From Octopus sinensis (taxonomy: Eukaryota), in NCBI RefSeq assembly GCF_006345805.1, contig NC_043002.1, positions 46,128,001-46,192,000 of the forward strand: DNA of 64,000 nt, in the 5' to 3' direction. Both the position numbers and the translations under genes were made by a program. Position 1 is the first letter of the stretch, and each line of letters opens with the position of its first letter. The notes under the pieces are model-generated. The model was not told where the DNA came from and made no database searches. It saw nothing but the letters and a program-made list of their open reading frames with translations. Positions 1 through 64,000 of the stretch are shown one piece after another.

Positions 1-1221
1 TGTGGCATGTTTCTTGTATATTGTTTTAGATTTATAGCTGCACCTTGTTATTCTGACAGAATGCCCAAACTGTCTTTGGCAGTTTCTTTATGAATTTTAC
101 ATCTACTTGCTGTAGTAGGTTTACATAACCTAATTCTTGGGTTTATGATTATTTCTCTCTCTTTCACAATTCCTCTCTGTAATTTTTCAGACACTACTTA
201 ATGCCGTATTTTATGTCTGCATCAAGTGGTCTATGTATTTATTTGTCTGCCCCTATGGGGCAAAACATAGTGAACAGTACTTCTCTGAAGTTTTCCCTCA
301 TGGAATTTGCCTGTGGGCTTTGTTGCATCTATTCATGCAGCATGCAAATTTGTTGCTACATGGTATCTCAAGCTTTGAGGATATATGAAATCTAGATGTA
401 AAAGGTTCCTTTCTACTTCTTTCTCAGAGAATTGAATTTGTGATTTACTCAAACAGGATAGATACAGTAAATTCAGGCCAGAGTAGGGATCCATATACAA
501 TGAGATATTTAATATCAAACTTGATTCTGTTGAGGAGGATATTGATGGTCTCATGGATTTTCATAGCCATGTCAAAGAAATTGATTATGACAAGGTCATC
601 ACTCATGTACTGTGTGGTATTCTTGCACCTTAGTAATTTAACAATTTATTGTTCTCTGGCTGACAAGCTGGTGAGGAAATGGTTGGAACTCATGTATCAC
701 GTGTATGATTCTTAAAATGATTTGGTAAAGTTTCCCAATCTTTATGGTTTTGCAACAGCTTTTCTGTTGAAACATTGTGGTTCTTTATTTTTCTTATTTT
801 GTTATTATTATATTTTATGATGGTGTAAGAACTCCAAGAATTTATAAGAATCTGTAGATATTTTAGGAATTACACAGTTAGATCATACAGTTTACACCCC
901 TTTAACAAACAGATTTGTCAGCAGATGCTTACCCATTTATCCATATGTTCACAACAGGTTTTGAAACAGGAATACCTTGCCTGTGCTGTATTTCTACACA
1001 GACTAATATGCCAAATAAAAATAAACCTCATATCTTAACCAGACACACAGATGACATGAAACTTTGCATTGTAGAGGCACCCACAAGAACCTTGGACCTC
1101 TGAACTACAGAGGCAACATAAACCCACCCTAAACTGCAGGGGAGAATTGAGCATGTGAAAGTACATGTTTAGTACCAGTTGACAGTAAAGATATCTTGAA
1201 AGTAAATAGACGCCATCATTT

Positions 1222-1619
1222 TTGAAAGATTTATTTCTCCTTTCTTGTTTGGATATTTGCTGGTTGATGGAGAGATTTCAACTTAGCTGTTCTATTATAA
1301 TAGTAGCCAAGTTGAAGGAGATACCTCACAGAAGTAATGCAAAACTTATTTGGAGTTGCTCTGCAACATCATTTGCTTTTCAACAGAAATTTATTTCAAC
1401 AATCCACTTGATAGCCCAAAGACACATGTCAGAGAACTCAGGTCAACTTGAGTGGAATATTATCGATTCCATTCCTTTGCTGGCAAATTGTACAATCATT
1501 CTGTTGACTGTCGAAAGAGGAATCCCAAAGTTTTGTGCAATCTTACACTGGCTAAGTCCACCCTCAGATTGACCCAAAATACGCACTCATTGCAGATCAG
1601 ACAACTCTTTTGCTTCTGG
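1222..1619 (-). mobile_element. Decayed Tc1/mariner transposase fragment (N-terminal paired-like HTH region)
   Basis: The minus strand reads [44 protein letters not shown]...KANDVAEQ, then after a frameshift VRYLLQLGYYYNRTAKLKSLHQPANIQTRK. This matches the Tc1 pattern (KELS..R..I..G.S.RKIA..L.IP.STV..I; RYL..LGY..R.A..KP.L...N...R). It has stops and a frameshift, and I could not recognise a DDE domain downstream. Confidence 0.75.
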
Positions 1620-2018
1620 TTTTTGCTGCTTGGTTAGTTACTATAAACAGTTAGTATACTGTATTCTGAAATGAAAAATAATAATACATTAATAAGTTTG
1701 GAGCACCAGGTAGTGTCTGCACAGATAAAATCATATGACAAGGGGTGCATATTATCTTTTGGGATGTTGTAATATTACCACGTGTCCAACCTTCAATTTA
1801 TCAATTTATCAATAAAGAAAAAGCAAAAATTAAATTGTCTCTTGGTTGAACAATAAATCTTAAACCACACCAAGGCTTCCAATCAATGACTATGTGTAAT
1901 GTTAATTGATTTCTTTTGTTGTGTTGTCTTGTTATGTTATTTCCTGTCAATCACGCGTAACTGCACCTACATACTGTCTAGTGTAAGCATGTTGCACAGA
2001 ATACAGCTAGGCATCAGA

Positions 2019-2043
2019 TGTGTGTGTGTGTGTGTGTGTGTGT
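2019..2043. repeat. (TG)n microsatellite
   Basis: Directly visible. Confidence 0.95.
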
Positions 2044-2129
2044 TTATGCTTACATTGTTTAAAAACTGATGACACTTATGTTCATGGCTTAGTGGTTCAA
2101 AGGACAGAACTCAGTTGAATACCTGACTG

Positions 2130-2228
2130 TAATAAGTATCAGAGTTGCTATGATCAACAAAACCCTTGAAGGCAGTGACTCTTGCATGGCTATATTCAAT
2201 AACTAAAACCAGTAAAATGATTAAAGAA
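2130..2228 (+). mobile_element. Degraded SINE 3' tail fragment
   Basis: aaggcagtgactcttgcatggctatattcaataactaaaaccagtaaaatga resembles the 3' end of the SINE at 6487-6869 (aaagcagtgctccagcatggccacaatcaagtgactgaaatgtataaaaga). Confidence 0.4.
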
Positions 2229-2346
2229 TACTTGCTGTGCTATGAGTCGAACATTGCTACAGTTATGATTGTTTTGGACAGAACACTTTATTCTACATTA
2301 TTTCGGCACAATTAGCTTTCATTGAACTTACAAGGGATCACACATT

Positions 2347-2855
2347 ATCATCATCATTAAAATGATGATGATAATGTGTGATCCACTTTTCCAAGCTTGT
2401 ATAGGTCAGACAGAATTTGTTGTGGCAAATTTTTATGGCCAGTTACCCTTCTTGTCGCTGGCCCTCAACTGTTTCCAAGCAAGGTAATATTTCCCCAAAA
2501 CAATATTTTCACAGAAGACTGACATAAATGGCACTACTTGTAGGACAGTGACACTTGTTTACAGCTGTTGCCCAACTGTCAAGACACAAGACATACAACC
2601 ATTTATGCATGCATACATATATACATAAATACATATATTACATGTGTGTGTGTGTATGTGTGCTCATGCATGTATGTGCATGGAAATAAATGACAGGTTT
2701 CTTTCAGTTTCCATCTAACAAGTCCCCTCACAAAGCTTTAGTTGGCATAGAGCTATAGTAGAAGATACTTGCCCAAGGTGCTACACAGCAGGATTGAACC
2801 CCAACGCATATAGTTGGGAAGCAAACTTCATCGCCATATAGCCATTCCTGCACCT
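2347..2855 (-). mobile_element. Near full-length tRNA-derived SINE
   Basis: Reverse strand: tRNA-like head (ggtgcaggaatggctatatgg...ggggttcaatcc, B-box-like), core gcaccttgggcaagtatcttctactatagc shared with the copies at 5611-5750 and 6487-6869, internal CA/TA tract, (ATG)n tail. Confidence 0.8.
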
Positions 2856-2878
2856 ATATATATGTTGTTAATATTGTA

Positions 2879-3112
2879 AGTAACCCCTCAACTATAGTGG
2901 GTGATATGTTCCAAAACCCCACCGTGATAGGAGAAAATCCATGAAGTAGATACAGTACTGTACTGTATATTTTAAAAAATATTTTTATTATTTGTATATA
3001 TTTATTTTATTATAAATGCAAAACAATACCACAGAGGAATCAACATAAGCTTAAATAATAAACTGTGATAGATGAACTGCAATAGGTAAACTGTGATATT
3101 GTGATATTACTG
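2879..3112. mobile_element. Decayed Tigger/pogo-like non-autonomous TIR element (MITE)
   Basis: Left end agtaacccctcaactatagtgggtgatatgttccaaaacccc is Tigger/MER2-like. Right end has three aactg(t/c)(g/a)ata subterminal repeats and ends ...attactg followed by TA; TA also precedes the left end. TIR identity is low, consistent with CpG decay. Confidence 0.5.
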
Positions 3113-3878
3113 TATTCTGAGAGAAGAGAGGAAAAAGGGAGCAAGGAGAGAATACTCTTAGTTTGTTTCAAAACTAACATAATCTTTTACAAATCCCAAA
3201 TCATGAACATTTATTTTACAATTTCAATTATTTTGGTAACTGCAAGAAACAATGTCATTTTTCAGATAGTGCTTATTATTCTCACTCACAGATATTCATT
3301 TCTACTCTAGAAAAGTTATATTGTCTAAATCAGCTATTAACATACATTTTTAATTGTTATTATGAGTTAGCCATTTCGTCAGTACACAAATAAATAACCA
3401 TTACCATTACACAATTAATAATACAGGTTTGTTTTTCAAATGAAAGCATTATGACTAAAAAAAAATATTATTATACATGGGTTTTGGCATTGCATTGTTT
3501 TTGGGCAAAAACACTCATCTCTACTTGCCTCATGTAACCTTATTAGGGAAGTGCATTAAGAGAACAATAAATAAACTCAAGATCTATAATAGAGTGTACA
3601 GCATGAAATAATATGTTTATATTTAAGCATTAACTATAAAAAACAATTTTAAAAGCTGTTGTGAAATTTTGAATTGATGATAAGGAGATTTTTATTATTT
3701 GATTAGATCAGTTTAAAAATTAAAATCACATGTTTTTTTAAAAATAAAACTTTAAAATAAAGTAGGGCAGATAATTTATTTCCATTATTGAGTGTAAATG
3801 AAAATGTTATTATATGATATGTCATAGGTTTAAACTTACATAAAAATACAGTAGTGTCTTATTTTTTTTACAAGTCCT

Positions 3879-3886
3879 TATAAATA
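3879..3886 (+). promoter_or_regulatory. Possible TATA box (TATAAATA) ~50 nt upstream of the ATG at 3936
   Basis: Motif and spacing only; weak evidence in such AT-rich DNA. Confidence 0.2.
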
Positions 3887-3935
3887 TTGTTTGCTTTCAT
3901 GTGAAAAGCTTTTCTTTAATACAATCCAAACAACA

Positions 3936-3984
3936 ATGATACTGGAACATGTGGCGATAGGAAAAACCAATCACTCTATAAAAG
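3936..3984 (+). CDS. Probable first coding exon of the giant gene (MILEHVAIGKTNHSIK-G, phase 1)
   Basis: ATG in an A-rich context (caaacaacaATG, A at -3), then 16 codons + 1 nt and a consensus donor AAG|GTGAGT at 3985. The leftover G joins GT at 8461-8462 to give GGT (Gly) in the frame of the giant ORF. It could instead be an internal exon starting after the AG at 3873-3874, since the frame is open from 3855. Confidence 0.6.
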
Positions 3985-4059
3985 GTGAGTTATACTTACT
4001 AATATGTAAAACTTTTATTTTGTGAACCTTATCATTACATTTTTATATTTTGAATGTTT

Positions 4060-4091
4060 CACACACACACATGCATGCACACACACACGCA

Positions 4092-4126
<35 letters not shown>

Positions 4127-4155
4127 CACACACACACACACATACACACACACAC
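4060..4155. repeat. (CA)n compound microsatellite
   Basis: Directly visible. Confidence 0.95.
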
Positions 4156-4285
4156 TGGGTAAAAGATATCACTTTTTCTATGTTTATATTCTACTGTTTT
4201 TTTAAAATTTGTACTCAGCTACACTGAGGAAGGTGATGCACTTTACTTAAGGGGATAATGCAATGCTCCCAGTAAGAGGTGGACC

Positions 4286-4306
4286 CATCATCATCATCAT
4301 CATCAT

Positions 4307-4349
<43 letters not shown>

Positions 4350-4365
4350 TTATATATATATATAC

Positions 4366-4422
<57 letters not shown>

Positions 4423-4437
4423 TTATATATATATATA

Positions 4438-4495
<58 letters not shown>

Positions 4496-4498
4496 ATA

Positions 4499-4535
<37 letters not shown>

Positions 4536-4587
4536 TATGTATATGTATATATATACGTGCACACACAGACATATATATATCCACACA
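4286..4587. repeat. (CAT)n followed by long interrupted (TA)n microsatellite
   Basis: Directly visible; source of the spurious YIYIYI ORFs. Confidence 0.95.
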
Positions 4588-5221
4588 CTCTAACTATTTA
4601 GTCGTACAAATATTCTTAAATTTAATTTCATTTGTCTATTTTATTGAGAGCAAAGATGATTCCTGTCTATATTTCTAAGATGTGTTATTATCAGTGCAAT
4701 GTGCATAGGTAGAACCTTTAACTTAATACTTTCTGTTTCTAGTTACACTGTAGCCCTATGATCAAAAGACATTGCAATCATAGTTACCCCATCCTTTTTG
4801 TTTTATTACAGTGAAGTTAGGATTGCATTGTACAGTCAATGTGTCCTTCCTTTGTTTGTTTAAAATGATAGTGTGTTATTTGGAGAAGATACCTGCTATA
4901 TCTAGCAAGTTGGATGACTATGAAGAGTAGGCATGAGCAACTCTTTTTCAAGAAGTAGGCCACATGATACATAGTTCATCATCATGTAGGCCACACTACA
5001 AATGAAATTCACATAACTTTCTGTTGGTGTGCCATTCTGGCTGCATATTTTGGTTAATTACATCTACCAACATTATGGTAGATCTCTGAACCTCCATAAA
5101 CAGCTGTTGGACATGTAACATCTTACCTCCTTCTCTTTAATTTTCTCTGTTGCTTGTACTTCTATATATTTATACCTAAATATTCATCGTCTGAAAATCT
5201 TCAGTCTTTGCTTTCTCTGTT

Positions 5222-5222
<1 letters not shown>

Positions 5223-5259
<37 letters not shown>

Positions 5260-5350
5260 CACGCACGCACACACACGTACACACACACACATTTATTGAA
5301 TATCGAACCCAAGGTGTTATATTTGATTTGTTTATCTGTATAATCGCTAC

Positions 5351-5436
<86 letters not shown>

Positions 5437-5526
5437 CATATCATCACCATCATCATTTAACATCCGTTTTCCATGCTAGCATGGGTTATACATACACACA
5501 CACACACACACAACACACACACACAC

Positions 5527-5600
<74 letters not shown>

Positions 5601-5605
5601 TATAT
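5223..5605. repeat. Cluster of (CA)n/(TA)n microsatellites
   Basis: Tracts at about 5223-5291, 5351-5440 and 5488-5605. Confidence 0.9.
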
Positions 5606-5750
5606 TTATTGGACTTCCATCCAGCTTCTATCTTTCACTCAAAAGGCATTGGTCAATCCCAAGCTATAATAGAAAAAAAACTTGCTCAAGGTGCTTCACA
5701 GTGACGCTGAATCTCAATTAACATGGTTTTAAAGAAGGTTGCTTAACCAT
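5440..5750 (-). mobile_element. Internally deleted SINE remnant (head 5611-5750, tail 5440-5487)
   Basis: The reverse complement of 5611-5750 contains cactgtgaagcaccttgagcaagt...ctattatagc...gaccaatgcc, as in the other SINE heads. 5440-5487 is 44/48 identical to the reverse complement of the tail at 6258-6305. Confidence 0.65.
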
Positions 5751-5770
5751 CTCTATATATGTGTGTGTAT

Positions 5771-6313
5771 AAGACATGTTGGGGCAAGCGAAATCGAAAT
5801 CGAATTGAACCAGCCAGGATCCCTGGTCTGGTGGTACGTAAAAAGCACTATCCGACTCGTGGCCGTGGCACGTAAAATACTCCAATGCGACCGTACGACA
5901 GGCACCCATGCCAACCCCCTTTGCTTGTGAAGACATGTTGGGGCAAGCGAAATCGAAATCGAATTGAACCAGCCAGGATCCCTGGTCTGGTGGTACGTAA
6001 AAAGCACTATCCGACTCGTGGCCGATGCCAGCACCGCCTCGACTGGCTTCCGTGCCGGTGGCACATAAAATACACCAATCCGACCGTGGCCGTTGCCAGC
6101 CTCGCCTGGCACCTGTGCAGGTGGCACGTAAAAAGCACCCACTACACTCACGGATTGGTTGGCGTTAGGAAGGGCATCCAGCTGTAGAAACATTGCCAGA
6201 TAAAACTGGAGCCTGGTGCAGCCTTCTGGCTTCCCAGAACCCCGGTTGAACCGTCCAACCCATGCTAGCATGGAGAACGGACGTTAAACGATGATGATGA
6301 TGATGATGATGAT
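5771..6313 (+). mobile_element. Young, CpG-rich, 5'-truncated SINE-type 3' segment with (GAT)n tail and internal duplication
   Basis: GC-rich island with intact CpGs, ending catgctagcatggagaacggacgttaaacga(tga)n. Contains a perfect 95-bp direct repeat (5771-5865 and 5930-6024). Confidence 0.75.
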
Positions 6314-6486
6314 TCTAAATTTTAGCCAGTCTGATGATAGCTTAACAGGCCAAAATTTCGAAGGCACTGTCAACAATATTCTTGTTTAAGAATAAACTTG
6401 TATTCCACAAAAGTATAGACTAACCCCTCAGATTAGTCTAAAATTGTTTTTATTATAACCAAACATAAAAACAAACATTAAAGATA

Positions 6487-6869
6487 TGCTTCCCAACCAT
6501 ATGGTTCCAGGTTCAGTTCCACTGCATGGCACCTTGGGCAAGTGTCTCCTACTATAGCCTCAAGCCAACCAAAGCTTTGTGAGTGGATTTGGTAGATGGA
6601 AACTGAAAGAAGCCTGTCATGCATATATATGTATATATATTCATGTGTGTGTGTAGGTCTTTGTGTCTGTGTTTGTCCCCCCACGATCGCTTGACAACTG
6701 ATGTTGGTGTGTTTATGTCACTGAAACTTAGCAGTTTAGCAAAAGAAACTGATAGAATAAGCACTAGACTTACACAGCATAAGTCCTGGTGTTGGTTTGT
6801 TCGACTAAAAGCAGTGCTCCAGCATGGCCACAATCAAGTGACTGAAATGTATAAAAGAGTAAAAGAGTA
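6487..6869 (+). mobile_element. tRNA-derived SINE, slightly 5'-truncated
   Basis: B-box-like ggttcagttcc, core gcaccttgggcaagtgtctcctactatagcc, central TA/TG tract, tail ending (aaaagagt)x2. Confidence 0.8.
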
Positions 6870-7549
6870 TATGCTGAGTAAAAAATAACAATTTTCTGAG
6901 AGAATGTACCAGTCTTTGAGGTAGACCTTAGAAGATTTGAGAACAAGGTTTCATCAAAGAAATAGATTAGGGTTCAAATACAGCATGTAGCAGTTTTAAA
7001 ATGTCATCATAAATATGCTGCTGCTGATAATTCTCCTTTGATTATACTTGAGTGCCATATTTTAACACAGAGATAGTATTTTGCTTATAGAGGCTTGAGA
7101 ATTCAATCCTTCTTGAAGGACTCTGAGGACTCAACTACACTAAAAATTGTGGTATTAAGAGAATATATTCATATTGTGTAAATTTCTTTTTATAGTAAAA
7201 GATAAAGATTACAAAATATTAGGCTAATAGTTTGATCAATGTTTACTATTCAGTACTAAGTATTTGGCATGTTGTTGGCAAAATTATTAAAAAATAATTT
7301 GTTTCAAATTAATTTCCAAGTTAGCATGGATACTGAAATATCTATATTTGGATATATTTTAGACTAAGTGTTTTATAGTTAGTTTATTCATCAGTTCATC
7401 AACCATTCAGTCAGGTGATAATATTTTTCTAGCAAGTGAAGTAATGAAGTAGTGAAGTAGTTGACATTTTAATCACATCCAAAATGCCTCTCAAACTAAC
7501 TCTTATGAAATTATTAAACCAATAAATGAATGAAGCATGTTAAAGAATA

Positions 7550-7754
7550 CTGTATTTTCCAGTATATAAGTTGACATAGCATATAGTGCAAATATGGTGT
7601 AAACATTCAAACATCATCACTATCTTTTCAAGTCCTGCTGCATTTCTCATGGAATTGTTGGTCCTCCAAAGTCACCTTGGTGTATAAGTTAGCTTACCTT
7701 TTTTGGCTGTAAAGTTTGATTGGAAAAATTTAACTTGTATGCTGGAAAATACGA
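7550..7754. mobile_element. 205-bp MITE (Tc1/pogo-type) with ~22-bp TIRs and TA target-site duplication
   Basis: Left TA|ctgtattttccagtatataagt; right end reverse-complemented TA|tcgtattttccagcatacaagt. TA at 7548-7549 and 7755-7756. Confidence 0.7.
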
Positions 7755-8460
7755 TATATTTACAAACTTTAGATTGGTTATATACATCTGAATTTATGTT
7801 CTACCAATGAAATTAGAATAATCATGGAATTAAAAATTTGTAATTGTGATATTTTATGTCATCTTCAGATGTATGTTTCTGTTTTCTTAAAATAATATAT
7901 TTTTGTTATTAGAATTGATACTTTTGAGGTTGTTATCTTTCCTTTTATTTTCTCTCTTAATATAAATGTCCTTATATGTTTACCATAACTGCTTTGTAAA
8001 TTGAGTATGGGTTAAGATATATCAATGCTTTTAGAAAAGACAAAAATGTTATAATTTCTATTTATTCTTCTAAATATTTGAAGTTTCAGGTCTAGCTGGA
8101 AGAAGCAACGAGAATCAATTTTAGTGTAACTGTAATTGTATAGTATGACATTGTTATGACCTGTTAAACTCAGACAACGATTTTAGTAAAAAATATCTTA
8201 GTATGCATTATCTATAATTGCTTATAGTTACAACATTCTTTCACATATATTGTTATCATCAAAAAATTATATTTAATTATTGTAGATATTAACTGGAAAT
8301 AGCATCGTTTGAAATAATGTTATACGTAATATATATTATTAGGAAAGACAGCAAAAAGGCTCAAAAGCTTGATTTTAATAACTGTAGTTCCAAAGATTAT
8401 TAAAAAAATGATTTTTTAGTTTTAATGAGATCATAATGGATATTTTTATTTCTTTTTCAG

Positions 8461-11400
8461 GTCTGAAACCAAACTTGGTGATTATCTTAGTAGTATATTC
8501 TGTAACCTTCAAACCATTAATAATCCAAGCAAGTAAAAACCAATATATTATTGAGTATTGGACTAAAAAAGCTGAAAAACAAATGGAAATCAATACATAT
8601 ATGCCAACACACTACAAACCCTATCAAATTAAATATATTAGGACAAATAAACTCTTAGATGAACAAAGTTTACAGAAAAAGTTAAAACATATATTAGATC
8701 TAAGAAAGCTTAGGCAAATTACTAATTCCAAATTTCAAAATTTATTTAATGAATCTGTGTTGTCATTGGAAGTATTTAGGGATAAACATAAGTTTCAGGA
8801 GATTCATATTGTATATATCAACCGTCTTAGTGACTTAGTAACCATTAAACCAAATTTAACATTAATCAACAAAAATCACAAGTTTTTTAAAAAAAGGAAA
8901 ATTAAAGTGATTCTGGTGCCCTTGGAAGAATTATATCATAGTAATAGCTCAAATTTTATTCTTAATATCATAAAGCAAAAACATTTACATAATAATTCTA
9001 AAATTAGTAGCTTTTCTAATAGTAAAAAGTTAAGGGTATTTTATTTTTTGCCAATTAAGGATAGAGTAGATGTTTTAAGTAATATGTTTCTAAACCAGTT
9101 CTTTAAATTTTGTTTTCTTTTACATAATAACTTGGAAATCTGTGATAGGTATAACATTACAAAATTGGTGGAGCAAAATTCAGCTGTAAATATTAAAATA
9201 TTGGTTATTATGGAAGATACTTTTATGAATATTTCAGAAATTGCATGGTACTTCCTTAAACCTCAAGGGATGAATGGTTTTGTAAATTATGTTTATTTAG
9301 ACAATTACAACTTTCTAATTAAAAAGACTAATGATAAAATAAATGATTTTGTAATTATTTGTAAGATTAAATCCCAAAACAGTACTTTTTCAACACTATT
9401 TGATGATAGATTTAAAGATGAAGTGGTATGCAAATATCTTAGTTCTCTGGGATCCTCTGTGATATTAATAGTAAACCATGCTAAAAGCAATACAGACTTC
9501 ATTGATGAAAAATCTGTTGAACTTCTTCATAATTATATCCCTGAAATTAAAATTTATGTATTAAAATCAAATATAATTCTCTATTTTAAAAATCATTACC
9601 TGAAATATAGAATAATTTCTCAAGCCCAAAGTAACTACTCAACAAAAAAAGATGTAAATAGTAAATTCAGTTTAAAGAATTTTAAAAACAAAGGCATTTA
9701 TGCACCAAAAACTGCAGTTTCTCAACTACCCTACATCCTTTCATCTAATTTATTTCATTTTGATATTCAAAACCATCCTCTATTTTTTAAGTCTACAGCT
9801 TCCATAATTTTTACTCAATTAAATTCTGGTGAAACAAGTACCCTGAATCCAAGTGTCAGTCTGTTTATGACAAAATCTGTGTTACAAATGCTCAACAATA
9901 CAAATAACATAAAGTTATTTGGCAAAAACATAATACAAGTAAGGAATTACAAATTATTTACTTCTAGAATCAAACGAGATATTAGTTTTGGAAACAGAAA
10001 AAAGCTGCATTTAAAAAAGAATGATGATTCATCATACTTAAAAAAACCAAAAAAAATATTTAAAATCCAATCACCAAAGAAACTAGCCAAACAAAGAATA
10101 GTTTCAAACCAAAAATTAGAAGATGAAGTTGATAATGAGGAGTTTGAAACTAGGTGCTCACAAGAAAGAGAAAAAGAGGAGGGATCAGACGACAGTCTTA
10201 AAAAAATACCTGAAATATTTGATAAATTTAATTCAGATCAAAGAGATTATTATGAAGATGAGAAAGTTAAGCACAGGCGAAAAATACATTTTCCATGGAA
10301 AAGAAATAAATTACAGAAATTTATAAATTCTAAAAAGAGAATTTCTAAAGTATTTGGCTCAAATAAAGTAAACAAAATAGAGTTATCTTTACAAAACACA
10401 GCAGTTAAAGGTGGAAATGAAGGCAGCCAGTCAATTGCAATTTCTCTTGTTTGTATTCATGAGACCAATTTTATAAAATATGGAAATAACATACCCGTAA
10501 CACTAAATTGCTCTTCTCCTGGCAAAGTTGCTCCTAAACCAGATGATATAATTGTTTATTTGTATTGCACTCCAAAAATAAATAGCAGCAATAGCAGTGG
10601 GGATAAAGTAGATATAGACTTAAACTGTGTTCCTGGATTGAGTGCTACTTCTAATGGCTCACTCTTACCAGTGAATCTTCACTGTACTAGTGACCTTAAT
10701 ATTCCTTCATATAAAGACTTTCTTCATATATCTTTAAACTGTCTGCCTATTGTAAAATATAACCATTCTGTGGATGAAAAACTCTCCCATGGAATAGTAA
10801 CTAGTAAAACAATTGAAATATTAATGACAGGAAATAAATCAGACCAATCAGAAAAACATCTGAGAAAACTCTCTGTATCTCTCAAATGTATAACACGCCG
10901 AGGCTTTGCAGTAGATGGGAAAACTATAGATGTTTTTGTACATTGTATACCAGGTTATGTATCTAAAACTCCCCGTAAGAAGCTTGTTGTTGCAAAATCA
11001 AAATTTTCAAGGAAACAAGGAAGGCAAAAATGTCCTTATCATAGGCTAAAAAAGGGGAAGAGATTGTATATAAAGAGATATTCCTTGAAAGATAAAAGAA
11101 AAAGACTTTTGTTGATCGATAAAGCAAAGAAAAAGGGATCACAATCTAGTATAGGGCAGCCAAAACAGAAAAGCAGAAAAAAGTCCTTACGGAAAAAGAT
11201 AAAACAGAAATATTTAAAAAAACATTTCCCTTCTAAACCTTGTAAAAAGCTTATGACTAAAATATTTACTACTCCAGCACCTGTTTCATCTACTACACTG
11301 AAAATGCTCAAAATACATCATACTCTATCTGTTTTATTAAAAAAAACTATATTATCTAATCCTGTGACTACTGTCAATTTGAGGAGAACAGTAAGTAGCA

Positions 11401-14400
11401 GACTTTTTAAACAAGTGACAATAAGTCAGAAACCCCCAATATTTTCTATTCCACTGAAACATACCGTTCAAAAACAATGGCATAGTTCTACAGAATTGAT
11501 CCCTTCAGTGAGATCAACACTACCTGTTTATGCTGAAAAATACAACACAACAGAAAGAGTATTAGGTATATTTAAAGAAGTCCTTACAACAAACAGACAA
11601 GAAGTGAAAACTAGCAACTTAAAATCATACAAAACATCACAAAATATAATACAATATTCACCATTCAGTTCTTCTAATATCTCCAAAATAAATAGTACTA
11701 GCAAAAAATTGGAACTCATAAGATCAGAGAAGTCATCACCAGTTAGAACACAATCTTACATGGTTACATCAAAAACATTATCAATCATTCCACATAATAT
11801 ACCTACAAAAATTACATCTAATTTTAGTCTGGATATTCTGTATCCAGAAAAAACAACTTTGGTGATAACCAAATTAGTTAAATTAGGTGAAAGTATGAGA
11901 TTATTTCCTAATATCTCCTATACTGAAGGAACAACATTCTCTAATTTGCATCTTAGGATCCAGTCTCAATTATATCAAAATAATCAAAGTAAAAGTATTC
12001 CTTCAAAAGATTTGAGTTCTTTAAAAAGTTATTATACTACTGTGAAAATATCCCTATCAAAGCAGGAGCCCTATTCCACAACTGCCATGGATTCATCATT
12101 TATATTCAAAAAGTATTTATTAGGACTACTTCAGACATTTAGAAGTATTGAGAGTACATCAAAAGCCCCAAAAGTATATCAAACTACACCTACTTGGTGG
12201 GAGTTATTGAAACTAAATGTGTCTAAATCACTAGAAACATTAGTAAAACCAGGTGAGAAATTTGTAACAGTTGCTTTAGACCAAACCAAATCAGTTGATG
12301 ACTTGTTTAAAAGCCTATCATTCATGACAGAAATTAACCAAACTACAGAACAAAGAGATGGTAGTAAAATAAAAATATATGAAATGCTTTCAAAGTCAAC
12401 AAAAAGAAAGTTATTTAGTGAAGAACAGATAATGATAACAACACAAGTAATTCTTCAATATACATTGTTTGAAAAAGTAAAAACACATGTAAAATATCAG
12501 CTAACACCAAAATATTTTTATACATTTTTAACACCATCTTTCTTATCTGATCAGATAACTACACCAATTACCAGAGAGAAACTACATAAATCACACTTTA
12601 TACCAACTGTATGGTTTATTGAGAAAAGTACATCTCAGTCTGTATTTCTTAGTATAGGCAGTCCAAAGATTCCACTGCTGATGAGCACAACGCACATTCT
12701 AGATCAACAGTTTTGGGACAAGATCTCTAGAAGAGTAACTGAGAAAATATCGACAAAAAAAGCAAGACAGTTAATTAAAGAATTTACTTTATCAGATGTC
12801 TCACAGAGTTCTGACAAAGGTTTCACTTCAGGAGATACAGATTTACTATATATCAACGCAAGCAAGAAATTACTTTCTCCTGGATCAGTTCATATAAAAT
12901 ATGTTCTTGGAGGAAATGTTGGTCAAGATGTAGGCTTGAACTATAACTTAAACACATATGAGATTTTTGTTCCTTGGTTATATATAACAGAACCAATGGT
13001 TCCATTAAATGAGTCTTTGATTACAGCAAAACATGAAAGATCAACTTCAGTAGAACGATTGAGACAAATTACCAAAAGTGATGATGAATCAAAACAAATT
13101 GGTTTAAAATCCAAAACTATTCATGATGATCCGAATTTAATTTTGGCTTTGTCAGGAGCAGAATTTGACAAGAAAAGTTTAAATGATGATAGAAAGTTAA
13201 TTTTCCATAAGCCAATATTACCTGCCTATTCTCTACCAGAAGAAACTGCAACCCCTATTTTATTCCAATCTAATGTACAGTATTTTGACCAAGAAGTTAC
13301 TTTTATAGATCTGACATATACTTATGATAAGGAGATATATGAAGCAAGAGAAACAGGCTCACTAAAAGAAATGTCAGTCCCATTTACTACTTTTCAAGAA
13401 AGGATATCAATTATGCCTCCTGAAAGCAGAGATTACATTGACTCTGGTGTTGATACAATAGAGTTGGAATTTATCACACAACAAAGGATGCTAAAATATA
13501 AAACTGAAGTAGAGGATAAACGTGGATTTGAAATTTTGAAAATTCCAAGAATTAGCGAAGAAAAATCAAGCGATCTTTTCAGTTCTACAACAATAACATT
13601 TGAGAGAACTCTGACTTTACAAACAAGAAATTTGTCAACTAGATCATTAAAATATGTAAGGACTGGAAGATTAACAGAAATTATCATTCAACATAAAGCT
13701 GTGACAGAAGCAACCATTTCAAGAAATACTACACATGTGCTTCTTTTAGAGGAATTACATTCTTATTCTTTTGCAACAACAATCTCACTGTTCAGAAGTA
13801 ATATAACTGCTGTTGCTAAGAAAGTTGTGACAGCTCCCCAAATACATATAGGTGGATCAATTTCTGCTAGTTATGTTATTGTTGATATGGATAACATCGT
13901 AGTTTCACAAGTATACACAAGTGGATCAATTTTTTCTGAGGATTTTATTGTTACTAGGGATGAAGTTCTACAAGCACATTCAGATCAATCATTTGTTGTG
14001 AGGGACATCACAATTTCACAAATACATATAAAAGTGACAACTACTAATAAGAATACAGTTGATACTAGGGAGACTGTTACAGTTCCACAGATACACATAG
14101 ATAGCATTCTTGGTCCTGTGAGTGTTGTTACTTGGAAGACTGTTATAGATTCGCAAATACATATAGACGATTCTCTTTTTACTAAGGACATTGTTACTAG
14201 AGATATGATCACATCTCAACAAATACATACAAATGGATCCACTGTTTCCAAAACTATTGTCGTTGCCAGTAATGTGTCCAAAGTTCCACAAATACATACA
14301 GTTGACTCCTTTATTTTTAAGGACAGCTTTCCTAGAGATATTGCTTCAGTTTCATCAAAAGGCATTGATGAATCAAGTATCCCTAAGTATTTACATATTG

Positions 14401-17400
14401 ATCTACAACTAGGCAGAACAAAACCAGAGATTGCCTTAGATGTTGGTACAACTCTAAAATATGATAGTAATGATTCAGTTTTTGTTACTGATGCAAGTGC
14501 ATTTCCCAAAATTTTAGAAAGATTAGCCATTAATGTTACACTGTTGGAAAAGGATGCAGATACTATGGTTGTTAGAGATTTTGTCACAGCTACACAATTA
14601 CTGAGAAATGGATCAATTATTACTAAAGATTTAGTAATTGATGGTTATGTATCTATTACTACAAAGAAAGTTATTACAGTACAAGTTGATTTAAATGGAT
14701 CATTTATTACTAAAGCTGCATATACAGTTCCAAATATTGATATTTCCAGATTAGATATCCCAATGGATGAAGCTACTCCAACAAGAATTACTAGTGATGG
14801 ATATATTGTTGCTCCTAACATTACATCTGTTCAACAAATTAACATCGATGGAATGATTATAGTCAAGGATTTTGTTACTATTCCACAAATTGATCTTGCT
14901 GGTACTAGTGTCATTGTTACAGTTCTAAAACCCGAGAAATCATTTAATATCATGGATGCAGTTACTGTTTTACTAAGCAATGCAGAGGGACTTAGTACTA
15001 CAGCAGATGCTGTAGTGAAGATTGGTCAAGATGAATTGGCTGTTGCTATACATACTGTCCAGTACCCACAAGTAGATGTATACACTTCATTTCTTACTAG
15101 AATACCTGTTATCTTTAAACAAACTGATATGGCTGTTACTAAATCAGGAAGAGTAAAAGATGAGTTTCTTGTTGCTAGATATAATGTTTCAGACCCACAA
15201 ATTTATGGATCAGATATTGTTAGTGATGCTGTTGTAACTAGTTCTGTTTCACACAGATACTTTGGTGGATCAACTTTAGTTCAGGACAGTGTTACACCAG
15301 CAGAAATTGACATGTATAAATCATTTGTAACCAAGGTTTCTTATAGCATGCATACTGATCAATTGGAAGATGCTGTGGATGTTGACGAATCAGATGTTAC
15401 AAAGGACACAGTTACCATTCCTTACATTACTAGAGATAAATCATCCATAGATAGATATATTTCTGTTGTTTGGTATCCTGTTATAATGATTTCTAAGGAT
15501 GGTGTTACTGTTCCACATATAGCTGGGTCAGTTCAACAAAGTACATCACTTCCAACTAGAGGTCCTGCTTTTATTTTGGAAGTAGTTAGTGGCAGATCAT
15601 TTGATCCCAGATATGCTGTCAAAGTACCTCCTTTTGATACTGATGGCCCAATTAGTTTTAGAGATTTTATTACTGTGTCACAAGTTGTTATTGAAGAATC
15701 TACATCAGTTCCTATGGGTACATCTGTAGTTTTGCCAAGTAACACAACTAAATCAGTGATTACTACAATTTTAATTAAAGTCACAGAAAAGGATGCATCT
15801 ACTAATACTAAAATAACTGTTAAAATTCCACAAATAGACAAGGAAGAACCAGTTTTTGGTAAGGATGCTGTTGATGATGTTAGGGAGATCATTAGTGTTC
15901 TACAGCCTGATGTAACTGTAAAATCAGCTGTTATTATGAGTGCAGTTACAGTTCCACAAGTTGATAGAGATGGATTGGTTATTACAAACGAAAAGACTGG
16001 GACAGATCCCCAAGGATATATAACAGCAATGAAACCACTAACCTATTTTCAGTCACCATTAACTTTTCAGAAACAGAAAACAATTACAATATATTTACCA
16101 TGGCATAAGACTTTTACTTCAAAATTTATAACTGAGCAGTCTACAACACAAACTAGACAAGATGATATTTGGTGGAAAAGAACACAAATCTTGGCTGATA
16201 ATGGTACTGATAAAAGAATAACTGCTACAGTTATGAGAATAATGGATATACAAACATTAGAAACGTCTCTCCAATTAGGAACTATCAAAACCTTAATGTT
16301 TAGAGTTGGTAAAGATTTTTTAAATGATTTATCAACATTCACAACAGAAAGAGAAAGCTGGAAGTTAACTTGGAGATACAATGTGACAATGTTACTAGAT
16401 ATAGTAGTTTCATACCCTACATTTTTTTCAACAGTGTCACCTACACTATTAATTTCTTCCACAAATATTAAAACAGATATTGATAAAAGCAAGCCAACAG
16501 TTATTCCCATTCAGTCAACAAACCCTACTAAGTCGTTTGGTACAACTATGAATCAAATCATTCAGCTAACAGCAAAAGAACTTTCAGAAGTGGACACTGT
16601 TACTTCCCTGACTATACTAAATGAAATGATTAGTAGCACTCTTACAGAAGATATATTTGCTTTTTCTGAAACATCAGTAACAACAACAGAGACCACTGAT
16701 CCTTTTTATTCAATGCTGGAGATGTCTGGTTATGAAATGCTTCATAAAAAAAAGTTATCTGAACATTTTAAGCAGATGTCTCAGTTAACTAATAGAGATA
16801 TGGAAATCTTAACACCGATGTCTTTATTGGCTCCAGGATATCATTCTGCAGACCATCTGAGCTCAGATTTCAGTTCTACCCAACAAAGATATTTGACAAG
16901 TATTGTTATTTCTCCCATTGAAGAATATTTTAGAAAAACACCAGAAACTACACAGTTATCAAAAGCCTTTTTTACAAGAAAGGAAAAACATGTGTCTCAT
17001 ACTGATTTTGTATCTAGTTTTTGGATGCCATCAGTAACTATAGAGACTATAAAGCCAAGAAAAGTTGATGGAGTACATAAAATTAAATCTAAAATGGTAG
17101 ATATTACTACATTTAATACCATTGATATCACCCATGGAAGATTACAGGGAAACAAAAGCAGATACGGTGAAGGATTAATTCTTTCTACTTACACATCACA
17201 AAGTGTAAGTCAACATTCTGAAGGCTTAGTTCTTTTTATAGGTAAACATGATAATGTGAGTGGATTTACTGAGAGGTTAGTTCCAACAGTAAGCTCATTT
17301 GATGTGAATAGATACCTGCACAGGCTTGTTCCTTCAAAAAGCAGTCCACAAAATGAGTTAATTTCTTCTTTGAGTTTGGAAATATCAAATATAACTAAAT

Positions 17401-20400
17401 TCAGTATTTCAACAGCTGAAAAGAAACACAAATTAGACTCAACAGAATTATATGAAGAGCATGGTCTTGAGGGAACAACAGATGTAACATTTATATTGGA
17501 AAATACACTGTTGTTTTTACCATTTGCAAGCCCGCCAGTGCTGAGTGAATTTATGAGTGAAACCTTAACTTCAGAAACTTCAACAGATGTAGAAGATACA
17601 GTATCATCTTCCTTACCAAAAGGTACATCAACCGAAACATTATGGAAACCTGATGCATTTCAAAAAACTTCTGATAAGCCAAAATATGACAAAGAGGATA
17701 AAATTACACCAAGAACATTATATACTGAAAATCAGTCTAAAATATATTTTCCATTCTTAAAACTACACAGCCAAGAAACTAGTTTTAAAACTAAAACCTT
17801 CTCAGAAGTACAGTCAAGTCCCTTGTATCAAGAAATAAAATTTGAATTACAATCTGAACCATACATGCATGATTTCTCAACTAAATTTGATAAATACAGA
17901 AGAAGTTTAATAAGTCAGCAAAGAGTGAAGCCATCTACAGATATAATGCAATCCAAACCCATTAAATGGCTAGATGTAACAACTGATGGTATTACAAAGA
18001 GTTTGATTAGAAGTGAAATGAAAGCAATGTTGGATCATACAAAACCAACAAGAAGGTATTTTAAGAAAAGAGATATAAGTGAAACTTTTTATCCATATCA
18101 AACAAGCACACCAGGCAGGTTTATTGATATTATTGATTTTTATGATAATGACACAGTAAAACAATTAAAAGTTATAGGTTATGTCACAAAAGAACATGGA
18201 GTTATAATTAAGAATGCTTCTTTTCTTCATACTATAACACCTAAAATATCTTCACATAAAGAAAATATTTCAAGCAGTTCTCTTTTAACCCTACCATCAT
18301 ATGAAAGCACTTACAGAGAATTGGAGTTTAGTAAACATGGTAGAAGCGATTTGGGTAAAATATTTACTGGACAATCAAAAATGCCACAAAATGTATCTAA
18401 ACCAATAAGAGATTTTGCAACATCGAAATTATTTGAGCCGTTTGAAACTAAACTTGGGACATGGCAACCACTTCTAGTTACCCAAACACCATTAATATCT
18501 GTATTCAAATCTCAGTATCAACTAAAAGAATATACAAAGAGAAAGATATTATATTCTTTGACTACACTTGCCAGATCTATAAATATGACAAAAACTACTG
18601 CATCAAAAGATGAAACATGTGTTTCTTTTAAAAAGGAAAGAGGAGAAGTGACACCCGCTTCATCAATTTATATATTAATAAATGGCAGTTCAGCCATAGA
18701 GGCAAAGACAAAGAAGCCAATAGCAACAAAAGAACCAATGACAAGAACTACCAGTCGTAAAATGAGCAGTGAAATTACTTTAAGCATTAGGACAAACATT
18801 TCTCATTTATCAACACAACACACTAAGACAATCCAAGATAAAATAACATTTGATTTATTGGAAAAACTTCATACAACTTTATTTACTCTAGCTGTTGTTT
18901 CAAACAGCACATCAAAGGAGTCTTTTATTATTACATCAGCTAGCAATGACATGCAGTCACTTTTAGCTACACCAGAAACAATATACCAAACATCATTTGA
19001 AATGTTTTTATTTAACATAGCTTCAAATGAAAGTAAAGTTTTCACAACGATGATACCTAAAATTAGACATAATATGTTTCAATTAAATGTACTGAATACA
19101 ACTATGTTGACTACTGCTCAAAAGATATCACAGGTAAGTAAATTATTACACATAATTAAACAAGCTGTGATAACTAATGCAACATTTGAATTAGTAGATG
19201 TATCAAGTACAGTATTCCCAAATATAACAAGTATCACTGCATCTGAAGTAAAATTGTCTGCAACTACAGACAGAGTCATTCATGTGGAAGAATTAACAAT
19301 TACAGTACAACAGATGTATGATGCAACAACAGAATTATCTGAAATGGCTCTTGTTGTTCTCCGTACTTCAGAATATTTTGATTCCTTATTAGCTACGAGT
19401 ACCAGTGCATTATTTGATAGAAGTCTAGATGTGTTTAAAATGAAAAATGAAAGTAATTTGAAACAATTCCTTCAACTTAGTACTAGTAATCAATTAAATA
19501 TACACATGAAAGGGACAATGGAAACATTTCATATTGGTGTAATCGAAACAACAAAATCTCAACGCAAAGGAACAGAACTGCCTATGTCTGAAATTCAGAA
19601 GAAAATTAGTGAAATTACTACAAGAATACTACCAACTGAAGTGAGTGAGAAAATAGATACAGCATTATTAGATGTAGCTGTTTTGCAGGGCACTGCCAAA
19701 ACACAAATGGCAGTTACAATTCGCTTTGAGATATTACACATTGATAGTGACCATAATATTTCAGCACTGGTTTTGGAAAATAAAAACATATCTGAGGCTG
19801 TTTTGCTTCCTTTCAAAGAAAATAGCACTCTAGCAAAACAGCCATTTATTACTGTAGATATTTGGTTTAATAATAAGACTATAAATGAACTGCAATATGA
19901 CCAAACTGAAAATTACTGGGTTGCATGGATACAGCAATCTTTAACACCTAAAGTACCCATTAAATTCATGACAGAGAGAAGAGTACAAATAACAACACAT
20001 GATCACTTTACACAAACCTGGAAATTAAGTGAAGCAGTTAAGCAAACCAGTGATGAAGCAATAACAAGAATCCCTCTTACTAAAACTACATCTCGAGAAA
20101 TAGCAATGAAATCTAAGTCCCAGGAATCACTAAAGGAAACAACTGGAAGTATGTTCTTGTTTAGTAGGGCTCCAGAGAGTTCTTTAGCACCACAGTTAAC
20201 CTCAGAAATGGAAAGTAAGGTTAAAAAAGCAACCAAATCTAGAATAGAAGTTGAAAGAAAATCCTTAGATAGAAAGACTATCAGTAAAACTGAAATATCA
20301 TTGATTTACATTACAGAGAGTATAACTGTATCAACAGTAGAACAGAAGCAAATTTTACCAAAACCATTGATAAAAATGAATGAGTCAAGTACTGTTATAA

Positions 20401-23400
20401 TAAAAGGGGAAGAAAATGCCTATAGTACAGGAAATGTTAGCAATATGCTACATGTAACCAAGCCATTAGTGGTAATGTTTAAAACAATCAAAACGAAAGC
20501 TTTGGCTGACATTGATGTTTATAGGACTGAATTAACAACAGTAGAAAGTAAATTTATGCCTAAATTTTTGCCTTTCTACCATGAAGGCGATATTACAACA
20601 CCAAAGATTCTAATAATCAGAACAATATCTAAAAGTGTGGTTCCATCTCAGAGCAAAAAAGTTGCTGAACCATCATTGTCAATTATCCAAGTAACATTTG
20701 GAACATCAAGTTACGATAGTATGAGTCAAACTAAGTCTCCATTAGTTTACTTAAACAAGTCTATACAGACCATCACAACATATTTAGGTATAAATATCAG
20801 AAAGACTTTGATAACCACTCAGATAAATGAATTTGTATGGCCATCAACATCTAAAGTAATCCTGGACTCACAGATATTCAGAACACCATTGACAGAAATT
20901 GTAACAGAGACTACTGAAACATCAAAAATGCTAATAGCCAGTAACACGACTCATTTATTAACCAAAGCTATACCTGAATTTTTGTTAAAGCACAATACAG
21001 AGATCAAAACAACATATTTAATTGGTGATTTAGTAAATATAACTGAATTACCCACCAAATTCATGTGGGATGTATTACTATACAACATAGGGTCACCTAA
21101 AATGATTCAGTCACATAGACCAAGACATATTTATCAAATGTCAAATACAAGCAATGAAACACTAATTCTAGTCCCAACCGTTGCTAATGAAAGGTTCATA
21201 AGAAAATCTCTAGATTTTGTTCAGAATACAAGTTTATCTTTTCATATTACAGAATCTTTTACTTTAGAATCTATTACAAAGAAATCCGTAACAGAAAGTA
21301 CAATCGTTGCCCAAAAGAAATCGTTAAAAACTACCTTGGACTTAGCTGATAAATCAATCACAACTGAAAGAGTGATTTTTAGCATAACAATGCATATCAC
21401 CCCCGACATTTCTCTTATTTCGGTGACTTCTGTAATGAAACCACTTAGCAGTCAATATGTCTTGGAAAAATCATTTGTGTCAAAATATAGATGGGAGCAA
21501 TCTTACATCTATAAGGTAGACAAAACAACCCTTCATTTACAGTACTTCCAACCCTTTACAAATATATCATCAAAACTAACTCTTTTGAGCACACCCAAGA
21601 TGGAGTATGATTCCAGTCCACAACTAAACTTATCAGATGTTAAAATTCAGATTACAACTTTACCTTTTATTCCAACACAGAAAACACTCACACCTTACAT
21701 TGATTATGATACCAAGCTTTTTAACTCTACATTTCTCCTGCAGCCTATAAAAACTAAAACTAAGATAGATCTTAAACATCTTTTCTCAAATCGAACATCT
21801 ATGACAGACTTGGTTAGTTTAGTCCCTTCAAAGATGTCAATTCTAAATACATCAATAGATTCCTGGCAGAAAGGCATTTCTATGACTGTTATGCCAAAAC
21901 TAAACTTTTCTTCATTAGTTTCACCAAAAACTTATTTTAAGCAAGTAACAAAAAGAATGAGGAGAATACCATATGTGTCAGTAACAACTGTTACAAATAG
22001 AACTAGCTCTGAACAAATGGCTTCTGTGTTAGAAATGCAGACTCCAATGAAAATATGGACATTAAGGGAAGTAACAAGACAATGGCAAAGAACTGCAAGT
22101 TTCTCTGAAATGTATGGGTTAAATTTATATCTTTATACTACAAAAGTAAGTCAGACTTCTCCTCATGGATTTTCAGTTTCTCTTACTCCTCTCAAGTTAT
22201 TTCCTATTACCTCTCTATCCAATACTCCTCTCCCAACAATCATTACTCTATCTCTCGTCACTGCTACTGCCTCATATATAGTTACATTTGAACTGAAATT
22301 AAAGCAAAGAGAAAAGACCTCAAGTTTGCCAATAATCCAATCGACCACTGACGTTACATTTTATAATCAACCCATCTCAAAAACAGAAAAAACATTAACA
22401 AGTGTGAAACCAACTTACAGTGAATCCTATGATATAGTATCCTACTTCAGTAATGTTAAATTGATTCCGTTCTTTTATGTGGGAGACATCATGTCAACAA
22501 ATATGCTGTCAATTCAGCTAAGTAATAGAACTGATAGTAGACTTCCAAAATTAAACTTTACATCAGACAAAGAAACAACATCTACAACTATGGAATTTAT
22601 TGAAACAATTATAGACCCAAGTGATGAAAAGGTTTTAAAAATTTCATCTTCAACACCTATTAAATTGATCATATCAAGACAAACTTTTCTGACTAATCCT
22701 AGTCAACTTTCCATTACACCCATAACTGATTCTAGCTTTTATTACAGATCATTCCAACCTTCAACTATAACATCTTTGCACCAAATCACAATGACAACTG
22801 ACTTCATGAATGCTTCTATAACAGCATTTTCTCACTGGACAAATGAACAGAAATTAGGAAAAGCTTTTATATCTACATATATGTATAAATTAGAAGAAAA
22901 ATCTACTTCAAAAAGTCTGCATTTTGTGTTTCCAGTTGGTAAAGAAGTAACTACTGTTTTATCAGGATTTAGTTTTGATGACAGGTTAATAAATAAGACA
23001 AACAATATTTCACACATAAAATATTTATTTTCAAAACCTGAGATAGTTGATAATAATCTACTATATACACCATCATTTCAAAAGTTATTAGAAAATAGAA
23101 CATTATTGGTAACAGTCATGCAAGAAATATCTGTAGTTAGTCAACCAAGGGTGTTTTCTCCTCAAGAAACATCTAAAGGATTTCTGTTTGCTGTATCATC
23201 ATCTCAAAATCTATCAGAAAGCACCAAGCTCTTCACTAAACCACAAATTCTTGAAACGCCTGAAGATATTCTGTTGACCGCAACTTCATTTCAACAGGTA
23301 TCAGAAGGCATTAGCATACAAATGAGATCATCGTTCATTGAAACATCTGAAGATATCTTGTTCACAACAGATCTATCCCAGGGGATATCAGAAAGAACCA

Positions 23401-26400
23401 GCCTACTAGTTGAAACACCTTCTCAAAAAATGGATAAAGATATTTTAGTAACAATATACCCAATTCAAACAATACTTGAGGAAAGAACAATCTATTCTGA
23501 AACTAGGCATTTACTCCAGACACATCAACTTTCATTTGATGTTACAACCAAGCAAGTACTAGAAGAAAATCTTGACTCTATTTCATCAAAACCATATAGT
23601 TATGGAAAATATGTAATGCCAGCCTGGATGCATTTTACCACCACATCAGCTTGGAAATTGGGAGAGGTTTCAAAACTGAAAAACCAAACTGACAAACCAG
23701 TCACCAGTGATTTATTCAGAGTAACCAGAAGTTACTTTATCAAAGAAGGACAGTCTATTACAGATGATACTGAAACTGAATGGTATAAATTGTTAGAAGT
23801 TTCTACACAAAAACTAATTTACAAATTACCAAAAACTAAAAAAACAACTCAATTGTTGATTTCATTTATAGCTTATTCTAACACCTATTTTGACAGTATG
23901 ATTACTTTTATTACAACTCAAACTACAGTTTCATCAAAAGTATTTTCTTCAATTGAAGAAAGTGAGTTAAAAATCAAATCAGTATCACATCACACGGTTA
24001 CACAATCATTTCAAAAGTTTGATTATGGTTTAATATCTAAAGATCACAGGCATAAAGTAAATACAATATTTATATTAGATTATTATGATTTTTCGACAAG
24101 CCAATACTTTACAACAGATTCCTCTGATAATTTACCATTTAAAACAGTTCAATATTTTAAAGAGTCAAGCAGTGAAGTTTCGTTCTTACCACACTTACTT
24201 TATAATATAACTTCTTTGTTATCTAGATATCCTAATCAAACTAGTGTTTCTCTTTCATTTGCCCAATTGATCACAAGTACTGATGCTACTTTTGTGTTTA
24301 GTCAAACCTCTAAAATAAAAGTAATAGGTTCAACTACTGAAACTAATGCTAGTCAAATTAGTAAACTTCCTTTCAGTACATTAGTTTCTTCAAAACCAAG
24401 TGCTATTACTACTGAAAGTACAAGCAACTATTTATTAATCAAACCAATATTTAGTGTAGAACCAAAATATCCAAATTTAACAATCAAGTATGAAACAAGT
24501 AGAAATGTATCTGAAACTTTTGCTGACATTAATGAAAGAAGTATTTTGACAACAGATGTACAATTCCTGACATTTCCTGAAACCAAAGTGGTAAAGAGAA
24601 CAAGTACTGATTATGTAATTTGGTCTTTAGATGATACTTCTGAGAAAGTCACACACTATACTTACAAGGAAATAACTAGCTTCCATAAAACAGGGAAAAC
24701 ATTTTATATTTTAGACAAAATTTATTCAGAATCATTACTTCAAACCTCTTCTGAAGTAATTGGTTACATTTTGGTAACAAGCCAAGCATTTCAAGAATCG
24801 TCTTTGTTTAGAGAAAGTTTTCAAAGAGAAATAAAATTCACTCAAAAGTCAGATTTTATTACGCAGGTTCAATTGGAGTCAATTTCAGCTACTGTGCCTT
24901 TCAGCCATAAGGATTATTTTGCCTTACTTCCATCTGGCTCAAGAGCAAAAACTTATACTGAGGAAATTTACACATATAGACTTAATTTGGAGGACACTTC
25001 AATTTCAAAAAGGCCTCAACAATTATTATCCACTAAAATTAAAACAAGTAAATTTCCTTTAAGTAGTTTTACTATAATGCTTGATGCATTTGAAGATAAA
25101 AGAGACCACACTATTTCACCTCATATTTTCATGTCAACTTTACCTTTAGTGGTCACTTTAGATTATAGCAAAGATGATGCTTTTGCAAAACTGAAAAGGC
25201 TTTCTCAAGTCCCAAGTTTATCAAATATTACTAAATTGATTGTAACTAAAGGAAGACAAGGATTTTTATCAGAACTTGATAAAATAAGCATTAGCACAGG
25301 CTCAGAGCAAACTACTGTAGTAGCAGAAATAGAAGTTGATTATGAAACACATGAAAAAAATGTTTCAATATACCAAAAAGATTCTGAAATATTTACATTC
25401 ACAAGCAAAATAAAGACTAGAGTAGTCAATGAAAGTAGCATAAAGAGTGACATTTTAACTGAATCAACACCTAGAAGCATCATAAGACATTCTTTAGAAC
25501 ATAAACTAGCTTTAGAAGAAATACCAAGTTATACAACAATTCGAAATGTAACTGACATAATAACGGTATTGCAAGTTACAGGCATTGTTACTCAATTTGA
25601 AATATCAACATTAGCAACCCCATTGTATAGACCCAAGGTAGCTTTTGTAAGTGATGCCAAATCAGCAACTGAGTCTTTCTTTATTACATCAATAATCTTT
25701 TTCACATCAACAGAAAGCATGTTACTAGATGTTGCTTCAAGTTCTAAAGCATTAATGCATGAACAGAAATTACTTCAAAATAAAGGTTTGCAAAGCAAAT
25801 ATCATACTACATATTCAGCAAAAGGATTTGCAGATTTCATATCAACTTTGCAGGGAAATCTTACATCCATGCTTACAGATTCAGTACAATTACCTGCTAT
25901 TGTAATTGGATTGTATTCAACAGATATGAAGACATTAATTTTTATTAACACTACTTCAAACACTACCGAATATGTTACCAGGACCTCCAGAACAACCATT
26001 GATGAACAAAGTGATAGTAAAATAATAAAGTATACTGCTACACCAGTTGAATTAGATAAACGTAAATTAATATATTTGAAAGAAGCCATAGAGCAGAAAT
26101 CTACCCCTGTGATCTTTACATCAATATCTATGAAAATATATACATTATCTAAAATTATTTCAGAGGAAGTAACTCAAATAACATTCATCACTCTATCTAC
26201 ATACCCTGAAATGATAACAGAAACTTTCTTCACAAATATATATGATGTCAGACATATTTTGAAAAACACTACAAGGAAAACAGTTTCCCATATATTGAAA
26301 AAATCACTTCATACAAAAATTACTTCAGCTGGTCCAATAGATAGTTTGAATAAATCTGTAATGCTATCAAGGGATTTAAGCACAACTTTTTTTGTTAAGA

Positions 26401-29400
26401 TTGAAACCATAACCTTTCCTACAAAGGAATTCAGTATTTCTCCTCAGTACCCTGGTTTGCAAGAAGATATAAGTACCTATGTGCCTAGTCCTGTTGTTGC
26501 AATATCTACTGAAAATATTTTGATAACAAGTAAAATGAAACCTTTAATATATCTAAATGAGTCAGATACGAAATATTTTTCAAAACACAACATTAGTTTT
26601 AAACCTAAAGAACAAGTAATCAGCACTGAACTTGGTTTCACAATGATTATCAAAAACACTACTGGTGATATGATAATTACAAAAAGAGCAAAAAAGATAA
26701 GCAAGAAATTTAGTGAGCTGGAACCAACTTTAAGAACAGTCATTCCAGCAGATATGATATATACTAATCAAACAAATTTAACCATCCCTCAAAGTGCTAC
26801 AACTGATTTGGAGTTTTCTTTGGAAACATTTGCTGTTGTCAAAGATATAATAAAATCAACAACTAAGGAAGACATAATAACCACTCTAGCATTCATTAAT
26901 CAAATTTCAGAAGAAACTATTTCTGAGAAGCCAGCAATAAGTGTTTCAAATATAGCTTTCTTGAAAGAAGCAATTACATCCAGAGCTTATGAAGATAATG
27001 TTACTGGCATAGAATATATATGGCAATTTGGAATTAGGTATTTTACAAGCTTACCTTATTCTAAAACTGACTACTTTAATATAACATACACCCAAGAAAA
27101 AATGTCTGGATTATATATAACAACAACAACAACAACTACACCAGTATTTATCATTAAAAATATTTCTATTTCAAAATATTATATTCAACAAGAAGAATCA
27201 TTTTTGACAACCACAATAATGTTACCTATTTTGATGAAATCTCATGATGAAGAAACTGAAAAGAGTAGCAAAGATATTTCTGAAATGCAAACAACACTTT
27301 CTGATAGCAGAATCCTCATAGATGCACCTGCTGGAAGCCTGTACATAGATGCTGATGTGTATACGACTGAAGTAATCAGTAAACCAATTACTCATGGTTA
27401 TATATATATGACACATAATATTTCAAGTAGTGTGTTAACAAAGCTAGATGTTATACCACATTTAAGCAAGAGAGTAAGCATGCTTATTACTAATTTTTAT
27501 GATGACATTCATCAACAGTCTATTCAGAGTTCAAATGTAACCAGTAAGAAAAAAATCATTGAAGAATCATCCAAGATTTTGCCAAAGCAATCTGCAAGAC
27601 ATACTGGATTTTACTCTACTATCTTTAGCAAACAATTCTCTACTCTGATATTTTCGTCATATCATTTTGATATAGTTACCACTACCAGCATTAAAAGGAA
27701 ATATTTTGTGGGATATACTGTAAGTCCATTTAAATTAGATGACAGCTATTCAACTGTGAAAAGTAGCTATTTCCTATCGTGGAAAGATGTTCAGGCAACA
27801 GTTAGGTTAGCTATATCAAATATTACTGCTAATATTAGTGACACATCAAGTGAAAAGGCTGAAATAATAATACATGGATTAAGATCTGGCACAGTTTTTC
27901 CTCTAGAAAAATTAACTAAGAAGCCTGTCTTTTATACAAGTTACAAGAATGATTCTCAATTAAGTAAAATCATGGACACTATGCTACAAGATACAATTAC
28001 TGAAATTATAACACCAAGTATTATTTTGAGGAAAATATATACAGAAATATTGTCATTTAAGAAACAAATTACTGGAAGTCCATTAATATACTTTTATAGA
28101 CAAGATGTTGACAGTTATGACCAAATAATAAGTACACAAGAGGTAATAATTGACAGATTTCAAACTAAATTTGCCACACCTAAAACTGAGCCTCAGCTTA
28201 GTCTTGTTGCTATAAAGAGTACATGCTGTGGCTTATATGAAGTCATATATCCTAAGAGCAAAGATGTAACAATACCAAATATATCCTTTAACATATCTTT
28301 TGCTACTTTGCTTTTTAACCAAAGCATTTATATGTTGGGTAGTTACACAGCAGCTATTTTTGATAAAGTAACTATAATTCCATACTCTAAAGATATTACA
28401 GAAACAACTAAGAATACATGGGGTATAGTTCATATACTTCATATACCATTAACAACTGATATGGTATTTGGTATCAACATTACAAATGTATCTGACATTG
28501 GCATTTATGGAAGCAATGATACAATACAAACATTGCAAAAACCAGCAGAAGCATCAATTGACATTATTGATACTACTGATAATGTGGTTAAATATTTTAA
28601 GGAAACAGAGATATCCAAAATAATTATAGCCACATCCCAAATAAAAACTGATATCAGAATGAAAACTACTGAAGCTGATAAAATGGCTTCATCTACAGAA
28701 AGCAGTGAAATATCAATGTTGTATTTAAAAGCAAAGACCAAATTAATTTCTACTTTTCATACATTAAAAGATTCACCTGGAGTATCATATAAAACAAGCC
28801 TTGAAGTAATTTCAAAGAAAAATGATACAGAAACAGTAACGACAACATATTTTATTGTTTCTCATATGGAAGATAAAAACTATAGTAATCTGATGGTACT
28901 TGGTATGACACCAATTTTAGAAAGTAGAATCATTCTTAAAAACAAAACAGAAATAATGCTAAGTTCATTCCTTGAAACACTAGAAACCTCCTTATTGTAT
29001 TCTGAATCACCTGAAATATCAACTGATCATTTTAAATCACGAGAAAAATTCTTATTCTCTACTTTTGAAAAAAAAGTGATACCTGTTACCCACAGAACCA
29101 CCACCACAAGAATCCATGTAGATAAATTACCATTAATAGAAACTATCTTTCTGAGCTTGCAAACAGTTAGTATCAGAAAAAAGTACACTGTTTCAATACC
29201 AGTCATCACTTCCACAAGAAGTTTTAAAAAAACATCTCAAAAGGAACATAAAAAGGATGGGCTGAGTTATCCATTTAAACTTAAATCAGAGACAGTGAAG
29301 GATACCTATACAAAGGTAACAGATAAGACAACAACGCCAAACCAAACCATGGAACAAATTGACCTAAAGGATATTCTGCATTTAAATACAGAACAAAACA

Positions 29401-32400
29401 TGTTTGATTCCTTATTAATAAACACTCTACTTATACCAACACTTGTCATTGCAAAAGAAAATACTTCTTCCTTCCAGAATCAGACACAGAAAGATTCTGG
29501 GTTTCATGATCCTTTTATGCCATTCACTACAAGAGAAACTTGTAAATATACAAGAAAAGGGTTAATATCTACTTTACATCAAGCAATTGTATCAAGAAAA
29601 CAATCTTATAGAAGTTTCCTTCAAAGTAAAACAGAGCTGTATACATTGTCAACAGAATTTACACCCTCTGTTTTACAATTTACATCTAAAATAACAGAAG
29701 AGGAGTATTTTAAAGAACAGCGTGTTATTACAGTACCACATACTATCACAACAGTATCATATATAACTACTAAACTGCCGCACACTACAGTGAATCCATA
29801 TATTACTTTTACTGCAGCAAACATTATCCATATAGAATCATATACAACCACCACATCTTATACTACCGTTGAGATTTTACACTCAACCACCACAATTCTA
29901 CAGACTCCCACTCCAGTTCCATATACAACCACTACAATTCCTAATGATACATTTATATTGCCACTTGGAATCAGTATTTTATCAAATTCTACAAGTGACT
30001 CAACATATACTACAGCTATACTACAAAAACACGATTCTATATTATCACGTATTCTCAATGAAACAGCATATACAACCGCTGAGAGTATAAATAGCACAAT
30101 AACTCCATATATCAGAACTGAAATAATTGACAAGACAATTTTAATATTGCATAACATAACTGTAACACCACTTAACACAACCGTAGCACCATATAACATA
30201 ACTGTGACAGCACATAAAATAACTGTAACACCACTTAATACAACTGTTATACCACATGACACATCTACGACACATAACATAACAACAGTCTCGCATAACA
30301 CAACTGTTACACCAGATTACAAGACTATAACACCACTTAACACGACTGTAACATCACTTAACACAACTGTAACACCACATAACACAACTGTAACACCACA
30401 TAACACAACTGTGACACATAACATAACTGTAACCCAATATAACATAACTGTTACATCACATTACATAACTATAACACTATTTAGCACAACTGTAACATCA
30501 CTTAACACAACTGTAAAACGACATTACATAACTATAACACCACATGACATATCTGTAACACCACTTACCACAACTGTAACACCACATTCCATAACTGTAA
30601 CACCACTGACTATAACAGTAACTCCACTTAGCATAACTGCAACATCACTTAAAACAACTTCAACACCACACAACACAACTGTGGCACCACGTAACACAAC
30701 TGTAACTCCACTTAAAACAACTGTAACATTACACGACACAACTGTAATGCTGCTATTCACAACAGTTACACCACATAACACAACTGATATAACCTTATCC
30801 CCGAATGGCACAATTGCATCTCTACATAAAGCAAGTGCTGCATCACATAAAACATCTCCAAGTCAATATGCTACATCTATAACTCAATATATACACCATG
30901 TAGGAGCAGATACAACATACTATACCTCTACTACAGATAAAATTACTGCAGTCTTACAGAAACCTGATGTAATTTTGCACAGAACTTTTACAACATTGCA
31001 TTCAATTGATTCCACAATCTATACAATGATTTCAAGACGACAAAACATAACTGCAACATTGCAAACAACTACATTAGAAATACAGACAGAGAGTACAGTC
31101 CCACTTAGTTCATTAGCTAATATAACTTCAACTGGACATAGTAAAAATGAATCAGTGCACTCAGTTGCTGCAGTTCAATATATGATGAGTAGAATTTCAA
31201 AAAACATCAGTACAGCACTGTGGGCAACAAATGTAGTACTAGATACTAGTATTGTTACATCACTAAACACAACTACAACACTATTTACTCCTTTGGTGTC
31301 CTTGGATACAAAACCTTCACTTCATTATAGAGTTACTGTACCAACATATTCTGTGACTACATTTTCCAGATTCATAAAAGTACTTGAGATTACTGCATAT
31401 AAAAGCAGTTCAATTGTATCTGTACATTTAATTACTGCAACATCATATGTGCAGACTGCACCTCAACAAACTACAACTGATAATATGCTACATATATTAA
31501 CTGCTGATACATATACTGTTACCAAAGTACAGAGATCAACGCTACATACTACTATTGTAGTAATGTACATACTATCTTCTCCACATTCTACTGATGATGT
31601 ATTGGATGCATTGACTATACCTCAGCATACTACTTCTCCTACTGATACACTTTATATACTGAATGTTACTCCATATACTATGGTTAAAATGCTAGATGCA
31701 TCTCTATACAAGTCAACTACAATACTAGATACTACTCCAGCACTACATCAGCCAGTCTCTGTAATATTACACCTAACCAAGGTAACATTATTTAACAGAA
31801 CAACATTACAAACGATCATTGCATATCCAGAGAGTAAAACACTGTACAACACAACTGTGACTTCAAGTACAAATATCACAGTTCAAGACACAATCAGTTC
31901 AACACAGTATAGAATGAGTATAGCTTTACATACAACAAATCTTACATTACACATAGGTACAGAAATACTAAATTCAACAACTACAACTTTACAACCTACA
32001 CAAATAGAAAGAGCAACCACTGAAACTCTAGATGCAACAACTGTAACCAGCGATAGTAGTGCCACTATAACATCATATGGCACTATGTCTGTAATACCAA
32101 ATACAACAAATGTAACGATCTTTACAAAAGAGGTAACACTTCATAAAATAACAGCAGGCAGTTTAAAAGCAATCATAAAGTTCTTAGCAACGGGTCCAGT
32201 TTCACTTGAAACAACTTTTGGCTTGAATTTGGAGCAAACTATAGTTCCTGACGGCTTTTATGATGATCAAACAAGTATGTTAACAACTGCTAAAGCTGAA
32301 TCCAGTTCTTATATTTCTGTCCTAATTTATGACTCTGATATTGAAAAGTTAAGAACAGTTATGAGGAAAGGATTTACAAGTATATCAACTGTTGAAATGG

Positions 32401-35400
32401 ATTATTTAGTTGTGTCGGCAAGTGACATAATGTATACAGATAAATTGAAAACCTTAATTCAGAATAATATAACAGATAAATTCACCTTAACAACATGCAG
32501 CCATAGGAAGACAAATACAACTTTCAAACTAGCCACCATTAAAATGACTGATTCTTTTGACTTTAAACAGCAAAAAGACATCTTAATAACACCAAGTAGA
32601 AAATTGGGTTTTGTATCTCCAAAACAAAAGATACATCTGACTGTATTGCAAGAGCAAATGATGTCAAAGTTGACAGTTGCCAAAAATGAAACAGAATTTT
32701 ATACAAGTAAACTTCTGTATGTAACTACATTCTCTTCTACGCAAAAAGAAAAAGAAATTTCAGAAAAATATAGGGAAATTAAAACTGGAACCAAACAAGA
32801 AACAGAATTTCATGTATCTGAGATTTTCTCAACACCTTTTAAAAGAAAGAAAATTGAGATAGTATCTGTGATACCAACATTAAAATTACAAACAAGTAAA
32901 CATTTTATGACATCTTATTTCAAACCAATGTTTTCTAAATTACAGACTTTCCAAACATCTAGTAAGCAAGAGACTGAACATTCAACAACAAAATTCTCTA
33001 TCACTTATATATCCACAATCCCACCTGAATTAAATAAGACGTCACTATCAGCTTCTTGCTACACTAACCATTCAGTAACAATTCTGACAGATGAATTAAA
33101 AAGAACTTTAGCAACAAAATTTCAGATTTCCTCTTTACCTGCAACAAAATCAGCAGTTTTCACAGCTTTAGCATCAGATATTGTTACTGATAGTTTTAGT
33201 TTGGAAAGAAAAAAGTCAAGAACTGTAAAGGGCCAGTTTCAGGTAATACCAACACTTCAACAAAATTATACATTCACTAATTATATTTTCTTAAAGGAAA
33301 GAATAACATTGCCTGTACTACAATCAACAGAAGAAGAAAAACGTCATTCAGAAGCAAGATCCAGCTCTTTCAGCAAAGATTTAGAAACATTTCAATTGAA
33401 GTCATCATTTGCTTCGGCAAGACTTGAAGCAATAACTATGAAAACATCAACTGCATTTGAAACAAAATATTTTTCTATTTATCCAGAAAAAGGCTATGGT
33501 ATAACCTCATTACTGCTCAAGGATTTAGATGGTCATTCATATATTGATAAGGGATACTCCATGGTAATATATAATTATACTAACTGGACAGACGCCATGC
33601 CATTATCTAAAATAATTGTTATATCATCCAATCAAGTGATGACTTATACAGACAAAGAAAAACTAATACATCCATCTTTCACATTTAAAGAAGTTACAGA
33701 CTTGTCACAAGTGGAATATAAATTAACAACAAACACTATTCCTAGTCAAGAAAAGCAACAAATGGATGAACTTGGTAGTGTTTCCTCAAGAATCTCAGAC
33801 ATGGTCATTTCTAGTAGTAGAATGAAGACATTACTACATTTACATTCCAAAATATCAGTAATAACTCCTTTATATGACTCTTACATTACTAAAACAAATA
33901 CAATAACCTCTTCCTTAGAGAATAAAACAAGATATATTACCTGGAGTATTAATGGAACTTCATTATATTTCGATGATGGATTAACTATACAGTCTATTGA
34001 AAGTAAAATTATACCTCTATCAAATGCTACAACATATCCAGAAGATGAAATGAAAGTATATATTGCTTCAATTCTACCTGAATTATCATCATCTTTTTAT
34101 GTAGCAACTTTTACAACTATATTGAAATATGTTTATATATTTCCTACATCTACTCCATACTTTGAAGATGAAACAAATGAAACAATGTTACTGAGAAATA
34201 AAACTTTCTATTGGATAATGGATAATTTAAAGTTGTTTACCACCACATTTTATCAAACAACAACAATAACCCATACACCCATTTTAGAGAGTAAATATAT
34301 AATAAATGCTTCTTTACCTCTGAGCAGGTATGCTTTCAGAACATCAAAAAGTGAATTTATATCAGACAAAAGCCAAATAATTTCATTTACTCAAAGAAGT
34401 ATTAACATACGTTTTTCTACAGTTGAACAGAAAAGACAAGAAACATTTGATTACAATGAAACAAGCATTGACTCTCTACTGATTTTACCAAAACTATCAC
34501 TTCATTTATTTGTAACATTTAGACCAGATTATTTCAATGAAAGTGGGAGCAAATTTCCAACAGACACAGATAAAACTTTACATTCTTATTCAAAGAAAAC
34601 ATTTCTCAGAAGTTCTGAACCATCTACTTTTTCTGAGATGTCACAGACTGAATTAATATCTGTTAAACAAGAACATTCCACTCAAGTGATAAAAAGTGAA
34701 ACACCATTTTTGATTGAAGAAACTTATATATACACTGGTTTTAAATATGTAACAGGGAAATTGATAATGATCAAGTTAGATGCTACTGCAAAAGATGAAA
34801 CATCTTTGATAATAATTCAGGAAAAGACAAGTATCATTCCTATAGCTTATATTGAATCTCAAGTCACAGGAAGTGTAATTTTGCAATTCAGTCAAGTGAC
34901 AGATTCAATAATTACTTTGAAAATAAAACCTGAAATTACACAGGGTATAAAACTTCATTCCATAAAAGGACCATTTGAACCTACCATGAAAAGTACTTTA
35001 CTAATGTGGAGTACTAAGGAAGAGGTAGAACATGTTGATATATTGGCAACAACAACTAAATCCCCAATATATGTTAAAGAAAAGACAAGCATCATTTCAA
35101 AGGAGAGTGATTCAATAATTGTAATACTATATACAGTTGAAGACAGCACTAAAGTGCTATCAATTACTAGTACTTCTAGCTCAGTATTTGGAAATATTAC
35201 AAAAACATTTGAAATAGAAAATGTGACACACACATCAAAATTTCCTTTGTTAAAGCTAAGTTTAAAAGATGATATTTTAAGTAAATATTCTACAAAAAGT
35301 ACTGAAATAAGTAGAGAAATTACATCAGAAATGAAGAGCTTGTATTCAATGTTTCACCTAAAACAAAGTATTTCAGAAGAGACGTATTTAACTAATGAGA

Positions 35401-38400
35401 CTTTAGTTTTATCTACATTTACCCCTGTTCTTACAACAATAATACCATCTGATAAACTATTTTCCTCCAAAGAAAGATTATTTATTGAAAAACTGACACT
35501 TACTTATAGCCCATATACAATCCTTGAAAGATTTACATCATTTATACATACTGTTGTTTCTGGAACAACTGCATCAGTTAATCACACTGTTATTCCTATA
35601 ACAAATATGTTAAATCATAGTATATTTCCTTTAATAACTATACCAGTTAACCAGAGTATTTATTCTATAACAACAATACTATTTAATTATAGCCTTTCCC
35701 CTATGATGAATGCATCAGTTATTAACTATAGTATTTTTCCAGTAACATCTGTTTCCTCCAACTACAGTATTTTCCTTCCTACAGTCATACCATTCACCTA
35801 TAGTGCTTTTCCACACTTGAAAACCTCTTTTGACTATAGTAATGCTTCTCTAATAACTAAATCAGCCACCCATAGTATTTCTCTATCTATAACTATTTTT
35901 CTTGACGATAGTACTTCTATAACAGATACATATTTTAATCACACTATTCTTCCCAAATCAACTGTAACATTTAACCTTAGTATTATTCCTGTAACTAGTA
36001 TGTTTTTAAACCATAGTATTTTCCATATTTCTACTACAGAATTTACTCTTGGCTCTTTCCACGAAACATTATTAAACCAAAGTAGTGCTCCTATGATTAC
36101 ATCATTTAACCACAGTTCATTTCCAGTAATAACTAAATTGTTTAACCATACTCTTTTCACTACATTCATTTATCAAAGTATTATTCCTATATCAACCTTC
36201 TCATTTGACTATAGCATTTTTCTTACACCAACTTTATCATATTATCATGATACTGATTCATTAACAACCATATCATATAATCATAGTATTGTTCCTACAC
36301 CTGTAACATTTAGCTACAGTGTTCTTCCAATAACATCTTTACATAACTATACTATTTTTTCTATGACAAATATGCTTTTTTTCCATAGTACTGATTCAAA
36401 AATAATTGTGCCATATAACTATAGTACTGATCTAATAACAACCATACCTTTTAACTATAGTACTGATTCAAAAATGATGGCAATATTTAAACACAGTACT
36501 AATACAACAATTTCCTTTAATGATACACTTTTACTTGGAGCAAATACATCATATTACCATAGTATTGTTCCTGTAACAATCACTCCAGTTAATTTTAGTG
36601 TTTTTCCAATAGAAACCAGATTAATTAAACTTAGTATTATTCCTACAAGAGCCATGTTATTTAAACAAAGTACATCATTTCCTCAGTTAGATATTTCATT
36701 TGTTCAGAGCTTTTTCTCTAAAAAACATGTGTTATATAATCATAGTATGTTTCCTGAAACAACTGTTTTATTTAATCATAGTAAAATACCCATAACAGAT
36801 TTGTCATTTAATCATAGTATCATTCCTATAACAACAATGTCCATCAATCACAGTATCACACCTGTTTTCTTTAATTATAATATTATTTCTACTAGTTTGA
36901 TGTTTAGCCAGTCTTTTGTTATGGGATCAATGAGTCCAATTGTCTTGGTGTCTAAACAATCAATGATACACATAGATAGCAAGAATATAACAACAGAAGC
37001 TTGGATCTCAGACGCAAAGGATTATACAGTTCTCTCTTATAGAACTGAATGGAATAATTTGATAGGCATTGCACAAGTGGAAAGTAGAATGCCTGGTACT
37101 CTTGTTCCCCCAGTAAATATATCAACATATATGGTAAGAATATTGCCCAATTATCTTGAGAGTTCACCAGTAAGTATAATTTTGAGGAAGAATACATCAT
37201 TTTATCTCCATGACACAATAACTACGAAGAAAGATGAACACAAGTTCACTCATTTCATTTTGAAACATACTAAAATGGCCACAGACACCATAATAGATAG
37301 ACTCTCAACCCAGTCTATAACTTTCTTTGATGTTTCACATGGTTACATTTCCCCTTACAGCAGACCATTTTTTAAATCAGCAGATGAAAGAAGTCAACAT
37401 GCATACTCTATTTATACGGATGAAACTATCCCAGTTACAATTTCTCTAATTCAGTTTGCATCAGTTTTAATGAATACAACAAATGAACTTACTATACATG
37501 AAATAGAAACATATAAAACCTTTCCGTTTGAGTATTTTCCAATATTAATAACTCAGGTTAAAGGCATTGTTGATGAGAGCAGAACTTCCAGATCTTTAAT
37601 AGTTGAGGAAAGAACAGAATATCCAACCATGCGTCCAACAGTGACATTCAGACATCATATTGAGAGAACAAATACTGATAAAGTAGGGAGAATGAAAACG
37701 TCTGTAGACACTTCTTTAATATCACCAAAATTTACAACAGAGGGAAAGCTGACATATGATTACAGTTATATTACAGTAACATTGCCATTTGCTGTTGAAA
37801 CTGATGAGTCAAAAGTTTTCTATTATAAGTATAAAATTGAACCCTGTACTAAAATACATCTGTTGCCGAAATCAGACTTATTTATTTCACAAGAAAAGCA
37901 AAAACTGAATGCCACATCATCTGTAATTTTCTCTGAATATTTAATATCTACAACCAATGACTCATTCATAGAACACACTTCATTAACAAGACATGATAAA
38001 ATGTCAACAGATACAACAGCATTGGTAAATTTACAAGAGGGAACACAAAAATCTCTTACCAGCTTTGAACTGTTAGATTTTCAAAATTTAAGTTTTTCAA
38101 AAGAAATTTATTTACAAATTCCTGTAAAAACTTCCAGATTTACAGATTTCCATTTAATGCAATACACTGTGACACTATCTTTTTATGAAACTACTTCAAA
38201 TATACCTAAGTTGATCTCCAGTGATGACATCAAGGATTTTACCAAAATTCCAGACGTTAAATTTTCAAAATATTTTATCTCTGAAATAGATGCTAGTCAA
38301 CTGATCCAAACTTCATTCTACTCAATAAATGAAACAAAAAAATTATTTCCTCAAAGAACTTTATCAAAATATCTTAGCAGCAAGGAAGTTTCACATATTT

Positions 38401-41400
38401 ATGCTCCTTTTCAATCAGAAGTTACAGTAAAAATGTATATTACAGATTCAGGATCATCTGAAGTTACAGGAAAAATTATAACCAAGCCTATATTTTTTTC
38501 ACACTTTGTGTATACTATTTCAAATAAGACATATAAGATACAAAAGTCGGATAATTTAGAGGAGGAAGAGTACACGATTGGTTTTAATGTTTCTCCTAAG
38601 TATATTTCTGGGTCACCCATTACCAAAAGGTATAGTTTGACTTCAGCAGTCTTCACAAAACAAAAGGAATTTAAATTTGAAGATAGTAAGACCATACACA
38701 CAAAAACAATTTCTGTTTTAGATTTAAAGCAAGAAAATGTATCAAGAGCCAGTACAGTAGTGAAAGAAGAAAGCAAAGCACCAGAAGTTAGGACCAAGTG
38801 TTTAGAAAGTATTCCAACGATCTTTTATCAAACAACATATACAATAAAGTCATGCCTTTTTAATCATACTGGTACTACTAAAAAGAGTGAAATATTTGGA
38901 ACTTCAACTTTAGAATCAGGCGATATGTATAAATTAATTGAAACTAAAATTATTCCAGAAACAAGTAAGGAAACATCAACATATGTTACATTTACAAATT
39001 TATCCTATTCTATTTTAACACACTATCTTATTGAATCAAAGTCTTTTACATATGCAAATGCAACTAAAATTACATACAGTTATATAAATTATATTACAAT
39101 GAAACCAATTTACAAATTGAGTGAAGAAAAAACAAATGTTTCATGGGTAAACATTACAGACCTCCTTATTGAATCAATGAGAACAATAAAACCAAACATT
39201 TCAGATGAAATTTCTATGCCACAACAGTCAGAAATGGAACTTGTCCAAACTCTTCCTTCAGTACTATCTTTAGAACAAAGAAAGGAGATATATGTAATAT
39301 CAACAATTGCTGTAGAAACTGAAGCATATCTAACAAAAAGTCAACAAATACCTGATTATTTTTTGACACATATTATACAAACTAAAATAATGCATACAGA
39401 AACCGTGTCAGATAGGAAAACAAAATCTGTTACATTGAAACCTTTTCTTACTGATAAAACACTCATAAAAGATATTTTCTTAGATTTTGGTCATAAAAAT
39501 GATTCTCTTGGTTATTCAACATTATTTTCTTTTTTCAGCACAGCCTTAACGTTAAATGTTGTAGGAATGAACACATCAATTGAAGAGAGTCCTTTGGACA
39601 CTCTTGGTATTGGAAGCCTGGATAATACCAGAGGCTCTAAGCCAACTAGTTTTATAATGGAGACAGCAACCCAAATGATAACAGACCTTGTGACATACAA
39701 TTCTACTTTTGTTAAACAGGATTTGGGGAAATACACAGTATATGGAAAAAATGTATCACAGATAGCTACCCATCTATTTAGGGATTATACAGTAAGCCCA
39801 GAAACAACAAAAGAAACCATTTTTAAAGAAACACCAAGTTTGAATGCTACAAGTCCTGATGAAATTAAATACATTCATATTCCTAAATTTCAGTCACCAG
39901 CTTCATTGAACACTACAAATTTGATGGATACCACAACACTTTATAAAACCAAACAGAAAATTGAAACAATAACAGTAGGAAGAAGTAGTCATGAATTAGT
40001 ATTCCAACAAACATTAATAATATCAAATATATCAAAACTGCATTCTGTTTATACCAGTGAATCTTATGGAAAGAGAGAAATTCAGAAAACATTGCCAGGC
40101 TTTGAAACAATATTTGCAGAAAATCAAAGCACAATAAAAATAATGGAAAGTAGAATTACTTCATCATTATATCAATCTGATATCTCAATGCTTTTAACAA
40201 AGGATTTTAATATTCAAATGACAACTGTGGATCCTTATTTGATAAATACTACAGAAACATTTGAGTGGCAACGAAGTACGCATACCAAGATATTTGTTAT
40301 CTCTACAAATTTGACAGGTGTACTAAATAAAACAATAAGCAACATTACATCTGTTGAGGGAAAAATAGGTTCTTCTGCACCTGAAATCAAAACATTCATA
40401 TTAGGATTCATAACATCTGAAACTAGTAAACAAAGCTTCACATACTCTCGAACAGCAACTATTTATCCCAAACAAATTGATATTATTGATAGTTATGTGA
40501 CTAACATTAGCACAGAAACTATTTCTATAATACCAATAAGTACCTTGAAGATTAAGGAAACATATTCTGCTCCAGAGGAAATTAGTATTTTTCCAACAAA
40601 CACGACATATTCAAGTGAGTTCATATGGGTTCAATTACTATCAAATACAATTTCAGAAGTTCCCGAAATCATTTCCAGTTTAGAAATTACAACTCCAGTG
40701 AAAGAACTTAGCATTTTGGTGAGCAGTAATTTTACATATGTTTCAAGACAAAAGTTGTCAAAACCAAAAACTTTTACAATCCCATTTCCTCCATTGAAAG
40801 AGGTTTCAAAGAGTCAATTTATTTTTCCTGGGAAAACTTCAATGAAAATAAAGCATACACCTTTTAAAACAACAGTATTTTCTTTAATGAAACCAAAAAA
40901 TGTTTCAAAGACATTTGAAATTTCCGTTGCTTCTATATTTCAAGACACTACAGATAAATTTCATTTGCCACGTAAAGTTGTTGATAAATTTGTTTCTATT
41001 CAAAAATATTTCCCACAATTAACAGAAACTACTACAACTGTTTCTTATTTTTTCAATTTAACTGAAAAACTATCAGTTGGAGTACCACAAGATGCTTCAT
41101 GGGAAATGAGAAGCAAGATGACATTTCCATTACAAACATATAAAGAAATTTCAACAAAATATAGAGAAAAGATACATAAACAATCTATTAAAAGACATCT
41201 TCCATCAAAAATACTTATAACTTTTTCAACAAAGTTTGATTTTAGGTATTTAGACAGCTTAAAAACGTATCCCTATACAATATTCTTTTCTCTCAAACCC
41301 CAACTCACTACAGAGATACAGTCATTAGAAAGTCAGCCTGGTCTCACTCAGAAGCAGAGAATAGCTACACATTCACTATTTGGTGTTCTACACACACAAA

Positions 41401-44400
41401 CCAAAAAAAGCAGTGAGCTGGACGAACTAAAGAAAGTGTTTGCAATTTCATACAGACCAACTGTTGATACATATTTTTCTGCATTGACAACAGATATTAA
41501 ACTAACTACAGTTATAACACATCAGACTCCTATCCTCAACATATATTTTTTATCAAAAGATTTTAAACCAACTACTATTAAGTATACATTCCAGAAATTG
41601 CAGTCAACAATTAGAGATATGACAGATAGCTACACCACAGCAGCAATACCTATTATAATGACCAGCCCAACCACTAGCACACATTCATCAATAACATTTC
41701 CAACAGTAAGAGATAAATACACAAGTAGACAACCATTCCTAAGTATAGATTCATCTTTAATGCAAACAGAATTATTGAGCGATGACTTTATGAAATTTAA
41801 AACACACAAAGACATATTGACCAAAGAGATAGCTATTACACCTATTGAAGACAGTAGTGGATTAACTAAACAAACAGTTTCGAGTTATTTAATTGATGTA
41901 TCTTCATTAAGTAGGTTTCAGAGTTATGCCAGTGAACTGCTGGTTCATACAACAATTGAAACAATTCAAAAATCTTTTGCTGAAGAGGATTTCACTAAGA
42001 TACTTACATATGAAACATTTTCAAAACCAATTCAAGGTCAATCTGTGGCAGATGGCATACTTATTTTGAGCCAAAGAGTTGATGTGTTCCAATCTTTTGA
42101 TGTAATAATCACTGCTAAATCAGGTTTAACTTCTATTCCTGATCCACTTCTAATGAATACAACTGCTAAAGAACTTCTATTGTCTTTATTTACAAACACT
42201 TCTGCTCCTTCAGAAGAAATTTTTGTATCAGTTGACAGTATTGGTCAGTTTAATGAATCTAATCTAATCTATATCATAACAACTAGCAAACTACTTCCAG
42301 AAAGTTCTACTAGATCATTATCTTTTCAACAGTATATTAAAGGAACTACCATGATTCTAGAAATGGAGACTGAGAGAAAAATGAAATTTTTAAGAATGGA
42401 GATTTTAAGTGACTTTCTTATAACTTCACCTACCAAAATCAAGAAAATAACACCAAGAGTAGTAATTACAGAAAAGCCTGAAATTGCTGTTTCTTTTTTT
42501 AATATATCACATGAAAAGTATAACTTTACTTTATCTCTAAGTAGTATGTCTTTTGAAAGTCAAACAACATCAAGTTTTGAGGTTGAAAGAACTCAATACA
42601 GAAGCTTTGAATTAAGTTTTGTAACAGGGTCTGTTAAAAAAGTGAATAGGAGTGAAATACACTACAGTAAAGAAATGGCTGGAATAAAATATGCAACGCA
42701 AAGGGCATGGTTTGATGTTTCAAATGTTTCAACAAAGGTTGCAAAACCAATCAGACCATCAATCGATGGGTTGAAATTCAAAAGTTTATCTACACCAGAT
42801 GAAAAGAGTAAAGTAATTGTTACTCCATCTGATACATTTCAACTACAATTACTTCATTCTATGATAGATCGGCATCAAACCCAAGGATTTAGTTCAATGT
42901 GGATGATGAAAAAGAAACAAGAATATCTAGAAATCTCAAGAGAAACAACTCATATGCCCGATGAAAAGATTACTAAATATTCTATAGAAACATTCAAATT
43001 TTTTACTGTAGCTGATGAAACTGATAGCAATGTAATACAGATTACATCAGCTGTGACATCTATGATACAATATAGACCATTAAGTATGGCAGTTAAAACA
43101 GAATTTTCATTATCTTCTGTGACCCCTAAAAAAGAAACAACACTTCCAACTATAACACTTCCTACATCTCCAACTATGATCCTCAGATCACGGTTTACAG
43201 TGACAACTATGACTTCTGTAGCACAATCTGCATCTCCAACCAAGTTTCTTTTCCTGCAGACCAAAACACAATCAAATATAATTACAATTCTATCAACTCA
43301 GTATAAATCACCAATGATAACCTATGAAACACAGTCTACATCATCAGTTATGAATTCTACAATAAAAATTGATCCACTGACTGTAAGCTCTATAACACTG
43401 ATTTCATCAAGTGTAACCAATAAAACATATATTACACCACTGTCACTACTACTAAATATGACTCACATAACATGTACTACATCACCAAATATTACTTCTT
43501 TAATACAGTCGACATTAAGTATCATACCTAAAATTAAGATTCTCCCATTATCTACAGCATATATAATTCAAAGAATATCATCAACTAAAAGATTAACTAT
43601 ATCTTCAACAATGATTCCCCCCACAGAATTTATATCAGTAATTATAACACCTACAATACAGCCTAAATCCCCAACTATGACTCCTCATATAACACAATCT
43701 ATGTCACCAACTAAGCTTCCTATACTATGGACTAGACCACTAACTAAACAACTGAAAACACCACAATCTAGTTTCTTTAAAGTACAATTAACATCAACAG
43801 CCACTACTTTATTAAAGCAAGCTAGATCACAAACTGTGACCCTTACAAGGCAACCTGCACAGTCTTCTCCAACAATTCCTCTTCTAATATCAAGAACTAT
43901 ATCATTAGTCATCAAGGAAACATTTGTTTATTTTTCACCTCAGACATTACAGCATTTGATAGAAAGTGATACTGGGGATCAAATATATGATATCAATGGT
44001 CAACAATTACTGACATTACAAACGACAGCTGGTTATTCTGATATAGCAATAACCACAGGAATAATAGTTCAAGTGTTTGATGAAACATTAAAAACTATGT
44101 CATGGGGTAAGACATCCAACTGGGTTACCACAACTACTACTAGGGAAGTAACTGATGGCTATGACACAATGAAAAGTATCATTAGCCTTGCGAAAACCAT
44201 TACCACTCATAAAACAAATGTAACAACAAGCAAAAGTACAGGTAGCTACCCATATTCTCCTTACAGTGTGCACAGATTTAATAAAACTGTTTCTAGTAAT
44301 TTATTCAAAGAAATTTCCACAGTCACTGCAAAGGTTACTAAAATACTTCAAATACATAATGCTACAGAAACAATGCCTGGAGATTTTGATGAATTTCAAA

Positions 44401-47400
44401 TCAATATGTTTATGGCAACATTCACTGTTGGGGTCTTATTTGATGGGCTAAAAATGAAAGAATTTACAGAATTATTTTCCAAGGAATCTTCTACTTTCCT
44501 ATCATTGCCTGATGGTTTAATAAATACAACTACTCCTTTTATAGTATTTACATCTCTTGACAGAAGCACAATCAAAGACATGACTGCTGTTAGTTACCAC
44601 AGAAAACAGTTTTTCATTTCTGAGCATTTGGTAACGGTCACTGATGCTAGAGACTCGCTTATGATTATAACACAGGTTCCAATATATGACTATTTTTTAA
44701 GCAGTTCTGTAGTCACTGATATTTATTTGCTTTCACTAACAGAAATAACAAAAAGGGAAAGAGATTACATTACAGCAACGCTGTCAATGACTCAAATTTC
44801 TTCAGAGGTTTACACAATAATCTATGTAGCTAAAGATATTTTGGTGGAAAAAGGATTGGATAATATGACAAATGTAATTGAAATGACTTTTCCAAACACA
44901 AGTACTAAAGGTGAATATCTAACACAACCAGTAATTCCATATGGAAAAGTTGATAACAGAACAAAGACAGTCATAGAATTAAGATCTTCAAATTACTTAG
45001 AAGGTTCATTATCTTTTCCTTCTATGACTGTTCATATCATAGATAAAGACAGTGTATCAACTCCTACTGTTCAATGTACTGTGAGACATACAAGTACTGA
45101 GATACCATCAAGATTGACACATGTTCAAAAACTCTCAGAAATGCTCACTCTTAAAAGGGAGACTCCATTTACCACAGATATTGATACTAAATCATTAGCT
45201 GTACCAATTAAAAAAATGACTGCACATTTTACAGTTTTTTCAAAGATTCCCACAGAGAGACTGTCAGAAAAATATAAGTATACAACCAGAAATGAAACTA
45301 AAATACTGGCAAGTACTTCAACTGAAAAGTCCTCACAAATTACTACTGACTTCAGACATATTTTGTTTCAAGATTTGACTCAAACAATTCAATATGAAAC
45401 AACAAGTGATGATCAGGATTTTCAAGTAGATTTTGATGAAACTTCCACTAGAAAAAGATATATTTACTTGAATAAAACAATTATAGAGGGATATATTTAT
45501 ACTGGCTCTGCAGACTCTACCCATATGGCATCATCATATTCTATTGATATATTTCATCCTGTAACTTCTACTCTCTTAAAGTATGGTACTATACTATTTG
45601 ATCTGTATACAACACAAATTATGGTTGAAACTACTACCAGTATTTTCCAGAGACATACTGTAACTGATTATCCATACACATCTACTAAACAATTTAAAAT
45701 CAGTACAACAGATATAACAAGCCAAAAAATATTATACACATACTTTAAAGATTTATCAAAGAGCAGAGATATGTGCTTATGGGACAGTAAAGATTCTAGC
45801 TGTGTTGAAGCCCAACTAACTGATCTAAAAACGACAAGTCAGCAAGAAGAGTACCAAAAAATGATTAAAGAAATACTTATATCAAAAGGTGACAGTTCAT
45901 ATGAAATGTTAACAGAGTCTTCCAGTGTTAATGTAACATTAGATTTCCAAATTATAAGGAAACAAACAAAGGAATTCATGAAATTGTTTAACACAGTGAC
46001 TAATCCTATGATAGAGTTCAAAAGTTATTCAGATATATCCCTAACTCAATCAAGTAGAGGTGCAAGTTCAGACAGATATATTAAGCTTATAGCAAAGGGA
46101 TTTGTAACTGAACATGTGCTGAGTGACAGACAAACTGACAGTCAACAATCTTTTCTTGTTACTGATGTTCAGTTTCTGGTTCCCAGTCAGCCGAGCATAG
46201 TACCAATTGATAGCACATTTCTGAGCCAATCTATCAAAATATCAATAGAAACAGTGACTGTCATTACAATAATAAAAGTACCAATAAAAACTGCTAGTCT
46301 TAGTCAGTCTATGAAAGTAGTTACAGAAGCAGTAATATCAAGTCTGTTTACCAAAAGACCAATAAAAACAGTAATTGCCAGTCAATCTATGGAAAAACCA
46401 AAACAAATATCTGTTAAATCTTGGAAAGCATTTATGGTGACTGAGGCCCAAATATCAACATCAAATTATGTCACAGGAATTATTCAGAGAATAGGTGTTC
46501 CCTCTGATAAAATATTATATGATGACTTTAGTATGTCTGAGAGTCCATTGTTTAGGACAAGTTTCCGTCTGTGGTGGAAAAAGGCAGAAAAAGTCACAGA
46601 GCTTGAAAGAATGAAGATTAAGCTCGATTATGAATCAACTATGAAAACAAAAATTGGAATGTTGAAGTCAACAGAAATACACAAAGATACAGTTTTTGAC
46701 AAAATGCCTAAAATAATATTTAGATATAGCCTGACCACCCCAGATATAACTGATGTTACCACACCAATGAAAAATCTTAGTTATTTTGAGATTTTAAATG
46801 CTACTACACCTGAAATTGCCAGTATATCATATAAACATCTGAAAGCAGAAATAAAAGATTATCAATTAAAATCCTTTACTCTTGTTGATGTTGATTACCA
46901 GATGCAAAACACATCTCTATGTACTTTCCAAACAGATTTAGGTAAGAAAACAGTAACAGATATGTCATCACCCTCCAGCCTACACCCCAAACCATTTATA
47001 AAAGATGTATTGTGGATGGCTGCAACTCCAGGCTTTAGAGATTATATGGAAACTATAATTATAGAGGTTGCTTCAAATGTTAGCCTGATTGTAACAACAC
47101 CTAATGCTACTTTGTATAGGAGTTTAACGATTCATTCTAGTGGAAAAATTAAGGCTTTGGAAAGGGATATTACTATGAAGGCCATTTATCTTGGATATAA
47201 ACTGCCAGCAAGAACTACTGTTAGCATCAAACAAACATTATTAAGTAGTGTCAAGACAATACACTTAAGTCAAGATGATTCAACAATTATGTCAAAAAGA
47301 TTAATAGAATTAGCTACTAATACAATAACATATGAAATATCAAAATATGAACAAGGAATACAAACATTAAGTGTTACTAATTACTATAAAGTTCAAAGAG

Positions 47401-50400
47401 ATAGTGTGAGTTTAATATTTGAGAATGTGGAAATCACAACCTATGAAAGTTTGACAACGGAAAAAATAAAAACTATTAGACAAGAAACTAGATTGACTTA
47501 TTATGATAGTGCTCATACAGGCATATTTAATGAACTGAAATTATTATCAACAAGCAAAGAATTAAGTTCAGAAAGTAAAAAAAAAATGACTATGGAAAGC
47601 AAGCAGTTTATCAGAAAAACAGATGATGTTTTGCTTTATGGTTATGTTACAAAATCTGTGAAAACAGAGCCTATCAGTAAAGACATGTTCCTTGATAAAA
47701 GATTTTATGAAATAATAAAAGTCTCTACAGTTTCACACTTGCCAACTGATACCAAACAGCTGGTAGTTGCAACAGATTATAAAATAAAGAATGAAACAAG
47801 TTTTGACTTGAAACTCATCAGTAAAATGGAAGATAAAGATATTGAAAAATATGTAAAAACTGATAGACATTTGATACTACACACTGGCAATACCACACAC
47901 TCATTATTTTTACTTCAATATAGAAATCTAACATCTGAAAGTATATTTGATAGTATTATAACAAAAATATATCCAAGACTAACCACAGAGGCAAAAATTA
48001 TAAAAGACCTAATGACTCCAAGTCAGTATTCTCATTCAATGATATCTGAAAAACTTACAGCAAAAGATGTAATATACAGATTATCTGAAACATCAAAAAT
48101 AGATTCCAGTCATTTAGATATGAAATATTTTCATATTAATGATTCTTCTCTATCCTTGGTAATTCCTCACATGACAAAAGCATTAAGCTTTGATAAAATA
48201 TCAGATGTCATGTCTTCATTAATAATACTAAAGTCAACAACAGGTACAAGTGTAACAGTGATACCATCTATAGCAGAGCCAAAAACAAGTAAAATGTTTG
48301 CTGCTGTATTCATTGATAGCATTACACAAGATAAATTATTATCGACTATAGGAACATTAGTTAATTACACAGAGGAATTTATAAGTAAAAGCACAATGGT
48401 AACTGATGTTACAGAAACATTTCTAAAAGACGATATTAAAATGAGTATAAAATATCTGTTACCAGTAAGAGCATCAACAAGTCCTTCACACACAGTTTAT
48501 TTAAACATTACAGAGTCAACAATAATTCCTGTACACCAGTCAAGAACTGATTCTACTGAATTCTTCCCAACATCAGGAACACTAGGATATATTTCTACTA
48601 CCATCAATACATTTCCAGTGTACTCAATATTTCCTGTTCTTCATGTTAATGTAACAACAGCTAGTTTAAAGAGTGATATACTATTAACCTATGACAGTTT
48701 ACATACAGCTTCTAGCTTTATTACAGAGAAATATATTGCTCCACTTACTCAGAAAACTGTACAAACAGATATTACAAAAAAGGGGTCTATAGCACAAGTT
48801 TTTCAGCGTAAAATGACTAGTACCTCATTAAAAATAAGTTCTTTGATTGATATGACAACACGTTTCTCTATAACCAAAAAGCATCAAGAAACAATGGAAA
48901 TCTCTAAGGTTCATATAGTAAGCTCATCATATCCAACCCAAAGAGCATTGAGTTACAAAATAATATCTTCTGTAGCTTCAGTTGCTGAAACTTCTAAGAG
49001 AAATGGTACAGCAGTATTAGGAAAATTAGTCAAGGAGCTCAAACTGGGGGATGTAACAATTGCTGAAGAATACATTCTATTTGGAATTCCTACTACTCAA
49101 TCAATTAAAACCTTTATAGTTAGTAAAATGGAAAGTAAGGTTATTAGTGATAATATTACTGAAGTGCAAGACAAAAGTACCACAATTATCTCAAGTGTCT
49201 CTGCAGAAATATCACATATTGGTGTTTCTAAAAAACATTTTAAACTTCAACATTTTTCAGAGCAAATTTTTCAAAATTTTTCCTCAGAAAATAAGACTTA
49301 CAGTGTATTATTTGTTGGTTTATCAACTACTAAACAACATCAGGATACATTCAAAATAAATGACACTATCTTGAAAAAGCCAACAATCCAAGATGGTTTT
49401 CAACAAATTCAGTTAGAGACTTTATCAACATCATTTCCAATCCTTGCTCAATATTCAGAAACAGCAAGCTCTGAAATCTTATTAAAAGTATTTCCAGAAT
49501 TATGGTCAACCAAAATTTATCAACCACTAAGCAGTGTTACTGTGAAAAGTATCCAATCAGCAGACACTACTATGTCAACAGACTTATTTCATGCAATTCT
49601 GGAAACTACAGACATAATAGGTCATGAAAATGTTTCCTATTTAGATGAATACAATATATCCCAGACCAAGCTTCTACTTCTTAAATCAATGGAAACTTTT
49701 AACACAACAGTACCATTGATTTTAAAAAAGAAAACACTCGGTATGACAACGGTTCAAATCATGCCTTTCCAATATTATTCAGATGAAATAAAAATAATCG
49801 ATACCACAACAATTCAAATGGTATTATTTTCATCATCTCCTGATATTTCTACACTCAGAATATTATCTCACTATTATCCAGATAAAAGAAAAGTATTTAA
49901 TATTACTATGATTCAAATGACACCATCTAAATATCATCCTTATGAAATGATATCTATTGAAAGTGGCTATAGTAAACCTATTGTAGTGACTGCTATGAGA
50001 AGCATAAACATCTCAAAAAGTGAACTGGTTCAGGGAAAAGATATGCTGCAAATCACTAAATTATCTGTTTTACCAACTTTTAGCAAAAGTTTTATAAGAC
50101 TTACTTCAGCTAAACTTACAACATCCATCACTACGGAACCACCAAAACCATTTGTTCTAGGTAGTGTCATAAGCTTGATAATAAATACTGTAATACCACT
50201 AACATTTTCAGAGTCTGAAACTGAAATGATATATAATGTATCTAGGGTGCTAACACCTTTCAATAGAAGCATTTCAGATGAAACTACAGGTGATGAGTTT
50301 ATAGATGTGCCAAGTATTACAAAATTTCATCAAGAACCACTGAGTGTGGTCACCTTAGGCGATAAAAGAGTATTATTTCATTCAACAGCTGGAGAACTTT

Positions 50401-53400
50401 CAGAAATATCTACATGCACGTCTACTGCAGAAATATTTTCCAATCTTTCACAAGGATCTATTTTACAAACAAGGCAAATCACAAAATTCTTAGGCAAAAA
50501 ACATGTGACATCAACTAGCATAACAAAGTTTAGAGGGGAAAGACCTCGTTATAAAGTATATGATATACAAACAACACTTAGTGTAACAACTATATCAGCA
50601 GCTACTGACTTATTAACAGGATTAGCAAGTTCACTGGATACTGTTGACATTCTAACTGACTATATAATGGGATCAGCTAAAAGTTTGATACCTAGATTAA
50701 TATTAACTGAAGCTAGAAGTAGAAGTAGATCAATAGATATAACAAGTAAATCATTTGCTATTGACATAATAAATGGATCAATGATTACTGATATAACAGC
50801 TAGATCCTGGGTTATTGATATAAGAACCGGATTATTAAGTTCTGGAGATGTAGCTGGACCAACTGATGCCTCAGTCCCTAGAATAATGGCTGATAAGATA
50901 ACTAGATCACAAACTATGATTTTAACACCAGGTTTGGTGCTAGCTAACCTAACTAAATTGAAAAATACTACTAACTTAATATCTGAACTGAAAACTACTG
51001 ACATATATAGCATAATTTCTTCTATGATAACTGGATCAACAGATATTGACATAGTAATTAAATTGAGAGGTACTGATTATATAACAACACCACAAGTTAC
51101 TGGATCGATGTCTACTGATATAAGTAGAGTAGAAACTACTAGGTTTATACATGGATTGCAATCTGACATAACTGGTACAATTACAACTGATATAATAATT
51201 CCACCAATGGTTATTGATATACTAAACAGATCAGTTACTGATAGATACAGCATTACAAGAATGAGTACATTTACAACTAATGTTACATTAACTGGATTAG
51301 TTTCATCTGAACCAATTACACCTGAAGAGACAATATCTAAAGTTACTGATGATATGATAATAGAACTGCTTACTACAGACACAGTATCTGTACCTCCTAG
51401 AAGACTTGTAACAGCTAAAGCTGTGACTCAGTTTACCACAGCAGGATCAGATGTCATTAGCACAATAACAATAAGATCTTTTATAACACAAGTTGCAGTA
51501 TCAATCAGAAAAGACATGATTGAAAGTGTTGTTACTGATTATACATTGATTGAGTCTGGTATTAACATTACAGAAATTTATTCACTTGCTGTTGAAGGTG
51601 TAGTTACTGACTCAATATTTTCCAAAGAATTGAAAATAAAAGTAGGTTTACTACCTGAATTCACTGCTACAAAAGATAGAGCTTTGGTTCTCTATGATGG
51701 CATAAGCACAAGATTAATTGCTAAAAGAGACACTATGAGCATAAAAGTCACATCTTTTGTGGGATCCAAGCCTTTTGACTCAGGTGATAAAACAATAGGA
51801 AATACAGTTAGTGATACAATAATGAAATCAGTTATAACTGGATCTGTTCCTTTTGCACATGTCACAAGAGAATCTATTGCATATGATGATAGGAAAATCC
51901 TCACCGACTTCAGTGATGTATTAATTAGATCGAAAGACTTTCATGAAGCAACAACAGAATCTATAACAACAGAACATAATATTTCTCAGAAAGTGATAAC
52001 AAAGGGAATTGCTGTCGATACCAAAATCATTGAATCTAAAATCTCACATGATACAACAATGCAGAGTTTAGTCTTTGATAATATAACAAAGGAATCAACA
52101 ATATTTTATCAAATGATGAAAGAAGTAAATATTTCTAAAGCTGTAACAAAGAAATCTATTATCTCTGATGAGGTAACAACATATATCATATCTGATAATG
52201 GAACAATGGTAGCTGTCACATCTGACAAGTTAACAGTAAAATCTAGCCTTCTTGCTAATGTAACCCCAGAATTCACCATTTCTCATAAGACAACAGTAAC
52301 ATCCACCCTTATTGATAGTATAACAAAGGAATTTACTATTACTGATGATGTAAGAAAAGCATTCATTATTTTTGATAATTTAACAACATTTATTACTCCT
52401 GATTATGTAAGCTTAAAGCATATAGCTTTTGACAACATAACAATGTATTATATAGGTTCTGAAAATGTAACATTAGAATATAGAGTATCTGATGATGGAT
52501 TAATGACACTTATTGGAACAAGTGATCATGTAAAACTAATATCTAAGCATTCTAATGATAGTACAATTAAATCCATTGATTCTGATGATGTAAAAATAAT
52601 TTCTGATGAATTAACAGTTGCACCCTTAGTTTTCACTGGGAGAGTAATAGAGACTAGTTCCTCTGGTGATGGAAAAATTGGTTCTATACTCTTTACTGAA
52701 CTATCTTTGAGACCTGTAGACTCTGACAATGCAACTATAGCATCTGTAATATCTGATGAAGCAATAACTGGATTGATAATTCCAGATCATAAAATTTTGA
52801 GATCTGACTACACATCAAAGACAACTCTTCATATTCATGATGTAAAACCAAGGACTCTTGTTTCTGGTAAGGTAAAAGTTAAAACTCAAGTGGTAACTAA
52901 AGCCATACACTTTGATGCTATATCAAAGCAATTTCTTGTTAGTGGCGATATAACAAACAGATCTTTAATCAGTGATCATAGAACAAGATATCTACATAGA
53001 GACAATACAACAGCACAGTTTCTAGTGAGTGATGACCTAACAACAAGATCTTTAGCCAAAGATGATATATTAACATCAAGATTTAAAATCATTGTTGATG
53101 AAGAACTAATAACAAAGTTTCAAATCGATCATGATGTCACAAGTTCTCTGCTTAGTGACCATATAATATGGTCTCTAGTGAGTGCCAATATAACAAATTC
53201 TCTAATTAAAGTTGAGGTAACAATGAGATCTATATTTGGAGATTATGTAACACAGAAGTCTAGAGTTGATGATGATGCAACAAGATTTCTTGCTGAGGAT
53301 GACAATATAACAATGAGATTGTCTTTGGTCAGTGATGATGAAAAAAAAGCATCTGTTGACTCAGTCGATGAACATATGGGCTCTACTCTCTTAGCTATTG

Positions 53401-56400
53401 CAACAGTTGAATTTACAATCCCCCATGATGCAACAAGGAAAGATATAATTTCTACAGAAATACTCTCTGATAATGAAACAATTAAAGAACCTGTATCAGA
53501 AGATGTAACAATGACATCCATGTTCACTCAGGATGTAACAGCAATAACCACATTTTCTGATTATGTAACAATGCAACCTACAATATTTAATGATACAATA
53601 ATGAATAGTACCATATATGATGATGTTATAACAGGATCTGTAACATCTGACAAAACAATGGAACTCATGGTCTTCGAAGAAGTGACATCAAAACATACAG
53701 TTTTTGATGATATAACAATTGACTTTAATGCTACAATGAGATCCACAGCTTCTGATGATGTAGCAACGATATTTTCACTAACAGATGATACAGCAATAAT
53801 ATCCACAGTTTCTGATGATATAGCAATCAAATCTAAATTTGATGTCAAAACAACAAAGTACATAGTATCTCGTGACATAAGAGGACAATCCAAAGTCTCT
53901 GGTGGTGTAGCAACGAAGTTCATAATTTCTGGTGATGTAACAATGAAATCTACAGACCATGATGATGATAGTATCACAAAAATATCCACTTTCATTCAGA
54001 TTGTAACAATGAGAACTATAGTTTCTTTTAAGGCTACAAGGAAATTTCCATTACCTCATGACATAACAAAGAAATCTACTGAATCTATGACAATAAAATT
54101 CAGGGTCTCTGATGTAAGGAGTTACACGGTCTCTGATAATGTAACCACTAAATTCACATACTCTGATGAAACAAAAATTATAAAAATGGGATTGGTAATA
54201 TTTGATAATATGACATTTAGATCCTCTAGCATTAGAGCAATACAATTTGTGGATTCTGAAAATGTTACTGCTCATACTATTGCCTCTGATGATCTAACAT
54301 TTGGGTCTATTTTCTCTGATGAGATCATAAGTGAATCTGTTGTTTTTAGTCATGTGACAACAGGATATATTTTACCGGAAGATATAACAGATGCAATTGG
54401 TTGGGATTCTAAAGCAGGAGAATTAGTTACTAAGAAAGATGTGGTAACAAAACAAACATTCATTGACTTATCAACTGTGACTTTTAATGTTTCAAGTATA
54501 TTGACTACGATGGGTGATTCAGTCACCACATTTGTTGTTTTAGAAAGTTCTATAACTACAACCATTGCTACTGATGATTATATTACAATAAGTGTTGCCA
54601 TAAATGATTCATTTGCTGTGGCTACTACTACAGATGACTCAATCACTAAGACTGTTTTTATAAATGGTTCTACCATTGCTGTAATTGAGTCAGTTAACAA
54701 GTCTGCTTCTATGGAGGATTCAGTCCCCATGCTTGTTGATAAAGATGATTCAGTGAATCAGTCAGTAGCTACAGATGCTTCTATAGCCATAACAGCTATC
54801 ACTGATGATAGAGCAGGACTAATCATTAGAGAGCATTCAAAGGTGCCATCAAGTGTGGAAGACGATGATACAATATCTACAACAGTTCAGACTAGCGTTA
54901 AAATAATTATATTAACTACTTATGGTATTGTAACAAGAGACACAGTAGTTGATGATCGCACATTAAAATCACTTGCAACTGACCCCCAAATGACGAGAGT
55001 ATCTGCAACTGATTATATAAAATCTTCAGTAATTACAGACAAGTTAATCATTGGTTTAATTACTGCTAACAAGACACTATATGTGTCAGATGCTACTGAG
55101 GAGGTGGTGTATAAGCCAGTGGTTATTGATGTAATGATATCCAGACCAGTTACTACAGGTATGACAATATATAAATTAATTGGTAGTGATGTCATAACAT
55201 ATAGAACAATTCTATCTGATGTAGTGACTCACAAAACAATTGATATTAAAAATAAAACAACTCAATCACTCAGTACTCATGAAGTAATGTACCAGCCTTT
55301 GACTATTAATGTAACAATATATAGACCAGTTATTCCTTATACTGCGTTGAATAAAACAGTTGGCATTGATGATAAAGTAGGTGGGTCTCTTGCTACTGAT
55401 TTAATAATATACAGATCACTTGCAATTGATACAATCATTGTTACAGATGTGGTAACAAGTAAACAAAATGGTACTGTTCTCCTAACATATAGACCACTTG
55501 CTTTTGATTTTGTGACATACAGACCAGGTGTTACAGAGGATACAGTGGATAAACTATTTGTCACCCATGTGATTACATATAAACTAATTACAACTGATGT
55601 TGTAACATACAGACCAGCTGTTACTGGGAAGAAAGTTGATGCACCACTTGTCACTTACCTGGTAATATATAGAATGGTTGTTACTGATAAGCCTGTTGCT
55701 ACTAATAAAACAGTATATAGATCAACTACCACTAATTTGGTAATACATAAAACCGTTACCACAGAGATGTTGATGCATATACCATCAGTTGCTGACGTGA
55801 AAGTATATAGACTAGAAGCTATTAGTGATGTAGTGGTTCAAGCAACTACTACAGGTCATGTAGTGATTGAGCCAACCACTACTGGTGATATAGTGGTTCA
55901 ACCAACGGCTACTGGTGTAGTTTTGTATAAACCAGTTGTTATTGTTTCAGTAACGTATAAACCAGTAGTGACTAGTATTGTAATATATAGATCAATATCT
56001 ATTGATGTGATGGAATATACATCAGTTACGTCTGATAAAACCATACATGAACCAGTTGTTATTGGTGGAATTGATGAAGCTGAAGATATGTCAGCTACTA
56101 CAGATGAAGTCAAACCAAGATCAGTTGCTGCCCTCAAAGTTGTATCCGGTTTGATCAAAAGCAATGAAACAATATCTAGATTGCTCACCACAAACAAAAG
56201 TGTATCTGAATCAATTTCAAGCACTGAAACACTATCAGGAATAATTGCCACAGATGAAACCGGTACAGAATACAAAACTATTGCAGGTTTGGGTGTCACA
56301 GTTAAAGGAACATCAAGATTAGTTGCTACTGATAGAGTAATATCTCATTTGATTGACTCTGATAGAGCAATATCTACTTTAGCTGCAACTGGTAAAACAA

Positions 56401-59400
56401 TAACTGGTTCAACTGGTATGGATAAAGTATCATCTAGATTATTCACCTCTATCGAAACAATGTCAGTCACCACTGAAGAATCAATATATGGATCAGTTGA
56501 TGAGGCTGAAACTATATCTGTATCAACAATTGACACAGATATAGCAATATATAAATCAGTTGATGATGTTAAAACTGTATCTGTATCAATGATTGCTACT
56601 GATGTAGCAATATCTGACTTGGTTGATTCTGATGAAGCAATAAGTGTAACTGCTATCACAGTTTCCCCTGATGAAGTAGTATCTGTATCAATTCACACTG
56701 AAACAATATTTGGATCAATTGAGACAATGCCTCATGCAGTTGTTGTCAAGGAAACAGCACTGGTATCAGCTATAACTATCAAAACAAAAATTGAACCAAT
56801 TGCTTCTGATGAGGGATTAGTTACCATTGATGAATTAGTATATGGGCCACTTGCTACTAATTTGATTAAATATAGACCAGTTGCTACTGATGTTACAATA
56901 TATAGACCAGCTCTTACTGGTGCTACAATATATAGACCAAGTACTACCGATGTTACAATCTCTAAATCAGTTGTTACTGATGTTACAATATATAGACCAG
57001 CTTTTACTGATGCTACAATATATAGACCAAGTACTACCGATGTCACAATCTCTAAACCAGTTGTTACTAATGTTACAATATATAGACCAGCTCTTACTGG
57101 TGCTACAATATATAGACCAAGTACTACCGATGTTACAATCTCTAAACCAGTTGTTACTGATGTTACAATATATAGACCAGTTGTTACAAATGTTACAATC
57201 TATAAACCAGCTGATACTTATGTTACAGTATATAAACCAGTAGCTACAGATGTTACAATCTATATACCAACTGCTACTCAAGTTACAGTCTATAGACAAA
57301 CTGCTACTGTTGTAACAACCTATACACCAGTTGCTACTAATGAAACAGCCTATAGACCAACAGCTAGTGATGTTAGAATCTATAGACCAGTCTTTTCTGA
57401 TGTTACAATTTATAGACCAGATGTTACTGATGTTACAACATATGCACCAGCTATTACTGATGTTACAATCTATAAACTAGCTGCTACGGATGTTACCATC
57501 TATAGTCTAGCTGCTATTGATGCTACAGTCTATAAACCAGATGTTACCGATGTTACAATCTATAAAGCAGATGCTATTGATGTTACAATGTATAGCCCAA
57601 CAGCTAGTGATGTTACAATCTACAGACCAGATACTACTGATGTTACCGTCTATAGACCACCTACTACTGATGTTACAATATATAGACAAACAGCTACTTA
57701 TATTACTGATGTTTCAATCTACACACCAGCTGTCAGTGATGTTTCTATCTATAGGCAAGCAACTACTAATGTTACAAGCTATAAACCAGCTGCTACTGAT
57801 GTTACTGATGTCACAATCTATAGATCAAATGCTACTGATGTTACAATATATAGACCAGCTGCTACTGATGTTATAATCTATAGACCAGCTGCTATGGATG
57901 TTACCATCTATAGACCAGCTGCTACTGATGTTACAATCTCTAGACCAGCTACTTCTAATGTTACAATCTATAAAGCAGATGCTACTAATGTTACAATATA
58001 TAGAACAGCAGCTAGTGATATTGCAATCTACAAACCAGATACTACTGGTGTAACTCTTTATAGACCACCTACTACTGATGTTACAATCTATAAACAAGCT
58101 GCTACTAATGTTACTGATATTACAATCTATAAACCTGTAACTGCTGATGTTTCAATCTACAGGCCAGCTGTTACTGATGTTACAACCTATAGATCTGCTA
58201 CAACTAATGTTACAATCTATAAACCAGCTGCTACAGATGCTACAATTTATATGCCAGATGCTACTGATGTTACAATCTATATATCAGCTGCTACTGATGT
58301 TACAGTCTATACACTAGCTGATTCTTATGCTACTGATGTTACAATCTATAGATCAAATGCTACTGATGTTACAATCTATAAACCAGCTGCTACTGATATT
58401 ACAATCTATAGACCAGCAGCTACTGATGTTACAAGCCACAGATCAACTGTTACTGATGTTACAATCTATAGACCAGTGGTTACTTATATATCAACATTTA
58501 GAACAATTGTTAAAGATGAAAAGGAATATGGACCAGTTATTACTTCTGATGACAAAGTAATATATAGATTTATTGATGGCATGTTATATGGAACAGATAT
58601 GTATGAGATCACATATAGATCACCTGCATTTAATGAGACAAAGTCCAGGTCAACTGCCATTGATAAGAAAATATATAAGCCATTTGCTACTAAGAGTATA
58701 ATTTATAGATTAGTAGTGACAGATCAAACATCATTTGAAACTAATGATACTGATGTTACTGATGAAGACATAAGAAAATTAATCACTAGTGACTATGTGT
58801 TAGAAAGTGGTCAAGTTAAAGATTATCTATCAGTTACTTCTGAAGTAATAATGGTTCATTCAACCACTTCAAAGGATACAACATACAGCCGAAATGTTAC
58901 AGTCAAAGCAAAATATAAAAAAGTTATTACTGATGAAACAATACATGGTACAGTTACCACTGAGGAGGCCACATACAACCTGGTATTGCCTGGTGCAATT
59001 GTTCCTGGTACAATTGTTTCTAGTACAATTGTTTCAAATAAAACAATATCTGGCATGGTTGTTACAAATGAGACAATACCTGGTACAGTTGCTAAAGATA
59101 TGATAATAACTAGCACAGTTATTGCTGATCAAACTATATCTAGCACAGTTTCTACAGATGAGACAAAATCTGGTAAAATGGTTATTAATGAGACAATACA
59201 TAGTACAGTGACTATGGATGAAAGAATAACTGGTTTAGTAGCTATAGATAAGATGATGTCTGATAAAATTGTCACTAAACAGACAATATCAGGTGAAGTT
59301 GTTACTGATGAAATGATAACTGGCACAGTTGCTATAGATGAGATAATATCTGGGACAATTGCTACTGATATGATATCTGGGACTGTTGCTATAGATGGGA

Positions 59401-62400
59401 TAATACTTGGCACAGATGAAATAATACCTGGTGCAGTGGCTACAGATGAGATAATACCTGACACGCCTACTACAGGTGAGATAATACCTGGCATACCTAG
59501 TACAAAAGAGATAATAACTAGCATACCTGCTGCAGATGAGACAATACCTGTCATACCTGCAACAGATGAGATAGTACCTGGCATACATGCTACAGATGAG
59601 ATAATATCTGGTCCATCTGCTATAGATGGGATAATACTTGTTGCACCTGCTACAGATAAGATAATATCTAGTACTCCTACTACAGATGAGATAATATCTG
59701 GCACATCTGCTACAGATGAGATAATAGTTGGTACATCAACTACAGATGGAATAAAATTTGGTACATCTGCTACAGATGAGATAATACCTGGAATACCTGC
59801 TATAGATGATGTAATACCTGGGACACTTGCTACAAATGAGATATCTGGCATGCCTACGAGAGTTAAGATAATATCTAGCACACATGACACAGATGAGACA
59901 CTACTTGATGCAGTTGCTATGGATGAGACACTCCCTGCCAAAATTGTTACTAATTACACAGGACGAGATGCAGTAGCTACAGATGACATAACATTAGGTA
60001 CAGAGGCTACAAATGAAACAATACCTGGTACACTTGCTGCTTATAAGACAATGCCCATTACACTTGCTACTGATATGAAAAGCTATGGTACAGTTACTAT
60101 TAATGAGGCAATGTCTGGTGTAGCAACAACAGATGAGATGATATCTAGTGTTGGTGACACAAATGAGACAATACAAAGGACAGTTGCTACTGATGATACA
60201 ATATTTCACACTGATGTTACTGTTGAGACAGCAGCTTCTACACTTGCTCCTGATGACACAACACAAGGCACAGATGCTGCTGATGAAATAATACTTAGCA
60301 CAGATGCTACAGATGGTACAACACTTGGAAGTTTTACTACTAATGAAGTAACAGCTAGCACAGTTGCTACTGATGAGAAAATGGCAATATCTAGAATATC
60401 TACAATTCAGGAAGCAATATGTTATGCAGTTACTACAAATAAGATGGCACTTCACACAGATGTTATTCATAAAACAATTCTTGGCACAGCCATTACTGCT
60501 TTCACAACATCTGATTGGCTTGTAGCTACAGATAGAACAATGACTTGTACAGCTGCTACAAGTAAGACATTGCCAGGTAGAATTGTTACAGATGAGATAA
60601 CATCTGGCATAGTTACTACAGATGAGACAATGCCTAGCACATTTACAACAGATGAGATAATTACTAGCACAGTTGCATCAATTAAGACCAGGACTGGTAC
60701 AGTTCTTACGGACGAGATAATACCTGACATATTTGGTACTGTTGAGAATCTAACTAGCAGAGTTGTTACTAATGAAAAAAGGTATGATACAGTTGTTACT
60801 GATGAAATACTACGTGCCACAGCCATGACTAATGTGACACTACCTGGTATAGCTACTACTAATGAGACACTACCGAGCACAGCTGTAACTGATGTGATGC
60901 TAGCTGGTACAGCTGTTACTAATGAGGCACTACGTGACACAGCTGTTATTGATGAGATACTACCTGGCACAGCTGTCACTAATTGGACACTCCCTGGCAC
61001 AGCTGTGACTGATGTAATGCTACTTGGCATAGCTGTTACTAATAAGACATTACCTAGTACAGTTGTGACTGATGTGATGCTACCTGGCACAGCTGTTACA
61101 GATGAGACACTACCTGGCATAGCTGTGATTGATAAGACACTACCTGGCAAGGCTGTTACTAATGAGACACTACCTGGCACAGCTGTGACAGAGACACTAC
61201 TTGGCATATCTGTTACTGATGAGACACTATCTGGCACAGTTGTTTCTGATGAGACACTACCTGGCACAGCTGTTACAGATGTGATACTACCTGGCACAGC
61301 TGTTACTGGTGAGACATTACATGACATAACTGTAACTAATGAGACACTACCTAGCACAGCTATGACTGATGTGATGCTACCTGGCATAGTTGTTTCTGAT
61401 GAGACACTACCTGGCACAGCTGTTACTGATGAGATACTGCCTGGATTAGTTGTTACTGATGTGATGCTGCCTGGTGCAGCTGTAACTGGTCAGACACTAC
61501 CTGGCACAGTTGCGACTGATGTGATGCTACCTGGCACAGTTGTTACTAATACGACACTACTTGGCCCAACTGTGACAGAAACACTACCTAGCACAGCTGT
61601 GGCTGACGTGATACTAACTGGCACAGCTGTTACTGATGTGGTACTAATTGGCACAGCTGTGACTAATGAAACACTACATAGCAAGGCTGTTACTAATGAG
61701 ACACTACCAAGCACAGCTATGACTGATGTGATACTACCTGGAAAAATTGATGTGACACTAACTGGTACAGACGTTACTGATGAGACACTACCTGCCACAG
61801 CTGTGACTGATGAGATACTACCTGGCACAACTATTACTAATGAGACATTACCTAGCACAGTTGTGACTGATGTGACGCTACCTGGCACAGCTGTGACAGA
61901 GACACTACTTGGCATATCTGTTACTGATGAGACACTACCTAGCACAGCTGTGACTGATGAGACACTACCTGGCACAGCCGTTACTGATGAGACACTACCT
62001 GGCACAGCTGTAACCAATGAGACACTACCTGGCACAGCTGTGACTGATGTGTGGCTACCTGGCACAGCTGTTACAGATGAGACACTATCTGGCACAGCTG
62101 TGACAGAGACACTACTTGGCACAGCTGTTACTGATGTGATACTACCTGGTACAGCTATGACTGAAGAGACATTACCTGGCACAGCTGTAACTAATGAGAC
62201 ACTACCTGGCACAACTGTAACTGATGAGATACTGCCTGGAATAGTTGTCACTGATGTGATGCTGCCTGGCACAGCTGTGACTGATGTAATACAACCTGGC
62301 ACAGTTGTTACTAATGTGACAATACCTCGCACAAATGTGACTGATATGAAGCTACATGGTAGAGCTGTGACTGATGAGACACTATCTGGCATAGCTGTAA

Positions 62401-64000
62401 CTGATCAGACACTACATGGCACAGCTGTTACTAATGAGACACTACCTGACACAGCTGTGACTGATGTAATACAACCTGGCACAGTTGTTACTAATGCGAC
62501 AGTACCTCACACAAATATAACTGATATGAAGCTACATGGTAGAGCTGTGACTGATGAGACACTACCTGGCATAGCTGTAACTGATCAGACACTACTTGGC
62601 ACAGCTGTTACAAATGAGACACTACCTGACACAGTTGTGACTGATGTAATACTACCTGGCACAGCTGTGACTGATGAGACACTACCTGGCATAGTTGTGA
62701 CTGATGAAACACTACATGGCATAGCTGTTACTAATGAGACACTATCTGGCACAGCAGTTACAGATGTGATACTACCTGGTACAGCTGTGACTGATGAGAC
62801 ACTACCTGGCATAGTTGTGACTGAGGAAACACCACATGACATAGCTGTGGCTGATGACACACTACCTGGCACAGCTGTTACTGATGTGATACTACCTGGC
62901 ACAGCTGTGACTGATGAGACACTACCTGGCATAGTTGTGACTGAGGAAACACTACATGACATAGCTGTGGCTGATGACACACTACCTGGCACAGCTGTTA
63001 CTGATGAGACACTACCTGGCACATCTGTTGCTGATGAGATGCTATCTAGCACAGCCATTATTGATAAGACACTACTTGGCACTGTTGATGAAACATTGTC
63101 TAGAACAATTAGCATTGACAAATCGGTATCTAGCATATTTGCTACTGATAGGGTATCATCTGACACAGTTGTTACTAATGGAACACTACTTGATGAATTT
63201 GCTGCTGATAAGTCAATACTTGGTATAATTGTTGGAGCAATGTCTAGTACAGTTGTTAGTGATGAGACAATATCCCGATCAATTACTACTGGCACTACAA
63301 ATGAAACAGTAGATTGGCCAGTTGCTACTGTTCAGACAGTGTATTGGCTAGTCGACACAACTAAAGAAATGTTAGAATCAATTACTACTGATACAACAAT
63401 AAATGGAACACTTGCTGTCATTGAAGTAAAATATGGACCATCTACAACTAAAGAAATAATATCCCAATCTGTTACTAGAAAGGAGAAAATGCCTGTACCA
63501 ATTCACTCTGATAGGATAACACAGCTGAAACATTCACTTTCTACAAGGGAAACATTCCCTAAATCAATTTCTACTGATGAGGCCGTACTTGAAACAGTTT
63601 CCACTGACATGGTAATATATAAATTAGTTTCTACTGATGAAAAGATTCTTGAATCAGTTTCCACTGAGGCAGCAACACTTAAAACAGTGTCTACTGATGA
63701 AGTAGTGCAAGTATCAGTTCCCACTGATGAGGTAATAGACACATTAGTTTCCACTGGTATAACAATATATGGATCAGCTTCCACTGATACAGAAATAAAT
63801 GTATTAACTACTGTTGCTGCTGATACTATAGTAAGACTATTTTCTGCTAACTGGACCATAATTAGACCAATCATCACTGATTATACACAAGACAGAAATA
63901 TTACTATTGAAGGAAAGGTAGCCAGGCAAACTACTATAGTGAGGATGGTTGTCACAGATGAGACAATAACCAAAACAATTGTCTCTGACAGAACAAAATA
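8461..64000 (+). CDS. Giant single-exon ORF (>=55,540 nt, >=~18,500 aa, 3'-incomplete) encoding a putative secreted mucin-like/structural glycoprotein
   Basis: Codons start at positions divisible by 3. Hand translation of 8436-11.4 kb and spot checks at 13.4, 14, 20, 25, 30, 35-37, 40, 43, 45, 50, 53, 57, 59, 62 and 64 kb found no stop; the frame ends ...ETITKTIVSDRTK plus TA at 63999-64000. All nine + strand ORFs listed after 8.4 kb are in another frame and none is in this one, as expected if a stop-less ORF was skipped. In-frame upstream stop TGA at 8409, in-frame ATG at 8436, strong acceptor (tatttttatttctttttcAG) ending at 8460. Tandem repeats have codon-multiple periods (21, 36, 30 nt). 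Confidence 0.92.
10434..10952 (+). repeat. Coding 19-aa Cys repeat (hydrophobic-x-hydrophobic-x-L-x-C) x8
   Basis: Cys codons at 10452, 10509, 10566, 10626, 10683, 10740, 10887 and 10944 (spacing 19, 19, 20, 19, 19, 49, 19 aa). Confidence 0.8.
13830..15990 (+). repeat. Coding degenerate ~21-24-aa repeat (..V-T-V-P-Q-I-H/D..G-S..)
   Basis: Recurrent TAPQIHI, ISQIHI, TVPQIHID, SQIHID, QQIHT, VPQIHT, TIPQID, KIPQID, TVPQVD. Confidence 0.65.
30150..30795 (+). repeat. Coding 21-nt/7-aa tandem repeat [H/L/Y]-N-[T/I]-T-V-T-P, ~31 units
   Basis: Translated directly; 16 units carry an N-x-T sequon. Confidence 0.92.
35580..36865 (+). repeat. Coding degenerate 36-nt/12-aa repeat F-N-[H/Y]-S-I-x-P-I-T-T-x-x
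   Basis: Translated directly; 26 N-x-S/T sequons counted in ~430 aa. Confidence 0.85.
50570..64000 (+). repeat. Coding 30-nt/10-aa tandem array (~450 units) built on a T/S-D anchor, with block-specific consensus
   Basis: Approximate blocks: 50.6-51.9 kb TDI.TGS (very degenerate); 51.9-54.3 kb SDDVT; 55-56.8 kb TDVV.YRP / ATD..IS; 56.86-58.5 kb ATDVTIYRPA; 58.9-60.7 kb ATDEIIPG; 60.7-63.05 kb TDETLPGTAV; 63.05-64 kb VSTDE.I. Confidence 0.9.

What the first reader, a model, noticed from the sequence alone, without database searches (positions are those of the whole stretch)
10434..10952. Unrecognised 19-residue single-cysteine beta-strand repeat (8 copies)
Seen: IAISLVC, IPVTLNC, IIVYLYC, VDIDLNC, LPVNLHC, LHISLNC, (IEILMTG without Cys), LSVSLKC, IDVFVHC. 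Each is followed by a ~12-aa polar Gly/Pro/Asn/Ser linker; Cys spacing is 19, 19, 20, 19, 19, 49, 19. It does not match the mucin CysD, VWD, EGF or CTCK patterns I know. Inference: a beta-solenoid or stacked-strand module with a disulfide ladder or intermolecular cross-links, possibly a new polymerisation domain replacing the VWD assembly used by gel-forming mucins.
Basis: partly seen in the sequence, partly recalled or inferred. Interest (0 to 1): 0.72.

Follow-up and report, generated by a model that had tools for sequence, protein, structure and literature searches.

The report
Orphan single-cysteine beta-strand repeat array
Near the start of a giant (over 18,500 residues), probably secreted and sugar-coated protein of an unidentified AT-rich eukaryote lies a real array of about ten 19-residue units, each a beta-strand ending in one cysteine; it matches no known family, probably stacks into a short beta-solenoid, and has no proven role in polymerisation.

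Summary
The motif phi-x-phi-x-phi-x-Cys occurs eight times in an 18,529-codon open frame (8412..63998+). All eight lie at aa 681-845 (nt 10434-10952), with Cys spacings of 19, 19, 20, 19, 19, 49, 19. Three Cys-less units (N662, G807, K864) sit in register, so the array has about 11 units (nt 10377-11039). The invariant Leu uses five different codons, and linker DNA identity (33%) is near random (28%). The pattern is therefore kept at protein level and is not a recent DNA repeat. Nothing known matches: no hit in Pfam, NCBIfam or PDB sequences, and none in three word-indexed searches, an exhaustive phmmer against 1.84 billion representatives, or bacterial, viral and metagenome contig scans. Single-sequence AlphaFold2 failed (pLDDT 31). 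The hydrophobic residues and the Cys all fall on one strand face. They are followed by a Pro/Gly turn, a short second hydrophobic stretch and a Gly-Asp/Asn loop carrying N-glycosylation sequons. My best reading (about 0.4) is a stack of strand-arc-strand units, curli-like in architecture, with a core-edge cysteine ladder. This would be a rigid folded module between an N-terminal globular region and the huge Ser/Thr-rich body. Disulfide state and polymerisation are untested.

The parts
8412..63998 (+). Host gene: a single open frame of 18,529 codons that runs off the 3' end of the window. It is rich in Thr (14.5%), Ser (11%) and Ile (10%) and has 0.2% Cys. It looks like a giant secreted glycoprotein.
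   Evidence: No Pfam domain above cut-off. No homologue.
8436..8531 (+). Probable N-terminus. There is an ATG at 8436, or alternatively a splice acceptor tttttcag|gt ending at 8460. A signal-peptide-like hydrophobic stretch LVIILVVYSVTF (aa 22-33) follows.
   Evidence: Read directly from the sequence; no predictor was run.
8532..10046 (+). N-terminal region of about 505 aa with mixed helix and strand character and 4 Cys. It is an orphan.
   Evidence: AF2 single sequence gave pLDDT 30.8. No family or homologue.
10377..10433 (+). Unit 0 (aa 656-674). Core IELSLQN, with Asn where the other units have Cys, exactly 19 residues before Cys681.
10434..10778 (+). Units 1-6 (aa 675-789). Cores IAISLVC, IPVTLNC, IIVYLYC, VDIDLNC, LPVNLHC, LHISLNC. 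Cys codons at 10452, 10509, 10566, 10626, 10683, 10740. Unit lengths 19, 19, 20, 19, 19, 19.
10779..10811 (+). 11-residue insertion (KLSHGIVTSKT) at the unit boundary between unit 6 and unit 7, in the loop that closes unit 6. It explains the 49-residue Cys gap.
10812..10868 (+). Unit 7 (aa 801-819). Core IEILMTG, with Gly in place of Cys.
10869..10982 (+). Units 8-9 (aa 820-857). Cores LSVSLKC and IDVFVHC, with Cys codons at 10887 and 10944.
10983..11039 (+). Unit 10 (aa 858-876). Degenerate core LVVAKSK, with Lys at the two positions (-2 and 0) that are Leu and Cys elsewhere. Possibly a C-terminal cap.
   Evidence: The cap role is inference.
10983..11291 (+). Strongly basic segment (aa 858-960, 37% Lys+Arg) that follows the array and overlaps its last unit.

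Best explanation
The array is a small folded module of about 9-11 stacked 19-residue units.

Proposed fold (inferred):
- Each unit forms a strand-turn-strand (beta-arch).
- Strand 1 is a 7-residue strand, phi-x-[IV]-x-L-x-C, whose positions -6, -4, -2 and 0 all point to the same, buried side.
- A C-phi-[P/S]-x turn follows, then a short second strand with hydrophobic residues at +4 and +6.
- A polar Gly-Asp/Asn loop carrying N-glycan sequons closes the unit.
- Stacking the units in register would give a two-sheet parallel beta-solenoid roughly 45-50 Angstrom long. Its aliphatic spine would be flanked, at the end of strand 1, by a ladder of eight cysteines.
- That is the place where other solenoids carry Asn, Gln or Cys ladders. 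Here Asn sits at that position in unit 0.

Proposed role (inferred): a rigid, protease-resistant spacer or handle between the N-terminal globular region and the enormous glycosylated body of a secreted protein.

What is shown: the periodic pattern, its statistical reality, its maintenance at protein level, its position in the protein, and the absence of any known relative.

What is inferred: the fold, the buried ladder and the role. Whether the cysteines are reduced, as in known ladders, or stapled rung to rung is left open.
For: - Periodicity and position-specific conservation are strong. Positions -6/-4/-2 are 8/8 aliphatic, and 0 is Cys in 8/8. The intervening positions -5/-3/-1 are variable and mostly polar, which is the signature of a strand with one buried face. 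Positions +4 and +6 are hydrophobic in 5/8 and 6/8 units. Pro is at +2 in 4/8, Gly is common at +10 and Asp/Asn at +11.
- Selection acts on the protein, not on a DNA repeat. The conserved Leu uses CTT, CTA, TTG, TTA and CTC. Linker nucleotide identity is 33% against 28% expected at random, while the core is 53%. TRF finds no DNA repeat here.
- All six N-x-S/T sequons of the region begin outside the three aliphatic core positions. Five lie wholly in linkers, and one (N699-C-S) spans the ladder Cys itself. This fits exposed loops in a secreted protein.
- Asn replaces Cys in register in unit 0. Asn and Cys are both known ladder residues in solenoids.
- Cysteine ladders are documented in solenoid proteins: five stacked Cys at a turn/strand junction of a right-handed beta-helix lyase, where they stabilise the fold (PMC9410043), and the InlJ LRR 'novel cysteine ladder' (title cited in PMC3196904).
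- Curlin repeats show the same strand logic. They have a 7-residue motif with positions 1, 3, 5, 7 core-facing and a polar ladder residue at the strand end, 4-residue X-G-X-X arcs, a repeat length of 23 +/- 5, and insertions tolerated in the arcs (PMC10192328).
- A 19-residue period falls within that range. The only length irregularities here (a 20-residue unit and an 11-residue insertion) lie in the linker.
- The AF2 model, though unreliable, places strands on the cores of five units (3, 4, 5, 6 and 8), with a sixth strand on the 11-residue insertion running into the start of unit 7.
Against: - There is no structural evidence. AF2 gave pLDDT 30.7 and pTM 0.29, no homologues were available to build an alignment, and there is no PDB sequence match.
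- The second strand is weakly defined, and the linkers are very variable and polar for a two-sheet core.
- Leave-one-out profiles do not recover the omitted unit, so the 'family' rests on a 7-residue pattern.
- Extracellular proteins rarely keep eight free thiols, which favours some disulfide arrangement I cannot specify.
- There is only one instance, in one genome, so conservation across species is unknown.
- AF2 is known to over-predict solenoids for repeats (PMC11795689). Even a confident model would therefore not settle the question.
Confidence: 0.4

Rival explanations
1. The array is a polymerisation or cross-linking domain. The periodic cysteines form intermolecular disulfides (or open solenoid ends stack head to tail), joining giant monomers into a gel, in place of the VWD/CTCK system of gel-forming mucins.
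For: - 15 of the frame's 32 Cys, including this cluster of eight, lie in its first 944 residues, where mucins place their assembly domains.
- No VWD, C8, TIL, CysD or CTCK is present in the window.
- Uncapped beta-solenoids such as curli polymerise by end-to-end stacking (PMC10192328).
- The protein looks secreted, and free thiols are unusual outside cells.
Against: - The Cys is on the buried face of the strand, as in structural, reduced ladders.
- The terminal unit carries Lys at core positions, which looks like a cap against end-to-end growth.
- The C-terminus of the protein is outside the window, so classical assembly domains may still exist.
- No experimental or comparative evidence exists.
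Confidence: 0.15
2. Same stacked fold, but the eight cysteines are oxidised pairwise between neighbouring rungs (681-700, 719-739, 758-777, 826-845). This would make a covalent staple ladder that makes the module mechanically and proteolytically tough.
For: - The number of Cys is even.
- The only large break in the array (the Cys-less unit plus the insertion) falls between putative pairs 3 and 4, not inside a pair.
- The protein is extracellular.
Against: - In-register neighbours in parallel sheets are about 4.8 Angstrom apart, which is awkward geometry for disulfides (general structural knowledge).
- The cysteine ladder for which I have a structural description (the beta-helix lyase FdlA) is described as a stacked ladder, with no disulfide mentioned (PMC9410043). 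My recollection that the InlJ ladder is largely reduced was not checked here.
- The 20-residue unit lies inside putative pair 2.
Confidence: 0.2
3. Not a solenoid. The units are beta-hairpins forming an antiparallel meander, a hairpin superhelix, or one or two beta-sandwich domains. The cysteines then have some other role, such as metal binding or pairing with Cys582, Cys874 or Cys944.
For: - The Pro-Gly at +2/+3 could be a tight hairpin turn.
- Repeats of 19-20 residues mixed with one 30-residue unit recall hairpin-repeat solenoids of cell-wall-binding type (recalled from memory, not tested beyond Pfam).
- Isolated extra Cys flank the array.
Against: - Near-perfect 19-residue regularity with one long strand per unit is unusual for sandwiches.
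- There is no Pfam hit to CW_binding or any Ig-like family at E<=1.
- None of the aromatic signatures of hairpin repeats is present.
Confidence: 0.15
4. An artefact: a chance pattern, a decayed DNA tandem repeat with no protein-level meaning, or non-coding sequence.
For: - The array has no homologue anywhere.
- The same degenerate DNA pattern in bacterial genomes picks up only off-frame 57-bp tandem repeats.
Against: - The region lies inside a 55.6-kb open frame in 31% GC DNA.
- Chance probabilities range from about 1e-7 to 6e-13.
- The linkers are at random nucleotide identity while the core amino acids are kept through different codons.
Confidence: 0.02

Closest known systems
Curlin repeats of CsgA/CsgB (bacterial functional amyloid; Pfam Curlin_rpt)
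   Same: Short tandem units (23 +/- 5 aa there, 19 here). A 7-residue strand with positions 1, 3, 5, 7 core-facing and a ladder residue at the strand end. A short Gly-containing arc. Insertions tolerated in arcs. Degenerate terminal units (PMC10192328).
   Different: No N/S...Q ladder residues and no twin a/b motif symmetry. The second strand is weak. No Pfam hit. The host is a eukaryotic giant glycoprotein, not a secreted bacterial fibre subunit. There is no evidence of amyloid-like polymerisation. This is an architectural analogy only.
Cysteine ladders in solenoid proteins: the InlJ-type leucine-rich repeat and the right-handed beta-helix lyase FdlA
   Same: One conserved Cys per coil, stacked into a ladder at a strand/turn junction that stabilises the fold (PMC9410043; InlJ paper title cited).
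   Different: The LRR signature LxxLxLxxN/CxL is absent from the units, with 1 chance-level match in the region and no LxxLxCxxN anywhere. No LRR or Beta_helix Pfam hit. The period of 19 is shorter than typical LRR (20-30) or PbH1 (about 22-25) coils.
Gel-forming mucin assembly domains (VWD-C8-TIL, CysD, CTCK)
   Same: A Cys cluster close to the N-terminus of a very large Ser/Thr-rich secreted protein.
   Different: None of these domains is detected in the 18.5k residues inside the window. There is one Cys per 19 residues rather than multi-Cys knots. Pro content is only 4%, and the central 13,000 aa is non-repetitive, so even 'mucin' is a loose label.
Other ~18-20-residue beta-solenoids (RTX beta-roll, left-handed hexapeptide helix, the 19-residue Ca-bound helix of a bacterial ice-binding adhesin)
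   Same: A coil length of about 18-19 residues is compatible with compact two- or three-sided solenoids (recalled from memory).
   Different: Their Gly/Asp calcium motifs or [LIV]-G-x4 hexapeptide periodicity are absent. No Pfam hit.

Membership tests
Leucine-rich repeat (including InlJ-type Cys-ladder LRR) | Highly conserved segment LxxLxLxx(N/C)xL in each unit | tested here: not met
   A regex over aa 641-885 finds 1 match (0.65 expected from the frame-wide rate), and it is not in unit register. LxxLxCxxN occurs 0 times in the frame. Hydrophobic residues are at -6/-4/-2 relative to Cys, not -8/-5/-3/+2.
Leucine-rich repeat (including InlJ-type Cys-ladder LRR) | Match to the Pfam LRR models | tested here: not met
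   0 Pfam families at E<=1 for aa 1-1000 and for the 203-aa array.
Curlin repeat (CsgA-like) | Paired motifs N/S-x-Psi-x-Psi-x-Q separated by X-G-X-X arcs; Pfam Curlin_rpt | tested here: not met
   No Q or N ladder pair in the units and no Pfam hit. Only the strand geometry is analogous.
Gel-forming mucin assembly domains | VWD/C8/TIL at the N-terminus, CysD within the PTS region | tested here: not met
   A Pfam scan of all 18,529 residues gave only a sub-threshold Extensin_1 hit (77 bits against a cut-off of 105) in the decapeptide repeats.
Gel-forming mucin assembly domains | C-terminal CTCK or VWC dimerisation domain | not testable with these tools
   The ORF runs off the window at 63998, so the C-terminus is unseen.
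Right-handed parallel beta-helix (PbH1 / Beta_helix / pectate-lyase-like) | Match to the Pfam beta-helix models; three-strand coils of about 22+ residues | tested here: not met
   No Pfam hit. The period is 19 with one strong strand per unit.
Cell-wall/choline-binding hairpin repeats (CW_binding_1) | About 20-residue repeat with conserved aromatic and Gly signature; Pfam PF01473 | tested here: not met
   No Pfam hit at E<=1 and no conserved aromatic column.
Beta-solenoid fold in general (structural class, not a sequence family) | In-register parallel stacking of successive units at 4.8 Angstrom rise | tested here: inconclusive
   The AF2 single-sequence model has pLDDT 30.7. No alignment was possible because no homologue exists in the libraries. 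Only the sequence pattern supports this.
Any solved structure | Sequence similarity to a PDB chain | tested here: not met
   phmmer best E was 1.7 (an unrelated Rai1 protein). The unit profile gave 0 hits at E<=10.

The most novel reading that the evidence does not exclude
An animal (or other eukaryotic) giant secreted glycoprotein uses a previously undescribed curli-like cross-beta module as its assembly device. The module is 19-residue beta-arches with a cysteine ladder. Monomers would join by end-to-end or side-by-side stacking of the solenoid, locked by thiol-disulfide exchange along the ladder. That would be a polymerisation principle independent of the VWD/CTCK system of known gel-forming mucins.
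Probability: 0.1. Interest if true: 0.8.

Novelty: new variant of a known kind. Interest (0 to 1): 0.45.

Why it matters
If the module folds as proposed, it would be an unrecognised sequence family of short beta-solenoid in a eukaryotic extracellular giant protein. It would have one of the longest cysteine ladders described (eight rungs). That would make it a compact natural scaffold of interest for repeat-protein design, and for understanding how non-vertebrate mucus-like or adhesive proteins are organised without VWD domains. If it also mediates assembly, it would be a new polymerisation mechanism for gel-forming glycoproteins. At present it is a single orphan instance with no structure and no comparative data. 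Its immediate value is as a well-defined, cheap target (about 230 aa) for expression and biophysics, and as a seed motif for searching the genomes of relatives.

Tried and rejected
- **Homology searches, all empty.**
  - Word-indexed searches used the N-terminal 852 aa, 3,000 aa of the central region and a three-row profile of unit triplets.
  - An exhaustive phmmer of the 852 aa against 1.84 billion representatives gave 0 hits at E<=1e-3.
  - These libraries are weighted toward prokaryotes and metagenomes, so absence of animal relatives is weak evidence.
- **Contig scans, nothing confirmed.** Metagenomes, viral contigs and bacterial/archaeal genomes were scanned.
- **Family libraries.** Pfam on the whole frame and on upstream ORFs, NCBIfam and Rfam gave nothing above threshold.
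- **Structure.** AF2 single-sequence runs on the array and on the N-terminal region both gave pLDDT of about 31, so no fold search was run, since it would be meaningless. A pseudo-alignment of shifted repeats could not be built, because MAFFT would realign identical segments.
- **Homology-free search.** I scanned bacterial genomes for three units of T....RT....YT....TGY at 57-nt spacing. Every one I inspected was a near-identical 57-bp DNA tandem repeat read off-frame (linker identity >=67%). They are not analogues.
- **Leave-one-out HMMs.** They failed to recover the omitted unit, so the unit profile is too weak for database mining on its own.
- **LRR reading.** Considered because of the N/C swap in unit 0 and the InlJ precedent. 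Rejected on the motif test.
- **Organism.** It could not be identified. Microsatellites and interspersed repeats only indicate a eukaryotic, probably animal, genome.
Full report
**Context**

The window is AT-rich (GC about 0.31, rising to 0.42 at the 3' end). The first 8.4 kb holds dinucleotide microsatellites and interspersed repeats and no convincing ORF.

From 8412 to the end of the window runs a single open frame of 18,529 codons. A frame this long cannot stay open by chance in 31% GC DNA, so it is coding.

Its product is rich in Thr (14.5%), Ser (11%) and Ile (10%) and has only 0.2% Cys. Residues 1000-14,400 show no internal repeats by self-BLAST. Several tracts are tandem repeats full of N-x-T sequons: the heptapeptide HNTTVTP and the decapeptides YRPxxTDVTI and TAVTDETLPG.

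A hydrophobic stretch near the start (LVIILVVYSVTF) sits just after an ATG at 8436, or after a splice acceptor ending at 8460. It looks like a signal peptide (read by eye). The host is therefore a giant, probably secreted and heavily glycosylated protein of a eukaryote, probably an animal.

**The observation**

The eight Cys are at aa 681, 700, 719, 739, 758, 777, 826 and 845 of the frame, with spacings of 19, 19, 20, 19, 19, 49 and 19.

- The motif [ILVMF]-x-[ILVMF]-x-[ILVMF]-x-C occurs eight times in 18,529 residues, and all eight are here. None of the other 24 Cys has it.
- The chance figures are small: about 6e-13 for the hydrophobic triplet before all eight Cys, about 1e-7 for Leu at -2 in 7 of 8 units, and 0 of 1e6 random placements reproducing the spacing.
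- A degenerate DNA pattern for three units hits only the two triplets of units and no shuffle.
- The array is longer than reported. That gives about 11 units over aa 656-876 (nt 10377-11039), with one 11-residue insertion in a linker.

**Is it a protein-level feature?**

Yes.

- TRF sees no DNA repeat here.
- Pairwise nucleotide identity between units is 33% in the linkers, against a random expectation of 28%. In the cores it is 53%.
- The invariant Leu is written with five different codons from both Leu codon families.

The units are therefore old, and the phi-x-phi-x-L-x-C pattern has been held by selection on the protein while everything else drifted. This internal evidence partly substitutes for the missing orthologues.

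**What the pattern says**

The column table gives the following:

| Position | Content |
|---|---|
| -6, -4, -2 | aliphatic in 8/8 units (I/L/V; I/V; L) |
| 0 | Cys in 8/8 |
| -5, -3, -1 | variable, mostly polar |
| +1 | often beta-branched or aliphatic |
| +2 | Pro in 4/8 |
| +3 | often Gly or charged |
| +4 and +6 | hydrophobic in 5/8 and 6/8 |
| +10 | often Gly |
| +11 | Asp/Asn |

Six N-glycosylation sequons lie in the region. Five are wholly in linkers, and one (N699-C-S) spans the ladder Cys itself.

The Cys is thus the fourth residue on the buried face of a 7-residue strand. A turn, a short second strand and an exposed loop follow. That is the layout of a beta-arch.

Stacked in register, the arches would give a two-sheet solenoid with an aliphatic spine and a cysteine ladder at the strand/arc junction. 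The Asn at the ladder position of unit 0 fits, because Asn ladders occupy such junctions in other solenoids. The Lys residues at core positions of the last unit look like a cap (inference).

**Comparison with what is known**

Nothing matches by sequence:

- Pfam gave no hit on the array, on the first 1000 aa, or on the whole frame. The only signal was a sub-threshold Extensin_1 hit in the decapeptide repeats.
- NCBIfam gave nothing.
- PDB sequences gave nothing with the fragment or with a unit profile.
- Three word-indexed searches found nothing.
- An exhaustive phmmer against 1.84 billion cluster representatives found nothing.
- Metagenome, viral and prokaryotic contig scans found nothing.

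The LRR idea was prompted by the N/C swap and by the InlJ 'cysteine ladder'. It fails the motif test.

The nearest architectural analogue I found is the curlin repeat. It has a 7-residue strand with positions 1, 3, 5, 7 core-facing and a ladder residue at the strand end, X-G-X-X arcs, a length of 23 +/- 5, insertions in arcs and degenerate end repeats (PMC10192328).

Cysteine ladders that stabilise a solenoid from inside are documented in a beta-helix lyase (PMC9410043). These are likenesses in how the module may work. Every membership test that could be run was negative.

**Structure prediction**

AF2 without an alignment gave pLDDT 30.7 for the array and 30.8 for the N-terminal region. I did not run fold searches on such models. 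AF2 is also reported to produce confident but unrealistic solenoids for repeat sequences (PMC11795689).

**Interpretation and rivals**

| Reading | Confidence |
|---|---|
| Folded stacked-strand module with a core-edge Cys ladder, acting as a rigid element between the N-terminal region and the glycosylated body | about 0.4 |
| Same fold with rung-to-rung disulfide staples | about 0.2 |
| A non-solenoid beta arrangement | about 0.15 |
| Artefact | about 0.02 |

- For the staple variant: the Cys number is even, and the only big break falls between putative pairs.
The buried-face position of the Cys and the cap-like last unit speak against it. The unseen C-terminus leaves the question open.
- No result here discriminates the redox state of the thiols.

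**A search that led nowhere**

A homology-free scan of bacterial genomes for the periodic codon pattern returned more than 120 loci. All those I inspected were near-identical 57-bp DNA tandem repeats read off-frame. None is an analogue of a diverged, protein-constrained array like this one.

**Verdict**

The feature is real, statistically solid and protein-constrained, and it is unrecognised by every library I could query. Its fold and function remain inferred from one sequence.

It is best filed as a new sequence variant of the known class of short beta-strand tandem repeats (solenoid-like, with a ladder residue). It should not be filed as a demonstrated new polymerisation domain. Interest is moderate (0.45). 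It would rise sharply if orthologues keep the ladder, or if the fragment is shown to self-assemble.

Noticed in passing
window 8412-63998 (+): A single open frame of 18,529 codons runs off the window, so the exon is longer than 55.6 kb. Residues 1000-14,400 are Ser/Thr/Ile/Lys-rich yet show no internal repeats by self-BLAST, have no Pfam domain and have no homologue. A non-repetitive stretch of this length is unusual for a 'mucin'. Pro is only 4%.
   Followed up: partly
window 30150-30786 (+): About 30 copies of a 21-nt unit encode the heptapeptide HNTTVTP/LNTTVTP. Nearly every copy carries an N-x-T sequon, which makes this a dense N-glycosylation tract.
   Followed up: partly
window 56871-58476, 59045-59898, 60789-63082 (+): Long 30-nt tandem arrays encode decapeptides (YRPxxTDVTI about 52 times; TAVTDETLPG about 77 times). 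GC rises to 0.42 here. A sub-threshold Pfam Extensin_1 match (77 bits against a cut-off of 105) is compositional.
   Followed up: partly
window 59129-63295 (-): Five antisense ORFs of 158-316 aa lie entirely inside the decapeptide repeat arrays of the giant + strand frame. They are most likely stop-free by-products of the repeat, not genes.
   Followed up: no
window 8436-8531 (+): An ATG at 8436 and a canonical-looking acceptor (tttttcag|gt, AG at 8459-8460) lie just before a signal-peptide-like hydrophobic stretch. Whether the gene starts here or has an upstream exon is open.
   Followed up: partly
window 8532-10046 (+): An N-terminal region of about 505 aa has alternating strand- and helix-like segments and 4 Cys. 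The segment KILVIMEDTFMNISEIAWYFLKPQGMNGFVNYVYL reminded me of periplasmic-binding-protein/ANF-receptor-type domains, but Pfam, NCBIfam and phmmer found nothing, and AF2 failed (pLDDT 30.8).
   Followed up: partly
window 10047-10376 and 10983-11291 (+): The array is flanked by highly charged segments. The one before it is mixed acidic and basic (27% K+R, 18% D+E). The one after it is strongly basic (37% K+R) with several di- and multibasic sites (KRKR, KKGKR, RKK). These could be processing sites or polyanion-binding stretches.
   Followed up: no
window 2019-5609: A cluster of dinucleotide microsatellites (TG, CA, AT, AC, TA; up to 124 copies) and a CAT trinucleotide run, typical of eukaryotic non-coding DNA.
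   Followed up: no
window 2665-2823 / 6487-6645 and 5771-5865 / 5930-6024: A 159-nt inverted pair at 79% complementarity, 3.7 kb apart, and a perfect 95-nt direct duplication at 159-nt spacing inside a higher-GC element. These look like interspersed (SINE/MITE-like) repeats. There are no tRNA or Rfam matches.
   Followed up: no
loci L016, L108, L114, L053, L070 (bacterial genome contigs): The periodic codon pattern picks up many bacterial 57-bp near-perfect DNA tandem repeats. Read in that frame they give Cys-rich pseudo-peptides, and they are unrelated to the finding.
   Followed up: partly

What the first reader, a model, noticed from the sequence alone, without database searches (positions are those of the whole stretch)
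50570..64000. 13.5-kb decapeptide array keeping one 30-nt register while its consensus changes block by block
Seen: roughly 450 units with a shared ACT-GAT (Thr-Asp) anchor, passing through at least six consensus types (TDI.TGS, SDDVT, ATDVTIYRPA, ATDEIIPGTP, TDETLPGTAV, VSTDE.I.). Homogeneity is very uneven: 50.6-56 kb is highly diverged, while 56.9-58.5 kb and 60.8-63.0 kb are near-identical. Inference: successive waves of local amplification from one ancestral 10-mer produced a block-copolymer architecture with graded chemistry, as in silks and byssal proteins; the conserved period suggests a structural periodicity such as a beta-solenoid or fibre.
Basis: partly seen in the sequence, partly recalled or inferred. 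Interest (0 to 1): 0.75.

Follow-up and report, generated by a model that had tools for sequence, protein, structure and literature searches.

The report
Repeat tail of giant octopus gene
The 10-amino-acid repeat array is real, but it is only the last quarter of one uninterrupted reading frame of at least 55.6 kb (18,529 or more codons) in an octopus genome, which most likely encodes an unstudied, lineage-specific, giant sugar-coated secreted protein.

Summary
The array exists. About 413 units of about 10 aa lie between 51.9 and 64.0 kb, built on a [AV]-T-(D/N)-x-T core, with block consensuses SDDVT, ATDVTIYRPA, ATDEIISGTP, VTDETLPGTA and VSTDE.

Three details of the finding fail:
- 50.57-51.9 kb is not significantly periodic.
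- The register is not kept: 15-22% of units are not 10 aa, and the T-D phase shifts at least 14 times.
- The "near-identical" blocks are only about 73-75% matched.

The array is the 3' part of one stop-free frame, 8412..63998 and beyond. It has 0 stops in 18,529 codons, against 640-2117 in the other five frames.

The window is 98.3% identical to Octopus vulgaris OX597819.1. There the same frame is open, but it is annotated as fragmentary "hypothetical proteins".

dN/dS between the two genomes is 0.46, and all 14 indels are whole codons. No Pfam domain or non-octopus homologue was found.

N-x-S/T sequons are 2.3-3.5 times enriched while control motifs are not. This points to a secreted, N-glycosylated protein.

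Units cluster by block, multi-unit duplications are about 6% diverged, and pN/pS among units is about 1. Local amplification is therefore supported.

AlphaFold gives one beta-strand per unit at low confidence, so the beta-solenoid idea stays open.

The parts
8412..63998 (+). One stop-free reading frame of 18,529 codons that runs off the 3' end of the window; the whole finding lies inside it
   Evidence: the only open stretch of 200 aa or more on the + strand; 0 stops against 640-2117 in the other five frames; 703 stops expected from its own codon-position composition.
8436..8531 (+). First in-frame ATG (context ATAATGG) and a 32-aa hydrophobic N-terminus, MDIFISFSGLKPNLVIILVVYSVTFKPLIIQA|SK. 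This is a possible signal peptide, inferred by eye and not run through a predictor.
   Evidence: The nucleotides are identical in O. vulgaris. A possible splice acceptor (TTTCTTTTTCAG|G, ~8460/8461) inside it leaves an upstream exon possible.
10380..10946 (+). Seven or eight units of 19-20 aa, each ending h-x-h-x-L-x-C. Fifteen of the protein's 32 Cys lie in 9111-11241.
13836..14300 (+). Seven copies of a 22-23-aa unit with the core VTVPQIHIDxS; it decays into irregular copies up to about 15990
30150..30786 (+). Heptad array, about 30 copies of HNTTVTP (21 nt), with an N-x-T sequon in most units
   Evidence: Two 7-aa indels relative to O. vulgaris.
35560..36900 (+). Dodecad array, roughly 35 units of (F/L)N(H/Y)S(I)(F/I)P(I/V)T.., with an N-x-S sequon in most units
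50568..51899 (+). Block A of the finding (scattered T-D-I motifs); no demonstrable period
51900..54449 (+). Block B: about 87 old, diverged units with consensus vSDDVT.kSi
   Evidence: z=24; profile link to later blocks is weak
54450..56849 (+). Blocks C (aTDDSITiSV), D1 (vTDvVtYKPv) and X (aTDETISGSI): about 83 diverged units
56850..58499 (+). Block D2: about 55 units of ATDVTIYRPA, with a 3-unit higher-order repeat at 56873-57188
58500..60719 (+). Blocks E0 (VTDETISgTV), E (ATDEIISGTP) and E2 (ATDETilGTV): about 77 units
60720..63079 (+). Block F: about 80 units of VTDETLPGTA (GC 42%), with 6-unit (62265-62672) and 4-unit (62731-63039) duplications
63080..63998 (+). Block G: about 31 diverged units of VSTDETI..., cut off by the window end
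59129..63295 (-). Five antisense ORFs of 158-316 aa. They are by-products of a repeat unit that lacks stops in one antisense frame and are not genes.
   Evidence: one antisense frame of block F carries only 4 stops in 763 codons; my reading of the reverse complement of the F consensus finds one stop-free antisense frame.

Best explanation
WHAT IT IS. The array is a translated repeat domain in the 3' part of one giant, apparently intronless gene. The gene has at least 18,529 codons (at least 55.6 kb) within the window and comes from an octopus of the Octopus vulgaris group.

MOST LIKELY PRODUCT. An orphan, secreted, heavily N-glycosylated extracellular polymer. It is rich in Thr, Ser, Ile, Val and Leu and almost free of Cys. 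It carries at least five separate internal arrays, with units of 19, about 22, 7, 12 and 10 aa.

HOW THE DECAPEPTIDE DOMAIN GREW. It grew by unequal exchange or replication slippage of 1-8-unit segments inside an old generic [AV]-T-(D/N)-x-T-[IL]-x-x-x-[VA] array. This produced the younger subfamilies D2 (Tyr/Arg/Pro, near neutral), E, and F (Leu-Pro-Gly, strongly acidic).

WHAT SELECTION KEEPS. Selection visibly keeps the open frame, the approximate period, the T-(D/N)-x-T core and the overall composition. It does not keep the individual residues.

WHAT IS SHOWN AND WHAT IS INFERRED.
- Shown: it is coding, it is one frame, it is octopus, and its mode of evolution.
- Inferred: secretion and glycosylation, from sequon enrichment and the hydrophobic N-terminus.
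- Inferred: the physical role as a long, extended, beta-prone, glycan-decorated spacer, fibre or gel segment whose length and charge blocks matter more than exact sequence.
For: CODING, ONE FRAME
- 0 stops in 18,529 codons against 640-2117 in the other frames.
- 703 stops are expected from its own codon-position composition, 48 of them in the old array blocks alone.

ORGANISM AND ORTHOLOGUE
- The only hit among 1.84 billion representatives is CAI9724496.1, a 7,276-aa 'hypothetical predicted protein' of O. vulgaris.
- Its locus aligns to window 6312-49529 at 98.3% identity.
- That locus is open in the same frame for all 13,743 codons held.

SELECTION
- dN/dS is 0.46 (228 synonymous and 382 non-synonymous differences), and all 14 indels are whole codons.
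- Among array units pN/pS is 0.94-1.36, and 0.97 between recent duplicates.

SECRETION AND N-GLYCOSYLATION
- N-x-S/T occurs 239 times against 102+-8.5 expected in the 13,580 non-repeat residues, and 78 against 22+-4 in the array.
- In the non-repeat part the reversed motif, Q-x-S/T, D-x-S/T and H-x-S/T are all at expectation; in the array D-x-S/T is itself 1.44x enriched, because it is the array's own anchor motif.
- Cys is 0.17% of residues.

AMPLIFICATION.

BETA TENDENCY
- AlphaFold2 models have one strand per unit.
- Hydrophobic residues make up 30-37% and S+T 25-29%.
Against: - No transcript, peptide or glycan evidence was available.
- The orthologue's accession and array peptides are absent from the held supplements of an O. 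vulgaris skin-mucus proteome. One of those files was truncated when stored.
- The signal peptide was judged by eye only, and an upstream exon cannot be excluded.
- The N-terminal 950 aa are very basic (K+R 17.8%), which is not typical of mucin-like proteins.
- The C-terminus lies outside the window, so anchoring or multimerisation domains are unknown.
- The array itself could not be compared with a second genome, because the O. vulgaris locus held stops at window position 49,529.
- AlphaFold confidence is low.
Confidence: 0.6

Rival explanations
1. The array is a classical mucin-type PTS domain: an intrinsically disordered, densely O-glycosylated bottle-brush in which only composition matters.
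For: - Thr-rich units, with Pro at about 7% in blocks D2 and F.
- pN/pS of about 1 among units.
- It is encoded in a giant exon, as in mucins.
- AlphaFold confidence is low.
- D2 and F pass the lenient thresholds of S+T at least 20% and P at least 5% quoted in PMC2515642.
Against: - S+T is only 25-29%, and no 100-aa window of the array reaches 40% (maximum 36).
- Hydrophobic residues are 30-37% and D+E 9-15%.
- Blocks B, C-D1-X (pooled), E and G have 1.4-3.8% Pro.
- An invariant-position core (T-D-x-T plus a hydrophobic residue at column 5) survives in blocks that are otherwise saturated with change.
Confidence: 0.25
2. The array folds into a regular beta-solenoid or cross-beta fibre, with two or three units per coil.
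For: - Both AlphaFold2 models are all-beta, with one 7-8-residue strand and a 2-3-residue turn (P-G or R-P-A) per unit.
- All top Foldseek matches are right-handed beta-helices.
- There are weak sequence matches to designed beta-solenoids and to spruce budworm antifreeze protein.
- The composition is rich in beta-branched residues.
Against: - pLDDT is 50-56 and pTM 0.36-0.47.
- No Foldseek match has E of 0.001 or better; the best is 0.087 with TM 0.37 or less.
- The PDB sequence matches have E of 0.08 or worse, except one designed propeller at 2e-4.
- 15-22% of units carry 1-5-residue indels.
- pN/pS of about 1 argues against tight packing constraints.
- The pseudo-alignment was made from the array's own segments, which can bias AlphaFold towards regularity.
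Confidence: 0.3
3. The product is a giant intracellular protein (cytoskeletal or nuclear) and is not secreted.
For: - The N-terminal 950 aa are very basic, with K/R-rich runs.
- No recognised extracellular domain was found.
Against: - Sequons are specifically enriched 2.3-3.5 fold while control motifs are flat.
- Cys is nearly absent outside a small N-terminal cluster.
- The N-terminus is hydrophobic.
Confidence: 0.12
4. The array is non-coding satellite or pseudogene DNA, or an assembly artefact.
For: - An array of stop-free units starts out stop-free by construction.
- Block F alone has little power: about 2 stops are expected.
Against: - 0 stops against 48 expected in the old blocks B-X, 8 in D2, 12 in E and 8 in G.
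- Over the same DNA, + frame 1 of D2, which is stop-free in the consensus, has gained 8 stops.
- The frame is continuous with 14,000 upstream codons that are conserved and open in a second genome.
- Even the most similar long duplicates differ by about 6%, so repeat collapse is unlikely, though copy number is unverified.
Confidence: 0.04

Closest known systems
Octopus vulgaris CAI9724496.1 / UniProt A0AA36AZK7 ('hypothetical predicted protein', 7,276 aa) and the adjacent 4,617-aa gene model on OX597819.1
   Same: It is the orthologous locus: 99% protein identity and 98.3% DNA identity over 40 kb, with the same open frame.
   Different: The deposited models begin 2.9 kb downstream of the frame's start. 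They introduce introns and split one continuous frame into several genes. The part of the locus held does not reach the decapeptide array.
Vertebrate and insect mucins with giant central repeat exons (for example MUC16 and Drosophila mucin-like proteins, PMC2515642)
   Same: They are giant extracellular glycoproteins with Thr/Ser-rich tandem repeats encoded in one very large exon. The repeats evolve by unit gain and loss with little constraint on sequence.
   Different: - No VWD, SEA, CTCK or other mucin domain is present in the window.
- S+T is only 25-29%, with 30-37% hydrophobic residues.
- Most of the protein (13,580 aa) is non-repetitive.
- The signature is enrichment of N-glycosylation sequons rather than a PTS composition.
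- From my own knowledge, not checked here, the largest MUC16 exon is about 22 kb, well below 55.6 kb.
Spider aggregate-gland glue spidroin AgSp1 (coding sequence 42,270 bp; PMC6553539)
   Same: It has an extreme-length, highly repetitive coding sequence for a glycoprotein adhesive, with two alternating motif types in blocks.
   Different: - No spidroin terminal domains or Gly/Pro/Gln motifs are present.
- Units here are 10 aa, not about 100 or more.
- The octopus frame is already longer than AgSp1 (at least 55,587 nt) and is mostly non-repetitive.
Mussel foot protein 1 decapeptide repeats (recalled from memory, not tested)
   Same: It has a decapeptide period. Block D2 carries one Tyr, one Lys/Arg and one Pro per unit.
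   Different: There is no sequence similarity. The octopus units are acidic and hydrophobic, with a Thr-Asp anchor. There is no evidence of DOPA chemistry.

Membership tests
Mucins (PTS-domain glycoproteins) | Tandem-repeat domain rich in Ser/Thr and Pro. Lenient thresholds are S+T at least 20% and P at least 5% (quoted in PMC2515642). Classical domains have S+T of 40% or more. | tested here: inconclusive
   S+T is 25-29% everywhere. P reaches 5% only in D2 (7.1%) and F (6.9%). No 100-aa window of the array reaches 40% S+T (maximum 36). Hydrophobic residues are 30-37%.
Mucins (PTS-domain glycoproteins) | Flanking Cys-rich domains of gel-forming mucins (VWD/C8/TIL, CTCK) or the SEA/EGF/TM domains of membrane mucins | tested here: not met
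   Pfam finds none in 18,529 aa. The C-terminus lies outside the window, so this holds for the N-terminal and central parts only.
Mucins (PTS-domain glycoproteins) | Dense O-glycosylation of the repeats | not testable with these tools
   This needs glycoproteomics.
Secreted N-glycoproteins (general) | Signal peptide and used N-x-S/T sequons | tested here: inconclusive
   Sequons are enriched 2.3-3.5 fold while control motifs are flat. The hydrophobic N-terminus was judged by eye. No signal-peptide predictor was available and there is no experimental evidence.
Beta-solenoid repeat proteins | A confidently predicted or solved coil of stacked strands with a fixed unit length | tested here: inconclusive
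   AlphaFold2 gives all-beta models with one strand per unit, but pLDDT is 56 and 51. No Foldseek match has E of 0.001 or better. 15-22% of units are not 10 aa.
Spidroins / silk proteins | Conserved spidroin N- and C-terminal domains; Gly/Ala/Pro/Gln repeat motifs | tested here: not met
   There is no Pfam hit on the N-terminus or anywhere else. A+G is 5-15%. The C-terminus was not seen.
Extensin_1 (PF02095) | Score at or above the Pfam gathering threshold | tested here: not met
   78.1 bits against a cut-off of 105, on the Tyr/Pro/Thr/Val-rich block D2. This is compositional similarity.

The most novel reading that the evidence does not exclude
The locus encodes one of the largest animal proteins from what may be the longest uninterrupted coding exon yet described in an animal: at least 55.6 kb, with the end not reached. 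On this reading the product is a cephalopod-specific new class of N-glycosylated, beta-structured extracellular fibre or adhesive. Its charge-graded decapeptide blocks would act as a natural block copolymer.
Probability: 0.15. Interest if true: 0.8.

Novelty: new variant of a known kind. Interest (0 to 1): 0.55.

Why it matters
ANNOTATION. If the frame is expressed as one product, current octopus annotations cut a protein of at least 18.5 thousand residues into unnamed fragments. Proteomic and transcriptomic studies would then miss or mis-assign it.

BIOLOGY. Octopus secretions such as skin and sucker mucus, egg stalks and cement, and gut and beak linings have few known structural components. 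A giant orphan glycoprotein is a candidate for one of them.

EVOLUTION. The locus holds several arrays of different ages and unit lengths inside one frame. In it, selection on frame and sequon density can be separated from selection on residues.

MATERIALS. The blocks (Tyr/Arg/Pro near neutral, Leu-Pro-Gly strongly acidic) are simple enough to synthesise and test.

Tried and rejected
PROTEIN HOMOLOGY SEARCHES
- The search for homologous proteins was run on aa 1-2000, on window 48000-54599 and on block D2. All returned nothing, and a 4,477-aa query timed out.
- That tool also missed the 99%-identical O. vulgaris model that the exhaustive search found. Its negatives therefore say little for this organism.
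- I could not obtain the neighbouring 4,617-aa O. vulgaris model, so the array was not compared across genomes.

OTHER DATABASE SCANS
- Rfam gathering scan of the window: nothing.
- Pfam on all 18,529 aa: only a sub-threshold Extensin_1 match.
- Two metagenome scans with array 26- and 22-mers: nothing. The first pattern, a consensus, turned out to have no exact copy even in the window.
- PDB sequence searches: only weak compositional matches.

LITERATURE
- Nothing was found on the accession or the repeat peptides.

METHODS THAT DID NOT WORK AS INTENDED
- Overlapping self-alignments intended as pseudo-MSAs were simply re-stacked by MAFFT and discarded.
- The minus-strand frame control is unreliable because the frames were not mapped to the consensus. 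Only + frame 1 of D2 was used.

REJECTED READINGS
- Bacterial giant adhesin: the upstream 8.4 kb is microsatellite- and SINE-rich eukaryotic DNA with no ORFs.
- Antisense ORFs as genes.


Full report
1. THE OBSERVATION

TRF reports period-30 arrays at 56871-58476 (52.3 copies, 73% matches) and 60789-63082 (77.1 copies, 75% matches). It also reports shorter period-30, -60 and -90 rows between 53.7 and 60.7 kb.

Amino-acid autocorrelation shows lag 10 as the top lag in every 600-aa window from about 51.6 kb to the window end.

A wrap-around (cyclic) profile alignment of 50568-63998 gives 451 units, 384 of them exactly 10 aa.

De novo and seeded training against residue shuffles show where the period is significant:
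- Not significant in 50568-51900 (score z=-0.7).
- Significant in every later block: B z=24, C z=4.4, D1 z=19, X z=7.3, E0 z=9.3, G z=12.7, and the D2/F windows z=43-103.
- Three upstream control regions give z of 0.9-2.4.

Block consensuses are:
- B: vSDDVT.kSi
- C: aTDDSITiSV
- D1: vTDvVtYKPv
- X: aTDETISGSI
- D2: ATDVTIYRPA
- E0: VTDETISgTV
- E: ATDEIISGTP
- E2: ATDETilGTV
- F: VTDETLPGTA
- G: VSTDETI...

The unit count, the Thr-Asp anchor and five of the six named types are therefore right.

Three statements are not right:
- The first 1.3 kb is not demonstrably part of the array.
- The register is not kept. 67 of 451 units are 5-13 aa long. With block-specific profiles only 323 of 413 units are exactly 10 aa. 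The T-D phase modulo 10 changes at least 14 times between 56.7 and 63.1 kb.
- The 'near-identical' blocks are only moderately homogeneous. Adjacent units are 72-73% identical in DNA and nearest neighbours 90-93%. The commonest 30-mer occurs four times. A 26-nt consensus string has no exact copy at all.

2. WHAT SURROUNDS IT

The array is not a free-standing feature. One frame is open from 8412 to the last complete codon of the window: 18,529 codons.
- It contains no TAA, TAG or TGA, while the other five frames carry 640-2117.
- From its own codon-position composition 703 stops would be expected. Of these, 48 fall in the old array blocks (51.9-56.85 kb), 8 in D2, 12 in E, 2 in F and 8 in G.
- In D2, + frame 1, whose consensus unit is also stop-free, has picked up 8 stops over the same DNA.

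Positions 1-8400 are typical animal non-coding DNA: (AC)n, (AT)n and (TC)n microsatellites, SINE-like elements and no long ORFs. The five antisense ORFs at 59-63 kb are by-products of the repeat.

3. ORGANISM AND ORTHOLOGUE

An exhaustive HMMER search of 1.84 billion representatives with residues 501-1700 found a single protein. It is CAI9724496.1 / A0AA36AZK7, a 'hypothetical predicted protein' of Octopus vulgaris with 7,276 aa.

Its locus is OX597819.1:84,212,294-84,260,630, reversed.
- It aligns to window 6312-49529 at 98.3% identity.
- In that locus the same frame is open for all 13,743 codons held.
- The deposited models (7,276 aa with introns, then a 4,617-aa neighbour) are therefore fragments of one frame.

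Between the two genomes there are 228 synonymous and 382 non-synonymous differences. pS is 0.026, pN is 0.012 and dN/dS is 0.46, ranging from 0.22 to 0.67 in 4-kb bins apart from the barely diverged first bin (1.36 on 19 differences). All 14 indels are whole codons, and two of them are exactly one heptad inside the heptad array.

DNA divergence is about 1% in non-repeat parts and in the upstream non-coding DNA. It is 3.6-5% in the heptad array and 3.8-6.5% in the last 1.2 kb before the locus ends.

The window is thus from another individual of O. vulgaris or from a very close relative. I cannot say which. The locus held stops 2.4 kb short of the decapeptide array, and I could not fetch more.

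4. WHAT THE PROTEIN LOOKS LIKE

Searches for known families:
- No Pfam family reaches threshold anywhere. The only listed match is Extensin_1 at 78 bits against a cut-off of 105, on D2.
- Rfam finds nothing.
- PDB sequence searches give only weak compositional matches.

Composition of the whole protein:
- T 14.5%, S 11%, I 9.8%, L 7.8%, K 7.2%, V 7.2%.
- Only 32 Cys, 15 of them in window 9111-11241. There a 19-20-aa unit ending h-x-h-x-L-x-C recurs 7-8 times.

The first in-frame ATG (8436, context ATAATGG) opens MDIFISFSGLKPNLVIILVVYSVTFKPLIIQA|SK. By eye this resembles a signal peptide, and the nucleotides are identical in O. vulgaris. A possible splice acceptor lies inside it, so an upstream exon is not excluded.

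The most informative feature is the density of N-glycosylation sequons:
- In the 13,580 residues outside all arrays, N-x-S/T occurs 239 times against 102+-8.5 in shuffles (z=16).
- In that non-repeat part the reversed motif, Q-x-S/T, D-x-S/T and H-x-S/T all sit at expectation; in the decapeptide array D-x-S/T is itself 1.44x enriched (127 against 88.5), as expected from its anchor.
- The heptad array (HNTTVTP, 30150-30786) is built around a sequon, as is the dodecad array (FNHSIIPIT..., 35560-36900).
- In the decapeptide array the anchor column is Asp (about 50-70%) or Asn (16-24%), followed two residues later by Thr. This gives 78 sequons against 22+-4 expected.

I read this as selection for N-glycan sites, and hence passage through the secretory pathway. 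This is an inference.

5. HOW THE ARRAY EVOLVES

After removing codon-position composition, the 30-column nucleotide profiles of blocks C to G match each other at one cyclic shift only.
- r is 0.42-0.88, against 0.32 or less for the second-best shift.
- Block B is linked weakly (0.20-0.42), and block A is not linked.

MAFFT, given 200-aa stretches of D1, D2, E and F, aligns them on the same T-D anchor.

250 of 347 complete units have their most similar unit in their own block: 46 of 48 in D2 and 71 of 72 in F.

The longest near-identical ungapped self-matches are:
- A 6-unit duplication: 62265-62492 against 62445-62672, 94.3%.
- A 3-unit duplication: 56873-57098 against 56963-57188, 93.4%.
- A 4-unit duplication: 62731-62919 against 62851-63039, 93.7%.
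- An 8-unit duplication, and two dispersed copies at lags of 528 and 708 nt.

Block similarity is not a monotonic gradient. The terminal block G is closest to D1, E0 and E2 (r of about 0.8). I therefore read the layout as an old generic array into which the D2, E and F subfamilies expanded.

Differences of units from their block consensus give pN/pS of 0.94-1.36. Differences between the recent duplicates give 0.97. Residue changes therefore accumulate about as fast as silent ones, while stops are excluded and the T-(D/N)-x-T core persists even in saturated blocks.

The youngest duplications (pS about 0.065) are about 2.5 times older than the divergence from O. vulgaris (pS 0.026). The array is therefore not turning over rapidly, and repeat collapse in assembly is unlikely.

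6. PHYSICAL STATE

Composition by block:
- S+T 25-29%, P 1.4-7.1%, hydrophobic residues 30-37%.
- Net charge per 100 aa: -4.8 (B), -4.4 (C-X), -0.7 (D2), -8.4 (E), -11.7 (F), -5.6 (G).

This is not a classical PTS composition.

AlphaFold2, given alignments made of the array's own non-overlapping segments, predicts all-beta models with one 7-8-residue strand per unit:
- F: pLDDT 56.2, pTM 0.47.
- D2: pLDDT 50.6, pTM 0.36.

Foldseek against the PDB gives no match with E of 0.001 or better. The non-significant top matches are all right-handed beta-helices. The beta-solenoid or fibre idea is thus compatible with the data but not shown, and a glycosylated, partly disordered rod is equally compatible.

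7. COMPARISON AND NOVELTY

The behaviour resembles mucin and glue-protein genes. These too have giant repeat-bearing exons, unit gain and loss, and weak residue constraint. The membership tests for mucins, spidroins, extensins and beta-solenoids are each unmet or inconclusive (see the table).

The coding sequence of spider AgSp1, described as the largest silk gene, is 42,270 bp (PMC6553539). The octopus frame already exceeds that within the window, and its end is not reached.

I found no paper on this gene or its peptides.

I rate it a new variant of a known kind, of moderate to good interest. The interest comes mainly from the size and continuity of the frame, its orphan status and the sequon signature, rather than from the array alone.

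Noticed in passing
window 8412-63998; L001 7109-48337: The finding's array is only the tail of a single stop-free frame of 18,529 or more codons. In O. vulgaris the same frame is split by annotation into a 7,276-aa model with introns, a 4,617-aa model and probably more.
   Followed up: yes
window 30150-30786: A second array: about 30 copies of the heptad HNTTVTP (21 nt), each with an N-x-T sequon. It differs from O. vulgaris by two exact 7-aa indels and is 3.6-5% diverged, against about 1% elsewhere.
   Followed up: partly
window 35560-36900: A third array: a roughly 12-aa unit (F/L)N(H/Y)S(I)(F/I)P(I/V)T.., with an N-x-S sequon in most units. TRF sees only fragments of it (period 36).
   Followed up: partly
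window 10380-10946: Seven or eight 19-20-aa units, each ending h-x-h-x-L-x-C. This is almost the only Cys-bearing part of the protein, so it is a possible disulfide or multimerisation module.
   Followed up: partly
window 13836-14300 (decaying to about 15990): Seven copies of a 22-23-aa unit with the core VTVPQIHIDxS, followed by irregular degenerate copies. It looks like an old, decayed array.
   Followed up: partly
window 9462-10511: This 1-kb stretch of the 5' coding region is only 0.1% diverged from O. vulgaris, against about 1% around it. Across 8412-12412 pS is only 0.004. The reason is unexplained; possibilities are constraint on the nucleotides, a recent sweep, or chance.
   Followed up: no
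window 5773-5826 and 5932-5985; about 6480-6860; 4050-5700: Upstream non-coding DNA has an exact 54-nt direct repeat inside a GC-rich element. It also has a SINE-like element that I recognise from memory as common in octopus genomes, and long (AC)n, (AT)n and (TC)n microsatellites.
   Followed up: partly
window 3902-6924 versus L001 1-4256: Upstream of about 6312 the two genomes are rearranged relative to each other. There is an inverted 616-nt match and gaps, so the 5' flank differs structurally between them.
   Followed up: no
window 59129-63295, minus strand: Five antisense ORFs of 158-316 aa arise because one antisense frame of the repeat unit lacks stops. A gene caller could mistake them for genes.
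   Followed up: yes
window 60720-63080: Block F raises local GC to 42%, against 31-35% elsewhere, purely through its consensus codons (GAG, CCT, GGC, GCT). In a composition scan this could be mistaken for foreign DNA.
   Followed up: partly
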